A stretch of 64,000 nt of DNA, from assembly GCF_003334335.1 (NCBI RefSeq), contig NZ_QOWQ01000021.1; one strand, given 5' to 3'. The notes below the pieces were generated by a model. It was not told the origin of the DNA. It did not search any database and saw only the letters and a program-made list of their open reading frames with translations. Both the position numbers and the translations under genes were made by a program. Source of the DNA: Escherichia coli. GTDB lineage: Bacteria > Pseudomonadota > Gammaproteobacteria > Enterobacterales > Enterobacteriaceae. This document shows positions 1 through 64,000 of the stretch, piece by piece. The first letter of the stretch is position 1. The number at the start of each line of letters is the position of its first letter.

Positions 1-617
1 TTTTCCAGAATCAGCGGCCAGGAGGTCTGCTGTTCATACACCTCTACAGAACCGACCACATGCGGCATGATCACCTGTGCCGCCCCGGTTGAATAATCGC
101 CGCTATGCCCGGAATAACCGCCCGCCAGGTTCATATAACGTTGCAGTAAGGTTTGCGCTTTATGCAACACGCCAGAAGAGCGCCAGCCGTATGATCCGGC
201 AAAAATAGCCGATGGTCCGTTAGCTTTGCGAATGCGATCGTGTTGCTCATGAATCAGTTTTAATGCTTGTTCCCAGCTCACCTGTACATAGGTATCTTCG
301 CCACGACCTTTCGTCGGTTGCAGTGGATTATCGAGATAGCTTTTTCTCACCATCGGATGCTGAATACGCGTCGTGGTGTGTACCTGATCCGCCGCCGTAG
401 ACTGTAAGGAATTCGGTATGGTTTTCGCCAGCGCGCCTGTTGAAGAAACAATCTTGCCGTCCTTCACTTCTACGTTCATCGCTCCCCAACGTCCCGCGGT
501 GAGGATTTTACCGCCCTTCTCTTCTGCCCATGCGGGGAGCGGTGCTGCCGATGTCACCACCAGCGCTCCAGCGGCAATACCGCTGTGTTTAATAAATTCA
601 CGTCTTGTTAATGTCAT
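1..617 (-). CDS. torZ: TMAO/N-oxide reductase catalytic subunit TorZ (BisZ), 5-prime part only; gene continues past window start
   Basis: Reverse-strand frame starts at an ATG (complement about 615-617) and encodes a twin-arginine signal [10 protein letters not shown]...; sits directly downstream of torY as in the torYZ operon. Coordinates from manual counting. Confidence 0.8.
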
Positions 618-641
618 AACTTCCTCCCTGATCAACGAGGA

Positions 642-1742
642 TCACTGTTTCTCGGTAATATCTTTGGCGTTGTACTGGAAATACCGCGTTAAAATGTCCA
701 GTTCGTTTTCGCTCATGCTGGTTCGTGCCCCCATTCCTTTGGCAATGGACGGCCACGCATTGACGGTGTAATGGTCGGCGGCAATAGGGGCATGACAACC
801 AGCGCAATAGGTATCGTCAAGTTTTTCAGCGTATTGCCATAGCGGTTTACGGTCCGCTAATGCGGGGACGGTAAGCGCACCCTGTAAAGACGCCTGACGC
901 CATTGATTGCCGTATTCGTCAGCCTGCCATTCCCCGTTTACCGTGAGCGCCTTGATACCTTCTTCACTTAATGTGGCTAGCGCCAGCCGTTGACCTGCCG
1001 CCAGGTAGAGCGTGTTTTCACTGCCCTGCATTTGATAACCCTGCAACAGAACGATCGGCTGTTTGCCACTGGCATCAACGACGGTGAGATCGGTACCAGG
1101 ATTCACGGTAGCCAGCTCGCCTATGCGAGAAGTTTTGAAAGGATAAATATGTGCGCCATTAGTCACTGAAGTAGCGGCCTGACTTTCCAGCTCATGCGCC
1201 GCGTTGTCATCCATTTTTATTTCTGGCGGAAAATGGGCAATGCCTTTATGACAATCGATACAGGTTTCGCCGCCCTTTTGTGCTTTGTTATGCATTTTCT
1301 GCGCAGATTCACTTTGCGAGGCAATATCCATGGCATCAAAAGAATGGCAACTACGGCACGTTGCAGAGTCAGTTGCTTTTAATTCTTTCCATACTGTTTC
1401 GGCCATTTCCTGGCGATGAGTTTCGAACTTATCGTCACTGTCTATTTTGCCGCTAACAAATTCATGATAAATATCTTTAGATGCTTTTAATTTAGCAAAT
1501 AAATAATCCATCCCTGACTTTGGAATATGGCAATCTGCACATTCCGCACGTATCCCTTTCTGGTTCGAAAAGTGGACAGTTCCCTGATATACCTCAAAAG
1601 GTTTACTCATCGAGTGGCAGGAAAGGCAAAATGCTGTATCCGACGTTTTATGTAAGGCTTTTTGCGCCAGCAATAACCCGCCGCCACCAACCACAACCGC
1701 TATCAGCAAAAACAATAACCCAATGCGTTTTTTCCCTCGCAT
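642..1742 (-). CDS. torY: NapC/NirT-family multihaem c-type cytochrome TorY
   Basis: 366 aa track ORF with N-terminal membrane anchor and several CxxCH haem motifs (CLSCH, CADCH, CRSCH, CIDCH, CAGCH). Confidence 0.92.
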
Positions 1743-2050
1743 AGATTCCTCTAAATAAATTCCAGAACACCGAAATCATTGTATAATTAAATACACAACG
1801 AATTAACCGCTTGCATAACTCGGCACAACACTGCCTGAAATAATCGATAAAGAATATGATTTATTACAATGTAATCATTAATTGCTAAGGAATAACCCAG
1901 TTGCTATTTAGAATATATATTTATCAGTTTTAGCAATTTAAATCCCATAATCAATGTGAATATAAAAAATATTATTAGCACAACGCTATGTTCACTGTCA
2001 CCCGCTCAACAGATCACGGTTATCGTTCGTTTTTTATACTGCTCAGGGAT

Positions 2051-2082
2051 AAAAAAAGGCCCCTGTTGAAATTGCAGGGGCC
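2051..2082 (-). terminator. putative rho-independent terminator after cutC
   Basis: Inverted repeat ggcccctg...caggggcc preceded on the + strand by an A-run (T-run on the - strand), about 50 nt past the cutC stop. Confidence 0.55.
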
Positions 2083-2129
2083 TGGTACGAGCAAGCATCA
2101 TATTGGGCGACATGATGCAACGGTAAAAA

Positions 2130-2885
<756 letters not shown>

Positions 2886-2889
2886 TTAA

Positions 2890-3456
2890 TTACGCTGACT
2901 GCTCGCTGGCAACGATCTCTTCAATGGACCACGGATGAAACTTAATAGTTGTTTTGCCATCGGTGACCGCCAGCGTCGGATTCGGTAATCGCTCATGCTC
3001 ACCTTTTGGTGAACTGGTTTTAACTGAGATCCCCGGTAGGCTGAGTCCTTCATCAGAAAGCAATGCCAGCGCACGGGCATTCAGCGTTTCTGGATCACCC
3101 GGCAGAACGATTTCAATATGTTCCCAACCTTCGTGTGGGTAACGTTTTTCCCCGGGCCACGGTAGCTCCACAATAGAAAACTGCCAGTGCGCAACCTGTA
3201 CCGGTTCATGCAATTTAAACAGACAAATCGGTCTGCCATTGATCATATTTTCTGACAAAAGCTCGCCACACTGTTCAAACCCGCGACGCCAGCGTTCAGC
3301 AGTGGCGTTTTGATGGCAACGCAAAGAAATGTGATCGGCAGTCAGCGGAGTGATATTCAACCCCAGACGGAGGGAAAGTTCATCTAATGCGTGGGTAAAT
3401 CGCGGTAAATCCGATGCAATATCCTGCAGCTCGTCGATAGATTGCCAGTTCGCCAT
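2890..3456 (-). CDS. yecM: YecM, VOC/glyoxalase-fold protein
   Basis: Track ORF 2890..3462; the known protein starts at the second Met (MANWQSIDELQ...), 188 aa; flanked by cutC and argS. Confidence 0.88.
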   Translation of the reverse strand: MANWQSIDELQDIASDLPRFTHALDELSLRLGLNITPLTADHISLRCHQNATAERWRRGFEQCGELLSENMINGRPICLFKLHEPVQVAHWQFSIVELPWPGEKRYPHEGWEHIEIVLPGDPETLNARALALLSDEGLSLPGISVKTSSPKGEHERLPNPTLAVTDGKTTIKFHPWSIEEIVASEQSA

Positions 3457-3671
3457 AATCACTCTTCGTCTTTCAGTAAAAGCGTTAATTTACCCTGTTG
3501 CCCTGCGCCAACCAACCGCTGATTTCACGCCGCTTCTGATGCAATAGTGAAAACGGCAATACGCCACGCGCACGTTGCTGACGAAAACAGCCATTTGCAG
3601 TATACTCCCGCCCTAATTTCTTTAACTGGTGCGGGCAATTTTTGCTCGCTTCATCAATGTAAGGTATTCCG

Positions 3672-5405
3672 GTGAATATTCAGGCTCTTCTCTCAGAAAA
3701 AGTCCGTCAGGCCATGATTGCGGCAGGCGCGCCTGCGGATTGCGAACCGCAGGTTCGTCAGTCAGCAAAAGTTCAGTTCGGCGACTATCAGGCTAACGGC
3801 ATGATGGCAGTTGCTAAAAAACTGGGTATGGCACCGCGACAATTAGCAGAGCAGGTGCTGACTCATCTGGATCTTAACGGTATCGCCAGCAAAGTTGAGA
3901 TCGCCGGTCCAGGCTTTATCAACATTTTCCTTGATCCGGCATTCCTGGCTGAACATGTTCAGCAGGCGCTGGCGTCCGATCGTCTCGGTGTTTCTACGCC
4001 AGAAAAACAGACCATTGTGGTTGACTACTCTGCGCCAAACGTGGCGAAAGAGATGCATGTCGGTCACCTGCGCTCTACCATTATTGGTGACGCAGCAGTG
4101 CGTACTCTGGAGTTCCTCGGTCACAAAGTGATTCGCGCAAACCACGTCGGCGACTGGGGCACTCAGTTCGGTATGCTGATTGCATGGCTGGAAAAGCAGC
4201 AGCAGGAAAACGCCGGTGAAATGGAGCTGGCTGACCTTGAAGGTTTCTACCGCGATGCGAAAAAGCATTACGACGAAGATGAAGAGTTTGCCGAGCGTGC
4301 ACGTAACTACGTGGTAAAACTGCAAAGCGGTGACGAATATTTCCGCGAGATGTGGCGCAAACTGGTCGACATCACCATGACGCAGAACCAGATCACCTAC
4401 GATCGTCTCAACGTGACGCTGACCCGTGATGACGTGATGGGCGAAAGCCTCTACAACCCAATGCTGCCAGGAATTGTGGCGGATCTCAAAGCCAAAGGTC
4501 TGGCAGTAGAAAGCGAAGGGGCGACCGTCGTATTCCTTGATGAGTTTAAAAACAAGGAAGGCGAACCGATGGGCGTGATCATTCAGAAGAAAGATGGCGG
4601 CTATCTCTACACCACCACTGATATCGCCTGTGCGAAATATCGTTATGAAACACTGCATGCCGATCGCGTGCTGTATTACATCGACTCCCGTCAGCATCAA
4701 CACCTGATGCAGGCATGGGCGATCGTCCGTAAAGCAGGCTATGTACCGGAATCCGTACCGCTGGAACACCACATGTTCGGCATGATGCTGGGTAAAGACG
4801 GCAAACCGTTCAAAACCCGCGCGGGTGGTACAGTGAAACTGGCCGATCTGCTGGATGAAGCCCTGGAACGTGCACGCCGTCTGGTGGCAGAAAAGAACCC
4901 GGATATGCCAGCTGACGAGCTGGAAAAACTGGCTAACGCGGTTGGTATTGGTGCGGTGAAATATGCGGATCTCTCCAAAAACCGCACCACGGACTACATC
5001 TTCGACTGGGACAACATGCTGGCGTTTGAGGGTAATACCGCGCCATACATGCAGTATGCTTACACGCGTGTATTGTCCGTGTTCCGTAAGGCAGAAATTA
5101 ACGAAGAGCAACTGGCTGCAGCTCCGGTAATCATCCGTGAAGATCGTGAAGCGCAACTGGCAGCTCGCCTGCTGCAGTTTGAAGAAACCCTCACCGTGGT
5201 TGCCCGTGAAGGCACGCCGCATGTGATGTGTGCTTACCTGTACGATCTGGCTGGTCTGTTCTCTGGCTTCTACGAGCACTGCCCGATCCTCAGCGCAGAA
5301 AACGAAGAAGTGCGTAACAGCCGTCTGAAACTGGCACAACTGACAGCGAAGACGCTAAAGCTGGGTCTGGATACGCTGGGTATTGAGACAGTAGAGCGTA
5401 TGTAA
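3672..5405 (+). CDS. argS: arginine--tRNA ligase
   Basis: 577 aa ORF with class I aminoacyl-tRNA synthetase HIGH-type motif (HVGHLRS) and ArgRS-like sequence throughout; GTG start. Confidence 0.97.
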
Positions 5406-5424
5406 TCGATTTTTCGTGAGAGTA

Positions 5425-5460
5425 AAGCCTGATCAGGGTTACCTGATCAGGCTTTTTTAT
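5425..5460 (+). terminator. rho-independent terminator of argS
   Basis: Perfect hairpin agcctgatcagg / cctgatcaggct followed by T6, about 20 nt after the argS stop. Confidence 0.8.
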
Positions 5461-5581
5461 TGCCATCTAAATGTATTCTGAAAATGGACATGCCATTGTT
5501 TTCTGACTGTTGGATAAGAGGCCAGAAGCGTAATATCCGGCCCCAGGGAAACGATAACGGTTGAATTTAAGGAATACCGCA

Positions 5582-6070
5582 GTGTTTAAATTTCTTGTAT
5601 TAACATTAGGCATTATCTCTTGCCAGGCTTACGCAGAAGATACGGTTATAGTAAACGACCATGACATTTCAGCCATCAAAGATTGTTGGCAAAAAAATTC
5701 AGATGATGATACTGACATTAACGTGATCAAATCATGCCTGCGACAAGAATACAATCTCGTCGATGCGCAATTAAATAAAGCCTATGGTGAAGCTTATCGT
5801 TATATAGAACAAGTGCCACGCACAGGTGTAAAAAAACCTGATACCGAACAACTTAACTTGCTTAAAAAATCACAGCGAGCCTGGCTGGATTTTAGGGACA
5901 AAGAATGTGAATTAATCCTTTCAAATGAGGACGTTCAGGATTTAAGTGACCCTTATTCTGAATCAGAATGGCTCTCATGTATGATCATACAGACCAATAC
6001 GCGAACTCGCCAGTTGCAGCTATACCATAACTCTGAAGATTTTTATCCAAGCCCTTTGACAAGAGGATAA
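5582..6070 (+). CDS. yecT: YecT, secreted DUF1311-family protein
   Basis: Track ORF 5561..6070; a GTG at about 5582 preceded by aagga gives a 162 aa product with signal peptide VFKFLVLTLGIISCQAYA. Confidence 0.8.
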   Translation: MFKFLVLTLGIISCQAYAEDTVIVNDHDISAIKDCWQKNSDDDTDINVIKSCLRQEYNLVDAQLNKAYGEAYRYIEQVPRTGVKKPDTEQLNLLKKSQRAWLDFRDKECELILSNEDVQDLSDPYSESEWLSCMIIQTNTRTRQLQLYHNSEDFYPSPLTRG

Positions 6071-6189
6071 TTCACATCTTTTTGGCATGTTTTGTTGCAA
6101 GCTATTCCTGATAAATAATTGCAACAAGACATCGAGCCTTTTTCACTGAGTTATTAAACATACTCGCGAGCGCGTAATTTTTTTGTCCT

Positions 6190-6582
6190 TCAGCGATAAT
6201 TCACAATCACTTCATTACGTTGTACCTTTAGCGGTGGAATTAACCGCCCACCGCCTGGCACTTCCCAGATAAATCGCAACGGTTCTGCTGCCGCTATACC
6301 GGAAAAGGCCACGGTGGTTCCGCTCTGCCCCTCTAATTCGACACAACGAGATTGCGAACACAAGCGAACCCGCAGTCCTGAAGGTGTCGGGCCGATAAGC
6401 TGATAACGCCACGCTACCAGCGTCATCAATCCTGAAGCAGGTTGTCGCGTAGAAAGAGGCGCAGACGACATCGACTCACCGCGATGATTTAGCGTAATTC
6501 CTACACTACTTGCCTGCCACATCCCCTCCCCGGCGGCTTGCACCAGCAGCGGAAACAATAATATTGCTAATAAGGTTCTCAT
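6190..6582 (-). CDS. flhE: flagellar protein FlhE
   Basis: 130 aa ORF with signal peptide MRTLLAILLFPLLVQA; last gene of the flhBAE cluster. Confidence 0.92.
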   Translation of the reverse strand: MRTLLAILLFPLLVQAAGEGMWQASSVGITLNHRGESMSSAPLSTRQPASGLMTLVAWRYQLIGPTPSGLRVRLCSQSRCVELEGQSGTTVAFSGIAAAEPLRFIWEVPGGGRLIPPLKVQRNEVIVNYR

Positions 6583-8660
6583 TATTTGCCGCCAATTGTC
6601 GCCGTCATGCGGATATGTCGGTTATCAGACAGTTCCAGATTCGACAGGACCACTAACTGCGGCAAGCTGCGGCGCAGGAAGCGAGACAATAATGGTCGCA
6701 GCGCGTGGTTCACCAACAATACTGGCGGCGCACCCAGCATCTCCTGACGGGATAGCGCTTCCTGAGTTTGCGCCAGTAAACGATCCGCCAGCCCTGGCTC
6801 CAGTCCTCCCCCGCCCTGCAGCGCCTGTAGTAACAAACGTTCCAGCGGTGTATCGAGGCCAATAACATGGACTTCATCTTTGCCAGGAAACCACTGCTGG
6901 GTAATCGCCCGTCCCAACGCCACGCGCACGACGGCGGTTAATTCATGTGGATCGCTTTGGATGGGCGCATGTTCCGCCAGCGTTTCGAGAATGGTGCGCA
7001 TATCGCGAATCGGTACTTTTTCATCGAGGAGATTTTGCAGCACTTTATGCAGTGTGGTGAGCGTGACGACGCCAGGAACGAGATCTTCCGTCAGCTTTGG
7101 CATCTCCTGGGCGACGCGATCCAACAGCTGTTGCGCCTCCTGACGACCAAACAGCTCTGCGGCATGCTGGCTAATGAGGTGGTTAAGATGCGTTGCTACC
7201 ACCGTGCTGGCCTCAACCACTGTGTACCCCTGAATCTGCGCCTGTTCTTTTAGCGCACTTTCAATCCAGATAGCATTCAGGCCAAATGCCGGATCGACGG
7301 TCGCCTCACCAGGTAACGTCCCGGCAGCGGTTCCAGGGTTAATCGCCAGCCAGCGCCCCGGATAAGCATCACCACTGCCAATCTCCACGCCTTTCATCAA
7401 AATGCGATAGCGGGCAGGTTGCAGATCCATATTGTCGCGAATGTGCACCACTGGCGGCAGAAATCCCATCTCCTGGGCAAATTTCTTGCGGATACTGCGT
7501 ATACGGCCCAACAACTCACCATCCTGCTGGAAATCGACCATCGGGATCAGTCGATAACCCACTTCCATTCCCAGAGAATCTTCCAGTTGTACATCGTTCC
7601 ACGTCGCTTCGACAACGGTATTATTCTCTGCCATTTTTACCGGTTTGGGTTCGGCAGGCGCTTTTTGTTCGCGTCCGCGTATCCACCAGGCCAGCCCCAG
7701 CAATCCGGCAGTGAACAGCAAAAATACCAGGTTCGGCATTCCAGGCACCAGGCCGAGTAAACCGAGCACGGCGGCGCTTAACAACATAACGCTTGGGTTA
7801 CTGAAAAGCTGATTCACCATCTGCTCGCCAACATCCTGATCGGTGCTGACACGCGTAACGATGACCCCCGCGGCGGTAGAAATCACCAGCGCCGGAATTT
7901 GTGCCACCAGACCGTCGCCAATGGTCAATAGCGTATAACTTTCCGCCGCGTGTCCCATGCTCATGCCATGTTGCAGCACGCCGACCAGCAACCCGCCGAC
8001 AACGTTAATGACCATGATGAGGATCCCGGCGATGGCATCGCCGCGAACAAACTTACTTGCCCCGTCCATTGAGCCGTAAAAATCGGCTTCCTGAGTCACT
8101 TCGGAGCGGCGTTTTTTCGCCTCATCTTCACCAATCAATCCAGCGTTAAGGTCGGCGTCAATCGCCATCTGCTTACCCGGCATACCATCGAGAACAAAGC
8201 GCGCACCCACTTCTGCGATACGCCCGGCACCTTTGGTAATGACCATAAAGTTGATGATCACGAGAATGACAAACACCACGATACCGATAGCGAAATTGCC
8301 ACCAACGAGGAAGTGACCGAACGCTTCGACCACCTTCCCAGCCGCCGCCGCGCCGGTATGCCCTTCCATCAAAATGATACGGGTTGAAGCCACGTTAAGT
8401 GCCAGACGCAACAACGTAGTAAACAACAGAATGGTCGGAAACGCAGCAAACTCAAGCGTGCGCTGGGTAAACATCGCCACCAGCAACACCATGATCGACA
8501 AGGCAATATTGAAGGTAAACAACAGGTCGAGTATGAATGCGGGCAGTGGCAGCACCATCATCGACAAGATCAACAGGATCAAAATCGGTCCGGCAAGGAT
8601 CTGCCATTGTGTCGATTTCAGGTTTGCGGGCAGGCGCAGCATCGCGGCCAGATTACTCAT
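6582..8660 (-). CDS. flhA: flagellar type III export apparatus protein FlhA
   Basis: Track ORF 6582..8735 carries a 25-codon upstream extension; the conserved FlhA N-terminus MSNLAAMLRLPANLK starts at 8660 (692 aa). Confidence 0.95.
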   Translation of the reverse strand: MSNLAAMLRLPANLKSTQWQILAGPILILLILSMMVLPLPAFILDLLFTFNIALSIMVLLVAMFTQRTLEFAAFPTILLFTTLLRLALNVASTRIILMEGHTGAAAAGKVVEAFGHFLVGGNFAIGIVVFVILVIINFMVITKGAGRIAEVGARFVLDGMPGKQMAIDADLNAGLIGEDEAKKRRSEVTQEADFYGSMDGASKFVRGDAIAGILIMVINVVGGLLVGVLQHGMSMGHAAESYTLLTIGDGLVAQIPALVISTAAGVIVTRVSTDQDVGEQMVNQLFSNPSVMLLSAAVLGLLGLVPGMPNLVFLLFTAGLLGLAWWIRGREQKAPAEPKPVKMAENNTVVEATWNDVQLEDSLGMEVGYRLIPMVDFQQDGELLGRIRSIRKKFAQEMGFLPPVVHIRDNMDLQPARYRILMKGVEIGSGDAYPGRWLAINPGTAAGTLPGEATVDPAFGLNAIWIESALKEQAQIQGYTVVEASTVVATHLNHLISQHAAELFGRQEAQQLLDRVAQEMPKLTEDLVPGVVTLTTLHKVLQNLLDEKVPIRDMRTILETLAEHAPIQSDPHELTAVVRVALGRAITQQWFPGKDEVHVIGLDTPLERLLLQALQGGGGLEPGLADRLLAQTQEALSRQEMLGAPPVLLVNHALRPLLSRFLRRSLPQLVVLSNLELSDNRHIRMTATIGGK

Positions 8661-9801
8661 GGGTCGGTTTCTCGTTAATAAAATCCAGGGCTTCCGGCAC
8701 CGGAAGATGAGTAGGTTGTACAGGGCGCTGTCCACCAGCCAGACGCCAGCGTTTCAGTTGCCAGACCCAGGCCAGCACTTCCGCCACCGCGGCGTACAGT
8801 TGACCCGGGATTTGTTGACCAATCTCCGCATGTCGATACAGCGCTCGCGCCAGCGGCGGCGCTTCAAGCGTCGGGACGTTATTTTCAGCGCCAATTTCAC
8901 GAATGCGCAGCGCGACCAGCCCTGCACCTTTAGCGACCACTTTCGGTGCGCTCATTTTGTTTTCGTCATACTGCAACGCTACCGAATAGTGGGTCGGGTT
9001 ATTGACAATGACATCCGCTTTCGGCACATCGGCCATCATCCGACGCCGTGCGGCAGCTCGCTGCATCTGACGGATCCGTCCTTTAACATGGGGGTCGCCT
9101 TCGCTTTGTTTGAACTCATCACGAATATCCTGCCGCGACATTCGCAGCTTTTTCAGGTGGCTGAATATTTGGAAAAAGACGTCAAATCCCACCATTGGAA
9201 TGACACCAAGCACCACCAGCAGTGCGCATAGCCCTACCAAATCCATCGCATTACCCATGGCGGTAATCGGAGACTCGGCCATTAAGCGCATCATCTGCGG
9301 CCAGTGATGCCAGAGATAAAACCCCGTCACGCTGCCAACCAGGATGTTTTTCAAAATTGCTTTAAGCAACTCCGCGCCAGTCTGAGCCGAGAACATCCGT
9401 TTAATGCCCGGTAGCGGGTTGAGTTTGGAAAACTTCGGCTGCAAGGATTTGCCGCTAAATACCAGCCCTCCCAGCATGACCGGAGAAATGAGCGCCACCA
9501 GCACCACGCCGCTAATCAGCGGCAGCAGCGCCAGCATGGCTTCTCTGATCAGCAGAATAATCTGCCCGAGGATCAGATTCGGGTCATTGATAATACTGTG
9601 ATCAAAATGCAGCCCAGCGGAGAGCATGCCCGACAATCGACGGGCCAGCGACACACCGCCAAACCAGATAACACTAACGCCCACCAGCAAAATCAGCAGT
9701 GAGGTCAGTTCACGGGAACGCGGGATTTGCCCCTCTTCCCGCGCTTTTTCTAGTCGGTGAGGTGTGGGGGCTTCTGTTTTGTCGTCGCTCTCGTCAGACA
9801 C
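8653..9801 (-). CDS. flhB: flagellar export apparatus switch protein FlhB
   Basis: 382 aa ORF MSDESDDKTEAPTPHRLEKAREEGQIPRS... with the NPTH autocleavage motif (VIVNNPTHYSVAL). Confidence 0.95.
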   Translation of the reverse strand: MSDESDDKTEAPTPHRLEKAREEGQIPRSRELTSLLILLVGVSVIWFGGVSLARRLSGMLSAGLHFDHSIINDPNLILGQIILLIREAMLALLPLISGVVLVALISPVMLGGLVFSGKSLQPKFSKLNPLPGIKRMFSAQTGAELLKAILKNILVGSVTGFYLWHHWPQMMRLMAESPITAMGNAMDLVGLCALLVVLGVIPMVGFDVFFQIFSHLKKLRMSRQDIRDEFKQSEGDPHVKGRIRQMQRAAARRRMMADVPKADVIVNNPTHYSVALQYDENKMSAPKVVAKGAGLVALRIREIGAENNVPTLEAPPLARALYRHAEIGQQIPGQLYAAVAEVLAWVWQLKRWRLAGGQRPVQPTHLPVPEALDFINEKPTHE

Positions 9802-9929
9802 GTCGCCAATCCTGGAAAGAGTATTAAGCGTGAATGATGCCAGAGCGCAAAGCGTTCAATGGTTTGAGTAAGGGGCAAAACAGGCGGGATTTAGGGCTTT
9901 TGCTGCCACACATCAAGCATAGTGTGCGT

Positions 9930-9995
9930 TTGTCGGATGCGGCGTCATCGCCTTATCAGACCGCCTGATATGACGTGGTCACGCCACATCAGGCA
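9930..9995. repeat. REP-like extragenic palindromic element
   Basis: Intergenic sequence tcggatgcggcgtcatcgccttatcagaccgcctgatatgacgtggtcacgccacatcaggc resembles enterobacterial REP units (GCCGGATGCGGCG...CGCCTTATC). Confidence 0.55.
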
Positions 9996-10002
9996 ATACA
10001 AA

Positions 10003-10647
10003 TCAAAATCCAAGACTATCCAACAAATCGTCCACCTGATCCTGACTGGCTACCACGCCGGCTTTGCTGGTATCGACCTGAGGTCCATTAAGCAAACTCT
10101 GGTTTTCACGTTTTGGACGCGACTCCTGTTCCGGGATGTTTTCCAACAGCACCATCAGCAACTGGCGTTCGATCTCCTGAATGACATCCATCATCCGCTT
10201 AATGACCTGCCCGGTGAGATCCTGAAAATCCTGCGCCATCATGATTTCCAGCAGTTGCGCGTTAGTAAAGCTGGTATGCGCGGGTACATCTGCCAGAAAT
10301 TGTCGTGTATCTGTTACCAGTTCACGGGCGTCGGCAAGGTCAATCGGATCGGCAAACCAGTCATCCCAACGTTGGGTTAACGCTTTTGCTGATTTCTCCA
10401 TTTGATCCTGATGCGGTTGTGACGCCTCAACACTGTTCAGCGCCCGCTCCGCAGCCTGGGCGGTCATCTGCACAACATAGTACAAACGATCGCGCGCATC
10501 GGGGATGGCTTCCGCCGCTTCGGCAATGGCCTGATCCAGCCCCAGTTCCCGCAAACTGTCGCGCAGCATACGCGTCAGGCTGCCGATGCGCGCAATGATA
10601 TCGCCAGCTGAATGCTCGTCAGCAGGTTTGATTGATGGTTGCATCAT
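10003..10647 (-). CDS. cheZ: CheY-phosphate phosphatase CheZ
   Basis: Track ORF has a 10-codon extension; the CheZ start [18 protein letters not shown] gives 214 aa. Confidence 0.95.
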
Positions 10648-10657
10648 AGTCGCATCC

Positions 10658-12111
<1,454 letters not shown>

Positions 12112-12113
12112 CG

Positions 12114-12974
12114 TTAATCCTTACTTAGCGCATACACCGTCTGACCACGCAGCGTGAAGCGGCGCTCAAGGTGGCTAAAGTTTTCAGAGTGACCCGCAAA
12201 CAGCAATCCGTCGGGTTTAAGGAGCGGAACAAAGCGGCGCAAAATCTCCTGCTGGGTATTTTGATCGAAGTAGATCATGACGTTACGACAGAAGATCGCA
12301 TCAAACGGCCCCGGCACGGTGTACTGTTTCTCCAGTAGATTCAGCGGGGCAAAATCAACATAGTTCGCCAGCTCCTGACGCACGCGTACCAGCCCTTCAT
12401 GCGGTCCCGTCCCTCGCATGAAATACCGTTGCAGTTGCTGCGGCGTCAGGTTTTTCAACTCTTCATGGCGATAAATACCGCTTCTGGCTTTTTCCAGCAC
12501 TTCGGTGTCGATATCACTGGCAAACACTTTCCAGCGTCCGGGCGCGGTGCCCAATGTGTCAGCCAGCGTCATCGCAATGCTGTACGGCTCTTCGCCGGTC
12601 GAAGCCGCCGCGCTCCATACGCGATACTCGCCAGAACGGCGACGTGCGTGATCCGCGAGCAGAGGGAAATGGTGTGCCTCACGGAAAAATGCCGTCAGAT
12701 TCGTGGTCAGCGAATTGATAAACGCCTGCCACTCACCGCTGTGCTGATTAGATTCCAGCAAGTTCAGATAATGACCGAAATCCGTCAGTCCCAGCGAACG
12801 CAAACGACGAACCAGTCGGTTGTAAACCATGTCGCGTTTATGGTCAGCCAGAACGATCCCGGCTCGTTGATAGATCAATTGACTTATCCGCCGAAAATGC
12901 GCGTCGGAAAGCGCCAGGCGCTCGGTCATCTGTAACAATAAAGACGTTTGCCCACAGGGCAGAGATGAAGTCAT
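12114..12974 (-). CDS. cheR: chemotaxis methyltransferase CheR
   Basis: 286 aa SAM-dependent methyltransferase in the operon position between tap and cheB. Confidence 0.96.
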
Positions 12975-12992
12975 AGCGCCTTCTCAATCACT

Positions 12993-14594
12993 TCAGGATA
13001 CCACTGGCGCAATTTGTAACTGCGCCGACTCATGTCGTGCTACTTCATGTTCTTCAAGGGTAAATACCGCCACACGCGACGAAAGATGGTCGGCCTGATT
13101 CGCCAGTTGTTCCGTTGCCACCGCCGCTTCTTCTACCAGCGAGGCGTTCTGCTGAGTCACCTGATCCATCTGGCTGACAGCCTGTGCAACCTGCTCAATC
13201 CCCCGCTGTTGTTCTTCCGACGCAGAGGCAATTTCTCCCATAATGTCGTTCACGCGGGTCACCGAACTGACAATATCGATCATGGTCGCGGCGGCGTTAT
13301 TCACCAGTTTCGAACCCTGCTGGACACGATTGACTGACTCTTCGATCAGCCCTTTGATCTCTTTTGCTGCCTGCGCGCTACGGCTGGCAAGATTGCGCAC
13401 TTCACCTGCCACTACCGCAAAACCACGCCCCTGCTCTCCGGCGCGAGCCGCTTCCACTGCCGCATTCAGGGCCAGAATATTGGTCTGGAAAGCAATTCCG
13501 TCGATAACGCTGATAATGTCGCCAATTTTTTGCGAGCTGGTGGCGATCTCCTGCATGGTGTGAGTCATGGTACTGACCTGAACACCGCCCGCCTGCGCCG
13601 TTGTCGCGGCATTTTTTGCCAGTTCCGACGCCTGTCGTGCGTTATCGGCGTTTTGCCCTACCGTGGCGGTTAATTGCTCCATACTGGCGGCCGTTTGTGC
13701 CAGCGATGCCGCCTGCTGTTCGGTACGACTTGAGAGATCGTTATTGCCTGCGACAATCTCCGCGATCCCAATGTGCATCTCATGGCTTCCCTTACGCACA
13801 TCACTCACCGTCCCACGCAAAGCCTGCTGCATGGTCTTCAGGCTGGCAAAAATGGCGGTGATCTCATTACGACCATATACCGCAATCGGACGCGCCAGAT
13901 TACCCGCAGCAATGCTGTCAAAATGGCTACCAATAATGGCCAGTGGTTGAACAATCATCTTGCGCGTCCACCACAGCGCACTGCTGATGTAGATTGCCGC
14001 AACAATAATCATGCTGATAAACACCAGCGCCGAAATCTGATAGTTACGCTGACTTTGCGCACTGGCGGCTTCCAGCACATGGTTGATCTCCAGCTGCCAG
14101 GCCTCAAAGTTAACGTCAAACGCATTCTGTGATCCCTGCACCGGCGCAGTGAGGAAATCCGAAAGTTGATTACTTTCAAGCCAGGTCGCCTGATGTTCGA
14201 GATCGTTGTGCCAGCGGGCAAAACTTTTCTCCGTCTCTTTTTGCAATGCCCTGACGTGCTCGTTGCCCGCAGTCATCGCCATAAAACTTTTAAACAGCGT
14301 GGTGGATTGCGTCAGACTGGCGCGCGCCGTCGTCATCAACGTTTTAATGTCATCCGCCGGATAGCTAAGTGCCGTCAGAGTGCCCGCTTTGTTCAGCGCG
14401 GTACTGGCCTGTAACATTACCGCCCGAGTTTGCGCTAATGCCGCACGTTGCTGATTGCTCTGCTCGACCTGATTCAGTCGTTGCAAATCGTCGCGAAATG
14501 CCCAAAAAGACATGCCGTTACTGCCAATCTGCAAGATCCCGCAGAGAATCAAAATTAAAAACAGCGTGGTCGAAATTCGAATACGATTAAACAT
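12993..14594 (-). CDS. tap: methyl-accepting chemotaxis protein IV (dipeptide/pyrimidine sensor) Tap
   Basis: Track ORF 12993..14597; start at second Met (MFNRIRISTTLFLILILCG), 533 aa; HAMP and MCP signalling domain with methylation sites. Confidence 0.93.
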   Translation of the reverse strand: MFNRIRISTTLFLILILCGILQIGSNGMSFWAFRDDLQRLNQVEQSNQQRAALAQTRAVMLQASTALNKAGTLTALSYPADDIKTLMTTARASLTQSTTLFKSFMAMTAGNEHVRALQKETEKSFARWHNDLEHQATWLESNQLSDFLTAPVQGSQNAFDVNFEAWQLEINHVLEAASAQSQRNYQISALVFISMIIVAAIYISSALWWTRKMIVQPLAIIGSHFDSIAAGNLARPIAVYGRNEITAIFASLKTMQQALRGTVSDVRKGSHEMHIGIAEIVAGNNDLSSRTEQQAASLAQTAASMEQLTATVGQNADNARQASELAKNAATTAQAGGVQVSTMTHTMQEIATSSQKIGDIISVIDGIAFQTNILALNAAVEAARAGEQGRGFAVVAGEVRNLASRSAQAAKEIKGLIEESVNRVQQGSKLVNNAAATMIDIVSSVTRVNDIMGEIASASEEQQRGIEQVAQAVSQMDQVTQQNASLVEEAAVATEQLANQADHLSSRVAVFTLEEHEVARHESAQLQIAPVVS

Positions 14595-14639
14595 CAACGC
14601 TCCCCATCAGGCGGCAATGACCGCGTTAGTAAATACTCG

Positions 14640-16301
14640 TCAAAATGTTTCCCAGTTTGGATCTTGTTCAGCAATTCGCAGTCGTGGCTGTGCCGGTGGT
14701 TGCTCACTGGCAGGACGGGATGGTGTTTGCGGTTTATTGGTGAGTGGGCTGGCTGCCAGACGGAACGCGGAAACCGCTTGCGTTAAACGACTCGCCTGTT
14801 CTTCCAGCGCAGCGGCGGCGGCAGCTGATTCCTGCACCAGCGATGCGTTCTGTTGCGTGACGCGATCCATTTCCGAAACCGCCAATGCGACTTGATCGAT
14901 GCCACGGCTCTGTTCATCCGATGCCGATGCAATCTCGCCCATAATGTCAGTCACGCGAGTGACAGCATTGACGATATTGTTCATTGTTTCCCCGGCGCTT
15001 TCGACCAGCACCGAACCGGTATCAACGCGTGAGACGGAGTCTTCAATGAGGGCTTTGATCTCTTTTGCCGCCTGGGCGCTGCGACTGGCAAGATTACGCA
15101 CTTCACCCGCCACCACGGCAAAACCACGGCCCTGTTCACCCGCACGCGCGGCTTCAACCGCGGCATTCAGCGCGAGGATATTAGTCTGGAAGGCAATACC
15201 GTCGATAACGCTGATAATGTCGGCAATTTTCTTCGAACTATCGGCGATCTCATGCATCGTTTTCACTACGCCATCCACCACTTTGCCGCCGTGCTGGGCG
15301 GTGTCGGAGGCACTTTGCGCCAGTTGCGAGGCCTGGCGGGCGTTATCGGCGTTTTGCTTCACTGTCGCGGTGAGCTGCTCCATGCTGGCGGCAGTTTCTT
15401 CCAGCGCGGATGCCTGCTGTTCAGTACGGGAGGAAAGATCGGTGTTGCCCGCCGCAATTTCACGGGTACCGGCATAGATGGCATCTGAACCTTCGCGGAC
15501 ATGAGTGACGGTGTCAGTCAAAGAGCGTTGCATATGTGAAACGCTCTGCGCCAGGTCGCCCATTTCACTGCGCCCGTCAATGGTCAGGGTATTCGCCAGG
15601 TTACCACCGGCGATTTCGCGAATGTGAGCAATAATTTTTGCCAGCGGAGTAAGCAACATACGGCGAATGCCGTACCACGCCACCAGCAGAATCAATACCA
15701 CCACCAGCGCGATAACCGCCAGTTGCCACTGGGCAAATCGGTAATCATCTGCGTTGTCAGTGACGATATCGCGATACAGTTTTTCACTGCTGAGGGCGTA
15801 CTGAGCAAACGCTTCGCCCATTGCATTTTGCATTCCCTGGGTTGGCTGAGCGAAATAAGCTCCAGTATTGCCATAATCTAGATAATCAATCAGTTCAGTT
15901 AACGCTGTGTAATAGTTTTTATATTTTTCATCAATATTACGACTGGTAGCGACCATTTCAGGTAACGGTGCCATGCTTTTGAATTTTTTATAATGCGTCG
16001 CTGCCTGCGCCAATGTTTTCCTGGCGCTATCGAGCAATTCAACTTTGGCGTTACTTTGTTGATTGGAGGAATCCATCATCATCCGTACCGCTGAACGACT
16101 CAGGTTAATGCGCGTTTGCAGCATTAAATCCCAGGTTGACGTCAGCTCGCCCTGCTGTTCCCGTAATTGATTGGAAACCACAAAGCTCTTCTGGCTATGG
16201 TGAAGGGAAGAAAAAAACAGACTGCCGGAAATAAGCTGTAACAGTGCGAATACCCCCAGCACCATTACCAACAGCGTGACTACGCGGATACGGTTAATCA
16301 T
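14640..16301 (-). CDS. tar: methyl-accepting chemotaxis protein II (aspartate/maltose sensor) Tar
   Basis: Track ORF 14640..16322 has a 7-codon extension; the Tar start [18 protein letters not shown] gives 553 aa; C-terminal NWETF pentapeptide present. Confidence 0.94.
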
Positions 16302-16332
16302 AAGGCACCTTCCTGAAAACAAGTTGATCTCG

Positions 16333-16362
16333 TTATCGGCAAGAAGGGGGGAAACTTTATTG
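16333..16362 (-). promoter_or_regulatory. sigma-28 (FliA) class 3 promoter upstream of tar
   Basis: Reverse strand reads TAAAGTTT-N11-GCCGATAA, matching the sigma-28 consensus TAAA-N15-GCCGATAA, roughly 35-60 nt upstream of the tar start. Confidence 0.75.
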
Positions 16363-16445
16363 CTGATGCCACCCGCCGCGAAATTGAAATAAAAAACCCG
16401 ATGCGCAGATCATCGGGTTCATTTCAATTGAGGAAATCGGGAGAA

Positions 16446-16949
16446 TTACGCCACTTCTGACGCCGCGCTATCTAACAGCGCCATCTCTTCGCTGTTCAGC
16501 AGTTTTTCGATGTTCACCAGAATCAACATACGGTCGCCCAGTGCGCCCAGTCCAGTGAGATATTCTGTTGAAAGCGTCACGGCAAATTCTGGTGCCGGAC
16601 GAATTTGCTCCGCCGTCAATGAAAGCACGTCTGAAACGCCGTCAACCACGATGCCAACCACCCGTTGTCCGAGATTCAGGACGATAACTACCGTGTTGTC
16701 GTTATAGTCCACATCCACCTGGCTGAACTTAATTCGTAAGTCAACAATCGGCACAATAACCCCGCGCAGATTCGTGACGCCTTTGATAAACGCTGGCGTG
16801 TTCGCAATCCGTGTTACCTGATCGTAGCCACGGATCTCCTGCACTTTCAGGATATCAATACCGTACTCTTCATCACCAAGGGTAAATACCAGAAATTCCT
16901 GGCCTGACGGCTCGCTGGCCAGCTTTGTTACATTCGTCATACCGGTCAT
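16446..16949 (-). CDS. cheW: chemotaxis coupling protein CheW
   Basis: 167 aa [42 protein letters not shown]... Confidence 0.97.
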
Positions 16950-16969
16950 ATTGTTACCTTTTTACTCAT

Positions 16970-19861
<2,892 letters not shown>

Positions 19862-19865
<4 letters not shown>

Positions 19866-20749
19866 GCTTCCTCGGTTGTCGTCTGTTGTTGCGGATTTTT
19901 CACCGCACGCACATGCTCTTCCAGTTCAATAAACGACGGACGTTCGCTGGAATAGAGCGTTTTGCGACCAAACTCAACGGCGATAGGCGGTGCGTAACCG
20001 TTCAGATTAGAAAGCAGAGTGACTTTGACGCACTGCATCATTTTGCTGGTTTCGGCGCTTTTCTGACGTAAAACACTCGCTAATGGGGAAATAAATCCGT
20101 AAGCCAATAAAATGCCGAGGAAAGTCCCCACCATCGCATGTGCGATAAGCGCACCCAGCTCGGCGGCAGGACGATCGGCTGAACCTAACGCGTGAACGAC
20201 CCCCATTACAGCCGCGACAATACCAAACGCCGGAAGTGAGTCCCCGACCAGCGCCAGACTGTTCGCCGGGACTTCTGCCTCGCTTTCGTGCGTCTCAATC
20301 TCTTCATCCATCAGGGCTTCGATTTCGAAGGTGTTCATATGACCGCTGATAATCAGACGCAGATAATCGACGATAAAATCAAGCATGACGCTATCCGCGA
20401 GGATGCGTGGGTAGCTGGCGAAGATCTCGCTCTCACGGGGATTTTCAATATCACGTTCCAGCGAAAACATCCCCATCTGCCGCGATTTCGCCATCAACCG
20501 ATAAAGCAGAGCCAGCAGATCCATATACATTGCTTTGGTGTATTTGGAGCGACGAAACAGCAACGGCAGCGCCTTCAGCGTGCCTTTAATCGCTTTGCCA
20601 TTATTGCCGACGATAAACGACCCAATCCCTGCACCGGCAATAATCACCAGTTCAGCGGGTTGATAGAGTGCTCCAAGGCTTCCACCGGTCATCAAATAAC
20701 CGCCGAAAACTGTACCGAGAACAACCAGGTAACCTAATAAGATAAGCAC
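19862..20749 (-). CDS. motA: flagellar motor stator protein MotA
   Basis: 295 aa, four TM segments, (V/M)[17 protein letters not shown]-terminus. Confidence 0.96.
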
Positions 20750-20817
20750 GACATCATCCTTCCACTGTTGACCATGACAGGATGTTCAGTCGTCAGGCGT
20801 TAACGCGCGATTGGGGC

Positions 20818-20850
20818 AAAAAAAAGCAGCGGTACGTCGTTACCGCTGCT
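20818..20850 (-). terminator. rho-independent terminator after flhC
   Basis: Perfect inverted repeat gcagcggta...taccgctgc preceded on + by A8 (T-run on the - strand), about 30 nt downstream of the flhC stop. Confidence 0.75.
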
Positions 20851-20875
20851 GGAATGTTGCGCCTCACCGTATCAG

Positions 20876-21454
20876 TTAAACAGCCTGTACTCTCTGTTCA
20901 TCCAGCAGTTGTGGGATAATATCGGCAGGATTCTGGGAAAGTTTACGTCTTTTTACTGCCCGGGATGGCGGTTGACATAAGCTGCAGGCAAAGCTGCCAA
21001 CAGGCTGGTGAGCGTGGGTAATAAAATTGCCGCCGCAGCAGTTGCAGCTGGAAAGTTGCAGTAATCCACTTTCAACAAACCGCACCAATGTCCAGGCACG
21101 GGTTAATGCCAGCAGTGGTCCTTCTTCTGCTTGTGGGCACTGTTCAAGGTATAAACGGTAGGCTTTGATCACCGCATCGACGCCATTACACAAACCGGTT
21201 TTCAGTAAAAACTGCCATGCATTACAGAACATCGAAGCATGAACGTTTTGTTCCCAGGTCATAAACCAGTCGGTTGAGAATGGCAGCATGCCTTTCGGCG
21301 GTGGGCTTCCGCGCAGTTCTTTATAAAGTTTTATCAGGCGTCCGCGACTTAACTGTGTTTCGCTTTCCAGCATCTGCAAACGAGCGCCCAGGGTGATCAA
21401 TTCCATTGCCAGCTGAATATCCCGCGCTTCCTGAACAATGCTTTTTTCACTCAT
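20876..21454 (-). CDS. flhC: flagellar master regulator subunit FlhC
   Basis: 192 aa [30 protein letters not shown]... with zinc-binding cysteines. Confidence 0.97.
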
Positions 21455-21456
21455 GA

Positions 21457-21807
21457 TCAGGCCCTTTTCTTGCGCAGCGCTTCTTCAGGCTGATTAACAT
21501 CATTCAGCAAGCGTGTTGAGAGCATGATGCCGGTATGAATTTGCTGGAGATCGTCAACGCGGGAATCTTGCGTCAACTGAGTAATCGTCTGGTGGCTGTC
21601 AAAACGGAAGTGACAAACCAGTTGATTGGTTTCTGCCAGCTTAACCATTTGCGGAAGAGTCAGTGCCGCTAACGTTGTCGCCATTTCTTCATTTATGCCG
21701 AGACGAAACATAGCGGACGCTTTGTCCTGAACAATCAAACGCTGTGCAAGTAGTAAATATGACAAGTTGATGTCATAAATGTGTTTCAGCAACTCGGAGG
21801 TATGCAT
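21457..21807 (-). CDS. flhD: flagellar master regulator subunit FlhD
   Basis: Track ORF 21457..21816; conserved start [19 protein letters not shown] gives 116 aa. Confidence 0.95.
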
Positions 21808-22587
21808 TATTCCCACCCAGAATAACCAACTTTATTTTTATGCGGTTTCACCGCACCCCGTGATGTCGCCGGGAAGCCCCGGTAAAAAATAATTAGCATT
21901 AGAATAGTTGCGATAAGCTGCAATAAGCAGAACCACCTTTTTTGGTTTAATATGTCCTTACAAATAGAAATGGGTCTTTACACTTATCTAAGATTTTTCC
22001 TAAATCGACGCAACTGTACTCGTCACTACACGCACATACAACGGAGGGGGGCTGCGATTTTCAATAATGTGTGATGCAGATCACACAAAACACTCAATTA
22101 CTTAACATAAATGTATAAGTCATACTTTTGTTTTGGGTGTATTTCAATCTGTTAAAAAGTTTTTCGCTACGCTAGCAAGCAAAAATGAAACAGGAATAAT
22201 CGAAATGGGATGCTGCGCACAGTTAAAATAACTCACCGTAAATAATCATCTGCTATAAATAATCACTTTCATGCAATACCAGATAAGCTATTTTTAAACA
22301 GACACTTACCGCACAACAAACTAATTAAATACAAAGAAAGGCAACAATCAACTTAATGTTAATGAAATGTTTTACATATATTAACCACTTATTTAATGCG
22401 GAGAATCAGTACACTATTTTCTTATAATTACATTTGAAATTATATGATCACCGGGAGTGATTGATTAATTGTCTTTACTAATAATCAGACTAATATTTAC
22501 CTGTTTGACCGAGTTGGGATTGCGTCGTTTCTCCATTAGGAGTAAAGCTTTAATGTCACCTGAAGTTCACAGAATAAGGAACAGGTT
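21808..22587. promoter_or_regulatory. flhDC / uspC divergent control region (long AT-rich leader and promoter)
   Basis: About 780 bp AT-rich intergenic region upstream of flhD with no ORFs; individual binding sites not resolved. Confidence 0.6.
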
Positions 22588-23016
22588 ATGAGCTATAGCA
22601 ATATTCTTGTCGCTGTTGCGGTTACACCGGAAAGTCAGCAACTGCTGGCAAAAGCGGTATCTATCGCCAGGCCAGTAAAGGGACACATCAGTTTAATTAC
22701 TCTCGCTTCCGACCCGGAAATGTACAATCAATTAGCCGCGCCGATGCTTGAAGATTTACGCAGCGTGATGCAAGAAGAAACGCAAAGCTTTCTTGATAAG
22801 TTAATTCAGGATGCGGGGTATCCCGTTGACAAGACGTTTATTGCCTACGGTGAGTTAAGCGAACATATTCTGGAAGTATGTCACAAACATCATTTCGATT
22901 TGGTGATTTGCGGTAATCACAATCACAGTTTCTTTTCGCGAGCATCCTGCTCGGCGAAAAGAGTGATTGCCTCAAGTGAGGTCGATGTGCTGTTAGTTCC
23001 ACTTACGGGTGATTAA
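22588..23016 (+). CDS. uspC: universal stress protein C
   Basis: 142 aa UspA-family ORF MSYSNILVAVAVTPESQQLLAKAVSIARPV... Confidence 0.92.
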   Translation: MSYSNILVAVAVTPESQQLLAKAVSIARPVKGHISLITLASDPEMYNQLAAPMLEDLRSVMQEETQSFLDKLIQDAGYPVDKTFIAYGELSEHILEVCHKHHFDLVICGNHNHSFFSRASCSAKRVIASSEVDVLLVPLTGD

Positions 23017-23022
23017 CCGCTC

Positions 23023-26375
<3,353 letters not shown>

Positions 26376-26389
26376 CATACTCTCCTTAC

Positions 26390-27904
26390 TCAGGCAACTG
26401 CCTGGCTGACTTTAGGCATCGCAAGGCTCAGTGCCTGACGCTCATCTGCCTGCTCGTGTAACAATTCACCGGCGATTTCACCTTCCCGCATCACCACAAT
26501 CCGGTCGGCAACGCCGAGGACTTCAGGTAAGTCGCTGGAGGCAAACAGCACCGCCACACCCTGCGCCGCCAGCGCATAAATTACGTTATATATTTCGTGC
26601 TTAGCACCAACATCAATGCCGCGCGTAGGTTCATCCAGCAAAATGACCTTCATCTCTTCCGATAACCAGCGGCCCAGAATGGCTTTTTGCTGATTTCCGC
26701 CTGAGAGATTCATGATCAGTTGCTCAGCGCCCGGCGTTTTGATGTTGAGCGAACGAATGTGGTGATCGGCATTGTTTTCTTCCCAACCGTTGTTGATTAC
26801 ACAACCGCCGAGCACATGTTTACGTCTGGCACTGATGTTGATATTGTCGCGAACGGAGTGCACGGGAATAATGCCTTCCGCTTTGCGATCTTCCGGGCAG
26901 AGCATCATGCCTGCGGCAATGGCGTGGCTCGGTTTACGAATATCGATCGGCTGTTGGTCGATATAAACCTGACCGGCGGTGATTTGCGTCCCGCCAAACA
27001 AGCCTTTCATTAATTCGCTACGCCCCGCCCCTACCAGACCAAACAGCCCAACAATTTCACCACTGCGAACCGCCAGACTTATTGGCGTACGCACGCCTGG
27101 TGCTTTCACAGCATCAAGACGCAGGCGCTCCTCGCCATAACTACGAGGTTGCCAGCCGTAGATATCGCCAATGTCGCGCCCGACCATCGCCTGCACCAGC
27201 GCGTCGTGGTCAACCTGCTGCATATCGGTAAAGGTTTTGACATAACGTCCATCTTTAAAGACAGTGATGGCATCGCTGAGGGCAAATATTTCTTCCATAC
27301 GGTGAGAAACGTATAAGATCACCCGCCCCTCTTTTCGCAGTTCACGAATAACGCGGAAAAGATTGTCGATTTCGCGGGCAGAAAGGGAGCTGGTTGGCTC
27401 ATCAAAGGCGATAATTTTAGCGTTACGCGCCAGCGCCTTGGCGATTTCAACCATCTGCCACTGACCAATGGAGAGATATTTCAGCGGCGTGTCCGGGTCA
27501 ATATCCATACCAAGATGTTTAAGTTGTAAACCCGCCTCATAATTCAGCAATGAGCGATTCACAATGCCGCCTTTATGCGGCAGCTGGCCGAGATAGATGT
27601 TTTCCGCGACGGTCATTTCCGGCACGAGATGCAGTTCCTGGTAAATAATCGCCACACCCGCGTTAAGTGCTGCGGTCGTGTCGGAAAAGGACATTTCCTG
27701 CCCATTAATCACTACAGAACCCGTGGTTGGCGCATAGTTGCCGCTGAGGATTTTTAAGAGAGTTGATTTTCCTGCGCCATTTTCACCCATCAACGCATGA
27801 ACCTGACCGGCATAGCAGTCAAAACTAATATCCGTCAGCGCCTTAACGCCGGGAAACGTTTTACCGATGCCGCGAAATGAGAGATACGGGGTAGACTGTT
27901 GCAT
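26390..27904 (-). CDS. araG: arabinose ABC transporter ATP-binding protein AraG
   Basis: Track ORF 26390..27949; start [19 protein letters not shown] gives 504 aa; two Walker A motifs ([16 protein letters not shown]). Confidence 0.94.
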
Positions 27905-27973
27905 AACGTCTCCGTGAATCACTGGTCGTTCACACCCCCTCTGCATCATGCAGAGGGGAATTTTTCCGGCAAA

Positions 27974-28963
27974 TTACTTACCGCCTAAACCTTTTTTCTC
28001 CAGTTCTTCTTTAAAGTTGTCACGCGTGATCAGCACCACGTCGGTAACTTCGGTAAATTTTGGCGGTTCAACGTCTTTTGCTACCCAGTTGTAAAGCATT
28101 TCGCTGGATTTATAGCCATGTACGTCCGGGCTTGGCAGCAGGGAACCGTAGAAGCCGGTTGCCTGTGCTTTAGACAGTTCGCTCACCGCATCCACACCGT
28201 TAATGCCAATGCCGATGATATCGGCAGCTTTAAAGCCCTGACCTTCCGTCGCGCGTACGCCGCCCAGCACGGTGCTGTCGTTCATACCGACGATCAGCCA
28301 ATGTTTAACTTCCGGATGTTGAACCAGCATTGAGTTGGCAGCGTCAAATGCCCCCGGGATGTCGTTAGATTTGGTAGGTACCTGATAAATTTGTTTTTCC
28401 GGGAATCCGGCCGCTTTCAGCGCATCCATAGAACCCGTTGTACGGCGACGTGCCGTATCCAGTTCGTTGGCGGTAATCGCCATCACCGCGCTTTCTTTGA
28501 CATCCCAGCCACGTTTCTGCATCTCTTTATACAGTTCCTGACCCTGACGTTCGCCAATTTTAGTCGCCGCCATCATCACCAGCGGAACGGTATCCATTGG
28601 CTTACCTTTGGCGTTAACAAACTGGTCATCCACGGCAATGACTTTCATATCGTAGCCACGCGCTTTCGCGACGATGGCAGAGCCGAGTTTGGGGTCCGGA
28701 GTACAAATAACGAAACCTTTTGCGCCACTGGCAGCCAGGCTGTCGATCGCGTTCAATGTTTTTTCGCCATCCGGCACGGCAATCTTAATAACCTCAAACC
28801 CTAAATCCTTCCCGGCTTTATCGGCAAACTTCCATTCGGTCTGGAACCACGGCTCTTCCGGTTGCTTCACCAGGAAACCGAGCTTCAGGTTCTCCGCCAT
28901 AGCGGATTGTGACATAACGGCTGCCAGACCAATGGCTGCCAGGGCTTTAGTAAATTTGTGCAT
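27974..28963 (-). CDS. araF: arabinose-binding periplasmic protein AraF
   Basis: Track ORF 27974..29014; start MHKFTKALAAIGLAAVMSQSAMA (signal peptide) gives 329 aa. Confidence 0.94.
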   Translation of the reverse strand: MHKFTKALAAIGLAAVMSQSAMAENLKLGFLVKQPEEPWFQTEWKFADKAGKDLGFEVIKIAVPDGEKTLNAIDSLAASGAKGFVICTPDPKLGSAIVAKARGYDMKVIAVDDQFVNAKGKPMDTVPLVMMAATKIGERQGQELYKEMQKRGWDVKESAVMAITANELDTARRRTTGSMDALKAAGFPEKQIYQVPTKSNDIPGAFDAANSMLVQHPEVKHWLIVGMNDSTVLGGVRATEGQGFKAADIIGIGINGVDAVSELSKAQATGFYGSLLPSPDVHGYKSSEMLYNWVAKDVEPPKFTEVTDVVLITRDNFKEELEKKGLGGK

Positions 28964-29759
28964 GGTTCTCTCCAGCTTTAGTGTCGTTTTGTGTAGGGCA
29001 AAAACGAATGACATTCGTTAAATTAATCGGAAAACAAAGCATTACCTTTTAACTAAAAGATAAGTGACTGTGTTGACATAGTTTTAGCGAGAAATTAATT
29101 CTCCATAGGAGAGCAATATCACATCGCAGAATTACAGTGAGAACGTGCATAAATTTAGCGGGAAAAGACATAAGGGAAAGCCAATTTGTCAGACAAATTG
29201 TCGAATGCACAGCAGATTAATCCATAAGATTAGCCTGGAAATCCTTGTTGTCTTTGGTACCCATGCGGGATGTCTTCTTTTTAACCAGTCAATAGGCCGC
29301 ATTACCTGGCGTTGAGTTTTTGAAATGGTGTAATAACCACAACTCAAAGATGTGGAAAATGCGCGTCATTCATTTCGCCATTAATTATCACCGTGCTCAT
29401 TAATTAACAGAACACGTATAATGAGAGCCATCTCGCAAAAATGAAAAAACGTTTTATAAAATCATCATTTCATCATGAATTCAAATTAATCGTTTAATAT
29501 CAACAAGATACAAAAAGCACTATCATTAAAATTCATTGCAGTTACATTGATTTCATCAATGAAATGTAAAAATATATAAACTTGATGATTTAAGCATTTT
29601 CTTATACCCGTTCAGACGTTATTCTTATTTCAGATCATCGTCAGAATTGACTCCACGATCACATTTCGGACCGGCAGAAAGGAATTATTCTGCAAACAGT
29701 AATTATGGTGTTTTGATTTATCTTGCACCTCTCCACTTCTGGATATAAGGATATTAGGT
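28964..29759. promoter_or_regulatory. araFGH promoter / ftnB upstream intergenic region
   Basis: About 800 bp non-coding, AT-rich region between divergent araF and ftnB; AraC/CRP sites expected from the literature but not pinpointed here. Confidence 0.5.
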
Positions 29760-30263
29760 ATGGCAACCGCTGGAATGCTTCTCAAACTCAACTCTCAAAT
29801 GAACCGCGAGTTTTACGCATCCAATCTCTACCTTCACCTGAGTAACTGGTGTTCTGAACAGAGTCTGAACGGCACCGCCACTTTCCTTCGCGCCCAGGCA
29901 CAGAGTAATGTGACCCAAATGATGCGCATGTTTAACTTTATGAAGAGTGTCGGCGCTACCCCCATCGTTAAAGCCATTGATGTTCCCGGTGAAAAACTGA
30001 ACTCTCTGGAAGAACTGTTCCAAAAAACGATGGAAGAATACGAGCAACGTTCAAGCACGCTGGCGCAGTTAGCCGATGAAGCGAAAGAACTGAATGATGA
30101 TTCAACCGTCAATTTCCTGCGCGATCTTGAAAAAGAACAGCAGCATGATGGCCTGTTGCTGCAAACCATTCTTGATGAAGTGCGCAGTGCGAAACTTGCG
30201 GGTATGTGCCCTGTGCAGACCGACCAACATGTTCTGAATGTCGTGTCACACCAGCTGCATTGA
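29760..30263 (+). CDS. ftnB: ferritin-like protein FtnB
   Basis: 167 aa [41 protein letters not shown]... Confidence 0.93.
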
Positions 30264-30341
30264 TCATCATCGGCGCTAATGCATTGCGCCGATGAAGGTT
30301 TTGAGAAACCGCTGCCTCATCTGTTTGAAGCAGCGGTTTTT

Positions 30342-30593
30342 TTAATGGGATTCACCCTGTGGGGTAAACTTGAGTTCAATAAGCGCGATGGCTTTTTGGA
30401 TTGCCCGCATGGTGACCGGGTCTGCGGCGGCGGGATGGTTAGTAAAGTCGATATTCTTCAGCTGACTGGACATTTTTTCACGAACTTCAACGGGCGCGAT
30501 TACATCGAGAACATCCAGAATTTGTTTGATAACCAACTGGCAAGCAACCACATCAGAAACCAATTCCTGATCGGCATTCAGCGGCTGGGACAT
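30342..30593 (-). CDS. yecJ: YecJ (DUF2766 family)
   Basis: 83 aa [30 protein letters not shown]... in the conserved position after ftnB. Confidence 0.85.
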
Positions 30594-30680
30594 CGTAAAC
30601 TCCTGATAGCATTTTGAAAGCCGTTATAGTAGCGACTTCACATCTTCAGCGATAGTCACATCCACCGTCATCAGGACACA

Positions 30681-30706
30681 AAAAAACCTGCCGGAGCAGG
30701 TTTTTT
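30681..30706 (-). terminator. hairpin terminator downstream of azuC
   Basis: aaaaaacctgccggagcaggtttttt: stem cctgc/gcagg flanked by A-run and T-run, so it could act in both directions. Confidence 0.6.
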
Positions 30707-30707
30707 G

Positions 30708-30794
30708 TTATCGGAACATATTGCCTGGCGGTACGTCTTTGAACGTCTTGCAATAGTTATTGAACATACTTTTCAGGATTTTGCGCAGTTTCAT
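30708..30794 (-). CDS. azuC: small protein AzuC (28 aa)
   Basis: Reverse strand reads ATG AAA CTG CGC AAA ATC CTG AAA AGT ATG TTC AAT AAC TAT TGC AAG ACG TTC AAA GAC GTA CCG CCA GGC AAT ATG TTC CGA TAA = MKLRKILKSMFNNYCKTFKDVPPGNMFR; below the ORF-track length cutoff. Coordinates by manual count. Confidence 0.85.
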   Translation of the reverse strand: MKLRKILKSMFNNYCKTFKDVPPGNMFR

Positions 30795-31056
30795 CGCGGC
30801 ACTCCGACCATTTGTTATACAGGTGTTATTGTCTTTGCGCTTATAATATGACAACCATCACAAAAATCAATCTTTATGTGATACAAATCACATAAATACC
30901 CCTTTAATGTTATAAAAATGATAATCAAAAAACAGCCCCCCTATTTCTGACACCTACAGATGGCAAGAAATAGCGCCTGCCAGGCGTCTTTTCCGGCCAT
31001 TGTCGCAGCACTGTAACGCGTAAAATAGTGCTTTCTCTTACTCTTCTGGCTGGACC

Positions 31057-31380
31057 ATGAGACTTCTGATTCTGACTCTTTCATTAATAACGCTGGCGGG
31101 GTGTACGGTTACTCGCCAAGCCCATGTGAGCGAAGTTGACGTGGCAACAGGTATTGTACGGTTAGTTTATGACCAGGCTTTTTTGCAGCATGCCCATACC
31201 GATCGTTATGTCAGTCGCGGGATCGCCGATCGCGCATGCCAGCAGGAAGGCTATACCCACGCGGTCCCCTTTGGTCAGCCAGTAGGCAACTGTAGCCTTT
31301 TTGCGGGTTCCTTATGTTTGAATACGGAATTCACTTTGTCATATCAGTGCCATCATTCCGCCTTCCCTGTCTTTCTCTAA
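31057..31380 (+). CDS. yecR: lipoprotein YecR
   Basis: 107 aa ORF with lipobox LITLAGC in MRLLILTLSLITLAGCTV... Confidence 0.88.
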   Translation: MRLLILTLSLITLAGCTVTRQAHVSEVDVATGIVRLVYDQAFLQHAHTDRYVSRGIADRACQQEGYTHAVPFGQPVGNCSLFAGSLCLNTEFTLSYQCHHSAFPVFL

Positions 31381-31550
31381 ATATTTTAATCAGCGAGGGG
31401 ATCTTCGCTGATTAAAGAAATAGCGGTAATGCGTTTTATTCCCATTCGTATTTTTAATAATTGAAGTTTATATTTTACCTTTTGCAAATAATAAAATAAC
31501 AAATTATAGTGACGCCACAGCAACAAATATAACCTTTGTGGAGCACTATC

Positions 31551-32048
31551 ATGCTGAAACCAGAAATGATTGAAAAACTTAATGAGCAGATGAACCTGGA
31601 ACTGTACTCTTCACTGCTTTATCAGCAAATGAGCGCCTGGTGCAGCTATCATACCTTCGAAGGTGCTGCCGCGTTCCTGCGCCGTCACGCCCAGGAAGAG
31701 ATGACGCATATGCAGCATCTGTTTGATTACCTGACTGATACCGGCAATTTACCGCGTATTAATACCGTTGAATCTCCGTTTGCTGAATATTCCTCACTTG
31801 ATGAATTATTCCAGGAAACCTATAAACACGAACAATTAATCACCCAGAAAATTAACGAACTGGCTCATGCTGCAATGACCAATCAGGACTACCCAACATT
31901 TAATTTCCTGCAATGGTATGTTTCTGAGCAGCATGAAGAAGAGAAACTGTTCAAATCGATTATTGATAAATTAAGCCTGGCAGGCAAAAGCGGCGAAGGT
32001 CTGTATTTTATCGACAAAGAACTCTCTACCCTCGACACACAAAACTAA
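31551..32048 (+). CDS. ftnA: ferritin FtnA
   Basis: Track ORF 31536..32048; start [21 protein letters not shown] gives 165 aa. Confidence 0.95.
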
Positions 32049-32055
32049 TGCTCTC

Positions 32056-32083
32056 CGGCGGCAGGTTTACTGCCGCCGTTTCA
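32056..32083 (+). terminator. terminator between ftnA and convergent yecH
   Basis: Hairpin cggcggcag gtttac tgccgccg followed by ttt, immediately after the ftnA stop. Confidence 0.7.
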
Positions 32084-32085
32084 AA

Positions 32086-32325
32086 TCAGTGACGGCAAAT
32101 CTTACTCTGATCGGTCGAAAAACCGTCTTCCGAAGGTATAAATTTGCCTTTTGCTGCCAGAAACGCTACCAGCTCTCCCGCAGTCATCCCTTCTGCCGAG
32201 CAGGTGTGAAAACGTGCCTGTTCACCAAAACGCGCTTTAATCGCAGCTTCCAGACTGGCATGCGTATATTGCTCGCCTGATTCAATCATCATATTTAACA
32301 CTTCATGACCGTGAATAGAGTCCAT
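32086..32325 (-). CDS. yecH: YecH (DUF2492 family)
   Basis: 79 aa ORF MDSIHGHEVLNMMIESGEQYTHASLEAAIKARFGEQARFHTCSAEG... Confidence 0.88.
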   Translation of the reverse strand: MDSIHGHEVLNMMIESGEQYTHASLEAAIKARFGEQARFHTCSAEGMTAGELVAFLAAKGKFIPSEDGFSTDQSKICRH

Positions 32326-32515
32326 CGTTCCTCCTCAAAAAAAAGCCTAGCGTAGCGATTACCGCTTATGAAGACTTTGCGCCAGCGCAGGACTGAATGC
32401 TTTTATTGTACATTTATATTTACACCATATGTAACGTCGGTTTGACGAAGCAGCCGTTATGCCTTAACCTGCGCCGCAGATATCACTCATAAAGATCGTC
32501 AGGACAGAAGAAAGC

Positions 32516-33727
32516 GTGAAAAACAGAACCCTGGGAAGTGTTTTTATCGTGGCGGGAACCACAATTGGCGCAGGCATGCTGGCAATGCCGCTGGCTGCGG
32601 CAGGTGTTGGTTTTAGCGTCACGTTAATCTTGTTGATTGGGCTTTGGGCGTTGATGTGCTACACGGCGCTATTACTGCTGGAGGTGTACCAGCATGTTCC
32701 GGCAGATACCGGTCTTGGCACGCTGGCAAAACGCTATCTGGGACGCTACGGTCAGTGGCTGACGGGCTTCAGTATGATGTTCTTAATGTATGCTCTGACT
32801 GCGGCATACATCAGCGGTGCCGGTGAATTGTTGGCCTCCAGCATCAGCGACTGGACAGGTATTTCAATGTCGGCAACCGCTGGCGTGCTGTTGTTCACTT
32901 TTGTTGCCGGTGGCGTGGTTTGTGTCGGGACATCGCTGGTCGATTTGTTTAACCGTTTTCTGTTCAGCGCCAAAATTATTTTTCTGGTGGTGATGCTGGT
33001 ATTGCTGCTACCGCATATTCACAAAGTGAATCTTTTAACCCTGCCGTTGCAACAGGGGCTGGCTCTGTCAGCAATCCCGGTGATTTTTACCTCATTTGGT
33101 TTTCACGGTAGCGTGCCGAGTATTGTCAGCTATATGGATGGCAACGTTCGTAAGCTACGCTGGGTGTTTATAACCGGTAGTGCGATCCCCCTGGTGGCAT
33201 ATATTTTCTGGCAGGTGGCAACGCTTGGCAGCATTGATTCAACAACCTTTATGGGATTGCTGGCTAATCATGCTGGATTAAACGGGCTGTTACAGGCGTT
33301 ACGCGAAATGGTGGCCTCTCCGCATGTTGAGCTGGCAGTGCATTTATTTGCTGATTTAGCCCTCGCCACGTCATTTCTCGGCGTTGCGTTAGGCTTATTT
33401 GATTATCTGGCTGATTTATTTCAGCGTTCAAATACCGTTGGTGGACGGTTGCAAACTGGTGCAATTACCTTTCTGCCGCCGTTGGCGTTTGCACTGTTTT
33501 ATCCACGAGGATTTGTGATGGCGCTGGGTTACGCCGGTGTGGCGCTGGCGGTACTGGCATTGATTATCCCTTCGCTGTTGACCTGGCAAAGCAGAAAGCA
33601 CAATCCTCAGGCGGGTTACCGGGTGAAAGGTGGTCGTCCGGCGCTGGTGGTGGTGTTTCTCTGTGGTATTGCTGTGATTGGCGTGCAATTTTTGATTGCG
33701 GCAGGGTTGTTACCAGAAGTGGGGTGA
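32516..33727 (+). CDS. tyrP: tyrosine-specific transporter TyrP
   Basis: 403 aa multi-TM aromatic amino acid permease; GTG start. Confidence 0.95.
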
Positions 33728-33788
33728 TCAGATAGCCTCAAATTCCTTATTGGGTGCCAGAATTAACGCTGACACCCAATTTGACCTC

Positions 33789-34454
33789 TTAATGCAGGCA
33801 GCACTGCTTAAATTTCTTACCACTACCGCACGGGCAAGGATCGTTACGCCCCGGTTTCTCTTCTGCTTTGATCGGTTGCTGAACAGCTTTTTCCTGCGGA
33901 TGCGCCATCCAGTACGCATGTAGATCAAGCGCCGCCAGTCGAATGGCATCTACGCTCTCTTCAAACGCTTCTGGCGACATTTTCTCTACCCGCTCGAAGT
34001 TTTCCTCAGTACCGTGCAGCGCAATCGCCTCCAGCGCTGGTTTTAACGAATCGGGCAACGTTGACCAGTCAGAAAGTGCCACGCCCCGCATATAGCCAAA
34101 GCACCACTCCTCAACAATCGTCAGCTCGCTGCCATCAACTTCTCGCAAGCCGAATAACGGCTCAAACTGCTCCGGGAATTCGTTCAGACGCTCTGCGGTA
34201 TCGGCCATATGTTGAAAAGCCAGATTCATAAAGCGCGTCATCTCTTTCTCTGACGCCCAGCGCGGCACATAGTCAGCCCCACCCCACACGGCAACCAGCC
34301 ACTGTTCCGGTTCAATCTCTTGCGGAGAACTCAACACCGCCGTCAATAAACCGTCCAGCTCCGCCACATCAAGGATGGCGTGGTCAGTGTTGTATTTGGT
34401 CAGAATATCGTCCAGCCATTCCAACTCACTTTCGTTTAACGGTCCCGTTTTCAT
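33789..34454 (-). CDS. yecA: YecA, UPF0149 protein with C-terminal SEC-C zinc motif
   Basis: 221 aa ORF ending ...[19 protein letters not shown] (SEC-C motif). Confidence 0.92.
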
Positions 34455-34649
34455 ACGCTTTTCCTTGTGGATCTCAACTCGCCAGCACCTATCTTACATG
34501 CCGGTCCGTATCAGAGATACTTTTTGAGTGGCTTTGCTGGTGATTAAAAATTAGGGAGGGTGTAACGACAAGTTGCAGGCACAAAAAAACCACCCGAAGG
34601 TGGTTTCACGACACTGCTTATTGCTTTGATTTTATTCTTATCTTTCCCA

Positions 34650-34704
34650 TGGTACCCGGAGCGGGACTTGAACCCGCACAGCGCGAACGCCGAGGGATTT
34701 TAAA
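34650..34704 (-). tRNA. leuZ: truncated tRNA-Leu (leuZ-type, anticodon UAA), 3-prime ~55 nt only; prophage attachment-site remnant
   Basis: tggtacccggagcgggacttgaacccgcacagcgcgaacgccgagggattttaaa is the reverse complement of the tRNA-Leu 3-prime end through the anticodon loop; identity stops there and the D-arm/acceptor 5-prime half is absent. Not an intact tRNA. Confidence 0.8.
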
Positions 34705-34810
34705 AACTATCAACCACCATTTATAAATCATAACGTTATGATTTTATTAAGTATACAGATAAAGCAATATGGCGCTATTTGATGCTTTTGTTACTTTTCA
34801 TCGCCACTTT

Positions 34811-35812
34811 TTACCCTCTATTGTCAAAGGGATTCAGTTCAACAGCAGCCTCTAAATGACCCGGCGCAAAGTGTGCATAACGCATAGTCATTTTTATATC
34901 GCTATGCCCCAGTATTTTTTGCAACACAAGAATATTTCCTCCCCGCATCATAAAATGGCTGGCAAACGTATGACGTAGCACATGAGTTAATTGTCCGTCA
35001 GGAAGTTCGATCTTTGCTCTCTTAATAGCGGCGTCAAAAGCCTCATAACATGGTGAAAAAAGCGCCCCGCGTTTTTTAGGAAGCATGGCCTGCAATTGAG
35101 GTGAAATAGGTACAGTGCGGTTCTTCTTTCCTTTGGTTTTAACAAATGTGATTCGTCCAGGCAGTATTTGAGATTGCTTTAATCCCTCTGCTTCACTCCA
35201 CCTGGCACCAGTCGCAAGCCCAATACGGACGACAACACCCAAATCTTTATTCCGTGACTCATCACATGCAATCAGAAGGCGTTCAATCTCATCTGCATAC
35301 AGAAACGCCTGTTCCTTTTCTTCCTCACGAAACTTGCGAATACCTGTCAATGGATTTTCACCAGACCACTCCCCAAGGCGCTTCAGTTCAGCAAAAACAG
35401 CATGTAAATATGACTGTTCGCGATTAACGGTTGCTTCACTAAGTTTTTTCTTCCCCTTTGGATTCCATTCACCTGATAACCGCCGCTCCCTGTAGATGGC
35501 AAACATATTTTTATCAAATTGAGAAGCAAACGGATCACCCAACCTAGAACAAATCGCCTCAAGTTTAGCCTTGCGCTCTTCACCGGAAGACAACGTTTTA
35601 CCGTACATTTCAAACCAGCGAGCAACCAACTCGGAAAGACGGGGGCCAGAACCATCCTGAAACTCGCCCCCTAAATTACCGTTCATTAAACGGCGCTCAT
35701 AAGAGAGCGCCTCACCTTTAGTAGCAAACTGCTTACGAATGCGTTTTCCTGCTGCTCCGTAGGGATAGCATTCACAGAGCCATTTACCAGTAGATAGTTT
35801 ACGAACAGACAT
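34811..35812 (-). CDS. int: P2-type tyrosine integrase
   Basis: Track ORF 34811..35887; start MSVRKLSTGKW aligns with the P2 Int N-terminus; catalytic R...HxxR...Y motifs (ATGARWSEA, HVLRHTFASH, MRYAHFAP). Confidence 0.9.
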   Translation of the reverse strand: MSVRKLSTGKWLCECYPYGAAGKRIRKQFATKGEALSYERRLMNGNLGGEFQDGSGPRLSELVARWFEMYGKTLSSGEERKAKLEAICSRLGDPFASQFDKNMFAIYRERRLSGEWNPKGKKKLSEATVNREQSYLHAVFAELKRLGEWSGENPLTGIRKFREEEKEQAFLYADEIERLLIACDESRNKDLGVVVRIGLATGARWSEAEGLKQSQILPGRITFVKTKGKKNRTVPISPQLQAMLPKKRGALFSPCYEAFDAAIKRAKIELPDGQLTHVLRHTFASHFMMRGGNILVLQKILGHSDIKMTMRYAHFAPGHLEAAVELNPFDNRG

Positions 35813-35846
35813 ATTAAAAAGTGCACACCAAGGAAAATTTTCGTGA

Positions 35847-36104
35847 TTAAGATGGTTGCTCAACCCGCATAAAGAGCTTTTCATCAACTAACTGCTCCCA
35901 TTCATCGGGATCAAGCTCCCAAGAAGGAGCCGACATATCATCCTCATCCCCCTCATTTACAAAAGTAACCAAATAGAAAGGAAGATCTCCGGGCTCATCG
36001 TCATCGTCCTTGACAATATGAACATTAGTAACAACTATACGATTAGATGGATTAACTTTAGATACATATAAACCAATTAATGGAATTTGCGGATTAGTTA
36101 CCAT
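35847..36104 (-). CDS. hypothetical highly acidic 85 aa protein (cargo between repressor and integrase)
   Basis: ATG with upstream agagg SD; product has runs of D/E (VKDDDDEPGDLPFYLVTFVNEGDEDDMSAPSWELDPDEWEQLVDE); no family recognised. Confidence 0.6.
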   Translation of the reverse strand: MVTNPQIPLIGLYVSKVNPSNRIVVTNVHIVKDDDDEPGDLPFYLVTFVNEGDEDDMSAPSWELDPDEWEQLVDEKLFMRVEQPS

Positions 36105-36302
36105 AATTCATTTACCTCTTTGGACTTCCTCATGAACAAAGACTTACTTTTCTTTAAGACCATAACAAGTAATTCACACCATTTCTTACATCACTAGTTG
36201 CCCCCTCCCACCTTTGTCAGCTCGCTTAATTTATCTTTTTCATTTCTTTTAAAGTCGGTAAAGCAAGCTTTTGTCACAATATCTTTCTCCAACAACTATC
36301 TA

Positions 36303-36947
36303 TCAGAAAAGAACACTGCCTAATAAAACACCAACAACGAAACACATTCCTGTTTCTTTCGGGTATTTTCTAATTATTTGCTGAAAATTCATCTGTAATT
36401 GACTACCGGCAGAATTGTTGGCAGTTAATTTCTTTTCTCCTTCCACTGATTGTTGGTCTAACCAGGAAAGAGCCATCTGAAGCTGAGAACGAGTAAGATC
36501 GTTTAAGCGACCCGTTCCGAAATTGATATGGCAATAGCGGATAAGTTTTTGACGAAGCACTCCATCTTCACTATTACGAAGTAAAATACTTACAAGCGCC
36601 TTACGCGCATCATGATCTTTACATCGTTCAAGCATCGCACACAGAAAGCTCTCTGCGGTCTTATATTGATTCATTGTTATATCATCAATACTGTCTACAC
36701 CAATCTCTGCATGCAATTTTTGCCAAATAATAAACGCCTCGGTATTGCTGGCATCTACAATAGCAGCAACTAATCTATTTAATGCCTTCCGTTGCCCCTT
36801 AAGTAAGGGGCGTGGATCACTGTTATTGCTCGAAGGAATTGCGATATTGACGGTATGAGAGCCATCATATCGCCCTATCTGAATATTCTTTTCTTGGTAA
36901 TCTCGCCCAGCAATACGATTATCTGAACCGTTTGAGTTGACCGTCAT
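36303..36947 (-). CDS. hypothetical 214 aa protein with C-terminal hydrophobic anchor (cargo between repressor and integrase)
   Basis: Long ORF with good SD (ggaggtgg before ATG), C-terminal TM-like tail MCFVVGVLLGSVLF; N-terminus shares NRIAGRDY motif with the upstream repressor C-terminus. Confidence 0.7.
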   Translation of the reverse strand: MTVNSNGSDNRIAGRDYQEKNIQIGRYDGSHTVNIAIPSSNNSDPRPLLKGQRKALNRLVAAIVDASNTEAFIIWQKLHAEIGVDSIDDITMNQYKTAESFLCAMLERCKDHDARKALVSILLRNSEDGVLRQKLIRYCHINFGTGRLNDLTRSQLQMALSWLDQQSVEGEKKLTANNSAGSQLQMNFQQIIRKYPKETGMCFVVGVLLGSVLF

Positions 36948-36962
36948 GCCACCTCCTTGCTA

Positions 36963-37367
36963 TCACTTACCCTTTGTTTCGTTATAGTCACGGCCTGCGA
37001 TGCGGTTATTCCCGCCAGAGATATTTAACCCTCCCCCTGATGACTGACTCTCCTTTTCAGTGACTGCACCTTTCAAAGCACCAATCACCGCGTTTTTCAC
37101 ATCTAGTGAGGCACTCCGAAAACGTGTGATCAACTCCTGCTCATCATCGTTATAAGTTTCAGGTGAATGAATTCCCAACACGACATACTGAACATCAAGG
37201 CCAAAACGCGACAACGCTGATAAGTACGCCGCATCAGGAAAGCTATCCCCTTTCTCATATCTAAGTTGGGTTAACTTTTTAACCCCACCAATATCACTCA
37301 TAGCGACTTGGCTAAGACCCAGCCGTTCCCTTTCCTCACGCAACCGTTGGCCAATATCATTTTTCAT
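36963..37367 (-). CDS. XRE-family HTH repressor (immunity repressor, P2 C / CI equivalent)
   Basis: 134 aa; N-terminal HTH_XRE (IGQRLREERERLGLSQVAMSDIGGVKKLTQLRYEKG); leftward, divergent from the cox-like gene as in P2 immunity regions. Confidence 0.8.
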   Translation of the reverse strand: MKNDIGQRLREERERLGLSQVAMSDIGGVKKLTQLRYEKGDSFPDAAYLSALSRFGLDVQYVVLGIHSPETYNDDEQELITRFRSASLDVKNAVIGALKGAVTEKESQSSGGGLNISGGNNRIAGRDYNETKGK

Positions 37368-37376
37368 ACAAAAACC

Positions 37377-37405
37377 TTGACAGGTATCTTTTTTGATACC
37401 AAAAT
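37377..37405 (+). promoter_or_regulatory. candidate early promoter with embedded operator palindrome GGTATC-N6-GATACC
   Basis: TTGACA -35 hexamer, 17 bp spacer containing the perfect inverted repeat ggtatcttttttgatacc, then caaaat; lies between divergent repressor and cox-like genes. Confidence 0.5.
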
Positions 37406-37442
37406 ACTTTCATGAGCCATTAGATGAACACAATATACCACT

Positions 37443-37661
37443 ATGAAACAAGTTGTTCACGACACCAGATCACGGATTCCGCGTAACACAGCTACAGGAC
37501 CGCGACTGGCACTTCGATTGTCAGCAGAAGAGCGAGCCGTCATTGATGAAATGGCAACTAAAGAACAGCGCTCATCCTCTAACATGGCACGCATGATCTT
37601 CCTTCGTGGCCTTGAGATTATCCAGAAAGAGCAAAACCAATCTTCATGCTCAGGAGGTTAA
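37443..37661 (+). CDS. ribbon-helix-helix DNA-binding protein (Cox/Cro/Apl-equivalent first early gene)
   Basis: 72 aa; RLALRLSAEERAVIDEMATKEQRSSSNMARMIFLRGLE fits a strand-helix-helix pattern; first rightward gene after the repressor. Confidence 0.6.
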   Translation: MKQVVHDTRSRIPRNTATGPRLALRLSAEERAVIDEMATKEQRSSSNMARMIFLRGLEIIQKEQNQSSCSGG

Positions 37662-37665
37662 CGGG

Positions 37666-37869
37666 ATGCAAGGTATAACAATAAACATCAACGTTAATGC
37701 CCCTTACGTATCTCTGAAGAAATACGCCGAGATAACAGGCATTCCTCTTAACACATGCAAAAAGATGTTGGCTGACGGTCGAATTATTATCCGCCCCAAA
37801 CGCGCCAAAATGGAAAAACCAGAAGTAAACCTTATAGCTATGTTAAAAGACGCAATAGCCAACAGCTAA
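37666..37869 (+). CDS. small HTH regulatory protein (AlpA/excisionase-like fold, tentative)
   Basis: Internal Met of track ORF 37606..37869; YVSLKKYAEITGIPLNTCKKMLADGRI looks like a short HTH. Confidence 0.5.
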   Translation: MQGITININVNAPYVSLKKYAEITGIPLNTCKKMLADGRIIIRPKRAKMEKPEVNLIAMLKDAIANS

Positions 37870-37936
37870 ACAATGAAGCGAGCATAACTATGAAGAAAAC
37901 GTTTCATTAAAAACATCAAGATTTGAAGGTGTTGAC

Positions 37937-38131
37937 ATGACTGACTCCACTCAAACAAAAGACTTATACAGCGATTTACGATTCATCATCATACAACAGC
38001 AATCAGGCAGACTGGATCCAACACGTGCAAGCAAGGCCTGGAAAGAAGCACTTACCGATCAGGGGATCGATGTAATTAGCGAAGTCATGGCTGAAGTGAT
38101 TTTTAAGCTAACAAGAGACGAATCACTGTAA
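37937..38131 (+). CDS. hypothetical protein, 64 aa
   Basis: Track ORF in the early operon; no family recognised. Confidence 0.45.
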   Translation: MTDSTQTKDLYSDLRFIIIQQQSGRLDPTRASKAWKEALTDQGIDVISEVMAEVIFKLTRDESL

Positions 38132-38156
38132 TCATCGCATAAGGACCGAGTGAAGA

Positions 38157-38480
38157 ATGAAGCAACAACGAAATGCACGCATCAATAACAACACCGAACG
38201 CCACGTTGCACGCCAGCACTTCCGTAAAAATAGTGCGACCGCAACCACTGAAATCCATACCACACCAGACGGTCATCAGATAAAACAAACCGGAAAGCAC
38301 ACCTGGGCGATTGGCGACACTGGCATCGTTATTCACAAAAGTTTTCGTAGCCCTGTTACTGGCAGAATTAATTTTACCCTGACTCGCGGAGATGATTACT
38401 TCGGACAGGACTTCACATTTTTTGAAGCCTTAAGAACGGTCGATCGGTTAATGACTGGTCGTAATTTTCACGCTAAATGA
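38157..38480 (+). CDS. hypothetical basic protein, 107 aa
   Basis: Track ORF, co-directional and tightly packed in the early operon. Confidence 0.5.
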   Translation: MKQQRNARINNNTERHVARQHFRKNSATATTEIHTTPDGHQIKQTGKHTWAIGDTGIVIHKSFRSPVTGRINFTLTRGDDYFGQDFTFFEALRTVDRLMTGRNFHAK

Positions 38481-38493
38481 TACAGATGAAAAC

Positions 38494-38709
38494 ATGGAAA
38501 CATACAAAATTAAAGATATTGAACACCATGACGGTTTTTTCAGCGCTGAACATGTTGCTTGTGTTGTCAGGATTTTCAATGAAGTAGATGTGATTTTGAA
38601 GCAAAACATAAAGCTTGAAATCATCGCAAAAAGCGAAGCAGACGCCATTGAAATAAAAAAAGCTATTGAACGTCAGATAATACAGTTGACAAGTACCATT
38701 GTATTTTAA
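38494..38709 (+). CDS. hypothetical protein, 71 aa
   Basis: Track ORF, early operon. Confidence 0.45.
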   Translation: METYKIKDIEHHDGFFSAEHVACVVRIFNEVDVILKQNIKLEIIAKSEADAIEIKKAIERQIIQLTSTIVF

Positions 38710-38727
38710 GCAACAGGAAAAATAACC

Positions 38728-38967
38728 ATGACCAGAAATTACAAAGAAATCGTCAATCAGATCATTAAGGCTTACAGCCACCGCATTGCAAAATTACCCG
38801 AGTTCATACGCATAATGGAGACGCATTCATTAATGCAAGGACTGAACGGGTTGGCACTGGCCGCATTGGCAGCTAACGATATTGATGCCACCATCGAAAT
38901 AAACAACCTGTTATTAGACATTGAAAAAGGCGGAAACATAGAACCCTACAATCTGGAGGCCGCATGA
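38728..38967 (+). CDS. hypothetical protein, 79 aa
   Basis: Track ORF, early operon; stop overlaps the next small ORF (ATGA). Confidence 0.5.
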   Translation: MTRNYKEIVNQIIKAYSHRIAKLPEFIRIMETHSLMQGLNGLALAALAANDIDATIEINNLLLDIEKGGNIEPYNLEAA

Positions 38968-39089
38968 GCGTATTTCTTTCATGGCTAATTCTGATTATCT
39001 CCGTACTTATGGCAATCGGCATTATGCGAATTATCCACACACTGAAGGATATCGAATTATTCTTTACCGGCGATAAACGCCGTAAATAA
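38964..39089 (+). CDS. small hydrophobic peptide, 41 aa (single TM)
   Basis: ATG preceded by ggagg SD; MSVFLSWLILIISVLMAIGIMRIIHTLKDIELFFTGDKRRK; below ORF-track cutoff, found by manual translation. Confidence 0.5.
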   Translation: MSVFLSWLILIISVLMAIGIMRIIHTLKDIELFFTGDKRRK

Positions 39090-39101
39090 AGCGAAAACGT
39101 T

Positions 39102-39197
39102 ATGAAGAATGTAAAAGCAATACTCACCATTGCCAGTGTGTGGCTGATATTTCAGGTGTGTGCGCTTATCTGGTTAGCCCTGAAGATCTGGGAATAA
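39102..39197 (+). CDS. small hydrophobic peptide, 31 aa (single TM)
   Basis: MKNVKAILTIASVWLIFQVCALIWLALKIWE; weak SD; found by manual translation. Confidence 0.35.
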   Translation: MKNVKAILTIASVWLIFQVCALIWLALKIWE

Positions 39198-39302
39198 CCT
39201 TAAGCTTCAAATAAGAACGCAATAACACCAGAAAACATACGAACAATTAATTAAGGCATTCATGCCATCGGGTTCCCTTTGTCTTTTTTCAGGAGTCAAC
39301 AA

Positions 39303-39527
39303 ATGAGAACAGTCGAATCACCCGCAACCGCCAGACCAGTTAACCATCATGCACATATCAGCATGGCCGCGAGAAAAGCCGAGCGTGCGCATATCTGCGA
39401 ATTGCTCCGAGACCTGGTTAACACGGCGAAAGAGAAGCACTCCTCCCCGCTGGAAACCTGTTCAGCCATTGAACGACTGATTGCAACGCTCACGAACAAC
39501 ACCGAACTGAAGGGGTCAGCGCAATGA
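39303..39527 (+). CDS. hypothetical protein, 74 aa
   Basis: Internal ATG of track ORF 39279..39527 preceded by aggag; stop overlaps the exonuclease start. Confidence 0.5.
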   Translation: MRTVESPATARPVNHHAHISMAARKAERAHICELLRDLVNTAKEKHSSPLETCSAIERLIATLTNNTELKGSAQ

Positions 39528-40105
39528 ACCATCTCATGATTGACACCGAAACACTGGGTAACGGACCGGACGCAGCCATATTCGCGATCGGGGCGGTGTT
39601 TTTCGACCCGTTCACCGGAAAGCTGGGCAAGCAGTTTGAGAAATTCATCGACCCGGTAGATTCAGAACGCAACGGCGGAACCGTCAATGCAGCCACCGCT
39701 GTATGGTGGGCCGGACAATCCGTGGAGGCCAGATCCTGCCTGCGCAACGCAGAGGGAACAGAGCTTGCGGCAGTAACCGAATTTCTGGCGTTCATTTCAC
39801 GCAATATGCATGACGAAAGCACGGGCAATTCACTGACCATATGGTGTAAGGGCGCATCCTTCGATTTCCCGATCCTGAAATCCGCCATAACACGCACAGC
39901 CGGAGAAAAAAGCATCCCCTGGTGCTACTGGAACGAGCGCTGTATGCGCCCGCTTATCGCCATGGCTGAATCAACTGGATGGAAAATGCCAGGCAGATCA
40001 GGAAAAGAGGCCATTGCTCACACCGCGCTGGGCGACGCCATTTACCAGGCAAAGGTCGTGTCAGAAATCTGGCAGCGCTTCACAACACCATTCCTGAACA
40101 TATGA
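39524..40105 (+). CDS. DnaQ-like 3-prime-5-prime exonuclease (DEDDh family)
   Basis: 193 aa; Exo I motif MIDTETLG and Exo III motif HTALGDA. Confidence 0.75.
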   Translation: MNHLMIDTETLGNGPDAAIFAIGAVFFDPFTGKLGKQFEKFIDPVDSERNGGTVNAATAVWWAGQSVEARSCLRNAEGTELAAVTEFLAFISRNMHDESTGNSLTIWCKGASFDFPILKSAITRTAGEKSIPWCYWNERCMRPLIAMAESTGWKMPGRSGKEAIAHTALGDAIYQAKVVSEIWQRFTTPFLNI

Positions 40106-40338
40106 GGTGAAGCCATGGTCGCCATCCTGAATGTGTGTTGCTGCCCCCCCCTGAACGTGGAAAGAAAAGCCCGCGCATCGCTGCGTTTATTCCGCGACGG
40201 CGTGCGGAATTTTTCACGCATAAAACCCCACGACTACCTGGTAATAAGAATCGGTTTCCGCTGGCGATTACTGAGCAAAAACAACGGGGCGTCATGGGAT
40301 TTATTAACGCACGAAACCTATAACAAAGAGGCCGCGTT

Positions 40339-41319
40339 ATGAGCAAAGAACTGTTATCCGGTACGCCACTGAAATGGGTGGGCGGAAAAAGCCGCATCAT
40401 GAACACACTGAAGGCGCACCTGCCAGAAGCCGACTGTCTGGTTGAGCCGTTCGTGGGCGGCGCATCGGTATTCATGAACACCAGTTACAAGCGTTACATC
40501 CTGGGTGATTCCAATGGTGCGCTGATTAATTTCTACCGGCAAGCTAGGGACAACACCGACAGCCTGATCGACGAGGCGAAAACCCTGTTCCTGAACCACA
40601 ACAACAGGGGTGACTATCTCATCATTCGCGAAACCTTTAACGCAGAGAATCATGCCTTCCTGAACAGCAGAACGGGAATAAGCGACCGCCGTGAACTGCG
40701 ACTGGCCGCCATGTTTTTGTACCTGAACCGACACAGCTTTAACGGTTTGTTCCGCGTGAACGGAAAAGGCGATTTTAACGTGCCTTTCGGCTGCTACCGC
40801 AAGCCCTACTTCCCTGAGCGTGAAATCCGCGCATTTGCAGACAAGGCAAACAGCACCCGAACGCTGCTTATCCACGCAGATTTTAAGGATACGCTGAACT
40901 CTGCCAGTCACCTGTTCGGCATGGGCAACACGCTTTGCGTGTACTGCGATCCCCCTTACCTGCAATTCAGTGGCCGGGACAATTTTACCGCCTACGGAAA
41001 ACCATTCGATGAAGACGAGCACGTTCGTCTGAGGGCAGCGCTTGACCGCCTTTCACAGGAAACGGGCGGCATGACCAGCATCACCATCTCCAATTCCGAC
41101 ACACCGGAAACACGACGCATTTATCGGGGTTACCGGATGAACTGCATACAGGCACCACGAAGCGTTGGCGCAAGAACCCGGGAATCAGCACCGGAGGTTA
41201 TCGCCACCCTGAGACAGTGCGACGCCTGCGGTCACCATGGCGGTGGCTACTGCCCGGACTGCGGACCTGTAACGGGAGATGCAACTTACAGCGTGATGTT
41301 TACCCCTGCCAGTACGTGA
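40339..41319 (+). CDS. Dam-family DNA N6-adenine methyltransferase with C-terminal Cys-rich extension
   Basis: 326 aa; FxGxG SAM motif (VEPFVGGASVF) and catalytic DPPY; C-terminus CDACGHHGGGYCPDCGP looks like a zinc ribbon. Confidence 0.85.
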   Translation: MSKELLSGTPLKWVGGKSRIMNTLKAHLPEADCLVEPFVGGASVFMNTSYKRYILGDSNGALINFYRQARDNTDSLIDEAKTLFLNHNNRGDYLIIRETFNAENHAFLNSRTGISDRRELRLAAMFLYLNRHSFNGLFRVNGKGDFNVPFGCYRKPYFPEREIRAFADKANSTRTLLIHADFKDTLNSASHLFGMGNTLCVYCDPPYLQFSGRDNFTAYGKPFDEDEHVRLRAALDRLSQETGGMTSITISNSDTPETRRIYRGYRMNCIQAPRSVGARTRESAPEVIATLRQCDACGHHGGGYCPDCGPVTGDATYSVMFTPAST

Positions 41320-41354
41320 ATAAACAGATGAATCAGTAACACCGGAGTCAGGAA

Positions 41355-41591
41355 ATGAATAGCGAAAACAACAAAGAGCTTTTGCGGGAATTGCGTCTCA
41401 TCGCCCGTGCACATGAGGAAGCAGCAAAAGTTATCGCTGCTGCTGGAAGACCAGAGCTCGTTATCGCTTCAGCAATCTCACTGAGGATCACCATGGAAGC
41501 AATCCGGGTGATTCAGGATCAGGAAAGTGAAATCGCCACCCTTAAAAAGCAGCTCAACGAGAAATCTGCCGGGCAAAGGAGTCAGCAATGA
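41355..41591 (+). CDS. hypothetical protein, 78 aa
   Basis: Track ORF; predicted helical; early operon. Confidence 0.45.
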   Translation: MNSENNKELLRELRLIARAHEEAAKVIAAAGRPELVIASAISLRITMEAIRVIQDQESEIATLKKQLNEKSAGQRSQQ

Positions 41592-41806
41592 TCCAGGAAT
41601 CAACCGTTATCCGGTTCACAGCCAACGGCCGTCAGTACGAGGTAGACGAAGCCCTGATTGATTACAGCATGACCCGCCAGAGCTCACGCTTTCAGGACAT
41701 GTACCACATCCGGCTAATCAACGGTTCGTCTTTCAACGCCACAAACGTGGAAGAAGTACGCGTGCTGACAGCAACACGCAACACGGGAGGTAAAGCGTGG
41801 CAGTGA
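41588..41806 (+). CDS. hypothetical protein, 72 aa
   Basis: Track ORF overlapping neighbours by a few nt, indicating translational coupling. Confidence 0.45.
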   Translation: MIQESTVIRFTANGRQYEVDEALIDYSMTRQSSRFQDMYHIRLINGSSFNATNVEEVRVLTATRNTGGKAWQ

Positions 41807-42147
41807 TTTATATCGCCGGCCCCATGACCGGATACGAAGACTGCAATAGAACGGCGTTTTGCCTGGAGGATCTGAAGCTTCGGTGCGCCGGAAACATCGT
41901 TCTTAATCCTGCCGTACTGCCTGACGGATTAAGCCAGCAGCAGTACATGAGTATTTGTATTCCGATGCTCATGTGTGCCGATGCCATTTACTTACTGGAT
42001 GGATGGGAAGAATCCGCTGGCGCACGGGCTGAGTACGCAATGGCGCTCAAACTGAACATGCCAGTGTCATTCCCGGAAAACCGGGCAGCCGTCGAAACCG
42101 TCGCGCAGCTGCTTCACAAATCAAAAGCCACACAGGCGACTGAGTAA
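41797..42147 (+). CDS. DUF4406 / nucleoside 2-deoxyribosyltransferase-like protein
   Basis: 116 aa; VIYIAGPMTG ... LLDGWEESAGARAEYAMALKLNMPV resembles the small Rossmann-like DUF4406 family common in prophages. Confidence 0.6.
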   Translation: MAVIYIAGPMTGYEDCNRTAFCLEDLKLRCAGNIVLNPAVLPDGLSQQQYMSICIPMLMCADAIYLLDGWEESAGARAEYAMALKLNMPVSFPENRAAVETVAQLLHKSKATQATE

Positions 42148-42585
42148 CCGACCGGAGATCGAAACATGATTGCGCGAAGAGCTGCCAACCGCCTCACAGG
42201 CTTTATTCCAGGCAAGGTTGATCATGCACTCCATCACGGCGCTGTCACTTTCCTCAACAAAGGAGAGGCGCGCAATCATGCATTCTGGGGTGAGCACGTG
42301 GCGCTGGCTAATCAGTCTTTGATAGCTAAGCGCCTGCCATTCAGCCTTTTCAGCTCTGATAGAAAGAGAGGCAGCCATGACCTGCCACACCAGAAAGAGC
42401 ACCACACTGGCGAAAACAAACGTTGCGCTGTCGCAAAAAATGAATGCGGCAACAATCGCAAGGAAAGCGCTAATCCTCAGAACCAAGGAAGCGCGACGGT
42501 GGAGAAGGCTTGTCATGTGTTCAAGCCAGTAGCTGTACCACAGGTCAAAAAGAATTTCGTAATCAGAAGGGAGCTTATCACTCAT
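42121..42585 (-). CDS. hypothetical membrane protein (about 154 aa, 2 TM) encoded antisense to the early operon
   Basis: Track ORF 42121..42768; first ATG at 42585 gives MSDKLPSDYEILFDLWYSYWLEHM... with two hydrophobic helices; its 3-prime end overlaps the DUF4406 gene convergently by about 27 nt. Confidence 0.55.
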   Translation of the reverse strand: MSDKLPSDYEILFDLWYSYWLEHMTSLLHRRASLVLRISAFLAIVAAFIFCDSATFVFASVVLFLVWQVMAASLSIRAEKAEWQALSYQRLISQRHVLTPECMIARLSFVEESDSAVMECMINLAWNKACEAVGSSSRNHVSISGRLLSRLCGF

Positions 42586-42765
42586 CAGAAACACCCCGCG
42601 TATGCAGACAATCACCAGTTGCCAGGTGATATTAATTCGCAACATTCTAACCACATCAGCACGCAACACAAAAACCGCTTGCCAGCGCTCGTCGTGTCGG
42701 GTTACATTTCCGCTGCACCTCATAAAACGGGTGCCGGGATTTCCACCCCGCTGACAAACGAAGCG

Positions 42766-42790
42766 CACAGCCGCGCCAGCGGTTTTTTTG
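42766..42790 (+). terminator. terminator-like hairpin plus T-run in non-coding gap
   Basis: ccgc-gcca-gcgg followed by ttttttt. Confidence 0.35.
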
Positions 42791-43258
42791 TGCGTACTGT
42801 ATCGCCACGTCTTTTTCGCGTCAGAATTATGGCGGGGCGTACAGGGCCGACTTCGGTCGGGCCGGTTTCTTCGTTTGCCGGTTGTGGAAACCCTGTACGT
42901 CTCGCCACCCTGAGTTTTCCACCTCTGGTTGGTGAGTTTTCAAAATTCACAAACGAAGAGGCCACACCATGGCAAACCGCAAGCAACAGCGCGCCCGCGC
43001 TGAGCGTCTTCACATCCACAGCGAAATCAACCGCAGACTTTTCCGCGCAACACGCGTCGCGCAAATCATGCATATCAACATGCTGCATGAGCGCACGCAC
43101 GCACTATCAAACCGTTACTGCGCTGCCGTCTTCAGCTATCTGGCCGAAGACCTGGCAGAACTGCAAAGCCTCATCAACCAGCACCGATAAACCACATCCG
43201 GAAGCTATCCCACACCTGCACGCGGGAGGCTTCCGCACATCTGTTACCGGAGGTTCTC

Positions 43259-43675
43259 ATGAAGAGCGTTAAGGGACTTTCAGATATTCAGGACTTTTTT
43301 AACTGGATGTGGGCGGAGGATCCCCTGCTGGCTTCCCGCCTGAACGACTGGCACGACTGTTACCGTCGCGCCTGTAAACAGGCTGCCCGCAGCGTCACCA
43401 CATACGGGGATTTCTCCTTCACCGTTGACGATCGTTACCGCGTGGACGTGAAAGGTGATGGTGATGGCTTTGGTTTATTTCACATCAACGGCATCGACAG
43501 CACCACCATCAGCTGGTCGTCATCAGAGATGGCGCTTGTGCTGGAGATGACAAACCACAGCGTGGCCGTGAAAGGTATATACACCGCAGAAGACTTTATC
43601 GGTGAATACCAGCGCCTTCTCATGCTGTACCGCGCGGCGTTTCAGGCGGCAACTGCCGGGGAGTGCGACGCATGA
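43259..43675 (+). CDS. hypothetical protein, 138 aa (upstream of A; B/orf-equivalent position)
   Basis: Track ORF; stop overlaps the start of gene A (ATGA). Confidence 0.55.
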   Translation: MKSVKGLSDIQDFFNWMWAEDPLLASRLNDWHDCYRRACKQAARSVTTYGDFSFTVDDRYRVDVKGDGDGFGLFHINGIDSTTISWSSSEMALVLEMTNHSVAVKGIYTAEDFIGEYQRLLMLYRAAFQAATAGECDA

Positions 43676-46185
43676 GCGACCATAACGCACAACTGGCGTA
43701 CCCGTGGAACGCCCCGCTGCAAGTTATCGATCCTGAAACGTTCGGCAGAGCGCAACCAACCGCATTACGCCAGGTCATTCAGAGCTACATCAACGAAGAC
43801 ATTCGCATTGATGCCAGACTAGATGAAGAAACCGTCGCCTTCCTGACAAACACAGACGAAGGCAAGCGAATTAATTTGCATCTTCACCGCGACGAAGAGC
43901 GTCGGATCAGACTGGAAAAAGTGGTGCGGCGCAAACGCGAATATCCGCCCACGCTGGTATCGAAAGCCATGGCAGAACTTCGCGCCCTGCCCTCGTTTCT
44001 TGGTAACGCGCTCATTCGTGATCTGGCGCGTTTAAACCGCAAACAGCAAAGCGCCCGCCATGAAGGCGTGAAAAACAACAATACACACGTGGCTGATAAC
44101 TTTGTTCGCCGTGGACTGCGCACACGCCTGAAACGCATCGAACAGGTGAATGAACGCTTCGCCACGACAGCATTCAAAGCCACCGCAGCGCGTCATCGCC
44201 TTGATGAATTACTCATGCTGCCACAACTCAACCGTGATCAAATTCAGCGCCTTGCCACACTAACGGCGGCGGCATTTTCCACCGAACTGGAACGCATATG
44301 TGATGAAGTTACTGAGCGGACAGGAAAAGGTGACGATAACCTGTTCACCTGGTTGCTGACTTACCAGCAGCTGGCGCGCATGGCGTTAAAACTGGGCGTG
44401 ACCCCACCATACTGGCCGTCACTCGAGATCAGACGTGACCGCCGCACGGCACCAGACCCTGAACTGGTACCGGGTGCGGTAATGCGTATCACCTGCGCCA
44501 CCTGGTGGAACAACCAGCTGCGCCACCTCGCAGATCTCTGGCGGGAGGAATTACTGCGTGCCGCCGGAAGAGTATCGCGCAAGGCATCCCCCTACATCAG
44601 TCATGAGTCACTCCAGGAATTCCGGGAGAAACGCCAGCGCACCCGTGATTTTCTCAAAAGCTGGGACATTGAAAACGAAGACGGTGAACGCCTGAGTCTG
44701 GAGGACGTGTACTGGTCAGGGCTGGGGAATCCGCGCAACCGCCGCAACGAGATGATGGCCTGCGTCAGAGGGATGGAACAGGTCGCCGAATCGCGTGGTG
44801 ACTCCGCGTTCTTCGTGACAGTAACCTGCCCTTCCCGCTTTCACAGCGTGAACGAGGACGGCAGCCTGAACCCGAAATACAACGGTGCCACCGTGCGCGA
44901 TGCCAGTGATTATCTGGTTTACGACGTCTTTGCAGCTGCAAGAAAAAAACTCAACAAAGAAGGCCTGAGCTGGTACGGGGTGCGCACCGTTGAGCCACAC
45001 CATGACGGCACACCACACTGGCACATGCTAGTATTCACTTCCCCGGACAATGAAGAACGCATCATTGAAATCATGCGTGACGCAGCAATCAAATCAGATC
45101 GCGCAGAACTGGGGAATGATATTTCTCCGCGCTTCAAGTGCGAAAAAATCGACCCGGCAAAAGGCACACCGGCAAGCTACATCGCAACCTATATCGGCAA
45201 GAACCTGGACACCAGCACCTTCCATAACAATGACCCGAAAACCGGCAAACCTTACGCCGATAAAGAATCGGGAAAAACCATGGCGGAAACCGTGGAAAAC
45301 GCCATTGCCTGGGCGAGTCTCCATCGCATCCGTCAGTTCCAGTTCTTCGGAATCCCGCCCCGCCAGGTATGGCGTGAACTCCGCCGCCTTGCCGGACAGA
45401 TGGAGCGCAACCCCGCATCACCGAAGCGCCTGGACCATGACGACATTGACGCCATTCTGGCCGCCGCTGACGTGGGGTGTTTTGCCACCTACATCAACCG
45501 TCAGGGCGGCGTGCTCATTCCACGCAACCTGTACCTGATCCGCACCGCATACGAAACCGCAGATGAGGCCAATGATTACGGGGAATTTCCTCAACGTATC
45601 TGGGGAATATGCGCCCCGTCGCTCGGCGAGCGCTACACCATCTGTACCCATCCGGACGAATGGAAACTGGTCAGAAAAGAAGCGAAAACCGACAACAGCA
45701 CGGACGAGGATTTTGACGTTGGGGGCGGCTTCGCCGCACCTTGGACTCGTGGCAATAACTGTCCCCATGATGAAAAAACAGACACCGGAGAGGGTAAAAC
45801 CCCACCACCGGAAACCAGGAAAGAACAAAAACTGGTCGTCCCGGGAGGTGATTTGGGTGAGTGGTTAAGGTCACTGACCCCCACAGAGCGAAAACAACTC
45901 ACCAGGCAGCTGAAAGATGCGCCATCTGACACAAAAACCGTGAAAACCGGCGGCCCCACCACGCCCGATGACGTCATACATGTGCGTACAGCATTGCCGC
46001 TGACTGACGTCACCACCACCGTAATCAAGTCGGCACTGAGCGCGACGGGCGAGGAGCTACACAGTGGCGCAGCACTTTCCGTACACAGAGGTGCACGCGT
46101 TCGCCTGCCTGACGGGCGGATTGTGCACTGGGATGAGAAATCACGAAGCCTGGTGGCAGCAGATCAACCGGAGGTGAACCCATGA
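43672..46185 (+). CDS. A: rolling-circle replication initiator endonuclease (P2 gpA family)
   Basis: Track ORF 43663..46185; HUH-type motif HWHMLVF and twin-tyrosine motif ASYIATYIGKN as in P2 A. Confidence 0.88.
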   Translation: MSDHNAQLAYPWNAPLQVIDPETFGRAQPTALRQVIQSYINEDIRIDARLDEETVAFLTNTDEGKRINLHLHRDEERRIRLEKVVRRKREYPPTLVSKAMAELRALPSFLGNALIRDLARLNRKQQSARHEGVKNNNTHVADNFVRRGLRTRLKRIEQVNERFATTAFKATAARHRLDELLMLPQLNRDQIQRLATLTAAAFSTELERICDEVTERTGKGDDNLFTWLLTYQQLARMALKLGVTPPYWPSLEIRRDRRTAPDPELVPGAVMRITCATWWNNQLRHLADLWREELLRAAGRVSRKASPYISHESLQEFREKRQRTRDFLKSWDIENEDGERLSLEDVYWSGLGNPRNRRNEMMACVRGMEQVAESRGDSAFFVTVTCPSRFHSVNEDGSLNPKYNGATVRDASDYLVYDVFAAARKKLNKEGLSWYGVRTVEPHHDGTPHWHMLVFTSPDNEERIIEIMRDAAIKSDRAELGNDISPRFKCEKIDPAKGTPASYIATYIGKNLDTSTFHNNDPKTGKPYADKESGKTMAETVENAIAWASLHRIRQFQFFGIPPRQVWRELRRLAGQMERNPASPKRLDHDDIDAILAAADVGCFATYINRQGGVLIPRNLYLIRTAYETADEANDYGEFPQRIWGICAPSLGERYTICTHPDEWKLVRKEAKTDNSTDEDFDVGGGFAAPWTRGNNCPHDEKTDTGEGKTPPPETRKEQKLVVPGGDLGEWLRSLTPTERKQLTRQLKDAPSDTKTVKTGGPTTPDDVIHVRTALPLTDVTTTVIKSALSATGEELHSGAALSVHRGARVRLPDGRIVHWDEKSRSLVAADQPEVNP

Positions 46186-46586
46186 CACGATTCCATTGTG
46201 TACTCCAGCGCCATGATTTCAGCGCCATCATGAGTGGACGCATTCCGGCACTGACGCTGAGCGGCGTCAGTGTTCGACCACAGCCAGGCGACGAACTGGA
46301 GATCACGATCGCAAACCCCGATCGCAGCACAGATACCGTCATGACCGACATCCTGACTGCAAGAATCAACACCGACAGAAGCGCATTCATCGTTGCCGTG
46401 CGCCCTCGTCGCGCCATATCAGAGCCTGAACCACTGACTCCCGTAGGAAAAATCATGCAGGCATACCACGAAAAACAGACCAGAAAACTCAACGAAGAAC
46501 TGGCAAGAACGCTGGCCGTCGTTAACCGAAAAGCGGCAATTGTCCGCTATGTGCATTCGGCCGCCAGCAGGCAATCACACAGGTAA
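46182..46586 (+). CDS. hypothetical protein, 134 aa (first gene after A)
   Basis: Track ORF; ATGA overlap with the stop of A. Confidence 0.5.
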   Translation: MTRFHCVLQRHDFSAIMSGRIPALTLSGVSVRPQPGDELEITIANPDRSTDTVMTDILTARINTDRSAFIVAVRPRRAISEPEPLTPVGKIMQAYHEKQTRKLNEELARTLAVVNRKAAIVRYVHSAASRQSHR

Positions 46587-46595
46587 CAAAAGACC

Positions 46596-46805
46596 ATGAA
46601 CATGACCAGAAACAGCAAACCGAAGGAGCACACCATGAACGACATCAGGAGGATCAGCGACAAAGAGCTTACGAAAATGATTGAGTCGGCGCAGCAGCTG
46701 CTTTCACGACGAAATCCGGTTGTGGAAGAAACATGGTGGGAAAATTTACTGGCAGCACTGACCGAACTCCGCGAACGCCGGAACAACGAAGGAGCCGCCA
46801 AATGA
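46596..46805 (+). CDS. hypothetical protein, 69 aa
   Basis: Track ORF; stop overlaps the next start. Confidence 0.45.
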   Translation: MNMTRNSKPKEHTMNDIRRISDKELTKMIESAQQLLSRRNPVVEETWWENLLAALTELRERRNNEGAAK

Positions 46806-47140
46806 AGACACCCAGAATGACCGGAAAGGTAATCATTTTACGCTACCTGGAAACGCACGCACGCTTCAGCACACCAGAGCTGGTTGAAAAACTGGGCGTG
46901 AAAAGGACCATCATTAATCAGGCCGCCGGAAAGATGGTACGCGAAGGGCTGCTGGTTGTGGACGGGTACACGGACAAGATAACGCATTACCGGAAGCCAA
47001 CGGAAAAGGAACGACTGGAGCTGGAGCGGCGGGCTGAACAGCAACAAAAGCCGTCCGTAATCCAGGACTGCAAGCGAAGCGAAATCATGAAGCGAATTCT
47101 GTTTATCTACGGCGCTGGCGAAGAGCTGCCAGTCATCTAA
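46802..47140 (+). CDS. winged-helix DNA-binding protein (about 112 aa)
   Basis: Internal ATG of track ORF 46733..47140 overlapping the previous stop; ILRYLETHARFSTPELVEKLGVKRTIINQAAGKMVREGLLVVDG resembles a MarR/winged-helix fold. Confidence 0.55.
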   Translation: MKTPRMTGKVIILRYLETHARFSTPELVEKLGVKRTIINQAAGKMVREGLLVVDGYTDKITHYRKPTEKERLELERRAEQQQKPSVIQDCKRSEIMKRILFIYGAGEELPVI

Positions 47141-47172
47141 CCCCAACAATAAAACCAACACGGGAGACAAAT

Positions 47173-47490
47173 ATGCCAACACAGGTTGCAACAGAGGGAC
47201 GACTGGCAGCAGACCCGAACACAAGGAGAACAACCAAAGGAACCAACGTCACAACGGCACAACTGGCGGTATCACTACCCTGCCATGGAGCAGAACAGCC
47301 AACCACAATGTGGCTTTACTTTATTGCATTCGGGAAGCAGCACGAAGAACTGGCAAAACACAGAAAAGGCGATCTGATTCTGGTGCACGGAAACTTGCAG
47401 GTAAACAGGTATCAGGACAAGTACGGGCAACAGAAAGAGAGCTGGCAGTTGCTGGCGCAAAGCATTATCAGCTCAAGAACCGGGCGATGA
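47173..47490 (+). CDS. SSB-like OB-fold protein lacking the acidic C-terminal tail
   Basis: 105 aa; pattern G-L-DP--R-T--G-----LA ... W--V--FGK-AE ... KG--V-V-G-L---RY-D--G mirrors the SSB N-terminal OB domain; no DDDIPF-type tail. Confidence 0.6.
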   Translation: MPTQVATEGRLAADPNTRRTTKGTNVTTAQLAVSLPCHGAEQPTTMWLYFIAFGKQHEELAKHRKGDLILVHGNLQVNRYQDKYGQQKESWQLLAQSIISSRTGR

Positions 47491-47508
47491 CTTCTCGCAT
47501 GTTACCCT

Positions 47509-47552
47509 CAGCAGCGAGGGTAACACAGGATTTCTTTTTTCAGTCAAACCGA
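47509..47552 (+). terminator. rho-independent terminator ending the rightward A operon
   Basis: Perfect inverted repeat gttaccctc agcagc gagggtaac followed by a T-rich run (tttcttttttc). Confidence 0.75.
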
Positions 47553-48268
47553 AATCGGCCGCTTGTCGCGTATGCATAGGTGACCACCGCACCCAGCGCA
47601 TTCACACGCTTCTTCACATAAATCACATTACCATCCTGATAGTCACCGTATGGGTAGCAAATAAATATTGTTTTTTGCAAATCAGGATCATCAACAAATG
47701 CCCCTGAACAACTTTTTGAGCTACCGCGACTGTACTCATAGGGAGCGGAATAGAATGAATCTTCACCCGGAAGAAAATATATCAGCGTAACCAGGAGGGT
47801 AAACAGAATCATCCAGGTAAGAAGGCACATACCCGAAAAAAACTTAAGATACGATGTAACCCCGGTAAATTTAGACCGATCAACCAGGTTCTTTTTCAAC
47901 AGGCACAGTGAGGCAAAAACCGAAAGCACCACAGACACTGAAACAAGGCAGTTTGTCGTGAACGAATAAAGGTAGGTAATTCTGTAAACATCGTTTCGCC
48001 ACCAAATAAAAAGAAAAATCCCCCCCAAAACAGAAAGCGTGACAAAAGTTAAATAAGGATATGAGTAATTTTTCACAGTTCTCACCCGGCAGTCTCCCAC
48101 TGATTCAGACAGATGAATATCATCACCACCTGCCACAAAAAATCGCAAGATCAAAACTGCACAAAAGCGCACGAAATTGCACAATTTTTCTAATGTACTT
48201 TTTCCCCATTCCGCCCGGTAACGGCGCTGGCTGAGGCCGGTTTGCACGGTGCACGAAAAACGAGGCAA
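47540..48268 (-). CDS. hypothetical multi-pass membrane protein in the A-Q cargo hotspot (start uncertain; likely GTG near 48076, about 178 aa)
   Basis: Track ORF with three hydrophobic helices and about 75 aa C-terminal soluble domain; body looks markedly AT-rich by eye; candidate GTG start preceded by ggtgag SD. Confidence 0.6.
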   Translation of the reverse strand: MPRFSCTVQTGLSQRRYRAEWGKSTLEKLCNFVRFCAVLILRFFVAGGDDIHLSESVGDCRVRTVKNYSYPYLTFVTLSVLGGIFLFIWWRNDVYRITYLYSFTTNCLVSVSVVLSVFASLCLLKKNLVDRSKFTGVTSYLKFFSGMCLLTWMILFTLLVTLIYFLPGEDSFYSAPYEYSRGSSKSCSGAFVDDPDLQKTIFICYPYGDYQDGNVIYVKKRVNALGAVVTYAYATSGRFRFD

Positions 48269-48269
48269 T

Positions 48270-48310
48270 TGCAGCGCGCAGGCGACGAGGGAAGGGCGCC
48301 CGAATTGAGG
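48270..48310. other. candidate cos (cohesive end) region
   Basis: GC-rich tract gcgcaggcgacgagggaagggcgcc between hotspot and portal, where P2-type cos lies; about 13 of 19 positions match my recollection of the P2 cohesive end GGCGAGGCGGGGAAAGCAC. Confidence 0.3.
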
Positions 48311-48630
48311 GGTGGAAGGCAGGTTGCTTTATTTGGGGTCGTATTGCGCGTGATACGCACGCAGTGAAGCCGGTTCTGAAAAAACCACACCGAAACAGAG
48401 TCAGAAAAACAGGCCGCCAGAATGCGTCTGGTTGAGTTTTACGGGGTCGGGATTAAATGCGGAAACATCACACCGCAGGCATGACGCGAAAAAGAGAAAA
48501 ACCACAGCAAAACATAATGTTAAATGTTATTGATGAGTTGAGAAGCGAAAGGTGTATTGCGTTGACAGAGCTGGAGAGTCGGGGCATAAATTTTTTATGC
48601 CCCGGCGAAGCAGCCGACAAGCGAAGCGCG

Positions 48631-49674
48631 TCAGCTGGCGCCATCCTGAAGCAGCGAATAGGGATTAAAGCGCATCACTTCAACCCCAAGCCATTCATTG
48701 ACATGCTTCATCGCTTCCATGACCGGTTGCAACTCGTTGATGAAAAATACCCTCGCCGCCTTCTCAACGTCACCGAACGCCGCGTTCCCGTCAGGCATTG
48801 CCCCCATCAGCTGAGGCGGTACACGGTGAGCCGCAAGGATATCGTCGCGGGCACTCCCCTTGATGTTAAGGAATTCGTCCTTCGCGGTGATTTGCTGGAA
48901 CGGCAGTATTTGCACACCATCCTTGCCGCCACCTGGCGCGTGCAGAAGGATATTGCGGAACGCCCCCTTGCCACGGGATTCCGTGAGTGTTTTCTTGATG
49001 GCTTCCACGCTTTCAGCGTTTGCCTGGGCGGCACCAACATAGACAATGCACCCGGCATGTGAACCGTTGTCATAGTAGAGCTTGCGGAACGTATCCGCTG
49101 AGTTCGACAGACTCACCGACAGCAACCCACCGATATACTCCGGCATCCCGTAGATTTCCTGGTTGATATCGGGGTTCAGAACGTGGCACACAGCCCCCTT
49201 ACGGAAAGCAAATTCAGAACCATCATCATTGAGGTACCAGTACGTATCGAGATCACTGCCCCGCCGCGTGTATTTCGCCAGCGCAGGACGAAGCGCAATG
49301 GGTTCACCGAACTTGTTGCGGCGGACTTCAAGATAGGCATTACCGAACACGAACCAGTCCAGCGCAAACGCGGAAAACGCCTGGCGGGACAGTAGCGGAT
49401 GAGGAACAAAGCAGCCGTTCAGGGCATTACGCTTAAAATACAGGGCCGACTGGTGCCATGATGCACGACGCGAGGCGCGAGCAATGGCATTCCAGTCCAT
49501 GGGGGTGTCATAGTAGCGGCCATTATCGGCGCACGACATGTTATCAAGCAGATCAAGACGGCTTGCTTCATAAGGACCGTCAAACGTGAAAGCACTGAGT
49601 GACGGCGCTGATTTCAGTGCATCAGCCAGTGAGCCCGTGCCGCGCTTTCCGGTGTATTTTTTACGTTTACTCAT
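48631..49674 (-). CDS. Q: portal protein (P2 gpQ family)
   Basis: 347 aa; position next to terminase large subunit, leftward as in P2. Confidence 0.85.
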   Translation of the reverse strand: MSKRKKYTGKRGTGSLADALKSAPSLSAFTFDGPYEASRLDLLDNMSCADNGRYYDTPMDWNAIARASRRASWHQSALYFKRNALNGCFVPHPLLSRQAFSAFALDWFVFGNAYLEVRRNKFGEPIALRPALAKYTRRGSDLDTYWYLNDDGSEFAFRKGAVCHVLNPDINQEIYGMPEYIGGLLSVSLSNSADTFRKLYYDNGSHAGCIVYVGAAQANAESVEAIKKTLTESRGKGAFRNILLHAPGGGKDGVQILPFQQITAKDEFLNIKGSARDDILAAHRVPPQLMGAMPDGNAAFGDVEKAARVFFINELQPVMEAMKHVNEWLGVEVMRFNPYSLLQDGAS

Positions 49675-49679
49675 TGTGT

Positions 49680-51458
49680 TCAGAACTCCATTGCAAAGCC
49701 ACGATTATCCTCACGCTCTGCGCCGATTGGCTCATTGATAACAGCAAGCATGGTTGCCCAGGCGAGATCACCATGACTGACACCGCGTGAGCGGTCAGTG
49801 TCATAGGTGATATAGCCGCCGGGCGTCTGTATTTTTCGCACCGATGCAAAGGCCTGTACCAGGTCGCGCTCGCTGCGGTCATACTCCCAGCGTCCGGCAC
49901 GGACCACCTGAAGCATCTTCATGACCAGCGCCCGCTTTGAAGCGATATTAAAGTTATACGGAACAGCCAGGGGGAAGAATTTTTTCACTATCTGATAAAC
50001 CCCTTCCCCGTTCCCGCCGGTGACATCAATCCCGATATGCTTCACATTGTATTTTTGGGTGTACTCCTCAATCAGGGCGGCCTGCTGTTCAAACTCCATG
50101 CCCTGAACCCTGACGGTTTCCACCGTACGAAAACGCCCACCGGCAACAAGGGGTGGCACGCACACCGACAGCGCCCCGCAGTCCCCCTTCCCGCTGCTGC
50201 CGTTGGCGTCATACCCGAGCCAGACTTCCCTCACCCCCATAGGGCGGACAGCAAAAGGCTTCCAGTCCGGCCATTCGTCATAGCCATCAACACCGCACCC
50301 GACGAGCGTATTCAGACTGAAGGCTGCCTCACCATCACGGACAAATTCGCACATGTACAGATTGCGAAATTCACTTTCTGTATTTTCGCCGCGAATATCA
50401 TCAATACTGGTGAACTGCCATCCGTTAGCGACAGCATCCTCAATGGTGACAATCTGCCGCCACGTTTTGTCGGGAAAGAGCACGCCCCTCTTCAGGTGAG
50501 CATGTGAAACATCAAACTCACTGCGTTTTGAGCGTGGCTGTTCGCTGTTCCAGCGGTCCCCCGTCCAGAACTGATACGCCTCATGCATTTCCCCCGACGG
50601 CGTCGAGAAGTAAGTGCGCGTAAGCCCTTCCAGGGTCGCCATTGCCCCGGCAACCTTCCTGAGGTTCACAAAGTTACTGACCCAGAAAAATTCGTCGAAT
50701 TTAAGATGACCGGTATAGGACTGCGCGGTGGCAGCTGACGTACCGAGGAAGTGCAGCTCCGCGCCGTTGGACAGCACGATCTTGTCGCCCCCTTTCAGCT
50801 CAACATCCACTTCCAGCGCCGCCTGCTGAATAAAATGCTTGAACTGATACGCCTGACGACGGGAGGCGGACAAAAATATCTGGTTGCGCTGACACCCGGC
50901 GGAGACGTCATCACGCAGTGCATCAAGGAGCGCCTCGCGCGCAAAATACCAGGTCGCACCAATCTGACGCGACTTCAGGATCATACGGTTGCGGTGGTGA
51001 CGGTTTTCGTACCATTCACGTTGATGCCACGCCAGCGTCGGGAGGATTTTTTCACGAAGCGCGACAATCTGTTCTTCGGTGAAGTGATTTTTCAGTCTGC
51101 GTTTACGGGGCTTTTTACCGGAAACGGCCTGTTCTCCCTGACCGTCATTCAGTTTTTTCAGCTGGCGCGTGAGAAGGTCAATTTCCTTAAAATCGCTGCC
51201 GCTTTTCTCTGTTTTTGTGGTGAGCTGGATCAGGCGCGCATCAATGGACTGGGTGACCCGCTGGATCGGAGGTGTGGCATCCCACTCATCGCGTTTTTTC
51301 CATGAGTAAATCGTGTTCTGGCTGATCCCCATCAGTTGCGAGATTTCCGCAGGTGTGTACCCTTGCCAGTAAAGTTGTCTTGCCCTTATGCGGACAAATG
51401 CATCCTGAATCATTGACGCCCCCTTGCTGTTTGATCTCAAGAGTAAACGCCCGCGCAT
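49680..51458 (-). CDS. P: terminase large (ATPase) subunit (P2 gpP family); start may be internal
   Basis: 592 aa track ORF; N-terminal HTH-like segment and downstream ATPase/nuclease regions; size matches P2 gpP. Confidence 0.85.
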   Translation of the reverse strand: MRGRLLLRSNSKGASMIQDAFVRIRARQLYWQGYTPAEISQLMGISQNTIYSWKKRDEWDATPPIQRVTQSIDARLIQLTTKTEKSGSDFKEIDLLTRQLKKLNDGQGEQAVSGKKPRKRRLKNHFTEEQIVALREKILPTLAWHQREWYENRHHRNRMILKSRQIGATWYFAREALLDALRDDVSAGCQRNQIFLSASRRQAYQFKHFIQQAALEVDVELKGGDKIVLSNGAELHFLGTSAATAQSYTGHLKFDEFFWVSNFVNLRKVAGAMATLEGLTRTYFSTPSGEMHEAYQFWTGDRWNSEQPRSKRSEFDVSHAHLKRGVLFPDKTWRQIVTIEDAVANGWQFTSIDDIRGENTESEFRNLYMCEFVRDGEAAFSLNTLVGCGVDGYDEWPDWKPFAVRPMGVREVWLGYDANGSSGKGDCGALSVCVPPLVAGGRFRTVETVRVQGMEFEQQAALIEEYTQKYNVKHIGIDVTGGNGEGVYQIVKKFFPLAVPYNFNIASKRALVMKMLQVVRAGRWEYDRSERDLVQAFASVRKIQTPGGYITYDTDRSRGVSHGDLAWATMLAVINEPIGAEREDNRGFAMEF

Positions 51459-51480
51459 TCATCCAGGTATCCGGTGCCAT

Positions 51481-51498
51481 TGTCGCCACGCTCTTACA
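51481..51498 (+). promoter_or_regulatory. candidate Ogr/Delta-type late-promoter activator site (TGT-N12-ACA)
   Basis: tgt cgccacgctctt aca about 75-90 nt upstream of the O start codon in the divergent P/O intergenic region. Confidence 0.45.
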
Positions 51499-51570
51499 AC
51501 ATCGCCGCCTTGAGGCGCAGCCATCCCCTTATCATCATGAAGAAAAGCAACCCACAGAAAGGGGATTTAC

Positions 51571-52407
51571 ATGGCAAGTAAAAACGCGCCAGTACGGAAA
51601 AAATTCCGCGTCGCCGTCTCGGGCACCACCATCGACGGGCGTGAGATTTCGGGGCTGATGTTGCGTCAGGCCGCTGAGAATTACGACCCGGAAGTGTGGG
51701 GGTCACGGGTGAACGTGGAGCACATGCTTTCACGTATGCCATCCAGTGAATTCAGTGCCGTGGGCGATGTGATTTCACTGTCCACCGAAGAAATCAGGGA
51801 AGGCAAACTGGCCGGCCGCACCGCACTGTATGCCGAAATTGAGCCCACCGACCGCATGACGCAGATGCTGAATGATGGCAAGAAAATCTACTCAAGCATT
51901 GAGCTTGAACCCAACATTGATGCCGTTGGCGGCCCTTACGTAATTGGCCTGGCAATGACCGATACCCCGGCAAGTCTCGGCACTGAACGACTGAAGTTTG
52001 CCGCCCAGCAGCGCGCCAGCATCATGCAGTTCAACAGCCGCAACGGTGAGCCAGTCATGTTCACCGAATGTATGGAAGCGGAACTCGCGGCCTCCGTACA
52101 GGACAGCACCGAAGAAAGCCAGAAATGGTTTTCGCGCGTCATGGCGCTCATCAGCAAAACCCGTGACACGGACAGCGAGCAGTTCGCTCACGTGCGCGAA
52201 GCCGTCGAGAGCATTGCCACGGAACAGGCCGGCCTTCTGGATCGCTTCCATGCGATGGAAGAGCAACAGCGCAGTGATAAGGCATCACTGGAAACCCTGA
52301 CCCGCGAACTGACTGAACTGAAGGCGCAGCTGAAAACCGAAGATGCAGACAAGGAACAGCGCTTTGCTTCAACCGGTGGCAACAGCCACGCCCTGGCTGA
52401 TTTTTAA
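51571..52407 (+). CDS. O: capsid scaffolding protein (P2 gpO family)
   Basis: 278 aa; conserved segments (F..GV.G.T.DGR.IS, Y.S.E..PN, G.Y..GLA.TD.PASLGTE.L.F) align with my recollection of P2 gpO. Confidence 0.85.
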   Translation: MASKNAPVRKKFRVAVSGTTIDGREISGLMLRQAAENYDPEVWGSRVNVEHMLSRMPSSEFSAVGDVISLSTEEIREGKLAGRTALYAEIEPTDRMTQMLNDGKKIYSSIELEPNIDAVGGPYVIGLAMTDTPASLGTERLKFAAQQRASIMQFNSRNGEPVMFTECMEAELAASVQDSTEESQKWFSRVMALISKTRDTDSEQFAHVREAVESIATEQAGLLDRFHAMEEQQRSDKASLETLTRELTELKAQLKTEDADKEQRFASTGGNSHALADF

Positions 52408-52422
52408 CTGAGGAACAAAATC

Positions 52423-53517
52423 ATGGGAAACCGCTTAACGCTTTCTCGCGAAGGTCGCAGCAATCTTGAGGCCTATCTTGCACGCCAGGCTGAACTGGCC
52501 GAAACCACCGTAGAACGACTGGGGAAAACCTTCAGCGTTGATCCGGCTGTTCATCAGAAGATGGAAAACGCCATCAAAGAGAGCGACGAGCTGCTGAAAA
52601 GAATCAACAGCATCGGCGTTGACGATCAGGAGGGTGAAAAAGTCCTGGTGAATACCAGCGGCCCCATCGCCAGCACCAACTCAACCAGTGACGGCGTGAA
52701 GCGACGCAATCCCGCTGACGTCTCTGATCTGGCATCACGTCGTTATCGCTGCGAACAGGTGAACTACGACACCTTCATCAGCTACGCACAGATTGACGCG
52801 TGGAGCAGCCAGAAAAACTTCCAGCAACTGCTGAGTGCACAAATCACCCGACAGATTGCACTGGACCGTATCATGATTGGCTTTAACGGTGAGTCGCACG
52901 CCATCATCTCCGATCGTTCTGCCAACCCGAAACTTCAGGACGTTAACACCGGGTGGCTGAAACACATCCGTGAACACGCCACGACGCGTGTCGTGAAGGC
53001 AATGACGCTGACCCGTCGCGATCATGAAAACAAACTGGTTGCAAAAGGCGACTACGGCAACGCTGACGCGATGGTTAACGACATTCGTTCTTCCGTACTG
53101 GATGAGTGGCACAAGGACGCCCCGGATCTGGTTGTTGTCATGGGCCGCAACCTGTTCAACACGCTGCGTCTGCCTATGATTAACGCCATCAGCACCACCA
53201 ACCCGAACACGGAGCTGGTCGCCGGACAGCTGATTACAGCCTCCCGCACCATTGGCGCGCTGCCGACCTTCTTTGCGCCGTACTTCCCGGACGATGCCAT
53301 GCTGATCACGTCGTTCAGCAACCTTTCGGTGTACTTCCAGAAAGGGTCACTGCGTCGCTTCATCCGTGAAGAGCCGGAGTACAACCGTATCGCCACCTAC
53401 CAGTCCATGAACGACTGCTACGTGGTGGAAGACTACGGCAAATGTGCGCTGATTGAGGGCATTTCTTTCGCCGGTGAAGATCCGGAAGACAAGGAAGAGG
53501 CAGAAGCGCAGGCGTAA
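52423..53517 (+). CDS. N: major capsid protein (P2 gpN family)
   Basis: 364 aa, directly after scaffold with SD agga before ATG. Confidence 0.85.
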   Translation: MGNRLTLSREGRSNLEAYLARQAELAETTVERLGKTFSVDPAVHQKMENAIKESDELLKRINSIGVDDQEGEKVLVNTSGPIASTNSTSDGVKRRNPADVSDLASRRYRCEQVNYDTFISYAQIDAWSSQKNFQQLLSAQITRQIALDRIMIGFNGESHAIISDRSANPKLQDVNTGWLKHIREHATTRVVKAMTLTRRDHENKLVAKGDYGNADAMVNDIRSSVLDEWHKDAPDLVVVMGRNLFNTLRLPMINAISTTNPNTELVAGQLITASRTIGALPTFFAPYFPDDAMLITSFSNLSVYFQKGSLRRFIREEPEYNRIATYQSMNDCYVVEDYGKCALIEGISFAGEDPEDKEEAEAQA

Positions 53518-53566
53518 CGCATCATGGCGGGCACATGCGCCCGCCGGTTAATCAGGAGTCGAATAC

Positions 53567-54376
53567 ATGCTGACACCGGCACAACGATACCTTCAGCGCG
53601 TGATGGCGCATCATCGGGCTGATCCATTCAGTCGCGAAGAGCAGCGAACACGAACGGCACATGAACAGGTTCTTCACCAGTTACGCCTCGCCCAGTTGCA
53701 GCTGAAGGGCGTGCAGTCGAACATCGCGAAAGCGGAGCTGAAGAAGCACCTGATACCGAATTTTGAAGGCTGGATAGACGGCACGCTGGCAGGCGACAGC
53801 GGACGCCAGGACGAAGTCATTACCACCATGATGGTGTGGGCAATTGACTGCCGGGATTATCCGCTGGCACTGCGTATCGGTGAGTACGTCATTCGTCACC
53901 GGCTGGCACTGCCGGACAACTTCGGGCGCGATTCGGCGACCGTGCTCACCGAAGAAATTGCCGAAGTTGTGCTGACAGAAGCCGCCACCAACAGCGAAAC
54001 CGACTTATCCGGCTATATCCGTATGCTGGACGAGCTGGATGCACTGGTTCACGACCAGGACATGCCGGATCAGGTTCGTGCAAAACTACATAAGGCGCGG
54101 GCATTTTCACGGCGCGCATCAGGCAGTACGGAAGACATGACTGTGTCACTTGGTCTGCTGCGTGAAGCCATGCGCATCAATCCGGCAGCGGGCGTGAAGC
54201 GTGAAATCGCCACGCTGGCCAGAAAGGTATCAAAGGTTCAGCCGGAACCGGAAAAACCGGCAGAAGAGAAAAGTAAATCGAAAGCAACATCAGGGCGCAA
54301 AAAGCCGACTACAAAAGCGACGGCCAGAAAAGCCACGAAAAAAACCGCCGCAAAACCGGCGCGCAAGGCGACCTGA
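53567..54376 (+). CDS. M: terminase small/endonuclease subunit (P2 gpM family)
   Basis: 269 aa with lysine-rich C-terminus; position after N. Confidence 0.75.
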   Translation: MLTPAQRYLQRVMAHHRADPFSREEQRTRTAHEQVLHQLRLAQLQLKGVQSNIAKAELKKHLIPNFEGWIDGTLAGDSGRQDEVITTMMVWAIDCRDYPLALRIGEYVIRHRLALPDNFGRDSATVLTEEIAEVVLTEAATNSETDLSGYIRMLDELDALVHDQDMPDQVRAKLHKARAFSRRASGSTEDMTVSLGLLREAMRINPAAGVKREIATLARKVSKVQPEPEKPAEEKSKSKATSGRKKPTTKATARKATKKTAAKPARKAT

Positions 54377-54484
54377 TAACACCGGACCCGACCTCGTCGG
54401 CAGGCGGCGCGACCGGTGATCTGATCGCTGACTCCCGGTCATTTTCACCGGTCGCCCACCGCCTGATCTACAGGAGAAGACATC

Positions 54485-54979
54485 ATGAGCATGGTAGCCA
54501 GACCCCGTGTGAACGACGCCACGGATGACACGACAGACATCGACGACGGAGAAGCGCGCATCAGTACAGACGCGTTCTGGCCGGATATCGTGCTGAAAGA
54601 GCTGCGCCTTGCCATGCGCATTCCCGGGCGCACCACCACCTCACGTCTGCTGCATTCGGCCACCGAAGCTGTGGCACATGTAACGGCAGAGCTTGACGCC
54701 TGGAAACAGAAACAGGAGGCGGCGGGACGGTCGACACTGGCGGACGTTCCGGCAGCACACATCAACGGTGAGAGCGTGAACGTGCACCGGTATCGACGCG
54801 CGGTGTATGCACTGACCCGCGCGGGCGTTCTTGAGCGTTCGCGGGATGTGGACACCACCGACAAAGGTGATCGCCGGGCCGATGCGCTGGACATGCAGAT
54901 TGAAGATATGTGGCGCGATGCACGCTGGGCAATATCCGATATTCGCGGCGTCAGACGGATTTATGCGGAGCTGATTTAA
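54485..54979 (+). CDS. L: head completion/stabilisation protein (P2 gpL family)
   Basis: 164 aa in the conserved position. Confidence 0.75.
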   Translation: MSMVARPRVNDATDDTTDIDDGEARISTDAFWPDIVLKELRLAMRIPGRTTTSRLLHSATEAVAHVTAELDAWKQKQEAAGRSTLADVPAAHINGESVNVHRYRRAVYALTRAGVLERSRDVDTTDKGDRRADALDMQIEDMWRDARWAISDIRGVRRIYAELI

Positions 54980-55179
54980 TGAAGGTAACCGCGCATGACG
55001 GCGACACCGTTGACTTACTCTGCCAGCGTCATTACGGCATGACAAAGGGCGTGACAGAGCGCGTTCTGGCTGCCAATCCGGGGCTGAGTAACACGGTATT
55101 CCTCACTGCCGGGCAGGAAGTTGAATTACCGGAAATCACACAGGAAAAACAGCGCGAAACCGTTCAGTTGTGGGATTGA
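54979..55179 (+). CDS. X: tail protein X (P2 gpX family)
   Basis: 66 aa MKVTAHDGDTVDLLCQRHYGMTKGVTERVLAANPGL...; start overlaps the L stop (TAATG). Confidence 0.7.
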   Translation: MKVTAHDGDTVDLLCQRHYGMTKGVTERVLAANPGLSNTVFLTAGQEVELPEITQEKQRETVQLWD

Positions 55180-55181
55180 TT

Positions 55182-55472
55182 ATGTTTCAGAGAATTTACG
55201 ACCACATTACGTTTTTCACATCCGTCATGGTCACCGGTATAGGGGTTATGACGCTGAGCGAGAAGATGGCGCTGGCAGGACTGATTCTGGGGGCGCTTTC
55301 ACTGCTGCGCGGATGGATGCACAGAACACGTATGGAGCAGGCACAGGAGCGGCGCAATGAGCTTATTGCACGCATTGCCGACCAGATGCAGCACCGACCA
55401 CTAAAAGGCAGCGAGAAGCGCGCTCTGGAAGCCCTGAATGCAGACGGGGAATCACATGCCAGGACAGATTAA
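55182..55472 (+). CDS. Y: holin (P2 gpY-like)
   Basis: About 96 aa from internal ATG of track ORF 55170..55472; hydrophobic helices (FFTSVMVTGIGVMTL, ALAGLILGALSLL) then charged C-terminus. Confidence 0.7.
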   Translation: MFQRIYDHITFFTSVMVTGIGVMTLSEKMALAGLILGALSLLRGWMHRTRMEQAQERRNELIARIADQMQHRPLKGSEKRALEALNADGESHARTD

Positions 55473-55995
55473 ACGCTATGCCGTTGCCGCCATCGTGGCG
55501 CTGGGTTTTTCGCTGGCCCCCGGGGAGCTGAGAACCTCACAGGAGGCACAGGAAAAAATTGCCACCTGGGAAGAGTGTCGGGCATTCCCGTACAGGGATA
55601 TCGCTGGCGTGAAAACCGTGGGTTGTGGCTCAACGGGAAACGTCCCCGACCGCCACCATACCAAACAGGAAGTTGCCGGTCGATGGGTGAACGATTTACG
55701 ACGGGCGGAGAACTGCATCAATCAGAATTTCAATGGCCGCGACATGCCACAACGCCACTTTGAGGCAATGACGGATGCTGCCTTTAATCTGGGGTGCAAA
55801 GGCCTGATGTGGTTTAAGGGGCGTGACGGGAGGATGCACAGAACAACCATCTGGAAGTTCGCTCAGGGAAAGAACTGGAGCGCAATGTGCGGCAGGCTGA
55901 CGGATTTTGTGAACAGCGGCGGACGCTATTCACAGGGGCTGTTTAACCGGCGCAATGACTTCAGGAACTGGTGTATGAACGGAGTGAAGCAATGA
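55456..55995 (+). CDS. K: endolysin (lysozyme-like, possible SAR N-terminus)
   Basis: Track ORF 55438..55995; N-terminal hydrophobic stretch RYAVAAIVALGFSLAPG then lysozyme-like domain; directly after holin. Confidence 0.75.
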   Translation: MPGQIKRYAVAAIVALGFSLAPGELRTSQEAQEKIATWEECRAFPYRDIAGVKTVGCGSTGNVPDRHHTKQEVAGRWVNDLRRAENCINQNFNGRDMPQRHFEAMTDAAFNLGCKGLMWFKGRDGRMHRTTIWKFAQGKNWSAMCGRLTDFVNSGGRYSQGLFNRRNDFRNWCMNGVKQ

Positions 55996-56426
55996 AAACA
56001 CCTGCCGTGTTGCTCTGGTTTCTTGCCACCCTGTTGCTTTGTGGCCTGACAGGCTGGGAAGCATACCGCAAAGGGAAGGAAAGTCTCGGACGGGAACAGA
56101 TGATGGACATCATAGAGGACAACCGCGCCGCCATGCAGGAAGTTCGCCATGCATACACAGACTTTTCCAGGGTGATAAACGTGATCCGCATTCTGGACCA
56201 GCAACGGATTGCAGAAGGAGAGCAACGACGTGAAGAAATGCAAAAAGACGCGCAGGGTGACACGTGTGCCAGCGCTTATCCTCCCGCTGCTGTTACTGAG
56301 CGGTTGCAGCAACACGCAGCACACATTGAAAACCAGACTCGTTTACGAGCCGGTGCCGACAGTTCTGACAAGGCAGACCCCGGTTCCGGCACTGGAAATA
56401 CCCGTGACATGGTACAGGGTGACTGA
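55992..56426 (+). CDS. i-spanin (Rz/LysB-like)
   Basis: Start overlaps endolysin stop; single N-terminal TM (MKTPAVLLWFLATLLLCGLTGW) followed by charged helical periplasmic domain. Confidence 0.7.
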   Translation: MKTPAVLLWFLATLLLCGLTGWEAYRKGKESLGREQMMDIIEDNRAAMQEVRHAYTDFSRVINVIRILDQQRIAEGEQRREEMQKDAQGDTCASAYPPAAVTERLQQHAAHIENQTRLRAGADSSDKADPGSGTGNTRDMVQGD

Positions 56427-56541
56427 ATGGAGCGATCGGCTACTGGAAGCACTCGACACATGCAACGCAGACAAGGCTGCGATCGCCTGGCTGGATAAAC
56501 AAAGAGCAGAGCGGGCGCAAGATGCGCCCCATCAGGAGTAA
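56230..56541 (+). CDS. o-spanin (Rz1/LysC-like outer-membrane lipoprotein), alternate frame overlapping the i-spanin gene
   Basis: GTG preceded by aaggag; lipoprotein signal (V)KKCKKTRRVTRVPALILPLLLLSGC; starts inside the i-spanin gene in another frame and extends past it. Confidence 0.7.
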   Translation: MKKCKKTRRVTRVPALILPLLLLSGCSNTQHTLKTRLVYEPVPTVLTRQTPVPALEIPVTWYRVTEWSDRLLEALDTCNADKAAIAWLDKQRAERAQDAPHQE

Positions 56542-56544
56542 ACG

Positions 56545-58515
56545 ATGAGCAAAAAACACTTTGAACTGATTACTGCCACCAACCGCGCAGAATTCGCTGA
56601 AAAAGTTAACAAGCGATTACAGGAAGGCTGGGAACTTCTCGGTAATGCCGGTATTGCATCAGAGCCGGGAGTCCCCTGGTATCTCATGCAGGCTATGGTT
56701 TCAGGCAGTGATGACCAGGGAGGCACCATTATCACCCCGACATCCGACAGCGAACCGGAGTGGTATTACGTTGTGGTGAGCGCTGGTCAGTCCAACTCTA
56801 TGGCATACGGTGAGGGGTTACCTCTCCCGGACAGTTACGATAAACCCGATTCGCGCATTCGCCAGCTGGCACGCCGCAGCACCGTAACCCCGAGCGGAAA
56901 AGCCTGTGCCTATAACGACATCATTCTGGCGGATCACTGCCTGCATGACGTGCAGGATATGAGCCAGTACAACCACCCGAAAGCCGACCTGAACAAAGGT
57001 CAGTATGGCTGTGTGAGTCAGGGATTGCACATTGCGAAGCGCCTGCTGCCATTTATCCCGGCAAATGCGGGGATCCTTCTGGTCCCATGCAGCCGTGGCG
57101 GTTCCGGCTTTACAACCGGTGATGCGGGGCAATTCAGCGAGATCGGCGGCGCAACTGAAAAATCCTGCCGCTGGGGAACGAACACGCCGCTGTACAAGGA
57201 TTTAATCAGCCGCACAAAAGCAGCGCTGGCGAAAAATCCGAAAAACGTCCTGCTGGCCGTCTGCTGGACACAGGGCGAGGCAGATCTTGAGAAAGAACAA
57301 AACGCCGCACAGCATAAAGATCTTTTCACAGCCATGGTGAAGCAGTTCCGGGCTGACCTGGCCGATGTTGCGAAGCAGTGCAACCAGGGCAACCCTGAAA
57401 GCGTGCCGTGGATTTGTGGAGATACCACCTACCACTGGAAAAAAACCTACGAAGCACAGTACGCAACCGTGTATGGCGGATACAAAAACAGCACTGAGAA
57501 GAATATTGTTTTTGTGCCTTTTGTTACGGATGAGTACGGGAAAAACACCCCAACAAACGAGCCGACAGAAGATCCGGATATTGCGGAAGCGGGTTATTAC
57601 GGTGCCGCATCCCGCAGTAGCGGAAACTGGGTAAGCCATCTGCGTGGAACGCACTTCAGCTCATGGGCCCGCCGGGGCATTATTGCCGATCGCATGGCGT
57701 CAGCAATCCTGCTTAACGTCGGCCGCACGCTGCCATTTATTGCGGGTACAGAGCCGGAACGCGTGGCAAAACCATCACAGGATGCACCGGGCGGCATCAG
57801 TAAGCCATCTTCACCGGAAGCAGAACAACCGGCAGTCAGACCGGGGCCGGTCACGCTCATGAGTCTGCTGGCATCATCTCCTGAACTGGAAAGCCAGGGC
57901 TGGACGCTGAGCGAAGGCAAAAACGGGGCCAACACACCAAAACAACTGAAAGACACGCTGATCGGTGATGAGGAAGCAACAGGGAAAAAAGCCCTGAAAC
58001 TGACCAAACAGGAAGGCAATACCTGGTATCTGGAGCATAAGGCCGGTAATGGTGCTGACCTTCTGAAAAATGGCGGGACTGTAAGTTGCCGATTCAAAAT
58101 CGAGGGTGAGCTGAAAAAAGACCAGTACGCAATGGCGATGTACTGGAAAACATCAGCATTACCGCAGGATGTGAAATTACTGGGGGCAGATCCAAATAAT
58201 TTATTGCTCTCATTCTTTCTTCAGACAGACAGCGCAAACCTGAATCTGATGTATCACAAAACGCCAAACGAACAACTGGGAACCTTTGGTCAGTTCAATA
58301 ACAACTGGCACACCATAGCGTTTCGTTTTGCGGGAAACAACAGCACCCAGGTAACACCGGTTCTGGATGGCGTGGACGGAAAACCGTTCATGCTTTCCAC
58401 ATCAAAAGCCGATGTTACCAACGACACGTTACGCGTGACCGATATCACGTATCGGCCGACCTATACCGTACTGATTGACAGCCTGAGCGTTGTCGTAAAT
58501 CAGCCACCGGCATAA
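56545..58515 (+). CDS. NanS-p-like prophage sialate O-acetylesterase (DUF1737 + SGNH hydrolase + C-terminal domain)
   Basis: 656 aa; N-terminal MSKKHFELITATNRAEFAEKVNKRLQEGWELLG (DUF1737-like), SGNH block VVVSAGQSNSMAYGEG, overall size as in prophage NanS-p esterases. Confidence 0.75.
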   Translation: MSKKHFELITATNRAEFAEKVNKRLQEGWELLGNAGIASEPGVPWYLMQAMVSGSDDQGGTIITPTSDSEPEWYYVVVSAGQSNSMAYGEGLPLPDSYDKPDSRIRQLARRSTVTPSGKACAYNDIILADHCLHDVQDMSQYNHPKADLNKGQYGCVSQGLHIAKRLLPFIPANAGILLVPCSRGGSGFTTGDAGQFSEIGGATEKSCRWGTNTPLYKDLISRTKAALAKNPKNVLLAVCWTQGEADLEKEQNAAQHKDLFTAMVKQFRADLADVAKQCNQGNPESVPWICGDTTYHWKKTYEAQYATVYGGYKNSTEKNIVFVPFVTDEYGKNTPTNEPTEDPDIAEAGYYGAASRSSGNWVSHLRGTHFSSWARRGIIADRMASAILLNVGRTLPFIAGTEPERVAKPSQDAPGGISKPSSPEAEQPAVRPGPVTLMSLLASSPELESQGWTLSEGKNGANTPKQLKDTLIGDEEATGKKALKLTKQEGNTWYLEHKAGNGADLLKNGGTVSCRFKIEGELKKDQYAMAMYWKTSALPQDVKLLGADPNNLLLSFFLQTDSANLNLMYHKTPNEQLGTFGQFNNNWHTIAFRFAGNNSTQVTPVLDGVDGKPFMLSTSKADVTNDTLRVTDITYRPTYTVLIDSLSVVVNQPPA

Positions 58516-58579
58516 CAATGCTTCCCAGCCATCCGGCGGGGAAGCTCGCTGACAACCGGGAAAATAAAAGGAGCAAGCC

Positions 58580-58744
58580 ATGGGATTTATTCATCAGATA
58601 ATGTTGTATTTCAGTACCGCCGTATCCCTTCTGTATCTGATCTCAGGGGGATATAAAGCCGTCCGCAATTTCTGGAACAAAAAGATAGATGAAGCAGCCG
58701 CCAGGAAATCAGCTGGCGGAGCGGTCAACGGGGTATTGCCATAA
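58580..58744 (+). CDS. small hydrophobic protein, about 54 aa
   Basis: ATG preceded by aaggag; MGFIHQIMLYFSTAVSLLYLISGGYKAVRNFWNKKIDEAAARKSAGGAVNGVLP; found by manual translation. Confidence 0.45.
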   Translation: MGFIHQIMLYFSTAVSLLYLISGGYKAVRNFWNKKIDEAAARKSAGGAVNGVLP

Positions 58745-58796
58745 CAACAGGCACAGCGCATCAGAACGGCACCACTGTCCACAGCAAAAGAAACAA

Positions 58797-58820
58797 AAAA
58801 CCCTCCGGTATACGGAGGGT
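58797..58820. other. stable hairpin in the esterase-R intergenic region
   Basis: ccctccg gtatac ggaggg, preceded by an A-run but not followed by a T-run on the + strand. Confidence 0.4.
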
Positions 58821-58916
58821 GCAAGAGGGGAAAGGTGAGCAAGAAAGAACCCGAATTAAAAGCCATTTAATTTTGAGATTTTTAATTGCCACACGCAACA
58901 CGTTCTACGGTGTTTT

Positions 58917-59387
58917 ATGCTGAAACTGAATTCATTACGCGAAGCTCTGACCAGCAACTGCCGGTGGTGTAAGGCCAGCCCGGAAAAATTCACGGTATTC
59001 ATTGAATCGGGTGGCATTGAAACCACCGGTGAATCCCCCTCATTCCTGTACCGCTACAACCTGGTGTTGTTCGTCATGGACTTCACAGAAAGTATCGACA
59101 ACATCATGCTGCCGGTCATGGCGTGGCTGTACAGGAATCAGCCGGATCTTCTTCTCAATCCGGAGAAGAACAAAAGCATCAAATTTTCGACGGCCATCAA
59201 CGATGACGACAGTGCCGATATCCTGCTGGAAATCCCGGTATGGGAGCGCGTGATTGTGCGCCGTAATGACGACGGCACGGTGACGGCAGAGCACATCGGT
59301 GAGCCCCCGATAAGCCGGGCACTGGAAGCATGGCGCGTAGTGTTTGAAGACATGACGTGGCGAACCGGAACGGAGACCAGCACATGA
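58917..59387 (+). CDS. R: tail completion protein (P2 gpR family)
   Basis: 156 aa in the conserved position before S. Confidence 0.75.
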   Translation: MLKLNSLREALTSNCRWCKASPEKFTVFIESGGIETTGESPSFLYRYNLVLFVMDFTESIDNIMLPVMAWLYRNQPDLLLNPEKNKSIKFSTAINDDDSADILLEIPVWERVIVRRNDDGTVTAEHIGEPPISRALEAWRVVFEDMTWRTGTETST

Positions 59388-60019
59388 GAGCGGACCGCGA
59401 ACTGGATGTCATCTTTCAGGATATTCTTTCCGGCCTGTCGGCAGCCGGAATTCAGCGCACGGCAATGAGCGTGGGTAAGGTCGTCCGACAGCTACAGACA
59501 AAACGCATCAGAAGCCAGGTATCCCCGGAAGGCCAGCCATGGGAGAAACGAAAACGCCGCATCATGCGCATACAAAAAGGCGTGAAGTTTATCTGGAAGG
59601 ACGGCCAGGTAAGAAACCTGAAAAACTGGAGCACGTCACAGGGATGTTTCGGGCAGAAAATCACCGGCTACGATACGGACGCCGGGGGGATCAGGACGTT
59701 TTACAAGGCAGACATCGGGGACTACCTGGAAATTAACACACAGCGCGTCGCAGCAAGAGCATCACGTCGCTCACCTATGTTCGAAAAGCTGAGAACAGCA
59801 CGCTTTCTGAGAATCATCCCCGACACAAACGGCGTAAGTGTCGGCTTTCAGGGCCGGGCCGCGCGTATTGCCAGAGTGCATCAGTTCGGTGAGGTGGGCC
59901 TGGTATCACCCGGGAACGCCACGAAATACCCCGTGCGCGAGCTGCTGGGCCTGAACGAAAAAGACAAACAGCAAATCACAGAAACCGTGATTGCCGGACT
60001 GGGGAAAGCAGCGAAATGA
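59384..60019 (+). CDS. S: virion morphogenesis / tail completion protein (P2 gpS family)
   Basis: Internal ATG of track ORF 59357..60019 overlapping the R stop (ATGA). Confidence 0.7.
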   Translation: MRADRELDVIFQDILSGLSAAGIQRTAMSVGKVVRQLQTKRIRSQVSPEGQPWEKRKRRIMRIQKGVKFIWKDGQVRNLKNWSTSQGCFGQKITGYDTDAGGIRTFYKADIGDYLEINTQRVAARASRRSPMFEKLRTARFLRIIPDTNGVSVGFQGRAARIARVHQFGEVGLVSPGNATKYPVRELLGLNEKDKQQITETVIAGLGKAAK

Positions 60020-60597
60020 ACATCGAGCTTATGCGTCTGCTGGAAAACATTGTGCGGATTGGTGTGGTTACGGAAATCAACACCGACACCTGGAAGGTGC
60101 GTGTGCAGACCGGCGGCCTGACCACAAACTGGATCCAATGGAACAGCGGGCGGGCCGGAAAATTTAAAATCTGGATCCCCCCATCACCGGGCGAACAGGT
60201 GTTTCTCCTATGCCCGGGCGGCAATCCGGAAACCGCAGTCAGCGCAGGAAGTCTGTACAGCAACGACAACCCGCCACCGGGATCGCTGGAAAACGAAATG
60301 GTCATTACCGCGCCGGACGGTGCGGAATTTCGCTATAACGCACAGGAAAGCAGCCTGACGGCCAGAGGTATAAAAACCGCAACCATTACGGCTGAAACCA
60401 GTATCACGCTGGACGCGCCAAAGGTGGAATGTACGCAGTTGCTGAAGACAAAGACATTCGAGCTGACCAGCGGCGGAACAATGAAAGGCAACGTGAAACA
60501 CAGTGGCGGCAGCCTCGAATCAAACGGCATCACCGTACACACCCACGTACACAGCGGAGTGAAGAGCGGTAGCGATACGAGCGGAGGCCCACAATGA
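60016..60597 (+). CDS. V: baseplate spike/assembly protein (P2 gpV family)
   Basis: 193 aa; overlaps neighbours by 4 nt. Confidence 0.75.
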   Translation: MNIELMRLLENIVRIGVVTEINTDTWKVRVQTGGLTTNWIQWNSGRAGKFKIWIPPSPGEQVFLLCPGGNPETAVSAGSLYSNDNPPPGSLENEMVITAPDGAEFRYNAQESSLTARGIKTATITAETSITLDAPKVECTQLLKTKTFELTSGGTMKGNVKHSGGSLESNGITVHTHVHSGVKSGSDTSGGPQ

Positions 60598-60962
60598 GTA
60601 CCGGCTACACAGGCATGAATCACGCAGGCTACGGAACGCTGACAGACATCGACCATCTGAACCAGTCAATCACGGATATTATCCTGACACCGGAAGGTTC
60701 GCGTGTTATGCGGCGCGAGTATGGCAGCAACCTGCCCGTTCTTCTTGACAGTCCGGCAAATGAAATAACCAGACTGCGCTGTATGAGTGCTGCCGTGATC
60801 GCCATTACACGATGGGAGCCACGCGTTGCCATAAACAGCGTGGACCTGACGTGGAGAAACAATGGCAGCGCAGTGTTATCCATGAGCTATCTGATTGTAA
60901 GCACCATGCAGAGCGCCAGTATTTCCGTTGATATACAGGGAGGGAAGGATGCCGACAATTGA
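60594..60962 (+). CDS. W: baseplate wedge protein (P2 gpW / gp25-like)
   Basis: 122 aa; conserved position. Confidence 0.75.
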   Translation: MSTGYTGMNHAGYGTLTDIDHLNQSITDIILTPEGSRVMRREYGSNLPVLLDSPANEITRLRCMSAAVIAITRWEPRVAINSVDLTWRNNGSAVLSMSYLIVSTMQSASISVDIQGGKDADN

Positions 60963-61845
60963 TTTATCCCAGCTGCCGCAACCGGCGATCATTGAATCGC
61001 TGGATTATGAAGTGATTCTGGCACAGACAAAGACATTCATGATTAGCGTCTTTCCGGAAGCCATGCGCGATGAAGTGGCGGCAGCCCTTGAACTGGAGTC
61101 AGAACCACTGAACATCATCGCTCAGGCTATGGCATGGCGGGAGCTGTTACTGCGGCAGCGAATCAATGATGGCGCAGCGGCCTGTATGCTGAGTCATTCA
61201 TCAGGAAGCGATCTTGACAATCTGGGTGCAAACATGAATGTGCAGCGCCTGGTTATCACCGAAGCAACGGAGACCACACCGGCGGTAATGGAAAGTGACG
61301 CCGCGTTCCGGATGCGGATACAGAGCGCCTTTGAAGGGATGAGTGTTGCCGGGCCTTCCGGCTCATATGAGTATTTTGCACGCAGCGCAAGCGGAAAAGT
61401 GGCAGATGCCAGAGCAACCAGCCCGGCACCGGCGGAAGTTGTGGTTGCGCTCCTTTCAGCCGACGGAGACGGAACGGCGAACGAAGCACTGATTAACGAA
61501 GTGAAAGCCGTACTGAACGACGAAACAGTTCGCCCCGTGGCGGACAGACTGACGGTGAAAAGCGCGGAAATCATCAGCTACAAGATTGATGCGACACTCT
61601 ATTTTTACCCGGGGCCGGAATCAGAACCCATACTTCAGGCCGCACGAGCACAACTGGAGGCGTGGCTGGCAGAGCAGCGAAGAATTGGTCGTGACGTTGC
61701 CCGTTCAGCCATCATGGCGGCCCTGCATGTGCCCGGAGTTCAGCGGGTGGAGTTAACACAACCAGCGAAGGATCTGGTGATCAGCGAAACACAGGCGGCG
61801 CGATGCTCCGCCACAGAGATTCGCGCCGGGGGGACCGATGAGTAA
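60949..61845 (+). CDS. J: baseplate assembly protein J
   Basis: Internal ATG of track ORF 60928..61845; about 298 aa. Confidence 0.75.
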   Translation: MPTIDLSQLPQPAIIESLDYEVILAQTKTFMISVFPEAMRDEVAAALELESEPLNIIAQAMAWRELLLRQRINDGAAACMLSHSSGSDLDNLGANMNVQRLVITEATETTPAVMESDAAFRMRIQSAFEGMSVAGPSGSYEYFARSASGKVADARATSPAPAEVVVALLSADGDGTANEALINEVKAVLNDETVRPVADRLTVKSAEIISYKIDATLYFYPGPESEPILQAARAQLEAWLAEQRRIGRDVARSAIMAALHVPGVQRVELTQPAKDLVISETQAARCSATEIRAGGTDE

Positions 61846-62557
61846 AACGGTGCTTCCGCCGTCTGCCAGTGTTTTTCTGAAAACCGTTGATCGCTCCGGG
61901 GAAAAAATCAGCCAGCTGCCGGTGAAACTTAACACCCTGTGGAATGCGGACGAATGCCCTGAAGTACTGCTGCCATGGCTCGCATGGACGCTTTCAGTGG
62001 ACAGATGGGATAAGGCATGGACGGAAGAGACTCGCCGGGACGTTATACGCGAGTCGTGGATGGTTCACCGTCATAAGGGGACCATCAGCGCCATGAGAAG
62101 AGCTATTGCCCCGTTCGGCGCGCTGCTGAGCATTACAGAGTGGTGGGAAAACGGCGACCCTCCAGGCAGTTTTCGTCTCAACATCGATGTTACACATGCA
62201 GCCCTGACAGAGGCGACCTATCAGGAAATGGAGCGCATGATTGCGCTGGCGAAGCCGGTAAGCCGTCACCTGAAAGCACTGAGGCTGACATACATTGCAA
62301 AAGGGGAAGTCTTTACCGGGGCAGTGAGTCATAGCGGAGACATCATACAGGTATATCCGGACGCAACACTGCCGAACCCCTGCATTACCGGAGGAGAAAT
62401 TTATTGTGCTGGCGCGATTTACGACAGTGACATAACCCGGGTTAAACCGGATACGGAGATACCGTCACCGTGCGCCGCACAAGCCGCTATCTGTATAGCC
62501 GGAACAACATACGACGGCACAACGACCATCGTAAAACCGGCACCGGAGGAACCATGA
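61838..62557 (+). CDS. I: baseplate/tail formation protein I, with C-terminal extension
   Basis: 239 aa, overlaps J stop; longer than my recollection of P2 gpI. Confidence 0.65.
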
Positions 62558-64000
62558 CACAGAAATACAAAACCATTATCACCACTGAGGGCCGCCGGAA
62601 GCTGGCCGAAGCCCTGAAGCCCGGTGGAAAAAAAGTCACCCTGGCAAAGATGCAGGTGGGCGACGGCAACGGCCAGGAAGTGGAGCCATCAGAAGGGCAA
62701 AAACAACTGGTGAAAAAAGTCTGGGAAGGGAATATCTCCAGCATCACACAGGATGCGGAGAATGAAAGCTTTGTCACCGCAGAGCTGGTTATTCCTGCTG
62801 ACCAGGGCGGCTTCTGGGTGAGGGAGATTGGGTTATTCGATGATGAAGGTGCCCTGATTGCTGTTGGCAACGTAGCAGAAGGTTACAAACCGAAGCTGGA
62901 GGAAGGTTCAGGTCGGGAGCAGGTATTCAGGATGGTTATTCTCCTGAGTAATATTTCTGCGCTGAATATTAAACTGGATCAGTCAGTTGTCATGGTCACA
63001 AAAGCCGCTCTGGATCAGGCCATCAAAGAACATGAAAAAAGCGGCACCCACCAGTCTGCATCCACAAGCACAAAGGGATTTGTGCAACTGAGCAGTGCCA
63101 CCGACAGTGACAGCGAAGAAACAGCCGCAACCTCTAAGGCCATCAAAACGCTGAAAGGAATGATTAATGAAAAATCTTCAGTCACTGACGCCACGACCAG
63201 CCAGAAAGGCATCGTCCGGCTGAGCAGCGAAACGGGCAGCGCCGCCGAAAACGCCGCTGCAACACCAAAGGCAGTCCAGCTCACCATGCAGAAAGCCACT
63301 GAAGCCGAAAAACTGGCTGAACAGGCTAAACAGAGTGCACAGGCAGCAAGTGAGAAAGCCTCAACACTGGAGCAACAAATCAATGCCACAAACCAGACCG
63401 TACAACAACTTCAACAGTCAACACAAAGCGGAGCACAGAAGGCGAAATATACCGCGCTGACCGTTGATCTCAATACACTGGGAAAACCAGAACACCACGG
63501 GGATTACTATCAGTCGGCCAATAAAGATGCAACCACCGCCATGCACTACCCCGTTGAACAGGCGGGATACCTGTCCGTGAAAATGGGAGCCTGGGGTTTC
63601 TGTCAACAGGAATACACTACATGGAACCCCATCAGGAAGTTTGTCAGGGCTGTCAACGGTAATTTCACCGGAAATGGTCCATGGACGGACTGGAAGGAAC
63701 TGGGGGCCGAGGGGCCAGCGGGTCAACAAGGACCTGCCGGGCCGACGGGGCCGCAGGGGAACACCGGGCCACGAGGTTCGCAGGGAGAAACAGGAAGACA
63801 GGGCCCGGCAGGTCCACAGGGCCCGACAGGTGAAACCGGACCACAGGGACCACAAGGGCCAACCGGAAGGCTGGTACCCGGGGAAATTTACAGCATCGGA
63901 ACATACATTATTGCCGCACTAGCCCCGTATATAACCGACATCGGCAGAACCTATCAGCCAGGAGAAACTGTATCGGGTTCACGCCTTAAGCGATGCGCCC
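62554..64000 (+). CDS. H: tail fibre protein (P2 gpH-like), 5-prime part; open to window end
   Basis: ATG overlapping I stop; [40 protein letters not shown]... conserved tail-fibre N-terminus; frame stays open to the window end by manual translation, so absent from the ORF track. Confidence 0.75.
63714..63870 (+). repeat. collagen-like Gly-X-Y triplet repeat tract within the tail fibre gene
   Basis: Translation reads [52 protein letters not shown]; the DNA shows periodic ggnccn units. Confidence 0.7.

Follow-up and report, generated by a model that had tools for sequence, protein, structure and literature searches.

The four genes O1-O4, which follow the replication gene A of a P2-like prophage in the window (the whole 64,000-nucleotide stretch of Escherichia coli DNA analysed here), are probably the distal part of the phage's own lytic replication operon and not an anti-phage defence cassette. 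They are best read as lytic-cycle replication and anti-exclusion accessories. A preliminary description had called them a cargo operon and had offered two roles for the SSB-like protein encoded by the last gene, that of a decoy against incoming phages and that of a phage replication accessory. The evidence favours the second.

Gene order and signals around O1-O4

Genes for an isrK-type and a C4-type RNA (Table 1) lie in a region with a promoter-like site (42679-42708) and two terminator-like plus-strand hairpins with T-runs (42769-42784 and 42853-42865). They are followed by an ORF for a 'derepression protein', an ORF of 138 aa and gene A. The product of A is 31% identical to P2 A and 37% identical to 186 A, and near-identical E. 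coli prophages carry the gene under the annotation 'replication endonuclease'.

Table 1. Features of the replication region and the adjoining cargo, in window coordinates.
Feature	Position	Strand	Details
isrK-type sRNA	42715-42789	+	Rfam 64.1 bits (GA 50)
C4-type antisense RNA	42825-42912	+	Rfam 82.1 bits (GA 45)
Gene A	43663..46185	+	Rolling-circle replication endonuclease; PGAP start is an ATG 9 nt further downstream (837 aa)
O1	46182..46586	+	134 aa; predicted ASCH/PUA-like N-terminal beta domain
O2	46635..46805	+	56 aa, probably helical; ORF open from 46596
O3	46802..47140	+	112 aa; lambda Ren homologue, winged-helix N-terminal half
O4	47173..47490	+	105 aa; SSB-family OB domain
Hairpin and T-run	47500..47540	+	Hairpin 47500-47525, T-run 47530-47539; fold z = -3.3
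Minus-strand ORF	47540..48268	-	242-aa predicted membrane protein; neighbouring cargo outside the operon; low GC

All four ORFs that had been described after A are present on the plus strand. The translational coupling claimed for them holds at two of the four junctions, where ATGA stop/start overlaps were identified (A/O1 at 46182-46185 and O2/O3 at 46802-46805), and does not hold at the other two. O1 and O2 are separated by 9 nt (48 nt with the O2 start at 46635) and O3 and O4 by 32 nt that include a GGGAGA ribosome-binding site; ribosome-binding sites precede both O2 and O4. No plus-strand promoter-like site was found in 45800-48700 by a scan that is a crude consensus test. Given the strand shared with A, the partial coupling, the lack of a promoter-like site in the scanned interval and the isrK/C4 cassette upstream, O1-O4 should be silent in the lysogen.

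None of the four ORFs is disrupted, and all evolve under purifying selection (dN/dS 0.1-0.5). Values of GC and GC3 for A, O1-O4 and Q are 0.51-0.56 and 0.54-0.65, and those for the minus-strand ORF are 0.44 and 0.45. The base composition of O1-O4 thus agrees with that of the phage core and differs from that of the adjoining low-GC cargo.

A terminator had been reported at the end of the operon, and a structure of this kind was identified. It consists of a 10-bp, G+C-rich hairpin (GTTACCCTC-N6-GAGGGTAAC) and, 6 nt on, TTTCTTTTTT. The hairpin has a folding energy of -18.9 kcal/mol, and one of 200 shuffled sequences folded equally well. A strict terminator scanner called no terminator at 47500-47540; it missed the hairpin and T-run because of the 6-nt spacer. 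Together they probably mark the end of the plus-strand transcription unit, between O4 and the convergent minus-strand cargo gene. A hairpin adjoining the SSB stop codon is also present in loci L001, L009 and L112-L114, and the T-run occurs only in window-type loci.

The minus-strand ORF matches phrog_1416 over residues 153-242 and has no match in Pfam, NCBIfam or PADLOC. Other genes replace it in L010, L011 and L006. By position and strand, this ORF is the counterpart of P2 tin/old.

It had been proposed instead that O4 occupies the tin slot. P2 Tin acts through T-even gp32, and a tail-less SSB made in the lysogen, perhaps under control of the winged-helix protein O3, could serve in lysogenic-conversion defence as a decoy or competitor against replication of a superinfecting phage. 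The interval between gpA and gpQ is the P2 defence hotspot as defined by Rousset et al. (PMC9122126), the exact arrangement seen here (WP_032330903, WP_000856784 and WP_133301447) appears in their Table S5A, and the gene set varies between relatives. We nevertheless consider such a defence role very unlikely. The tin-old (TO) region of P2 shares with O1-O4 the gpA-gpQ interval and its character as a variation hotspot, but the pair tin and old runs opposite to A, is expressed in the lysogen, and is transcribed from a start of its own that maps past old, close to the right cohesive end. The genes O1-O4, in contrast, are on the A strand, partly coupled, without an identified promoter-like site, downstream of the isrK/C4 RNA immunity cassette, and similar in GC to the phage core. 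No PADLOC defence model matched O1, O2 or O4, and O3 drew only weak winged-helix matches (WH_III-A, E 7.5e-4). Also against a defence role are the identity of O3 and the location of O4 relatives in replication modules (see below), as well as the absence of the SSB arrangement from the Rousset et al. file describing tested systems (PMC9122126).

O1, O2 and the Ren homologue O3

O1 was found in every examined relative of this A lineage (A at least 75% identical). Its predicted beta domain spans residues 1-75 and is followed by a single long C-terminal helix, also predicted. In P2, Orf91 (DUF3850/ASCH) is likewise encoded directly after A with an ATGA stop/start overlap, and has the same predicted fold class, although no sequence similarity to O1 is detectable (BLASTP E 18; hhalign probability 0.1%) and O1 has an additional C-terminal helix of about 47 residues. 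O1 is the counterpart of P2 Orf91 in position and at the level of the predicted fold. Since O1 is constant with the A lineage and resembles Orf91 in predicted fold class and position, it is not cargo, and the term 'four-gene cargo operon' is not supported.

O2 matches phrog_14672 (E 1e-34), and the match is confined to residues 14-69 of the 69-aa ORF (46596-46805). Because of this partial coverage and an AAGGAG site 7 nt upstream of the ATG at 46635, translation probably starts at the latter position. O2 is present in L009-L012 and missing from L008 and L013-L015, and its dN/dS is 0.17-0.49.

O3 can be assigned as a full-length homologue of lambda Ren. The two proteins are 40% identical over 99 aa (BLASTP E 4e-25), with residues 6-104 of O3 aligned to residues 1-93 of the 96 in Ren, and O3 also matches phrog_142, 'Ren-like exclusion protein' (E 4e-29). 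The winged helix noted earlier in the gene before the SSB gene is supported by Pfam (MarR_2 E 1e-4, GntR 1.4e-3). Its suggested function as regulator of the module is not supported, as a Ren homologue points to a replication-linked anti-Rex protein and not to a cassette-specific regulator. The dN/dS of O3 is 0.16-0.29.

All 156 phage records with an O3 homologue are lambda-like, Stx-converting or similar temperate phages, and nearly all of the listed records that carry annotation place the Ren match next to P or a helicase-loader gene, either abutting or overlapping it. In lambda, ren overlaps the P stop codon. O3 begins 617 nt past the A stop codon, in the same operon. Ren and O3 are both small winged-helix proteins that can be aligned over their full length, and both are encoded at the 3' end of the replication genes and coupled to the preceding gene. 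They differ in that O3 has five additional residues at the N-terminus and about eight at the C-terminus, and in that its phage is P2-like, with a rolling-circle endonuclease as initiator in place of lambda O/P. No Ren homologue was found in the Peduoviridae records of the phage collection.

Lambda without Ren becomes Rex-sensitive, as Toothman and Herskowitz are said to have found in 1980. According to Thomason et al., ren is 'likely involved in DNA replication', and Rex interacts with O and with Ren in their two-hybrid assays. These properties of Ren could also be taken to indicate that O3 and O4 are a counter-defence pair that hides replication intermediates of the phage from RexAB and other sensors of abortive infection, with escape more important than replication efficiency. 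Among the loci examined, O4 is confined to those with O3, and its patchy occurrence and pseudogenes would suit a conditionally useful function. However, a tail-less SSB blocks no known sensor, and L010 has O3 without O4. We regard this pairing as unlikely.

O4, its relatives and the variability of the interval

O4 matches the Pfam SSB family (PF00436, E 6.5e-15) over residues 4-98, phrog_44 (E 1.6e-25) and 26 solved SSB chains, the best of which is 2fxq (E 3e-10). Its score against TIGR00621 is 50.5 bits, slightly under the cutoff of 53.95. PriB was considered as an alternative identity and rejected: the 16 NCBIfam hits are all to SSB-family (PRK/TIGR) models, of which 15 carry an SSB description and none is a PriB model, and all PDB matches are to SSB or SsbB and none to PriB.

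As judged from these matches, O4 is a genuine SSB OB domain and ends where that domain ends, in agreement with the OB fold and the missing acidic tail reported previously. The protein ends ...SIISSRTGR, with no linker and no acidic tip; homologues run about 40 residues longer and end ...YDDDF, ...FDDETPF or ...GDNIPF. A tblastn search detected no tail remnant encoded downstream of O4. We take W47, F53 and Y80 of O4 to be the equivalents of EcSSB W54, F60 and W88. An equivalent of EcSSB W40 is presumably absent from the whole O4 subfamily, including its tailed members, and the position that we take to correspond to H55 of EcSSB, a tetramer-interface residue, is not conserved and is Leu in O4.

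The nearest relatives of O4 are tailed SSBs of 138-151 aa with a ...DDxIPF tip, 44-55% identical to O4 across its entire OB domain and encoded after the primase genes of P4-like and capsid-encoding satellites. We examined 69 loci with O4 homologues. A few of the homologues could not be assigned a position; most are encoded directly after a replication gene. For P2-like elements the latter is A, with O1-O3 between it and the SSB gene, and for satellites it encodes a primase or primase-helicase (the satellite primases were judged by tblastn with three primase queries, and the PHROG assignment was confirmed for three). An integrative mobilisable element encodes a more distant homologue without a tail after a DEAD-box helicase gene. 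A DNA match to the satellite-type SSB gene is present in 1488 of 5426 E. coli genomes; the one inspected is in a satellite.

Tail-less forms were identified in the P2-like clade (105 aa), in a satellite clade (113-114 aa), in L137 (113 aa) and in Kosakonia (121 aa). The L137 protein is 92-94% identical to tailed forms. The tail was lost independently at least four times in this SSB subfamily, always adjoining a replication gene. O4 forms a long branch, with no tailed relative more than about 53% identical to it, whereas the tailed relatives are 63-94% identical among themselves. This long branch could reflect a changed function.

The preliminary description had asked whether the interval is core or variable among P2-like phages. 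It is not core: none of the four genes was found in any of 73 distant gene-A loci, the full set is carried by about 24-25 of 5426 complete E. coli genomes, and O2-O4 vary among relatives. In L010, the O4 slot holds an ORF for a ClpX zinc finger without the ATPase (NF003745 E 1.9e-11, phrog_6797). In L011 and L006, allele homology ends a few bases from the O4 stop codon; thus, the variable region starts directly at the end of O4. Pseudogenes of O4 are present in L112-L114 (a 60-nt deletion and a frameshift) and in L119 and L120 (disrupted or shortened). O4 is therefore dispensable, being replaced in L010 and decayed in these five loci, which counts against the replication role proposed below.

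The decayed copies and the end of allele homology by the O4 stop codon in L011 and L006 might suggest that O4 is an eroding remnant, a functionless piece of a satellite-type SSB that stayed behind when cargo was swapped at the boundary of the hotspot. Of the readings considered, this is the least likely. Three alleles with different downstream DNA, separated by dS of 0.35-0.86, each keep exactly 105 codons with dN/dS of 0.16-0.33, so that for the window the idea of a degraded pseudogene is refuted. In addition, the presumed key aromatic residues are conserved, and the intact clusters hold most sequences (165, 45 and 11 members, against 5 and 3 in the decayed clusters).

Proposed role and comparison with known systems

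We infer that O1-O4 would be transcribed with gene A in the lytic cycle and translated in part by coupling to it. O1 may be an ASCH-fold protein that accompanies the A lineage, as Orf91 does in P2. O3 probably acts at or on the replication complex, as inferred for lambda, and may shield lytic growth from Rex-type exclusion. O4 would act as a minimal SSB, coating the strand that A-initiated rolling-circle replication displaces as single-stranded DNA. Lacking the C-terminal tip, it should be unable to recruit the host SSB partners exonuclease I, RecQ, RecO, PriA and the Pol III chi subunit, and would thus serve as a passive shield or as an extra SSB supply for phage DNA.

Alternatively, O4 made in the lytic cycle may compete or co-assemble with the tailed SSBs of the host or of a resident satellite. 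Single-stranded DNA would then be stripped of tail-dependent partners, and host or satellite replication and repair would shut down while the A-driven replicon continues. The frequency of satellite-type SSB genes in E. coli, their close relationship to O4, the long O4 branch that followed tail loss and the ClpX zinc-binding domain of L010 (the isolated docking domain of another host hub) are consistent with this, as is the in vitro inhibition of host replication by the SPP1 SSB (PMC3561973). However, satellites themselves carry tail-less SSBs beside their own primase (L154-L163 and L137), so tail loss is compatible with plain replication service. Furthermore, the low OB-domain identity (44-53%) and the unconserved H55 position make mixed tetramers uncertain. 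We consider interference of this kind improbable.

A broader proposal, which strikes us as no more probable, is that the slot after the Ren homologue is devoted to isolated host-hub binding domains, namely the tail-less SSB OB domain and the ATPase-less ClpX zinc-binding domain, acting as lytic dominant-negative decoys. A tail-less SSB captured from the satellite SSB family would cover ssDNA or form mixed assemblies with tailed SSBs, and tail-dependent nucleases, helicases and restart factors, or the satellite replisome, would not be recruited. If true, the phage would possess a counter-measure of a new type, directed at the host or at parasitic satellites.

Read as replication and anti-exclusion accessories, the four-gene tail of the operon represents known elements in a slightly unusual form. 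An SSB is encoded by about half of dsDNA viruses (PMC4889955), although P2 and 186 replicate without one. SPP1 G36P is a phage SSB that supports phage rolling-circle replication (PMC3561973), the role proposed here for O4. Unlike the phage that encodes O4, SPP1 has its own helicase, loader and origin-binding protein. G36P also retains its C-terminal tail.

The primase-linked SSBs of satellites are the closest relatives of O4. They include those in the P4-like order int-AlpA-AntA-Ash-primase-SSB and that of an E. coli capsid-encoding satellite (L107). Like O4, they are encoded last in a replication operon and adjoin a variable region; in most of them, unlike in O4, the OB domain is followed by a linker of about 40 residues and an acidic/aromatic tip, and their genes follow a primase gene and not A. 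Bacillus subtilis SsbB (3vdy, matched by O4 at E 5.5e-4) and E. coli PriB resemble O4 in being SSB-derived, OB-only proteins of about 105-115 aa without the partner-recruiting tip. Both are chromosomal, with dedicated roles in competence (SsbB) and in the primosome (PriB), whereas the O4 gene belongs to a phage and is linked to that of a rolling-circle initiator.

Anatomy of the operon and its upstream region

The E. coli chromosome segment of the window carries a P2-like prophage, near-identical copies of which adjoin ppa/chpSB in other strains. The preliminary description of four ORFs (O1-O4) after replication gene A is borne out, with small corrections. ATGA overlaps occur at A/O1 and O2/O3; at the other two junctions the genes are a short distance apart, with ribosome-binding sites. 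Beyond the ORF that converges on O4 lie the portal gene Q and then the terminase gene P. Only one of 200 shuffled sequences folds as well as the hairpin after O4; the strict terminator pattern did not call the hairpin and its T-run.

Features of the operon and its surroundings in the window
Feature	Position	Strand	Remarks
isrK-type sRNA, Hfq-binding	42715-42789	+	Rfam, above gathering score
C4-type antisense RNA	42825-42912	+	Rfam, above gathering score
"Derepression protein" ORF	42969-43190
138-aa ORF	43259-43675
Gene A, rolling-circle replication endonuclease	43663-46185	+	31% identity to P2 A, 37% to 186 A
O1	46182-46586	+
O2	46596-46805	+	probable real start 46635
O3	46802-47140	+
O4	47173-47490	+
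10-bp hairpin	47500-47525		T-run 6 nt further on
Candidate cargo ORF	47540-48268	-	3' of O4, convergent, low GC; 242 aa, predicted multi-pass membrane protein; C-terminal 90 residues match phrog_1416

The early region (36000-43700) encodes an Arc-like repressor, a 3'-5' exonuclease, a ParE-like protein, a Dam methylase and a nucleoside 2-deoxyribosyltransferase-like protein. Gene A is the only homologue of P2 or 186 early genes identified in the window. A counterpart of P2 B, a lagging-strand factor that interacts with DnaB, was also not found, and PHROG scans of ten early ORFs upstream did not identify a helicase loader. The isrK and C4 RNAs are each accompanied by terminator-like hairpins, of which there are 13 in 41700-43700 (2.4 expected), and are followed in order by the "derepression protein" ORF, a second ORF and gene A. 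This region looks like an RNA immunity cassette of the P1/P4/Gifsy-1 style, located within a P2-like prophage. In P1/P7, P4 and Gifsy-1, such RNAs govern downstream antirepressor or replication genes. For IsrK, see PMC4825925.

A promoter-like site was not found on the + strand in 45800-48700. There is no LexA box (CTGT-N8-ACAG), as occurs in the 186 p95/tum region, near the operon; the sole match in the window is at 20765. Base composition of O1-O4 (GC 0.51-0.56, GC3 0.54-0.65) is in line with that of A, Q and P, and values for the candidate cargo ORF are 0.44 and 0.45. O1-O4 are predicted to be silent in the lysogen.

Proteins encoded by O1-O4

By profile matches, the product of O4 is a true OB domain of the SSB family (Pfam SSB, E 6.5e-15; phrog_44, E 1.6e-25). 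It scores 50.5 bits against the curated TIGR00621 model (cutoff 53.95) and matches 26 solved SSB chains, including B. subtilis SsbB. Identity as PriB was ruled out, as neither the NCBIfam nor the solved-chain search returned PriB. O4 ends exactly at the OB-domain boundary, without linker or acidic tip, and no remnant of a tail was identified in the DNA downstream. Relative to the E. coli SSB sequence, O4 retains equivalents of W54, F60 and W88 (as Tyr), and the W40 equivalent is missing throughout its subfamily. Tail-less SSB paralogues, such as SsbB, are already known. Searches of phage records with tblastn returned only four Faecalibacterium phage SSBs (~36% identity) for O4 and no match for O1, and the 1.5-kb region, used as a megablast query, had no match among 50,697 phage records. 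We found no literature specific to the O1-O4 module or to satellite SSBs.

O3 is not just another winged-helix protein. It aligns along its whole length with Ren of lambda, at 40% identity (E 4e-25; phrog_142, E 4e-29), which identifies it as a Ren homologue. Ren homologues occur in 156 sequenced phages, all lambda-like, Stx-converting or similar temperate phages, and among the annotated records listed Ren adjoins P or a helicase-loader gene. The protein search used for O1 and O3 was word-indexed and retrieved close relatives only. Thomason et al. considered ren probably replication-related and described Rex-O and Rex-Ren interactions. O3 probably targets the replication complex, and it may counter Rex-type exclusion. 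That Ren and the SSB form a counter-defence pair is a reading we consider unlikely. Recognition of Ren in a P2-like phage is new here, and a homologue in a rolling-circle phage offers a second system in which to study the mechanism of lambda Ren, a question of decades' standing.

O2 is a small protein (phrog_14672). O1 has no Pfam match. P2 Orf91, annotated as DUF3850/ASCH, resembles O1 in its ATGA overlap with the A stop; an ASCH-type fold is predicted for O1. BLASTP and hhalign detected no similarity between O1 and Orf91; a sequence link was dropped, and any relationship would be at the level of predicted fold.

Distribution and satellite relatives

We surveyed E. coli genomes and 80 IMG/VR loci with gene-A relatives. 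In these loci, wherever A is at least 75% identical, O1 comes after it, and for O1 the earlier label of a four-gene cargo operon is thus wrong. Some of these loci also have O2, fewer have O3 and fewer still O4. All four genes are missing from the 73 loci whose A is 32-38% identical. Some P2-like A is encoded in about 2500 of 5426 complete E. coli genomes; 42 have the A C-terminus of the window together with O1, and ~24-25 have the complete set. By this survey, the set in the window is not core to all P2-like phages.

Nor is O4 of the window a degraded pseudogene. Intact O4 alleles still have 105 codons at dS of 0.35-0.86, with dN/dS of 0.16-0.33 indicating purifying selection; constraint on O1-O3 is comparable. 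That O4 is an eroding remnant is contradicted by this selection and is the least probable of the readings considered. Decayed alleles do occur elsewhere. In homologue loci L112-L114 (4950-5210), O4 has a 60-nt in-frame deletion and a 1-nt insertion in an A-run that shifts the frame, and L119 and L120 have damaged copies as well, with other disruptions. O1-O3 are intact in all five of these loci, so the SSB gene is dispensable in some lineages.

In one locus with A 96% identical (L010:9501-9830, IMGVR_UViG_3300028991_000053), the O4 slot is occupied by a 109-aa ORF. Residues 61-105 correspond to the N-terminal zinc-binding domain of ClpX (NF003745, E 1.9e-11; phrog_6797, E 1e-44), and no ATPase module was identified in this ORF.

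The closest relatives of O4 are SSBs of 138-151 aa (44-55% identity) in which a short linker leads to a canonical tip (...YDDDF, ...FDDETPF, ...FDDSIPL, ...FDDDIPF or ...GDNIPF). In nearly all loci examined, their genes belong to a satellite-like element and lie directly 3' of its gene for a primase or primase-helicase. One type is P4-like (int-AlpA-AntA-Ash-primase-SSB) and occurs in Klebsiella, Enterobacter and Buttiauxella; Edwardsiella and Budvicia have related primase-SSB elements. The other is an E. coli satellite with genes for a capsid protein, a decoration protein and a small terminase. When the Klebsiella SSB gene was used as a DNA query, 1488 of the 5426 E. coli genomes matched. P2-linked copies found are all of the 105-aa form or decayed derivatives of it.

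Tail-less SSBs were also identified elsewhere in the subfamily: a satellite clade (113-114 aa) adjoining its own primase, the 113-aa SSB of locus L137 (92-94% identical to tailed forms) and a 121-aa Kosakonia protein. The identity matrix shows these losses to be independent. The subfamily has lost its tail at least four times, always beside a replication gene. There are further tail-less representatives, one of them (107 aa) after a DEAD-box helicase gene in an integrative mobilisable element. Satellite ancestry of O4 and repeated tail loss in its subfamily are new here, and the latter provides a way to ask for what purpose phage and satellite replication need the tail.

Directly after the SSB gene, P4-like satellites of Klebsiella (L002-L005:8473-8793, L096:9484-9801, L126, L138, L145, L146 and L149) have an uncalled fragment that matches a portal protein of P2 type over its last ~100 residues (37-53% identity), which suggests past helper-satellite recombination near cos.

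Probable replication accessories and hotspot cargo

P2 tin and old, in the gpA-gpQ hotspot, are encoded on the strand opposite A and have a separate transcript start, which has been mapped past old and close to the right cohesive end; among the P2 genes there, only Orf91 is on the A strand. Thus, it is the minus-strand membrane-protein gene that corresponds in position to tin/old in the window. Other genes occupy its position in related prophages, and its product has no Pfam, NCBIfam or PADLOC match. This gene, on the strand and in the position of P2 tin/old, is the likelier lysogenic-conversion cargo. The hairpin after O4 was ruled out as part of a cargo cassette, because it also follows the SSB gene in L112-L114, where the cargo differs; by this comparison, only the T-run is cargo-side. 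Without a T-run in those loci, transcripts of the replication operon may read through.

In the sister prophage type, a TumE-like (PF20126) and HVO_A0114-like (PF25212) gene pair follows the SSB gene on the same strand (L011:10075-10823 and L112-L114:5327-6075), and is probably a toxin-antitoxin or defence pair. L012 and L013 are more distant members of the A lineage and have another head module (Q 32-34% identical). In both, a minus-strand ORF (L012:4990-5340, L013:9246-9521), called by eye from the translation as an Ogr/Delta-like zinc finger, separates the A-strand genes from the portal gene.

The best reading, which we hold to be probable, is that O1-O4 are lytic-cycle accessories of the A replicon. 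O4 would most likely coat the strand displaced during rolling-circle replication. Without a tip it should be unable to recruit host proteins that dock on the SSB tail, and would serve as a shield or to supplement the SSB supply. The preliminary description proposed a decoy or competitor for incoming phage replication, or else a phage replication accessory. The Rousset et al. hotspot table (PMC9122126) does contain the exact O1-O4 arrangement, but the arrangement is absent from their file on tested systems, PADLOC found no defence model in any of the five ORFs, and strand, coupling, base composition and replication-module ancestry are all contrary. We regard defence by such a decoy in the lysogen as very unlikely. 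O4 could alternatively be a hub-domain decoy for host takeover or interference with satellites. Hints of this are the ClpX zinc finger found in its slot, its satellite ancestry and its long branch; satellites with tail-less SSBs of their own weaken the idea of a dominant-negative effect on them, and we consider this reading quite unlikely.

If O1-O4 are replication accessories, genes in the gpA-gpQ interval are not all lysogen-expressed cargo, and those on the A strand belong to the replication operon. Strand and promoter logic tell operon genes from true conversion genes, a separation of operon-tail genes from hotspot cargo that is new here. This bears on the mining of hotspot catalogues for defence systems, where the arrangement is already listed. 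Its components are all of known kinds (SSB, Ren, ASCH fold); the arrangement is catalogued and so far unstudied, and current concepts are unaltered unless O4 does prove to be a decoy. As precedents, roughly half of dsDNA viruses have an SSB gene of their own, whose product typically ends in an acidic tail (PMC4889955), and G36P of SPP1 supports phage rolling-circle replication and inhibits that of the host (PMC3561973).

Follow-up and report, generated by a model that had tools for sequence, protein, structure and literature searches.

The closest described packaging sites are the cos of phage P2 and those of 186 and P4. In the P2 record (NC_001895), cosL occupies positions 1–19, gene Q lies at 187–1221 on the minus strand, and cosR occupies 33575–33593, after old. 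The P2 cos is located between old/tin and the 3′ end of Q, and the cos region is the sole sequence shared by P2 and P4 (Rousset et al. 2022, PMC9122126). The P2 ends were determined experimentally (Padmanabhan et al. 1974; Ziermann & Calendar 1990, as cited in PMC3931495 and PMC9122126). Plasmid transduction serves as the assay for whether a cos is sufficient in cis for packaging (Ziermann & Calendar 1990). The P2 19-mer, GGCGAGGCGGGGAAAGCAC, is also that of P4 (NC_001609), and the corresponding 19-mer of 186 (NC_001317) is GGCGTGGCGGGGAAAGCAT.

The window (the whole 64,000-nt stretch of DNA that was analyzed) is E. coli chromosome, and the region studied here is 99.9–100% identical in strains G1/2, G6/7 and G8. 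In G1/2, the identical prophage is inserted between dmsA and serS and has a complete complement of P2-type genes, from integrase to ogr, none of them flagged as a pseudogene; the prophage looks intact. The genes to which the candidate site was referred are:

43663–46185, replication endonuclease, left of the cargo
47540..48076, minus strand, cargo ORF, encoding a small protein predicted to contain three membrane helices (from ORF and hydropathy analysis; context, not part of cos)
48631..49674, minus strand, portal, homologue of P2 gpQ (45% identical to P2 gpQ and 70% to the P88 portal; the identical prophage gene is annotated as portal in RefSeq)
49680..51413, minus strand, terminase large subunit, homologue of P2 gpP (46% identical to P2 gpP and 73% to P88 TerL; likewise annotated in RefSeq)
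53567..54376, plus strand, terminase small subunit, homologue of P2 gpM (35% identical to P2 gpM and 57% to P88 gpM; annotated as gpM)

The BLASTP identities of these linked P2-type Q, P and M genes to P2 cover their full length, and the plus-strand genes that follow the large terminase encode scaffold, capsid and the small terminase. Of the terminase subunits, the gpP homologue would be expected to act as the enzyme at this site and the gpM homologue to recognize cos. Because the packaging proteins are 57–73% identical to those of P88 and about 33–46% identical to those of P2, the prophage was placed in a sister lineage of the P88 group. The cargo ORF had no match in PADLOC, and the stretch that contains it is swapped for other genes in relatives. 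Between the cargo and portal genes, the segment from 48157 to ~48317 is very probably the cos of this complete P2-family prophage, as judged from its position, its homology to known cos and the orientation of that homology, its conserved sub-elements, the linked terminase and portal genes, the way mosaic borders follow the module, and the presence of a sister cos in a satellite-like island.

The earlier note had singled out a GC-rich tract as resembling the P2 cohesive end. The 20-mer ggcgacgagggaagggcgcc is indeed found at 48281–48300 on the plus strand of the window, flanked by the minus-strand cargo ORF (47540..48076/48247) and the portal gene, and is identical to the P2 19-mer at 13 of 19 bases. 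When both strands of the window were scanned with the P2 19-mer by Hamming distance, 17 sites matched at 13/19 (a count that may include 48281) and two matched at 14/19. Since ~19 window sites are equally or more similar to the P2 19-mer, likeness alone is not evidence; the tract exists as described, but its likeness to P2 is not above chance when taken by itself. Similarity of the 19-mer to P2 or 186 was accordingly dropped as stand-alone evidence, the Hamming scan having returned chance-level matches. Exact copies of the window 19-mer are also present by chance in two unrelated contigs (L025 and L032); the L025 match, from IMG/VR, was set aside for this reason, as was the single exact match in species-representative genomes, which came from an unrelated Novosphingobium. 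The support for cos comes instead from ~125 bp to the left of the 19-mer, within a conserved module (~48157 to ~48317) that is larger than the tract originally flagged.

A profile was constructed only from the circularized P2, 186 and P4 junctions, using 160 nt of the right end and 60 nt of the left end, and the whole window was searched on both strands (128 kb) with nhmmer, all filters off. One significant match was obtained, at 48163–48307 on the plus strand (16.6 bits, E = 1.4e-4); the runner-up had E = 1.9, and no second cos-like site was found with this profile on either strand of the window. In 400 shuffled windows (2-kb blocks, dinucleotides preserved), none reached 16.6 bits, the top score being 11.7. 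In the alignment, 48281 pairs with the first G of the P2 19-mer, such that GGCGACGAGGG at 48281 is in register with the P2 19-mer, and the match is oriented as in P2, the portal gene lying towards the left cohesive end. The relationship of the window to the 186 and P4 cos is missed by pairwise BLAST and detected only by the profile. The proposal of a cos between the cargo and portal genes is therefore supported by a unique, significant and correctly oriented profile match and by a P2-like layout, and the proposed correspondence in position to P2 holds as well: the gene order in the window is replication endonuclease, cargo, site, portal and large terminase, as in P2 and 186, and the last two genes are transcribed towards the site.

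When the region was compared by BLAST with 5,426 complete E. coli genomes, relatives fell into two classes. The window-type module was found in 29 genomes at 90–100% identity. The P88-type module was found in ~500 of the 5,426 genomes, or ~970 when a near-identity search was performed with the P88-type version itself; it is 70–76% identical to the window, with homology limited to window positions 48157–48293. P88-type modules occur in the P88-like phages (Xuanwuvirus), among them P88 (NC_026014), the UTI89 prophage and vB_EcoM-569R5, and in others, and have the core GCGCGCA followed by GGTGACGGGGGAACAGCCC and GCGTTTCAGGGGG. Enterobacter phage phiT5282H, a member of another genus, shares its repeats and an identical 19-mer with the P88 type, and its homology to P88 stops right after the 19th base of the 19-mer. 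No literature or sequence record annotating the cos of P88 or Xuanwuvirus was found.

A further class, here called bridge-type, was retrieved from IMG/VR with a gapped pattern derived from the conserved left flank (TGCACRAAAAA, 9–17 nt, GCGCAGGCG). Its sequence reads ...TTGCACAAAAAAGAGGGTGTGAGGCGCGCA, GGCGAGGCGGGGGAGCAAG, CGCGCGCTTTGGGG, with a core of GCGCGCA, GGCGAGGCGGGGGAGCAAG and CGCGCGC, and so combines the window-type flank GCGCGCA, a 19-mer identical to that of P2 at 15 of 19 positions, and the CGCGCGC flank of P2, 186 and P4. These contigs are P2-like, with a portal gene ~253 nt to the right that is 71% identical to that of the window, and the loci match a P2-only profile with E = 1e-5 to 2e-7. 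Because the P2/186/P4 profile did not reach significance on canonical P88-type sequences, the link of the P88 type to this family rests on the window-type and bridge-type intermediates. An extended profile that included the bridge type gave E = 6e-16 and was set aside as independent evidence, since the bridge loci had been retrieved with a pattern from the same cos family and the test is partly circular.

The P88-type module is also found outside phages of this kind. In E. coli ETEC4069, it lies inside a satellite-like island whose genes encode an 889-aa primase, an integrase, an ogr/Delta-like zinc-finger protein, two unknown ORFs and a protein of 423 aa homologous to the P2 capsid; in the 10 kb of the island that was read, genes for a portal, terminase or tail were not found. 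A second copy of the island was found in IMG/VR (L145; L010 and L145 are the islands with the module). The island and the phages are homologous only between the first TGCAC repeat and a point ~17 nt past the 19-mer. In IMG/VR, the exact P88 19-mer occurs at 120 loci, and at 111 of these a portal gene is located to the right at a distance of no more than 3 kb. Sharing of the P88-type module between helper and satellite is the behavior that would be expected of a cos. No satellite carrying the window-type 19-mer was found with a right-half query, which hit 35 places in 29 genomes; there were six second copies in E. coli genomes, and the one inspected was another prophage. The copies of the window-type 19-mer that were inspected all belonged to P2-like prophages. 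A literature search for capsid-encoding P4-like satellites returned none.

Alignment of the window with these relatives and with P2, 186 and P4 resolved the module into the following elements:

48158..48187, plus strand, three direct repeats in 10 bp phase, TGCACAAAAG / CGCACGAAAT / TGCACAATTT (start-to-start spacing 10)
48211..48240, plus strand, GC-rich spacer with short dyads (CGCC..GGCG; CTGGC-TGAG-GCCGG), from the alignment
48243..48260, plus strand, TGCAC doublet and A-tract, TGCACGGTGCACGAAAAA (high posterior probability in the P2/186/P4 profile alignment)
48265..48272, plus strand, 8-bp palindrome GCAATTGC, just upstream of the predicted cut
48274..48280, plus strand, half-site GCGCGCA, directly 5′ of the predicted top-strand nick
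48281..48299, plus strand, predicted 19-nt 5′-protruding cohesive end GGCGACGAGGGAAGGGCGC, from the profile register with the P2 19-mer
48300..48317, plus strand, right flank CCGAATTGAGGGGTGGAA (from 48300: CCGAATTGAGGGGTGG), with CG at +2/+3 and a G-run at ~+9, both present in relatives
48318..48450, no strand assigned, non-coding block conserved within the phage lineage, from homology among window-type relatives

The TGCAC repeats are nearly invariant in window-type, P88-type, satellite and phiT5282H sequences, and TGCAT occurs three times at the same relative position in P2, 186 and P4. Four GCAC[AG]A motifs fall within 110 bp, the densest such cluster in the window, and the TGCAC triplet is a putative binding array for the small terminase subunit. 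The sequence of the spacer differs by lineage, yet a small GC palindrome is kept in each: GGATCC-GTCAA-GGATCC in the P88 type, CGCCC-GGA-GGGCG in the satellite and, among known cos, CGCCAG-AG-CTGGCG in 186 and CCGCGCC-ATTCCC-GGCGCGG in P4. The counterpart of the doublet and A-tract in P4 and 186 is GTGCAACTGCATTAAAAC; GTGCAC(A/G)AAAAA is invariant across all relatives, and the distance from the last TGCAC to the 19-mer is 26 nt in the window versus 24 nt in P4. The palindrome is replaced by GCGATCGC in LZSFT34, UViG21, UViG22 and UViG27, a double change that keeps the symmetry, and P2 and P4 have the inverted repeat CCGCCC..GGGCGG at this position. No change in GCGCGCA is seen among the window-type, P88-type, satellite and bridge-type sequences, and of the 11 distinct window-type sequences (from 29 E. 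coli genomes and 8 IMG/VR contigs), 10 have an unaltered 19-mer. The right-flank classes have NCG....GGGG in common, and P2 and 186 carry GACGGTGG and GAGGTGG, respectively, at +9. This arrangement of several elements recurs in four cos types and in hundreds of prophages.

Nicks are predicted on the top strand at 48280^48281 and on the bottom strand at about 48299^48300 (± 1). The prediction is based on the register of the bridge type, whose flanks are exactly 19 nt apart and align without gaps to P2, 186 and P4, and on a nick context shared with P2: the experimentally known bottom-strand nick of P2, derived from the P2 record, is CAGCGCGCA^GTGC, and the top strand of the window reads CAGCGCGCA^GGCG. 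The bottom-strand nick is the less certain of the two because the right-hand context is poorly conserved and because strain Bongo carries GGTGGCGTGGGACAGGGCGC, with a 1-nt insertion inside the predicted overhang; whether the overhang would be 19 or 20 nt is uncertain. In the collection searched, no phage record started or ended at the predicted cut. The start of the P88_4B11 record was considered as a virion end and rejected, as it is an arbitrary point ~80 nt upstream of the site. Among IMG/VR contigs, none ended convincingly at the predicted cut; most such contigs are prophage predictions.

The alternative that survives best, and one we consider unlikely, also takes the module to be a cos, but with shifted nicks or another overhang length, such as the 20-mer GGCGACGAGGGAAGGGCGCC with symmetric ends GGCG...CGCC. 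With a 20-nt overhang, both strands would begin ^GGCG; overhang lengths vary among P2-like phages of other hosts, the context of the right-hand nick is not conserved with P2, and the Bongo variant has its extra base within the tract. Against such a shift are the bridge-type flanks GCGCGCA and CGCGCGC, with their exact 19-nt spacing and ungapped alignment to P2, 186 and P4, and the homology between P88 and phiT5282H, which ends exactly after 19 nt.

It is far less probable, and in our judgment very unlikely, that the TGCAC-repeat region serves mainly as a promoter or operator for the cargo or the late operon, with the packaging site elsewhere. The old/tin mRNA of P2 starts ~150 nt to the left of cos, beside the TGCAT repeats, and the cargo ORF of the window is transcribed away from the region, so its promoter must lie within or beside 48080–48200. 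However, a promoter scan found no sigma-70-like site in 48080–48300, the module is kept beside unrelated cargo genes in either orientation and also in the satellite, which lacks such cargo, and the window contains no other site resembling cos. A promoter overlapping cos would in any case be compatible with the packaging function preferred here. Other readings of the region were also examined. Two minus-strand "terminator-like" calls at 48158–48182 were merely the TGCAC repeats; no convincing small ORF was found between cos and the portal gene and no Rfam match for the region, including 48318..48450 in both cases; and single-stranded DNA folding of the region was not unusual (z = 0.71). That the tract is a GC-rich intergenic sequence resembling cos by chance, with no role in packaging, would fit the poor specificity of the 19-mer (no better than ~19 window sites, with exact copies in the unrelated L025 and L032) but is scarcely credible given a unique profile match whose score was reached in 0 of 400 shuffles and a layout conserved over four cos types and hundreds of prophages.

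If the module functions as a P2-type cos, its use can be outlined by homology with P2, from which we infer which elements the terminase subunits would bind, where exactly the strands would be nicked and how long the overhang would be. After replication, a terminase of gpM and gpP, encoded 1.4–6 kb to the right, would recognize the array of TGCAC repeats and A-tract on the replication/cargo side. Staggered nicks would then be introduced, on the top strand after GCGCGCA (48280^48281) and on the bottom strand ~19 nt further (~48299^48300). The resulting virion DNA would have G-rich 5′-protruding ends, with GGCGACGAGGGAAGGGCGC on the left (portal-gene) end; it would be threaded through the portal into the procapsid, and the ends would re-anneal after injection.

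The boundaries of the module were compared with those of the surrounding mosaic. The variable cargo ends at 48153–48157, which is the left edge of the module and ~125 nt to the left of the flagged tract, and the sequence from 48153/48157 to ~48450 is conserved with all window-type relatives. The suggestion that the GC-rich tract delimits the cargo hotspot on the right was thus not borne out: the border coincides not with the 19-mer but with the left margin of the module (48153–48157). Beyond the cos block on its right, 48451–48555 forms a second, small variable spot, in which some relatives have an ORF of 167–174 aa. It is followed at 48568–48635 by a hairpin-containing element that is 97–98% identical even to P88-type phages.

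In two natural hybrids, the prophage of S1-CAM-02-A (L017) and the IMG/VR contig L023, the left half is P88-type and the 19-mer and right half are window-type; the crossover falls inside a shared 9-nt sequence, GCGCGCAGG, that straddles the predicted top-strand nick. In S1-CAM-02-A, the portal and terminase genes are window-type (99% identity), and the prophage also keeps a half cos, consisting of the window left half up to 48266 and without the cut site, which precedes three additional cargo genes. For this three-gene cargo, which was seen only with the hybrid cos, in 9 genomes, a search yielded no P88-type donor. Turnover of cargo by way of cohesive ends has been put forward as speculation (Rousset et al. 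2022, PMC9122126), and the hybrids and the half cos could be a footprint of such turnover. We regard it as a tentative possibility, on the doubtful side, that the cos cut site is itself the joint at which these phages exchange ends. If this is true, the left repeat array would be interchangeable among cos types, and the 19-mer and right flank would travel with the terminase and portal genes.

A cos at this place in a P2-like prophage is an expected, ordinary component. The new findings are small in scale, namely the sequence of this variant, a related P88-type cos that appears not to have been annotated, and the set of sub-elements that are invariant when four types are compared. The pieces common to the P2/186/P4, bridge, window and P88 types are the 10-bp-phased TGCAC repeats, the A-tract and GCGCGCA^GG, and the four-type alignment amounts to a map of what P2-family terminases probably read. 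The site also fixes the natural zero point of the prophage genome, and the module shows exactly where the anti-phage cargo hotspot adjoining cos in P2-like phages ends on the right. As a predicted packaging signal, it could be cloned, for use in transducing plasmids and in tests of compatibility between helpers and satellites.

The window shares with P2 the orientation of the site and its location, with the replication/cargo region on one side and the 3′ end of the portal gene on the other, as well as a G-rich 19-mer beginning GGCGA, upstream TGCA-type repeats, an A-tract, a short inverted repeat 5′ of the cut, the nick context GCGCGCA^G, and linked homologues of gpQ, gpP and gpM. It differs in that the cohesive end matches at 13 of 19 positions, the repeats are TGCAC rather than TGCAT, and the GCGCGCA half-site is 5′ of the top-strand nick, whereas in P2 it is at the bottom-strand nick. 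From the predicted overhang to the end of the portal gene on its right, the distance is 331 nt, as opposed to 168 nt to the portal stop in P2, and the cohesive ends, which are experimental in P2, are predicted from sequence in the window.

With 186 and P4, the window has in common five TGCA-type motifs (three plus a doublet) with a GC-rich hairpin between them, an A-tract that precedes the cut by 24–26 nt, and a 19-mer with GGCG at its start; its sequence has diverged from theirs, and the TGCGCGC / CGCGCGC flank after the 19-mer is absent. The cos of lambda also consists of a nicking site with partial dyad symmetry (cosN) and a one-sided array bound by the small subunit (cosB), and produces 5′ cohesive ends. 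The lambda overhang is 12 nt, and its sequence and small subunit are unrelated, so that lambda serves as a functional analogy only and no membership is claimed. The P88-type and phiT5282H modules differ from the window in the 19-mer, which is GGTGACGGGGGAACAGCCC and matches that of the window at 14 of 19 positions, and in the right flank, which is unrelated beyond ~17 nt; they are its closest relatives, with 71–76% identity over 48157–48293, the same spacing of elements and the same GCGCGCA flank.

Two natural hybrid cos sites were found among the compared loci (E. coli genomes, phages and IMG/VR contigs), one of them preceded by a remnant of a second cos:

L017, 3001-3174: natural hybrid cos, E. 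coli S1-CAM-02-A (NZ_CP145707.1)
L023: natural hybrid cos, IMGVR_UViG_2579778812_000023
L017, 1-183: remnant 'half cos', equivalent to window 48084-48266

In both hybrids, a left half of the type found in P88-like phages (P88-type) was joined to the 19-mer predicted as the cohesive end and the right half of the version carried by the prophage in the window (window-type), with the crossover inside the common 9-nt GCGCGCAGG, which spans the predicted nick. The portal and terminase genes of the L017 phage are window-type. The half cos of L017 matched the window at 99.5% identity as far as 48266, with all five TGCAC repeats retained; past the equivalent of 48266 it breaks into AT-rich DNA with three extra hypothetical genes, leaving a remnant without the cut site. 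The order is half cos, three-gene cargo and then the functional-looking hybrid cos, and this three-gene cargo was found only together with the hybrid cos (n = 9 genomes).

A P88-type cos was also present in a satellite-like island:

L010, NZ_CP122679.1 1578593-1588729, reverse complement: satellite-like island of E. coli ETEC4069, adjoining intS
L010, about 5001-5170: P88-type cos module of the island

The island carries genes for a primase (889 aa) and an integrase, together with an ogr/Delta-like zinc-finger gene and two unknown ORFs of 77 and 236 aa. It also has a P2-family major capsid protein homologue of its own; this protein has 423 aa, ~118 of them in an N-terminal extension, and its gene is followed by MazEF. 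No portal, terminase or tail genes were found in the 10 kb that was read. A further copy of this type of island is present in IMG/VR (L145), and others are carried by at least seven further pig ETEC genomes. The island may be a P4-style satellite with a capsid gene of its own.

The probable cos module of the window, 48157 to ~48317, is flanked by a cargo gene on the left and by two small features on the side of the portal gene:

Window 47540-48247, minus strand: cargo gene, with the RefSeq start at GTG 48247
Window 48451-48555: a further small variable spot, to the right of the cos block and before the putative portal terminator
Window 48568-48635: 68-nt element at the portal gene 3′ end, containing the hairpin GGGGCATAAATTTTTTATGCCCC

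With the RefSeq start, the cargo gene would extend over the repeats and the doublet of cos. The GTG at 48076, which is preceded by GGTGAG, is the more likely start, because the region to the right of 48153 is conserved beside unrelated cargo. The product from GTG 48076 would have ~178 aa and three hydrophobic helices, and a PADLOC search of the cargo gene product returned no match. At the spot at 48451-48555, several relatives (L012, L014, L016) carry a 167-aa hypothetical ORF. The additional ORF that phage 569R5 (L003) has between cos and the portal gene (174 aa) lies instead on the right of the 68-nt element, separating that element from the portal gene. The element itself was 97-98% identical to P88-type phages, versus just ~73-76% for the flanking genes, and may serve as a terminator and recombination anchor.

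The cos core varied among the loci. E. coli strain Bongo (L015, NZ_CM153263.1) has the core GGTGGCGTGGGACAGGGCGC, with three substitutions and a 1-nt insertion clustered within the predicted overhang and the flanks nearly unaltered; JNEC-KY174 gave the same identity pattern. The AT-rich contig L155 reads ...TATGCGCA|GGCGCAGAGGGAAGCGCGA, matching the window 19-mer at 15/19 bases. Exact copies of the 19-mer GGCGACGAGGGAAGGGCGC occurred in unrelated contexts in L025 (IMG/VR) and L032 (Novosphingobium endophyticum), and the 19-mer by itself is therefore not diagnostic. In eight P2-like IMG/VR contigs (L153, L154, L156-L161) the site is GCGCGCA|GGCGAGGCGGGGGAGCAAG|CGCGCGC, a further type that bridges the P2 and window-type cos.

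One further gene of the prophage was compared with P2:

Window 56545-58515, plus strand: gene for a DUF6645 protein (656 aa), after the lysis genes

This gene is possibly another cargo locus; it differs from P2, which has no gene at that position.

Follow-up and report, generated by a model that had tools for sequence, protein, structure and literature searches.

The 64,000-nucleotide stretch of DNA analyzed here (the window) is from Escherichia coli, and its left 34.5 kb spans torYZ to yecA. Next to yecA, a prophage of ~38 kb occupies an insertion site at the leuZ end of the glyW-cysT-leuZ tRNA cluster (Table 1); ARAGORN detected no intact tRNA in the window. At an identity of at least 99%, this prophage variant is present in 12 of 5,426 complete E. 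coli genomes. Comparison with E. coli G1/2 (NZ_CP060083; window positions 34800 to 42700) shows the prophage to be a mosaic: it shares 99% identity in the late region with a prophage beside dmsABC there, its integrase/immunity end is unrelated to that prophage, and its early region (38958 to 43429) is only ~96% identical. When the P/O region was searched against phage records, megablast returned no near-identical record, and a more sensitive search placed the nearest records, namely, Enterobacter phiT5282H, the P88-like Xuanwuvirus group, Klebsiella 3LV2017, and ST16-OXA48phi5.4, at ~70% DNA identity.

PHROGs searches identified the late module as P2-type, with the head genes in the order Q, P, O, N, M, L. 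The divergent P/O setting described in the first-pass annotation was borne out, as PHROGs assigned P (minus strand) to the terminase large subunit and O (plus strand) to the head scaffold. After O lie N, M, L, X, genes for a holin and an endolysin, Rz/Rz1, a 656-amino-acid open reading frame (ORF), a 54-amino-acid ORF, R, S, V, W, J, and I, and the rightward operon O-N-M-L-X-lysis probably continues to R-S-V-W-J-I-H.

The longest ORF for P starts at 51458. An alternative ATG at 51413 has a Shine-Dalgarno sequence (AAGGGGG), yields a protein equal in length to the homologues, and corresponds to the start called by PGAP in the identical copy in NZ_CP060083. The true start of P is probably 51413, and the longest-ORF start is probably wrong. 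With P starting at 51413, the P/O gap extends from 51414 to 51570 and measures 157 bp instead of 112 bp.

Table 1. Prophage features and predicted elements of the P/O gap (window coordinates)
Feature	Coordinates	Strand	Basis or remark
att repeat, 124 bp	34581-34704		Identical to the far end of the EC2 prophage; overlaps the 3' part of tRNA-Leu (leuZ)
Integrase	34811-35887		
Replication gene A	43663-46185		
Q, portal, second gene of the leftward operon	48631-49674	-	PHROGs portal protein, E = 3.6e-142
P, terminase large subunit, first gene of the leftward P-Q late operon	49680-51413	-	PHROGs
TTTACT, inferred pP -10 (4 of 6)	51442-51447	-	43 nt from the dyad center, mirror-symmetric to pO
TGT-N12-ACA dyad, putative Ogr-family late-activator site	51481-51498	.	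Sequence; constant distance from O in 53 of 54 relatives; carries the most information of any block in the gap
ACAACA, invariant "strong" arm	51496-51501	+	Invariant in the 8-sequence alignment; 1.96 bits/position over 54 sequences
TTGAGG, weak -35-like hexamer of pO (inferred)	51510-51515	+	17 nt upstream of CATCAT; TTGAG in most relatives
TATCAT, alternative pO -10	51530-51535	+	
CATCAT, inferred pO -10	51533-51538	+	Starts 44 nt from the dyad center; block kept in the clade consensus
O, capsid scaffold/protease, first gene of the rightward operon	51571-52407	+	PHROGs head scaffolding protein, E = 1.6e-86

The P/O dyad and its conservation in relatives

Direct reading of the sequence returned, at 51481 to 51498, the string that the first-pass annotation had given for this position (tgtcgccacgctcttaca). 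This 18-mer, TGTCGCCACGCTCTTACA, is an exact TGT-N12-ACA dyad centered at 51489.5, the consensus being defined from PMC3931495, PMC3152322, and the GenBank annotation of P2. The symmetry extends one base further on each side, to TTGT-N12-ACAA (51480 to 51499). The dyad center lies 2.5 bp from the midpoint of the 157-bp gap, 76.5 nt from the start codon of P, and 81.5 nt from that of O.

The bare TGT-N12-ACA formula is not enriched: shuffles predict 16.5 ± 3.7 matches in the window, which has 15, and composition predicts 6.1 in the 29.2-kb prophage part, which has 6. The pattern alone consequently proves nothing, and the case for the site depends on its context. The chance of finding at least one match anywhere in the 157-bp gap is ~0.03, while the chance of finding one centered within 8 bp of the gap midpoint is ~0.0035. 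A further late-region match at 62492, inside gene I and ~54 nt before H, was rejected as a chance occurrence, because P88, 3LV2017, and P2 do not conserve it, no -10-like hexamer lies at the appropriate distance from it, and matches are as frequent as chance predicts.

Other matches lie elsewhere in the window. The only other exact TTGT-N12-ACAA, TTGTATAATTAAATACACAA (1779 to 1798), is itself a longer palindrome; it belongs to the host DNA, ~35 to 55 bp ahead of the start codon of torY (minus strand), and has no relation to the prophage. The matches also brought up TGTGATGCAGATCACA (22070 to 22085), a perfect CRP-type palindrome (TGTGA-N6-TCACA) that comparison with the EC2 annotation placed in the uspC-flhD intergenic region; presumably, this is the CRP site already known at the flhDC promoter. 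Two similar matches 132 bp apart, TGTTCCTGAACCACAACA (40586 to 40603) and TGTACCTGAACCGACACA (40718 to 40735), both lie inside the phage DNA adenine methylase gene, and this pair suggests an internal repeat in that gene.

We aligned the P/O gaps of eight phages from five genera. The invariant columns comprised ACAACA and both T's of the left arm (T-x-T) at N12 spacing, and conserved islands were found at both of the inferred -10 positions. A wider sample was drawn from IMG/VR using O proteins 48 to 94% identical to that of the window, which gave 54 distinct sequences upstream of O. T[GC]T-N12-ACA was present in 53 of these P/O gaps, always at -94 to -90 from the start of O, and T[GC]T-N12-ACAACA was present in 51. 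Given that the window site lies 90 nt upstream of O, the "suitable distance upstream of O" proposed in the first-pass annotation agrees with the spacing in its relatives. The orientation was likewise fixed throughout this sample, with the ACAACA arm always toward O. Within the same loci, the density of the motif was 4.9 per kb in the gaps versus 0.46 per kb in the flanking P/O coding sequence, and the 54 gaps contained 32 different 12-nt spacers.

The two arms of the dyad are not equally conserved. ACAACA carried 1.96 bits/position and the left arm 1.44 bits/position, relative to ~0.6 to 1.0 for most of the remaining gap; the only comparable block was the predicted -10 zone of pO (1.45 bits/position). 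An exact TGT left arm was found in 19 of the 54 gaps, and most of the clade has TCT; the subgroup to which the window belongs is the closest to the P2 consensus. Mutagenesis of P2 and P4 promoters, ascribed to Grambow 1990, Van Bokkelen 1991, and Julien and Calendar 1995, is said to have shown that the TGT and ACA triplets matter. Since most clade members nevertheless have TCT, recognition in this clade may differ in detail, and the asymmetric T[G/C]T-N12-ACAACA form suggests a mode of recognition unlike that of the symmetric TGT/ACA textbook form.

A second site and the Ogr-type activator gene

The same prophage was located in complete genomes by an exact-protein lookup of gene I. The copies are 99.2 to 99.7% identical to the window over the first 10.7 kb of the 12.2-kb overlap and 97.9 to 99.3% identical over all of it. 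Beyond the point corresponding to the window edge, they continue with H, a G-like gene, an inverted FI-FII-E-T-U block (minus strand), D, a 100-amino-acid Ogr_Delta protein gene (plus strand), and hok/gef. The FI-FII-E-T-U block runs opposite to its orientation in P2 and away from D-ogr, a layout that is the same in P88 and 3LV2017, and the toxin gene after ogr, at the right end of the prophage, is of the hok/gef type. The ogr gene and second site of the window's own prophage are thus inferred from copies 99.3 to 99.7% identical to it over the overlapping late region.

No C4 zinc-finger ORF turned up in the prophage part of the window when its six reading frames were scanned with a regular expression. 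The first-pass annotation had expected an ogr-like gene beyond the window, and the copies indeed have one directly after D, ~7.7 kb past the right edge. The encoded homologue (WP_032149160.1/WP_047645051.1) is 100 amino acids long, has a full-length match to Pfam PF04606 Ogr_Delta (E = 1.6e-15), and shares 46% identity with P2 Ogr across 54 residues (E = 7e-16). Its cysteines are spaced CX2C-X24-CX4C, compared with X22 in P2, and its C-terminal tail is longer. Unannotated Ogr-like zinc-finger ORFs also lie directly after D in P88 (NC_026014, ~34485; MFRCPLCGASARIRTSR...) and 3LV2017 (NC_047817, ~33289; MFKCPICGAVAKTRTSR...). The motif and an Ogr_Delta gene co-occur in every genome examined, P88 and 3LV2017 included.

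In the copies, TGTGGGGATTTTTTTACAACA occupies the center of the 153-bp divergent FI/D gap, and its right flank is TT-ACAACA, as at the window site. Each 20.7-kb copy locus contains two exact TGT-N12-ACA matches, namely, TGTGGGGATTTTTTTACAACA and the apparently fortuitous match in gene I. When the 11-base motif TGT-N10-TTACAACA was used instead, the only zero-mismatch matches in this prophage were the P/O and FI/D sites. A search of both strands of the complete P88 and 3LV2017 genomes found T[GC]T-N12-ACAACA at exactly two positions in each, one in the P/O gap and the other in the FI/D gap. Diverged relatives keep the FI/D site but with different spacers, and 59 of 63 loci that have the inverted arrangement carry it. 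E. coli EC2, which carries the window's left end and insertion site, has the same FI/D site along with D, an identical Ogr homologue, and hok. The absence of similar elements at the other late promoters, which the first-pass annotation had named as refuting its reading, was thus not observed, since the FI/D gap carries one, in EC2 as well.

The first-pass annotation had proposed a scan for further sites upstream of P, V, and F. P probably shares the site of O and F has the FI/D site; no separate V promoter is possible, because S and V overlap. The inverted F operon would share its site with D-ogr. A third activator site upstream of R (58745 to 58916) was considered and rejected, since this interval contains no match within 2 mismatches and aligns poorly with P88 and 3LV2017. 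Only an isolated ACAACA (58744 to 58749) is present; it lacks a left arm and overlaps the stop codon of the DUF1378 ORF. With no site before R and with S and V overlapping, the tail genes from R to G must be read from pO, and a pO transcript of ~13 kb that crosses the inserted 656-amino-acid ORF and a hairpin at 58800 to 58820 must be assumed.

The region between the lysis cassette and R has features of its own. The 656-amino-acid ORF (window 56545 to 58744; Pfam DUF1737, SASA, and DUF6645; phrog_143) is accompanied there by the 54-amino-acid DUF1378 ORF, which has a strong Shine-Dalgarno sequence. Both ORFs are absent from P88 and 3LV2017 and therefore look like an inserted accessory ("moron") module of the late operon; the SASA domain suggests that the larger one encodes a carbohydrate esterase. 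The hairpin, CCCTCCG-GTATA-CGGAGGG, is GC rich, follows an A-run on the plus strand, and is located after the inserted ORFs and ahead of R. As an intrinsic terminator it scores for minus-strand transcription alone, yet the neighboring genes are all on the plus strand; its candidate roles include an attenuator, a remnant of the insertion, or another function.

Predicted promoter geometry and probable function of the P/O site

In the P2 record (NC_001895), one activator site (3057 to 3087) is annotated for both pO and pP, whose transcripts start at 3127 (plus strand) and 3016 (minus strand). The center of the P2 dyad, 3071.5, is 55.5 nt from each mapped start. Applying this 55.5-nt rule to the dyad center of the window predicts that pO starts at ~51545, with a 26-nt leader, and that pP starts at ~51435, with a leader of 21 nt up to the P start codon (51413). 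Hexamers of the form nAnnAT lie 43 to 44 nt either side of the window dyad, compared with 44 to 45 nt in the mapped P2 promoters. Across this prophage, P88, and 3LV2017, the -10 offset was 43 to 45 in all 12 inferred promoters; CATCAT is kept at offset 45 in P88 and 3LV2017, and the predicted -10 zone of pP coincides with an AAGAGTA/AAGATTA block that is conserved in relatives.

The core pO and pP promoters predicted in this way are weak, with poor -35 elements, and the TTTACT of pP has no -35 match at all. A simple consensus scan, at the level of sequence, detected no self-sufficient sigma-70 promoter in the P/O gap, which is consistent with activator dependence. [quoted passage not shown] With its center ~55 nt from both predicted starts, the window site would allow an activator to contact alpha at two weak sigma-70 promoters.

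Taken together, these results make it highly probable that the dyad is the shared upstream activator site of the back-to-back promoters pO and pP and that it is bound by the prophage's own Ogr homologue. The first-pass reading of a P2-type activator site is thus supported by the P2-type module, the distance to O, the second site, and the Ogr homologue; its placement upstream of O also stands, but not a use specific to O, since the site is probably common to pP and pO as in the P2 record. The prophage belongs to the P88-like clade of the P2-like Peduoviridae, and its Ogr/Delta zinc-finger protein would bind the dyad late in the lytic cycle. From ~55 nt upstream of both starts, the bound activator would reach the C-terminal domain of RNA polymerase alpha, directing rightward transcription of O-N-M-L-X-lysis and onward from pO and leftward transcription of P-Q from pP. 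The FI/D site would do likewise for the FI-FII-E-T-U tail genes and would put ogr under its own control. What the analysis shows is the dyad, its position and conservation, the second site, and an activator gene in the same type of prophage; that Ogr binds the dyad, exactly where transcription begins, and that the site works in both directions are inferred.

Since the formula specifies only six bases, a functionless chance match has to be weighed, and both the chance-level frequency of TGT-N12-ACA in the window and in its prophage part and the apparently fortuitous match at 62492 speak for it. A chance match would not be expected, however, to fall 2.5 bp from the gap midpoint or to keep a constant offset across 53 of 54 diverged relatives whose spacers and flanks have drifted. 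Nor would it explain a second site that shares 11 specified bases in the sole other divergent late gap or an extended motif confined to these two gaps in the P88 and 3LV2017 genomes. Its conservation together with the second site rules out a chance match, and its position likewise puts it beyond chance; this explanation is barely credible. Recognition by a different protein, whether a phage regulator or a host factor, or an RNA element is very unlikely. It would accommodate the TCT found in place of TGT in most clade members, and binding by Ogr is itself a prediction; TGT-N12-ACA is also the site of PpsR/CrtJ in photosynthetic bacteria, so the formula is not specific. Against it stand the restriction of the motif to two divergent late-gene gaps per genome (P88 and 3LV2017), the geometry of the mapped Ogr-dependent promoters of P2, the Ogr_Delta gene found alongside the motif in every genome examined, and the TGTTGT/ACAACA arm common to P2's own sites. 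Among specific candidates, PpsR/CrtJ is irrelevant in E. coli, which is not known to have a PpsR, and CRP was rejected because the site does not fit TGTGA-N6-TCACA. An RNA element or hairpin was likewise rejected: the site had no Rfam match at E values up to 1, and 193 of 200 shuffles gave a more stable fold than the one predicted for it (z = +1.63).

It is also conceivable, albeit unlikely, that the dyad is a genuine Ogr-type site serving pO only, with P-Q transcribed from another promoter or through another geometry. The asymmetry of the site, whose ACAACA is always on the O and D side and whose left arm is weaker, would fit such an arrangement, as would the weak -10 of pP, which matches at 4 of 6 positions. 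The P2 record nevertheless has one site for pO and pP with starts placed symmetrically at 55.5 nt, and the corrected start of P gives the window the same symmetry. A conserved block falls exactly at the -10 position of pP, and the gap has neither another conserved dyad nor a consensus promoter for P. The orientation of the strong arm does not favor pO either: in the one-directional pV and pF of P2, the strong TGTTGT arm is the one farther from the promoter, and in this clade the strong arm is likewise farther from pP and pF. A site shared by pO and pP remains the reading that we prefer.

Comparison with P2 and other phages

The resemblance to P2 is close. Both have divergent P and O genes, a single partial-dyad site in the middle of the gap, an Ogr-family gene after D, and a shared TGTTGT/ACAACA arm; in both, the center of the site lies ~55 nt from each start (mapped in P2 and predicted here), the -10 hexamers lie at 43 to 45, and the -35 elements are poor. 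The first-pass annotation had given TGT-N12-ACA as the P2 formula, which the window matches exactly but which describes P2 itself loosely, since none of the three annotated P2 sites conforms: those of pO/pP and pF are TGT-N12-CCA, and that of pV is TGT-N11-ACA. What does recur is TGTTGT, the reverse complement of ACAACA, which is found in the pO/pP and pV sites of P2 (GGTTGT at pF), and it is the ACAACA arm that is invariant in the clade of the window. In contrast to the TGT-N12-CCA of P2, the window dyad is exact and extended to TTGT-N12-ACAA; its strong arm points toward O rather than toward P, and the gap measures 157 bp rather than 173 bp. Whereas P2 has separate pV and pF promoters, S and V overlap here, and the F operon is inverted and shares the D-ogr site.

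The P88-like set, consisting of Xuanwuvirus P88, Novemvirus phiT5282H, Reginaelenavirus 3LV2017, and Reipivirus ST16-OXA48phi5.4, has the same gene order, including the inverted FI-U block diverging from D, as well as two motif-bearing gaps, an Ogr-like ORF after D, and the invariant ACAACA at the same offset. Most of these phages differ from the window in having a TCT left arm, so they give no match to TGT-N12-ACA, and they lack the 656-amino-acid SASA/DUF6645 ORF and the DUF1378 insertion present here before R. We found no published description of late promoters in the P88-like clade, and the P88 genome paper is silent on Ogr.

We lean slightly toward the view that the P88-like clade runs its whole late program from two bidirectional, asymmetric sites whose left arm tolerates TCT and that are recognized in a distinct mode, compared with three sites serving four promoters in P2. 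If this two-site layout is correct, the position of ogr under its own site would constitute direct positive feedback, and a single ~13-kb transcript would run from pO through the lysis genes and the "moron" gene to the tail-fiber genes. Taken by itself, the site is a regulatory element of the ordinary kind for a P2-like prophage and is individually annotated nowhere; as the result is what P2 biology predicts, it opens no new question, and the clade-wide layout is mildly new, a modest refinement. It does provide a concrete, testable late-promoter map for this type of E. coli prophage and for a broad Enterobacteriaceae P2-like clade whose public records are without these sites and sometimes without ogr. 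The textbook TGT-N12-ACA makes a poor search tool, being unenriched and matching exactly in 19 of 54 clade members and at no P2 site, whereas T[G/C]T-N12-ACAACA picks out the sites cleanly when position is also taken into account.

Stenotrophomonas phage Smp131 offers a parallel from a distant host and lineage. The consensus described for it is TGT-N12-ACA, and its putative promoters PP' and PO' are the same 18 bp on opposite strands (PMC3931495). As here, the prediction was made from sequence alone, and the Ogr-like protein there has the spacing CX2CX22CX4C; unlike the present prophage, Smp131 has four predicted sites, including separate tail promoters (PMC3931495). The Delta activator of P4 and the B activator of 186 belong to the same Pfam family, Ogr_Delta, as the activator of this prophage, and the two-site layout with its asymmetric arm could matter for predicting cross-activation by P4-like satellites. 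The target promoters of P4 Delta and 186 B have the same dyad architecture at -55.

Follow-up and report, generated by a model that had tools for sequence, protein, structure and literature searches.

A NanS-p-type sialate O-acetylesterase gene carried as late-operon cargo by P2-family prophages of Escherichia coli

NanS-p esterases have so far been linked to pathogenic E. coli, as a trait of its Stx and lambdoid prophages. Examples are L0105/z1466 of phage 933W and vb_24B_21 (gp84) of phage phi24B. Lambdoid NanS-p proteins act as esterases on Neu5,9Ac2, enable growth on this sugar and are induced with the late genes (PMC8065619; PMC10462455). Their genes lie in a late transcript beside the lysis genes, between Q/stx and holin gene S. 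NanS-p may serve the lysogen or the phage (PMC8065619). The chromosomal counterpart, NanS (YjhS), is a single-domain enzyme of the nan regulon, and lacks both DUF1737 and the lectin-like domain found in NanS-p. Catalysis by NanS involves Ser19 and His301, with Gln18 and a Gly forming the oxyanion hole; there is no catalytic Asp (PMC9063846). The haemagglutinin-esterases of influenza C virus and coronaviruses also place an SGNH-type 9-O-acetyl-sialate esterase and a lectin on particles (PMC9063846). The analogy is functional only: these are envelope glycoproteins of eukaryotic viruses, of type I SGNH with a full triad, and are unrelated to NanS-p in sequence.

We analysed a 64,000 nucleotide stretch of an E. 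coli contig (NZ_QOWQ01000021.1), referred to here as the window. The features of interest are listed in Table 1. The window encodes a protein of 656 amino acids, starting with ATG, that the original prediction had described as a NanS-p-like esterase situated between the spanins and gene R of a P2-type late operon. That position was confirmed by the PHROG assignments of the flanking genes and by the RefSeq gene order. To assign the prophage to a family we used the order Q P / O N M L X holin endolysin lysB lysC R S V W J I H. The full P2 order is present in the RefSeq annotation of a 99.7%-identical prophage. Together with the P2-type capsid protein gpN (RefSeq, PHROG and comparison with P2 and P88), this order identifies the late O operon of a P2-family phage (Peduoviridae). 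The carrier is thus a P2-family myovirus, in contrast to the lambdoid carriers of other NanS-p proteins.

Table 1. Features of the nanS-p region. Coordinates are positions in the window.
Feature	Coordinates	Strand	Evidence or remark
Holin (P2-type lysis cassette)	55182..55472	+	phrog_1350 holin, E 1.7e-24
Endolysin (lysozyme)	55456..55995	+	phrog_7, E 3.9e-47; lysozyme annotation in 99.7%-identical prophage
LysB, Rz-like inner-membrane spanin	55992..56426	+	phrog_214 Rz-like spanin, E 3.8e-25
LysC, Rz1-like outer-membrane lipoprotein spanin	56326..56541	+	phrog_3001/456, E 1.7e-16; RefSeq lysC
nanS-p-type gene, 656 aa	56545..58515	+	PHROG 143, PDB, Pfam, Stx-phage NanS-p alignment
DUF1737 N-domain, aa 1-54, loop ASEPGVPWYLMQAM	56545..56706	+	Pfam E 3.4e-8; AF2 pLDDT 80.8
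NanS-type SGNH (type II) esterase domain, aa 70-390	56752..57714	+	3pt5 alignment, residue mapping
C-terminal lectin-like jelly-roll domain (DUF6645), aa 434-656	57844..58512	+	6yp6, DUF6645 matches
DUF1378 small membrane-protein gene, 54 aa	58580..58744	+	phrog_494, E 2.4e-23; RefSeq 'DUF1378 family protein'
G+C-rich hairpin	58796..58822, stem 58800-58820		172-nt gap upstream of R
Gene R, tail terminator	58917..59387	+	phrog_65, E 2.8e-54
Gene S, tail completion	59384..60019	+	phrog_26/36427; RefSeq annotation of 99.7%-identical prophage

The cassette interrupts this operon after the spanins. The genes read O N M L X holin endolysin lysB lysC, followed by nanS-p and the DUF1378 gene, and then R S. 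In P2, lysC (8202-8492) overlaps R (8455-8922), in agreement with the adjacency originally claimed. P88 likewise lacks an intervening gene there, and its lysC and R overlap. In the window, nanS-p and the DUF1378 gene form a two-gene accessory cassette within a P2-type late operon. The G+C content of the segments encoding the N-domain (0.488), the C-domain and DUF1378 is 0.48-0.50, compared with 0.55-0.57 in the backbone. The backbone resumes at R, where the identity profile against sister lineages rises from ~50% to ~90%. The second cassette gene, for DUF1378, has its own AAGGAG ribosome-binding site. Its product is 50% identical to vb_24B_23 of phi24B, which is likewise encoded 3′ of nanS-p; the succession of nanS-p and DUF1378 is frequent in lambdoid phages. 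No tRNA genes were found in the window.

The 656-residue protein is an intact three-domain member of the NanS-p family, as originally proposed. It matched PHROG 143 over its full length (E 1e-296) and is ~56% identical to Stx-phage NanS-p across 99% of its length. Pfam matches were to DUF1737 (PF08410, residues 3-52), SASA (residues 148-274, E 1.4e-12) and DUF6645 (PF20350, residues 507-620, E 3.1e-44). Sequence searches of the PDB matched NanS/YjhS (3pt5) to residues 70-389 (E 2.3e-114) and the NanS-p C-terminal domain (6yp6) to residues 434-652 (E 1.2e-63). These matches are far beyond chance; a search of NCBIfam gave no match. The domain architecture, the catalytic dyad, the prophage location and the absence of a signal peptide are all shared with lambdoid NanS-p. 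With chromosomal NanS the protein shares the esterase fold and the active site, including the Gln-Ser pair and the His.

The original prediction had called for a check of Ser-His-Asp catalytic residues. The triad was wrongly specified for an enzyme of the NanS type; the Ser, His and Gln are conserved. G81-Q82-S83-N84, QGE at 243-245 and R367-G-T-H370 align to NanS Gln18, Ser19 and His301. Gln82-Ser83 is encoded at 56788-56793 and His370 at 57652-57654. The alignment indicates that the Ser83/His370 dyad and oxyanion residue Gln82 are intact, and all four SGNH-type blocks are present. Block IV reads RGTH in the P2-type protein, a variant of RSSH/RASH. In the C-domain, Y528, Y533 and F558 correspond to three of the four aromatic residues in the vb_24B_21 site, and the fourth aligns to a gap. 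Among the alleles sampled, none exceeds 73% identity to the esterase domain or 58% to the C-domain. Given this low identity, the RGTH block and the missing aromatic residue, the substrate specificity may differ from that of known NanS-p enzymes.

We also inspected signals for expression. The nanS-p ATG follows the lysC stop codon by 3 nt, and the ribosome-binding site, AGGAG (56534-56538; CAGGAGTAAACGATG), is inside the last lysC codons. No σ70-like promoter was detected upstream of nanS-p. The sole match between 54300 and 59500 was inside the gene, and the matches in this interval were fewer than expected by chance. The scan was for σ70-type promoters, and nanS-p may have an internal Ogr-dependent late promoter. 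Downstream, the hairpin has a T-run on the minus strand only and is therefore not a plus-strand terminator. No plus-strand terminator was found 3′ of the cassette. From the 3-nt spacing, the ribosome-binding site inside lysC, the lack of a promoter and the lack of a signal peptide we infer, in line with the original prediction, that enzyme production is tied to the lytic programme. Late-operon placement is not a new principle, given the position of lambdoid nanS-p. The P2-type slot, after the spanins and before R, is nevertheless different from the lambdoid one.

The term "moron", which the original prediction had applied, did not hold in its classical sense. Since there is no σ70-type promoter upstream, nanS-p is late-operon cargo and not a classical moron; it has neither the promoter nor the terminator that the strict definition demands. 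Two other traits of a moron in the strict sense, on/off occurrence between close relatives and deviating G+C content, are present. In being present or absent among related P2-like phages it resembles the non-essential P2 genes old, tin, Z/fun and orf30. Those genes have other sites, orf30 adjoining the O operon, and their own transcription signals. The cassette, unlike them, sits inside the late operon and is translationally coupled to it.

The insertion is not singular. The same locus was found in 14 of 5426 complete E. coli genomes, 99.5-99.7% identical and annotated as an intact gene, and a sister lineage was found in two. In the P88-like lineage, nanS-p occupied the lysC/R slot in 373 genomes and the junction was empty in 689; this is the junction comparison originally suggested, and P88 itself is empty. 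Overall, the slot is occupied in ~389 of the 5426 genomes (~7%) and in at least four P2-type lineages. Carriers include ST131 strains. Comparison of P88 with locus L009 showed 1998 bp in place of 93 bp between flanks of 95% identity. The P88-like breakpoints are in the last lysC codons and the first R codons. The lysC/R slot is a widespread presence/absence polymorphism. A megablast search with 55400-59400 against the phage collection gave no match, because the backbone differs too much from the phages of that collection for megablast to detect. In the literature, a P2-like context of sialate esterases was not found; a nan-9 GWAS preprint proved unrelated. vB_EcoM-705R2 stems from a preprint on phages in clinical-isolate genomes and its record is a partial genome; it is probably a predicted prophage and not an isolated virion.

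The N-domain distinguishes the P2-type proteins. In the AF2 model, strands span residues 5-11, 36-40 and 43-53 and a helix spans residues 14-26. This predicted β-α-β-β fold corresponds to the one helix and three antiparallel strands of DUF1737. The N-domain in the window is at most 36% identical to any sampled non-P2 N-domain, and 28% identical to that of phi24B. Across 40 sampled P2-type N-domains, the best identity to any non-P2 N-domain was 32-42%. All 40 were encoded directly 3′ of P2-type capsid and lysis genes, and five of these loci had a lambdoid downstream flank and are chimeras. These comparisons identify the N-domain as a P2-specific subtype of DUF1737, which is a new point. Other points that go beyond the original prediction are the co-carried DUF1378 gene and the evidence for capsid binding by DUF1737.

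Searches for related N-domains elsewhere returned little. A word-indexed protein search with the N-domain found two truncated fragments only. The exhaustive representative search with 60 residues of the N-domain gave 10 weak matches. The best of these were pieces of the same gene cut off at contig ends, and no P2-type protein consisting of DUF1737 alone was among them. One sequence, P0010, came from an 809-nt contig on which the sole upstream gene was Rz-like. A degenerate DNA pattern for PWYLMQAM, run against one genome per species (GTDB), had one match, in a Lake Baikal metagenome-assembled genome, which proved to be a spurious frame inside an unrelated gene. Hence, by this exact motif scan, the P2-type N-domain was not found outside E. 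coli. Foldseek comparison of the N-domain model with a copy of the PDB that lacks the phi24B capsid model gave no significant match (best, dodecin; E 0.04, TM 0.55).

The three domains have evolved differently. Using only pairs with unsaturated dS, dN/dS within P2-type lineages was 0.06-0.09 for the N-domain, consistent with strong purifying selection; the esterase gave values of 0.09-0.16 and the C-domain values of 0.25-0.49. Between sister lineages b and b′, identity is 96% for the N-domain, 63% for the esterase and 29% for the C-domain. P88-like proteins match lambdoid alleles at 88-100% identity in the esterase and C-domain, the homology beginning near residue 69. This pattern indicates that the esterase and C-domain have been swapped with lambdoid alleles by recombination.

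We consider it probable (roughly 0.72) that the cassette supplies a lysis-released NanS-p-type esterase. The enzyme would be made solely upon late lytic transcription, alongside the holin, endolysin and spanins. It would build up in the cytoplasm and exit at cell burst. Once released, it would strip 9-O-acetyl groups from the sialic acids of mucin glycans, to which the C-domain would direct it. Deacetylation would open Neu5Ac to sialidases and to surviving sibling lysogens. As the least certain step, the conserved P2-specific DUF1737 would probably anchor some or all of the protein on the phage particle. Induction of P2-family prophages is often poor, and any benefit to lysogens would be limited accordingly.

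Other accounts of the gene fare less well. As a classical lysogenic-conversion moron, nanS-p would be driven by its own promoter and provide extra esterase in every uninduced lysogen. The low G+C content of the N-domain, C-domain and DUF1378 segments, and the occurrence of related phages with and without the gene, fit such an origin. Nonetheless, the missing upstream promoter and the start codon abutting lysC make this improbable. So does the absence of a signal peptide, since a cytoplasmic enzyme would miss extracellular or periplasmic Neu5,9Ac2. We regard it as even harder to credit that the reading frame is a decaying, non-functional passenger. Some P88-like copies are indeed frameshifted (L032 and L033) or internally deleted (L035 and L036). 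However, all 656 codons are intact in the window and in IMG/VR loci L004-L007 (translated matches over residues 1-656), as they are annotated in the 14 complete genomes; the catalytic and block residues are all retained, and dN/dS is well under 1 in all three domains. A third possibility is that the enzyme acts on bacterial surface glycans, such as an O-acetylated capsule (e.g. polysialic acid) or O-antigen, and aids adsorption or escape of particles from debris in the manner of a receptor-destroying enzyme. This idea has been proposed for Stx phages (PMC8065619), and the haemagglutinin-esterases of viruses apply this SGNH chemistry on their particles (PMC9063846). Furthermore, alleles differ widely in the C-domain (29-58% identity), as would be expected of a specificity module. 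We think it unlikely: characterised NanS-p enzymes work on free and mucin-bound Neu5,9Ac2 (PMC8065619), and our data provide no link between the carrier strains and sialylated or O-acetylated surface polymers.

The esterase may instead benefit the phage and not the lysogen. Here, DUF1737 would dock NanS-p onto the gpN hexamers of the P2-type T=7 capsid, providing the virion with an esterase and lectin for mucus adhesion or movement, and possibly with later shedding by proteolysis as in phi24B. This is possible, at clearly less than even odds, and is compatible with lysis release as set out above. The precedent is phi24B, where cryo-EM and proteomics show that gp84 decorates the capsid, its DUF1737 binding hexon centres as a hexamer (bioRxiv 10.64898/2026.04.10.717836, a 2026 preprint). 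By analogy with that binding, P2-type NanS-p may be capsid-tethered. The predicted helix and three-stranded fold match the description for phi24B, and gpN hexamers accept a decoration protein, Psu of P4 (PMC7552001). Linker 2, KPSSPEA, has a PSSP motif resembling the processing site put forward for phi24B. Several points count against docking. Linker 1 (SGSDDQGG) lacks an SSP motif. The shell of phi24B is T=9, and its domain attaches to the flat central hexons alone; P2 capsids are T=7. Psu, an accessory protein outside gpN hexamers, is alike only if docking occurs; it binds small T=4 P4 capsids only (PMC7552001), has an unrelated fold (a knotted helical dimer) and is no enzyme, and homology to it was neither seen nor expected. 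The anchor loop of the protein in the window differs from that of phi24B in length and sequence: the phi24B Tyr42 'tooth' aligns to Ile37, with Trp45 and Tyr46 in the same loop, although the loop alignment is unreliable. The phi24B source is, in addition, a preprint.

A related and tentative proposal is that the P2-type DUF1737 is a capsid-docking module adapted to gpN hexamers, staying with the capsid type while the enzyme part is exchangeable. The constant pairing of P2-type N-domains with P2-type capsid and lysis genes (40 of 40, at no more than 42% identity to non-P2 domains) is consistent with this. So are the conservation of the N-domain while the esterase and C-domain diverge, and the lambdoid-like esterase and C-domain behind a P2-type N-domain in the P88-like lineage. 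Among lambdoid loci, those with the 24B-type loop had the 24B terminase/portal in 11 of 12 cases, and all 12 with one of three long-loop types had a third head module; this association is the only indirect support for presence on the virion. PVAITPYTLMQ, the N-type seen most often in lambdoid phages, occurs with two or three different head modules, however, which rules out a strict one-to-one relationship between N-domain and head type. The sampled loci are also phylogenetically non-independent, and an N-domain that stays with the backbone could simply reflect the lack of homology upstream of it.

P2-family nanS-p is thus common, with its own N-domain subtype and exchangeable catalytic and lectin domains. 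The P88-like pairs with ~95%-identical flanks, with and without nanS-p (as shown for P88 and L009), amount to a natural experiment. It bears on whether lysogens feed on mucin or virions exploit mucus, and on DUF1737 as a capsid-type-specific docking domain. If docking is true, the T=7 particles released by P2-family phages in ~7% of E. coli genomes would bear a sialate O-acetylesterase and lectin, and the protein would be the first decoration protein of the full-size P2-type capsid. At present, the P2-type genes are annotated only as encoding a 'DUF6645 domain-containing protein'.

The nanS-p gene lies exactly at the coordinates of the original prediction. The three-part NanS-p architecture claimed for its product is real, and the supporting Pfam, PDB and PHROG matches are far beyond chance. 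Pfam identifies DUF1737 (aa 3-52, E 3.4e-8), SASA (aa 148-274, E 1.4e-12) and DUF6645 (aa 507-620, E 3e-44). Among PDB sequences, E. coli NanS/YjhS (3pt5) matches aa 70-389 (E 2.3e-114), and the C-terminal domain of NanS-p from phage phi24B (6yp6) matches aa 434-652 (E 1.2e-63). PHROG 143 spans the whole length; NCBIfam has no model for the protein. Alignment to Stx-phage NanS-p, proposed as a check, gave ~56% identity across 99% of the length, and every feature of the NanS-p family that can be tested in sequence is present. The window gene differs from known nanS-p genes in carrier phage family, genome position and N-domain subtype. RefSeq names such P2-type genes 'DUF6645 domain-containing protein'. 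The open literature that we searched discusses NanS-p only for Stx and other lambdoid prophages, and nothing was found there on a P2-like context. The best-supported explanation, with a probability of about 0.7, is that an accessory cassette of the late operon supplies an active sialate O-acetylesterase, which lysis sets free.

Features of the nanS-p locus and of the integrase region in the window
Feature	Position	Strand	Detail
Integrase	34811-35887		
phrog_5825 protein	36303-36947	-	213 aa, adjoins the integrase; unknown function, weak membrane-protein matches
Repressor-like regulator	36963-37367	-	133 aa, near the integrase
lysC, mechanical ORF list	56209-56541		TTG start, 110 aa
lysC, RefSeq-type	56326-56541		71 aa, start near the lipobox
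nanS-p	56545..58515	+	ATG start, 656 aa
DUF1378 gene	58580-58744		phrog_494; 3' of nanS-p, followed by tail terminator R and tail completion S
Hairpin	58796-58822		stem 58800-58820
S start, mechanical ORF list	59357		GTG
S start, RefSeq-type	59384		ATG, overlapping the R stop

PHROG matches to the flanking genes confirm that nanS-p sits between the spanin genes and R of a P2-type late operon. On the 5' side are genes for a holin, an endolysin, an Rz-like spanin (LysB) and an Rz1-like spanin (LysC). The premise that lysC and R are neighbours in P2 is also correct: in the P2 O operon, lysC (8202-8492) and R (8455-8922) overlap, and P88 has no gene between its spanin genes and R. A prophage of E. 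coli S1-CAM-02-A, 99.7% identical at the nanS-p locus, has complete P2 architecture and adjoins serS. Its portal and terminase genes are on the opposite strand. The order is then GPO scaffold, P2-family capsid protein, gpM, L, X and the lysis genes, followed by R, S, V, W, J, I, tail fibre genes, sheath, tube, tape measure, D and ogr. The shorter lysC and S forms in the table are those of the RefSeq annotation of a near-identical prophage. The two minus-strand genes listed near the integrase are early-region cargo.

The nanS-p start codon is 3 nt downstream of the lysC stop (CAGGAGTAAACGATG) and, hence, the AGGAG ribosome-binding site is inside lysC. A scan for sigma70-type promoters found none upstream of nanS-p. 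The sole match in 54300-59500 is within nanS-p, and this interval holds fewer matches than shuffled sequence. The DUF1378 ORF has its own AAGGAG and is separated from R by a 172-nt gap. This region includes a strong hairpin (ACCCTCCG ... CGGAGGGT) that should not terminate rightward transcription, because the T-run is on the minus strand only; to its right there is no minus-strand gene. The window R gene does not have the overlap of lysC stop and R start (ATGCTGA) found in P88, and its ribosome-binding site is weak. The N-terminus of the window protein, MSKKHFELITATNRAEF, is not a signal peptide. From these signals we infer that nanS-p shares a transcript with the lysis genes and is translationally coupled to them, and that its product would leave the cell only through lysis. 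The label "moron" would therefore not apply in the strict sense of a gene with its own promoter, expressed in the lysogen. Lambdoid phages follow the same logic: their late transcript carries nanS-p after Q/stx and before holin S.

The Ser-His-Asp triad suggested as a test of activity does not exist in this family: NanS uses Ser19 and His301, with an oxyanion hole of Gln18 and a glycine, and lacks a catalytic Asp (PMC9063846). In the 3pt5 alignment, NanS Gln18, Ser19 and His301 are matched in the window protein by Gln82, Ser83 (within GQSN) and His370 (within RGTHF); its QGE block is at 243-245. Block IV reads RGTH, compared with the RSSH or RASH reported for NanS and Stx-phage NanS-p. Four aromatic residues (Y510, Y515, Y540 and F611) have been proposed for the sugar site of the phi24B C-domain. 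The window protein retains three of them, as Y528, Y533 and F558, and the fourth aligns to a gap. On this comparison of residues, the window enzyme is very probably active and may differ in specificity.

The observation holds and its identification is correct, but it is less singular than was first thought. Of 5426 complete E. coli genomes, 14 contain the window-lineage locus at 99.5-99.7% identity, and 2 more contain a sister lineage. A scan of IMG/VR gave 33 loci. Every one has the order gpN-M-L-X-lysis-LysB-LysC-NanS-p, with R-S-V as the usual continuation. Because one search pattern was specific to the P2-type N-domain, the sample favours P2 contexts. Four lineages were present: a (that of the window), b (loci L002 and L023), b' (L021 and L034) and c. 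The latter is P88-like (Xuanwuvirus), with a capsid protein only 62% identical to that of the window and an M15 endolysin, and includes three phage records (ON470623, ON470599 and PV468777). Both records inspected, ON470623 and PV468777 (loci L038 and L037), end inside nanS-p, and so the gene is truncated or unannotated there. Such ends are probably assembly or prophage-boundary breaks at a multi-copy gene. In ON470599 the N-domain match is at a similar distance from the record end. Some P88-like copies are degraded: nanS-p is frameshifted in L032 and L033, and in L035 and L036 an internal deletion fuses the esterase start to the C-domain end. Thus, nanS-p decays in some carriers.

Comparison of the junction in related prophages, also proposed originally, identified the occupied lineage-c form in 373 complete E. 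coli genomes, including O25b:H4-ST131 strains, and the empty P88-type form in 689. P88 itself lacks nanS-p. The flanks of L009, an occupied locus, are 95% identical to P88 on both sides, with 1998 bp in place of 93 bp. One breakpoint is within the final ~15 lysC codons and the other within the initial ~14 codons of R. Gain of the cassette is the more parsimonious direction, because the overlapping lysC/R arrangement is common to P2, P88 and the empty junctions, and because GC content is 0.48-0.50 in the N-domain, C-domain and DUF1378 segments compared with 0.55-0.57 in the backbone. In identity profiles of the window against b and b', the head genes are 90-99% identical, lysB/lysC 75-84%, the first half of nanS-p 66-68%, and the second half with the DUF1378 region 45-57%; identity returns to ~90% exactly at R. 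The lysC/R slot is old and repeatedly reshuffled, not the product of one recent event. The finding is valuable mainly because P2-type prophages form natural pairs, one with nanS-p and one lacking it, which make the question 'for lysogen or for phage' directly testable for NanS-p.

The 54-aa DUF1378 protein of the window is 50% identical to phi24B vb_24B_23, which is likewise encoded 3' of nanS-p. DUF1378 genes in this position have been noted for Stx2a phages and are present in many E. coli prophages. On gene order, nanS-p and DUF1378 are a two-gene unit shared with lambdoid phages, since DUF1378 follows nanS-p there too. The 3' half of the window's unit is at most ~66% identical in DNA to the best E. 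coli lambdoid copy. The DUF1378 gene is absent in lineages b and c, and the b' copy is 71% identical.

Domains were compared across 118 loci, which yielded 66 distinct full-length alleles. P2-type N-domains share the consensus M-[ST]-[SK]-K-[HN]-F-x-L-I-T-A ... E-P-G-[VT]-P-W-Y-L-M-Q-A-M and are 56-100% identical to each other, but their identity to the closest non-P2 N-domain is only 32-42%. The window N-domain is 36% identical to its closest non-P2 counterpart and 28% identical to that of phi24B. In a scan of one genome per prokaryotic species, the P2-type motif PWYLMQAM occurred nowhere else, bar one spurious match. Immediately upstream of these N-domains there are always P2-type genes; five loci have a lambdoid flank downstream. 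Across the 66 alleles, the esterase and C-domain do not follow phage family. Lineage c is 88-98% identical to lambdoid alleles in the esterase and 97-100% in the C-domain, with DNA homology beginning at ~codon 69, exactly the linker/esterase boundary. Between b and b', the N-domains are 96% identical, the esterases 63% and the C-domains 29%. The window allele is distinct, at most 73% (esterase) and 58% (C-domain) identical to anything sampled. Where synonymous sites were not saturated, dN/dS was 0.06-0.09 (N-domain), 0.09-0.16 (esterase) and 0.25-0.49 (C-domain). Judged by the identity pattern and dN/dS, the N-domain is a module under constraint that remains linked to the backbone of its phage, and the enzyme and lectin parts are exchanged.

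One possible role for such a module would be attachment to the capsid. A 2026 preprint describes phi24B NanS-p (gp84) as a structural, capsid-decorating protein (bioRxiv 10.64898/2026.04.10.717836). Six copies of its DUF1737 assemble on each central hexon of the T=9 capsid, where a loop containing Tyr42 serves as the anchor, and the remainder of the protein is lost after release by self-processing near SSP motifs (bioRxiv 10.64898/2026.04.10.717836). The described strand-helix-strand-strand arrangement is predicted for the window N-domain (AF2, pLDDT 80.8); Foldseek found no significant match for this model in the PDB (best, dodecin, E 0.04). What varies in the domain is the loop between Gly33 and Gln49, where alignment is unreliable; Ile37 of this loop aligns to phi24B Tyr42, and the loop also contains Trp45 and Tyr46. 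Linker 2 contains KPSSPEA, which resembles RPSSPSG of phi24B, and linker 1 has no SSP. Lambdoid loci reaching far enough downstream gave an independent test of loop type against head module. Of 12 loci with the 24B-type loop, 11 had 24B-type terminase and portal, and three long-loop types accompanied a third head module in 12/12. The short PVAITPYTLMQ type occurred in 13 loci with lambda-like heads, in 9 with another head type and in 2 with that third head module. The association is thus strong for long-loop types, is not one-to-one, and comes from loci that are not phylogenetically independent. Hexamers of gpN accept Psu, the decoration protein of P4, only on small capsids (PMC7552001). There is also a neutral reading: after divergence of the N-domains, homologous exchange with lambdoid alleles could begin only at the esterase domain, which by itself would tie each N-domain to its backbone. 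Tethering of window NanS-p to the capsid by its P2-specific DUF1737 is a plausible role rather than an established one, and we consider it somewhat doubtful.

The five loci with lambdoid downstream flanks (L010, L013, L016, L066 and L074, around 6000-10400) have P2-type head/lysis genes and a P2-type N-domain to the left. To the right are lambdoid holin S (99% identical to that of phi24B), R and Rz. In L056 (215-6891), a reciprocal chimera, a lambdoid-type N-domain precedes P2-type R and S. This pattern suggests recombination of co-resident P2-like and lambdoid prophages via the conserved esterase domain, or else assembly chimeras. Two further loci (L055 and L062) encode NanS-p-like esterases with a 110-aa N-terminus unrelated to DUF1737 (MSDSQWKMLSAMPGEFSVKVAGG...) and a DUF1378 gene next; here the enzyme seems to carry a different N-terminal module. 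Lastly, the short contig AAQSPC010000088.1 (L118, 809 nt) carries a further N-domain variant (loop ATAPGAPFYLMQAI) fused to the esterase start. It lies directly behind a Phage_lysis gene (Rz, PF03245) and may represent another lineage with nanS-p right behind a spanin gene.

What the first reader, a model, noticed from the sequence alone, without database searches (positions are those of the whole stretch)
58580..58744. Unannotated small hydrophobic ORF immediately downstream of the esterase
Seen in sequence: a 54-codon ORF with a strong aaggag SD encodes a peptide with one hydrophobic helix (IMLYFSTAVSLLYLISGG). It is below the ORF-track cutoff and lies between the esterase and a stable hairpin. 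It could be a small membrane partner travelling with the esterase cargo or a small toxin-like peptide.
Basis: seen in the sequence. Interest (0 to 1): 0.3.

Follow-up and report, generated by a model that had tools for sequence, protein, structure and literature searches.

The report
Known DUF1378 phage membrane peptide
The small ORF is a real, conserved and already catalogued phage gene (DUF1378 family, function untested) for a one-helix membrane peptide; across phages it keeps company with the cell-lysis genes more consistently than with the esterase, so it is probably a minor helper in host lysis.

Summary
The ORF at 58580-58744 (+) is there as described: ATG, AAGGAG 6 nt upstream, 54 codons, one hydrophobic helix. 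It is not unannotated. RefSeq calls the identical protein WP_001537165.1, "DUF1378 family protein". It matches Pfam PF07125 (E 6e-21) and phrog_494, and is under purifying selection (median dN/dS 0.15, against 1.2 and 1.6 in the shifted frames).

The window carries a P2-like prophage ordered holin, SAR-type endolysin, LysB, LysC, NanS-p-like esterase, DUF1378, tail genes R and S.

In Stx and other lambdoid phages the order is esterase, DUF1378, (DUF826), holin S, R, Rz. The link is not obligate in either direction:
- Phage JLK-2012 has the esterase without DUF1378.
- A sister P2-like prophage has an intact esterase and a frameshifted DUF1378.
- About 17 esterase-free lineages place DUF1378 directly after, often overlapping, the spanin or endolysin gene.

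Best reading (confidence about 0.5): a late-expressed N-out/C-in inner-membrane accessory of the lysis cassette. It resembles Mu releasin gp25 and LambdaSo Lcc6 in architecture, but shows no detectable homology to gp25. I found no support for a toxin role. No function has been tested experimentally. The object is already known; interest is modest.

The parts
55182..55472 (+). Holin of the prophage lysis cassette (96 aa, two hydrophobic segments)
   Evidence: phrog_1350 'holin', E 1.7e-24. RefSeq CDS H4P46_RS16835 in the identical prophage.
55456..55995 (+). Endolysin (lysozyme) with a SAR-like N-terminus, MPGQIKRYAVAAIVALGFSLAPG
   Evidence: phrog_7 'endolysin', E 3.9e-47. The N-terminal weakly hydrophobic Ala/Gly-rich segment follows K6 and R7. 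SAR status is inferred from the sequence and was not tested.
55992..56426 (+). LysB / Rz-like i-spanin
   Evidence: phrog_214 'Rz-like spanin', E 3.8e-25.
56326..56541 (+). LysC / Rz1-like o-spanin
   Evidence: phrog_3001, E 1.7e-16. RefSeq annotates it as 'Rz1-like lysis system protein LysC'.
56545..58515 (+). NanS-p-like SASA/DUF6645 carbohydrate esterase (656 aa); starts 3 nt after the lysC stop
   Evidence: 55% identical over its full length to 933W L0105. phrog_143, E 1e-296. RefSeq annotates it as 'DUF6645 domain-containing protein'.
58520..58545 (+). Hairpin just after the esterase stop (GCTTCCC...GGGAAGC)
   Evidence: Fold; as a whole the segment folds no better than its shuffles (z -0.6). 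Most other esterase-DUF1378 loci have an A-run plus G+C hairpin at this position.
58568..58573 (+). Shine-Dalgarno AAGGAG, 6 nt before the ATG
   Evidence: Read directly from the sequence. GGAG/GGTAAGG/GGGAGG-type sites precede the start in most homologues.
58580..58744 (+). DUF1378 family gene: 54-aa single-pass membrane peptide (TM about residues 5-24; conserved GG[YW]xx[IV]R junction; basic helical tail)
   Evidence: Pfam PF07125, E 6e-21. phrog_494. RefSeq WP_001537165.1. Median dN/dS 0.15. Topology from charge distribution. AF2 gives one helix, residues 3-46, at pLDDT 64.
58795..58820 (.). A-run plus 8-bp G+C hairpin (ACCCTCCG-GTATA-CGGAGGGT); terminator-like on the minus strand only
   Evidence: The terminator scan reports it on the minus strand with the tail TTTTTTGTTTC. 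Fold of the region has z -2.2 on the + strand. It is absent from the shorter intergenic region of the SCU-172 relative.
58917..59387 (+). P2-type tail completion gene R, the next gene of the late operon
   Evidence: RefSeq annotates it as 'phage tail protein', followed by the virion morphogenesis protein and baseplate V, W, J and I.

Best explanation
The ORF is a genuine gene of the DUF1378 (PF07125 / phrog_494) family. It encodes a 54-residue bitopic inner-membrane protein. A few N-terminal residues face the periplasm, there is one transmembrane helix, and a short basic helical tail lies in the cytoplasm (N-out/C-in).

It has no promoter of its own. It lies inside the P2-type late operon between the lysis genes plus esterase and tail gene R. 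It should therefore be made late in the lytic cycle, together with holin, endolysin, spanins and esterase.

Across the family, the usual neighbour of esterase-free members is the lysis cassette, and DUF1378 is typically its last gene, just after or overlapping the spanin gene. The most likely role is therefore an accessory lysis factor acting in the cytoplasmic membrane. It might tune holin triggering or lysis timing, or assist the membrane steps of endolysin or spanin action.

In one enterobacterial branch the nanS-p-type esterase gene sits immediately upstream. In the window the peptide is closer to esterase-linked alleles than to the esterase-free ones compared, which suggests, but does not prove, that the esterase-DUF1378 pair arrived in this P2-like prophage as a unit.

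Shown: existence, family membership, purifying selection, gene order, and independence from the esterase.
Inferred: topology, late expression, and the role in lysis.
Not known: the molecular mechanism.
For: **Real gene and family member**
- Pfam PF07125, E 6e-21; phrog_494, E 2e-23.
- RefSeq WP_001537165.1.
- 103 clusters at 90% identity, all carrying PF07125.
- At least 1016 of 5426 complete E. coli genomes carry DUF1378 genes.
- Median dN/dS 0.15 in frame, against more than 1 out of frame.

**Topology**
- There are 0 K/R residues before the TM and 4-5 K/R in the 15 residues after it, in every member examined.
- AF2 models a single helix.

**Late-operon position**
- No promoter-like site lies near the gene, and the downstream hairpin has no + strand T-run.

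**Lysis-cassette linkage without an esterase**
- Stenotrophomonas phage BUCT709: lysozyme, Rz-like gene, DUF1378.
- L014 and L018: Muramidase, DUF7940 holin, Phage_lysis, DUF1378.
- L017: holin, SAR lysozyme, DUF2570, LysC, DUF1378.
- L103 and L105-107: Q, holin, lysozyme, DUF7940, i-spanin, DUF1378.
- L108: holin, lysozyme, DUF1378.
- L008, L009 and L016.
- All seven loci from the scan of species genomes: LYS/RZ then DUF1378.
- ATGA-type overlaps with the upstream gene in several of these.

**Independence from the esterase**.

**Precedent for small N-out/C-in membrane proteins needed for lysis**
- Mu gp25 releasin (PMC9239132).
- LambdaSo Lcc6: 65 aa, TM at residues 5-22 (bioRxiv 10.1101/2024.01.23.576932).
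Against: - No experiment on any DUF1378 protein was found.
- Adjacency is not function.
- One lineage (L094-L096) has DUF1378 after the tail-fibre and tail-fibre-assembly genes, next to a Dam methylase and not in a visible lysis cassette.
- In Stx phages the gene lies upstream of the holin rather than after the spanins, and is separated from the holin by DUF826 in many of them.
- The partner cassettes are heterogeneous. Some have a pinholin-like holin with a SAR endolysin; others have a class I holin with a soluble lysozyme. No single molecular partner can be named.
- There is no detectable homology to releasin.
- The SCU-172 pseudogene shows the gene can decay in a prophage.
Confidence: 0.5

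Rival explanations
1. Dedicated partner of the esterase: the peptide anchors, exports, activates or otherwise serves NanS-p, and the two genes form one functional unit.
For: - DUF1378 directly follows the esterase in most loci sampled, on both lambdoid and P2-like backbones.
- The two window proteins are about equally diverged from their 933W counterparts (55% and 50%).
- Record counts are similar: 347 with the esterase, 309 with DUF1378.
- The window peptide is closer to esterase-linked alleles (52-65% identity) than to esterase-free ones (27-44%).
Against: - Esterase without DUF1378 in phage JLK-2012.
- Intact esterase with a frameshifted DUF1378 in SCU-172.
- DUF1378 retained next to an esterase that has lost its SASA domain.
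- About 17 esterase-free lineages.
- The predicted topology leaves almost nothing in the periplasm to contact a released enzyme.
Confidence: 0.12
2. Lysogen-benefit membrane moron unrelated to lysis, for example a superinfection-exclusion or injection-blocking inner-membrane peptide that merely tends to sit at operon ends.
For: - The protein is a small single-pass inner-membrane protein.
- The gene sits at module boundaries: end of the lysis cassette, before the terminase genes, and after the tail-fibre genes in L094-96.
- It sits next to other cargo such as the esterase, stx and methylases.
- Up to 7 copies occur per E. coli genome.
Against: - No promoter-like site precedes it in the window.
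- 4-nt overlaps with spanin genes imply co-translation with late genes, not prophage-state expression.
- No PADLOC match.
Confidence: 0.2
3. Small membrane toxin (type I toxin-like or holin-like peptide) that kills or depolarises the cell by itself.
For: The peptide is short and hydrophobic with a basic tail, and it lies beside lysis genes.
Against: - No holin PHROG or Pfam match; the only hits are DUF1378 and phrog_494.
- The cassette already has a holin.
- There is no promoter of its own and no evident antisense-RNA arrangement; the only nearby terminator-like element lies 55 nt beyond the stop.
- The architecturally similar Lcc6 and gp25 are harmless when expressed alone.
Confidence: 0.05
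4. Chance ORF that is not translated.
For: ORFs of this length are frequent by chance in the region.
Against: - Pfam match at E 6e-21.
- Frame-specific purifying selection.
- Conserved Shine-Dalgarno site.
- Family present in more than 1000 E. coli genomes.
Confidence: 0.02

Closest known systems
DUF1378 (Pfam PF07125; phrog_494), e.g. the ORF at 25261-25422 of phage 933W between L0105 (nanS-p) and S
   Same: - Same family by profile.
- 50% identity to the 933W copy over all 54 residues.
- Same position directly after a NanS-p-type esterase.
- Same TM plus GG[YW]xx[IV]R core.
   Different: - The backbone is a P2-like myovirus prophage rather than a lambdoid one.
- The gene lies after the spanins plus esterase and before tail gene R, instead of before the holin.
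- There is no DUF826 neighbour.
- This allele is rare: 14 of 5426 complete E. coli genomes.
Phage Mu gp25 'releasin' (DUF2730, PF10805)
   Same: - N-terminal TM with only a few periplasmic residues, N-out/C-in topology, and a basic motif at the TM-cytoplasm junction.
- Encoded a few genes downstream of the endolysin and spanins on the late transcript.
- The window endolysin is SAR-like with basic residues at positions 6 and 7.
   Different: - No detectable homology (hhalign probability 0.2%; Pfam reports only DUF1378).
- The tail is about 30 residues and basic, not 73 residues and acidic.
- DUF1378 also accompanies soluble lysozymes with class I holins.
- The window cassette has its own holin, whereas Mu has none.
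Shewanella phage LambdaSo Lcc6 (SO_4795)
   Same: - A 65-aa protein with a TM at residues 5-22 and a cytoplasmic tail.
[quoted passage not shown]
- Harmless when expressed alone.
- This is the same architecture and size class as DUF1378.
   Different: - Its gene lies far from the lysis cassette, next to xis.
- No Shewanella protein or locus appeared in three family searches, so homology is unsupported.

Membership tests
DUF1378 (PF07125 / phrog_494) | Significant match to the family profile over most of its length | tested here: met
   Pfam: 74.8 bits, E 6e-21, model positions 1-45 of 59. phrog_494: E 2.4e-23, positions 1-50 of 59.
DUF1378 (PF07125 / phrog_494) | Size of about 45-90 aa, with an N-terminal hydrophobic helix ending in the conserved GG[YW]xx[IV]R motif | tested here: met
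   The alignments show this. L9 and G24 are invariant in alignment A4, and G23 and R29 are nearly invariant; all are present in the window peptide.
DUF1378 (PF07125 / phrog_494) | Encoded in tailed-phage or prophage late regions of Enterobacterales | tested here: met
   The window carries a P2-like prophage. Family members occur in E. coli, Klebsiella, Pantoea, Kosakonia, Erwinia and others.
Releasin (Mu gp25, DUF2730) | Sequence or profile membership in DUF2730 | tested here: not met
   hhalign of alignment A4 against gp25 gave probability 0.2%. The Pfam scan reports only DUF1378.
Releasin (Mu gp25, DUF2730) | [quoted passage not shown] | tested here: met
   The charge distribution fits N-out/C-in. 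The gene is the fourth one after the endolysin. Topology is predicted, not measured.
Releasin (Mu gp25, DUF2730) | Required for release of a SAR endolysin from the membrane | not testable with these tools
   This needs genetics. Relatives also occur with soluble lysozymes, which argues against a SAR-specific role for the family as a whole.
Lcc6-like lysis factor (LambdaSo) | Sequence similarity to SO_4795 | not testable with these tools
   The sequence is not held. No Shewanella member appeared.
Holin | Match to a holin family, and being the only candidate membrane-permeabilising protein of the cassette | tested here: not met
   No holin PHROG or Pfam hit. A phrog_1350 holin is already present at 55182-55472.
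Type I toxin-antitoxin peptide | Own promoter and an overlapping antisense RNA | tested here: not met
   No promoter-like site lies near the ORF on either strand; the only one is at 58171-58200 (+), inside the esterase gene. Relatives overlap the spanin stop codon.
Known anti-phage defence proteins (PADLOC) | Match to any PADLOC model | tested here: not met
   0 families matched, for both the peptide and the esterase.

The most novel reading that the evidence does not exclude
DUF1378 proteins are an unrecognised, widespread accessory component of enterobacterial phage lysis cassettes. They would be functionally analogous to LambdaSo Lcc6 or Mu releasin but evolutionarily distinct. In Stx phages they would help set the time of lysis, and so the release of Shiga toxin and NanS-p.
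Probability: 0.3. Interest if true: 0.6.

Novelty: already known. Interest (0 to 1): 0.25.

Why it matters
As an object, this is an ordinary, already annotated member of a domain-of-unknown-function family.

The useful by-product is a testable hypothesis. DUF1378 genes are present in about one in five complete E. coli genomes and in most Stx phages, and they behave in genome context like a terminal gene of lysis cassettes.

If they modulate lysis, they would affect the timing and amount of Shiga toxin and esterase release. They would also add a further example to the recently opened class of small membrane lysis accessories (Mu releasin, LambdaSo Lcc6).

Tried and rejected
- **K-12 YbcW.** I recalled YbcW as a DUF1378 protein. 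The alignment shows it is unrelated (20% identity, no shared motif), so I dropped it.
- **NCBIfam.** The only hit was a weak, sub-threshold match to MnmH (16.7 bits against a cut-off of 361). I treat it as chance.
- **PDB sequence search.** The only hits were the TM region of translocon-associated protein gamma at E about 0.005. I treat this as hydrophobic-helix similarity.
- **AlphaFold.** It gave one low-confidence helix (pLDDT 64). That is too featureless for a fold search, so none was run.
- **PADLOC.** No match.
- **Literature.** Only one paper mentions DUF1378 in this context, and it merely notes that ORFs with DUF826 or DUF1378 domains lie between nanS-p and S (PMC10462455). Searches for PF07125, L0106, phrog_494, Z1467 and ECs1208 gave nothing relevant.
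- **Lcc6 homology.** The sequence is not in the preprint text and no supplements are held. A scan of 100,044 species genomes with the family motif returned only Enterobacterales.
- **SAR-endolysin-specific (releasin-like) role for the whole family.** I rejected this as a general rule, because several cassettes pair DUF1378 with a class I holin and a soluble lysozyme.
- **The downstream hairpin as this gene's terminator.** I rejected this, because the T-run is on the opposite strand.

Full report
**1. The observation**

The sequence shows an ATG at 58580 and a TAA ending at 58744, which makes 54 codons. AAGGAG lies at 58568-58573. The product is MGFIHQIMLYFSTAVSLLYLISGGYKAVRNFWNKKIDEAAARKSAGGAVNGVLP.

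It has one hydrophobic segment. No Lys or Arg precedes that segment, and four lie in the 15 residues after it. The ORF starts 64 nt after the stop of a 656-aa esterase gene (56545-58515). An 8-bp G+C hairpin lies at 58800-58820, starting 55 nt after the ORF.

An ORF of this length is not remarkable by itself. One search lists dozens of similar size in 5 kb, most of them antisense or out of frame.

**2. It is a real gene, and an annotated one**

- The 551 bases around it are 99.8-100% identical in 14 of 5426 complete E. coli genomes. NCBI's pipeline calls exactly this ORF 'DUF1378 family protein', WP_001537165.1.
- The peptide matches Pfam PF07125 (E 6e-21) and phrog_494 (E 2e-23, function unknown).
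- I made a codon alignment of 43 distinct homologous ORFs taken from fetched loci. Median dN/dS was 0.15 over 162 moderately diverged pairs. The same nucleotide alignment read in the two other frames gave 1.2 and 1.6.
- Against Stx-phage homologues, synonymous sites are saturated (pS 0.65-0.88) while pN is 0.2-0.3.

**3. Surroundings**

The window carries a P2-like prophage. The matching region of E. coli G1/2 is annotated with an integrase, a replication endonuclease, portal, terminase, GPO scaffold and P2-family capsid. These are followed by gpM, head completion, tail protein X, the lysis genes, R, S, V, W, J, I and the tail fibre.

PHROGs type the lysis genes as follows:

| Coordinates | Gene |
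|---|---|
| 55182-55472 | holin, phrog_1350 |
| 55456-55995 | endolysin, phrog_7 |
| 55992-56426 | Rz-like i-spanin (LysB) |
| 56326-56541 | o-spanin (LysC) |

The endolysin starts MPGQIKRYAVAAIVALGFSLAPG. That is the pattern of a signal-anchor-release (SAR) domain; this is an inference from the sequence.

The esterase starts 3 nt after the lysC stop and is 55% identical to 933W L0105/NanS-p. No sigma-70-like site lies near the small ORF. The only one in 4.5 kb is at 58171-58200, inside the esterase gene, and shuffled sequence gives more such sites.

The downstream hairpin has its T-run on the minus strand and only an A-run on the + side. Nothing predicted would therefore stop + strand transcription from running on into R and S. 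Late co-expression with the lysis genes is inferred from this.

**4. Is it linked to the esterase?**

Yes as linkage; no as an obligate pairing.

Evidence for linkage:
- tblastn finds the peptide in 309 phage records, nearly all Stx or other lambdoid E. coli and Shigella phages.
- The esterase is found in 347 phage records.
- In 933W, phiSTEC1589 and PhiR12_4 the order is (stx), esterase, DUF1378, (DUF826), S, R, Rz.
- A published survey of Stx2a phages mentions ORFs with DUF826 or DUF1378 domains between nanS-p and S (PMC10462455).
- I tallied 98 loci with reference proteins. Esterase-DUF1378 adjacency dominates, and 6 loci have the window's arrangement: holin, lysozyme, Rz, esterase, DUF1378, tail R.

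Evidence against an obligate pairing:
- Phage JLK-2012 has the esterase followed directly by the holin.
- L039 keeps DUF1378 after an esterase that has lost its catalytic domain.
- In the related P2-like prophage of E. coli SCU-172 the esterase is intact, but the DUF1378 gene is broken by a deletion and frameshift.

**5. What the rest of the family says**

The family is small and essentially confined to Enterobacterales:
- 37 clusters at 50% identity among 1.84 billion representatives.
- 103 clusters at 90% identity, all flagged PF07125.
- Seven loci in a motif scan of 100,044 species genomes, all Enterobacterales.

Members without an esterase sit in lysis cassettes, usually as the last gene:

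| Locus or loci | Gene order |
|---|---|
| Phage BUCT709 and four viral contigs | lysozyme, Rz-like, DUF1378 |
| L014, L018 | Muramidase, DUF7940 holin, Phage_lysis, DUF1378 |
| L017 | holin, SAR lysozyme, DUF2570, LysC, DUF1378 |
| L103, L105-107 | Q, holin, lysozyme, DUF7940, i-spanin, DUF1378 |
| L108 | holin, lysozyme, DUF1378 |
| L009 | Rz, DUF1378, then terminase |
| L008 | endolysin fragment, DUF1378, i-spanin |
| L109-L115 | lysozyme and/or Rz, then DUF1378 |

Several of these starts overlap the upstream stop (ATGA), which is the usual mark of translational coupling.

That makes about 17 esterase-free lineages beside lysis genes. One lineage (L094-L096) differs: there the gene follows the tail-fibre and tail-fibre-assembly genes and precedes a Dam methylase.

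The partner cassettes are of both kinds. Some have a pinholin-like holin with a SAR endolysin (window, 933W, BUCT709, L017, L108). Others have a class I holin with a soluble lysozyme (L103, L105).

**6. Mechanism**

The conserved core is a transmembrane helix ending in [SA]GG[YW]xx[IV]R, followed by a basic stretch. In longer members this stretch becomes an Ala/Lys/Glu-rich helix with a second motif, E-I-E-A-A-V-Q-x-R.

The charge distribution predicts N-out/C-in. AlphaFold gives a single helix at low confidence.

Two small N-out/C-in proteins are known to be needed for lysis:
- Mu gp25 releasin frees a SAR endolysin (PMC9239132).
- LambdaSo Lcc6 (65 aa, TM at residues 5-22) acts at the level of the pinholin (bioRxiv 10.1101/2024.01.23.576932).

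DUF1378 resembles both in architecture, and resembles gp25 in gene position. It is not homologous to gp25 (hhalign probability 0.2%). I could not compare it with Lcc6 because that sequence is not held; no Shewanella member turned up in any family search.

I therefore commit to 'accessory factor of the lysis cassette acting in the inner membrane' at about 0.5. I cannot say whether its target is the holin, the endolysin anchor or the i-spanin. A SAR-specific releasin role does not fit the family as a whole.

**7. How the pair reached the P2-like prophage**

- The window peptide is 52-65% identical to esterase-linked alleles and 27-44% identical to esterase-free ones. This favours import of esterase plus DUF1378 as a unit.
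- Between the window and its SCU-172 relative, holin and lysozyme are 94% identical and LysB is 73% identical. The esterases are only 51% identical, which is as far apart as either is from the 933W esterase. The cargo segment has therefore been exchanged or is evolving much faster than its flanks.

**8. Verdict**

The gene is real, but it is already catalogued. The esterase-partner idea holds only as linkage, and the toxin idea has no support.

The object is already known. Interest is modest and rests on the lysis-cassette association, which is directly testable in Stx phages.

Noticed in passing
window 58795-58820; L003, L007, L010 and about 25 other loci, just after the esterase stop: Nearly every esterase-DUF1378 locus has an A-run followed by a strong G+C hairpin immediately 3' of the esterase stop. 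The stem sequences differ between lineages. The shape is that of an intrinsic terminator for the opposite strand. In the window this type of element lies after DUF1378 instead, and a different hairpin without an A-run (58520-58545) follows the esterase. Its function is unknown.
   Followed up: partly
window 56545-58515 versus L007 2774-4711 (E. coli SCU-172): Two closely related P2-like prophages (holin and lysozyme 94% identical, tail gene R 88% at the DNA level) carry esterases that are only 51% identical. The first 50 or so residues remain visibly similar. This looks like replacement of the cargo cassette by recombination inside the gene.
   Followed up: partly
L007 4829-4974 (E. coli SCU-172): The DUF1378 gene of the sister prophage is a pseudogene. 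A deletion of about 12 nt plus a frameshift leaves MNLFQQSMLYFSAAVCVIWV*, with the C-terminal part readable in another frame. RefSeq annotates nothing there.
   Followed up: yes
L039 4970-5853: A lambdoid prophage keeps only the N-terminal 77 aa and the C-terminal DUF6645 part of the esterase, so the SASA catalytic domain is deleted. An intact DUF1378 gene still lies downstream.
   Followed up: partly
window 55182-56541: The P2-like lysis cassette has a two-TM phrog_1350 holin and a SAR-like endolysin with K6 and R7. There is no gene between the endolysin and LysB, which is where I recall P2 carrying lysA; that recollection was not checked here.
   Followed up: partly
window 58594-58866 (minus strand): A 90-aa antisense ORF overlaps the DUF1378 gene and the hairpin. 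Reading the + strand of the DUF1378 region in either shifted frame gave dN/dS above 1, but the minus-strand frame itself was not analysed. No homologue was sought. It is probably spurious.
   Followed up: partly
L010-L013 and about 34 viral contigs: A very common E. coli arrangement is resolvase, 691-aa esterase, DUF1378, DUF826, a 66-aa ORF, then a Mom-like gene. None of the reference holin, endolysin or spanin proteins matched downstream. It may be a degraded prophage end that retains only the cargo block.
   Followed up: no
A5 alignment (P0137, P0032, P0033 and others): Long DUF1378 members (80-91 aa; Klebsiella, Kosakonia, Pantoea) share a second conserved cytoplasmic motif, A-K-A-D-E-I-E-A-A-V-Q-E-R-L-K-K-L-Q. 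The 54-aa window peptide lacks it.
   Followed up: no
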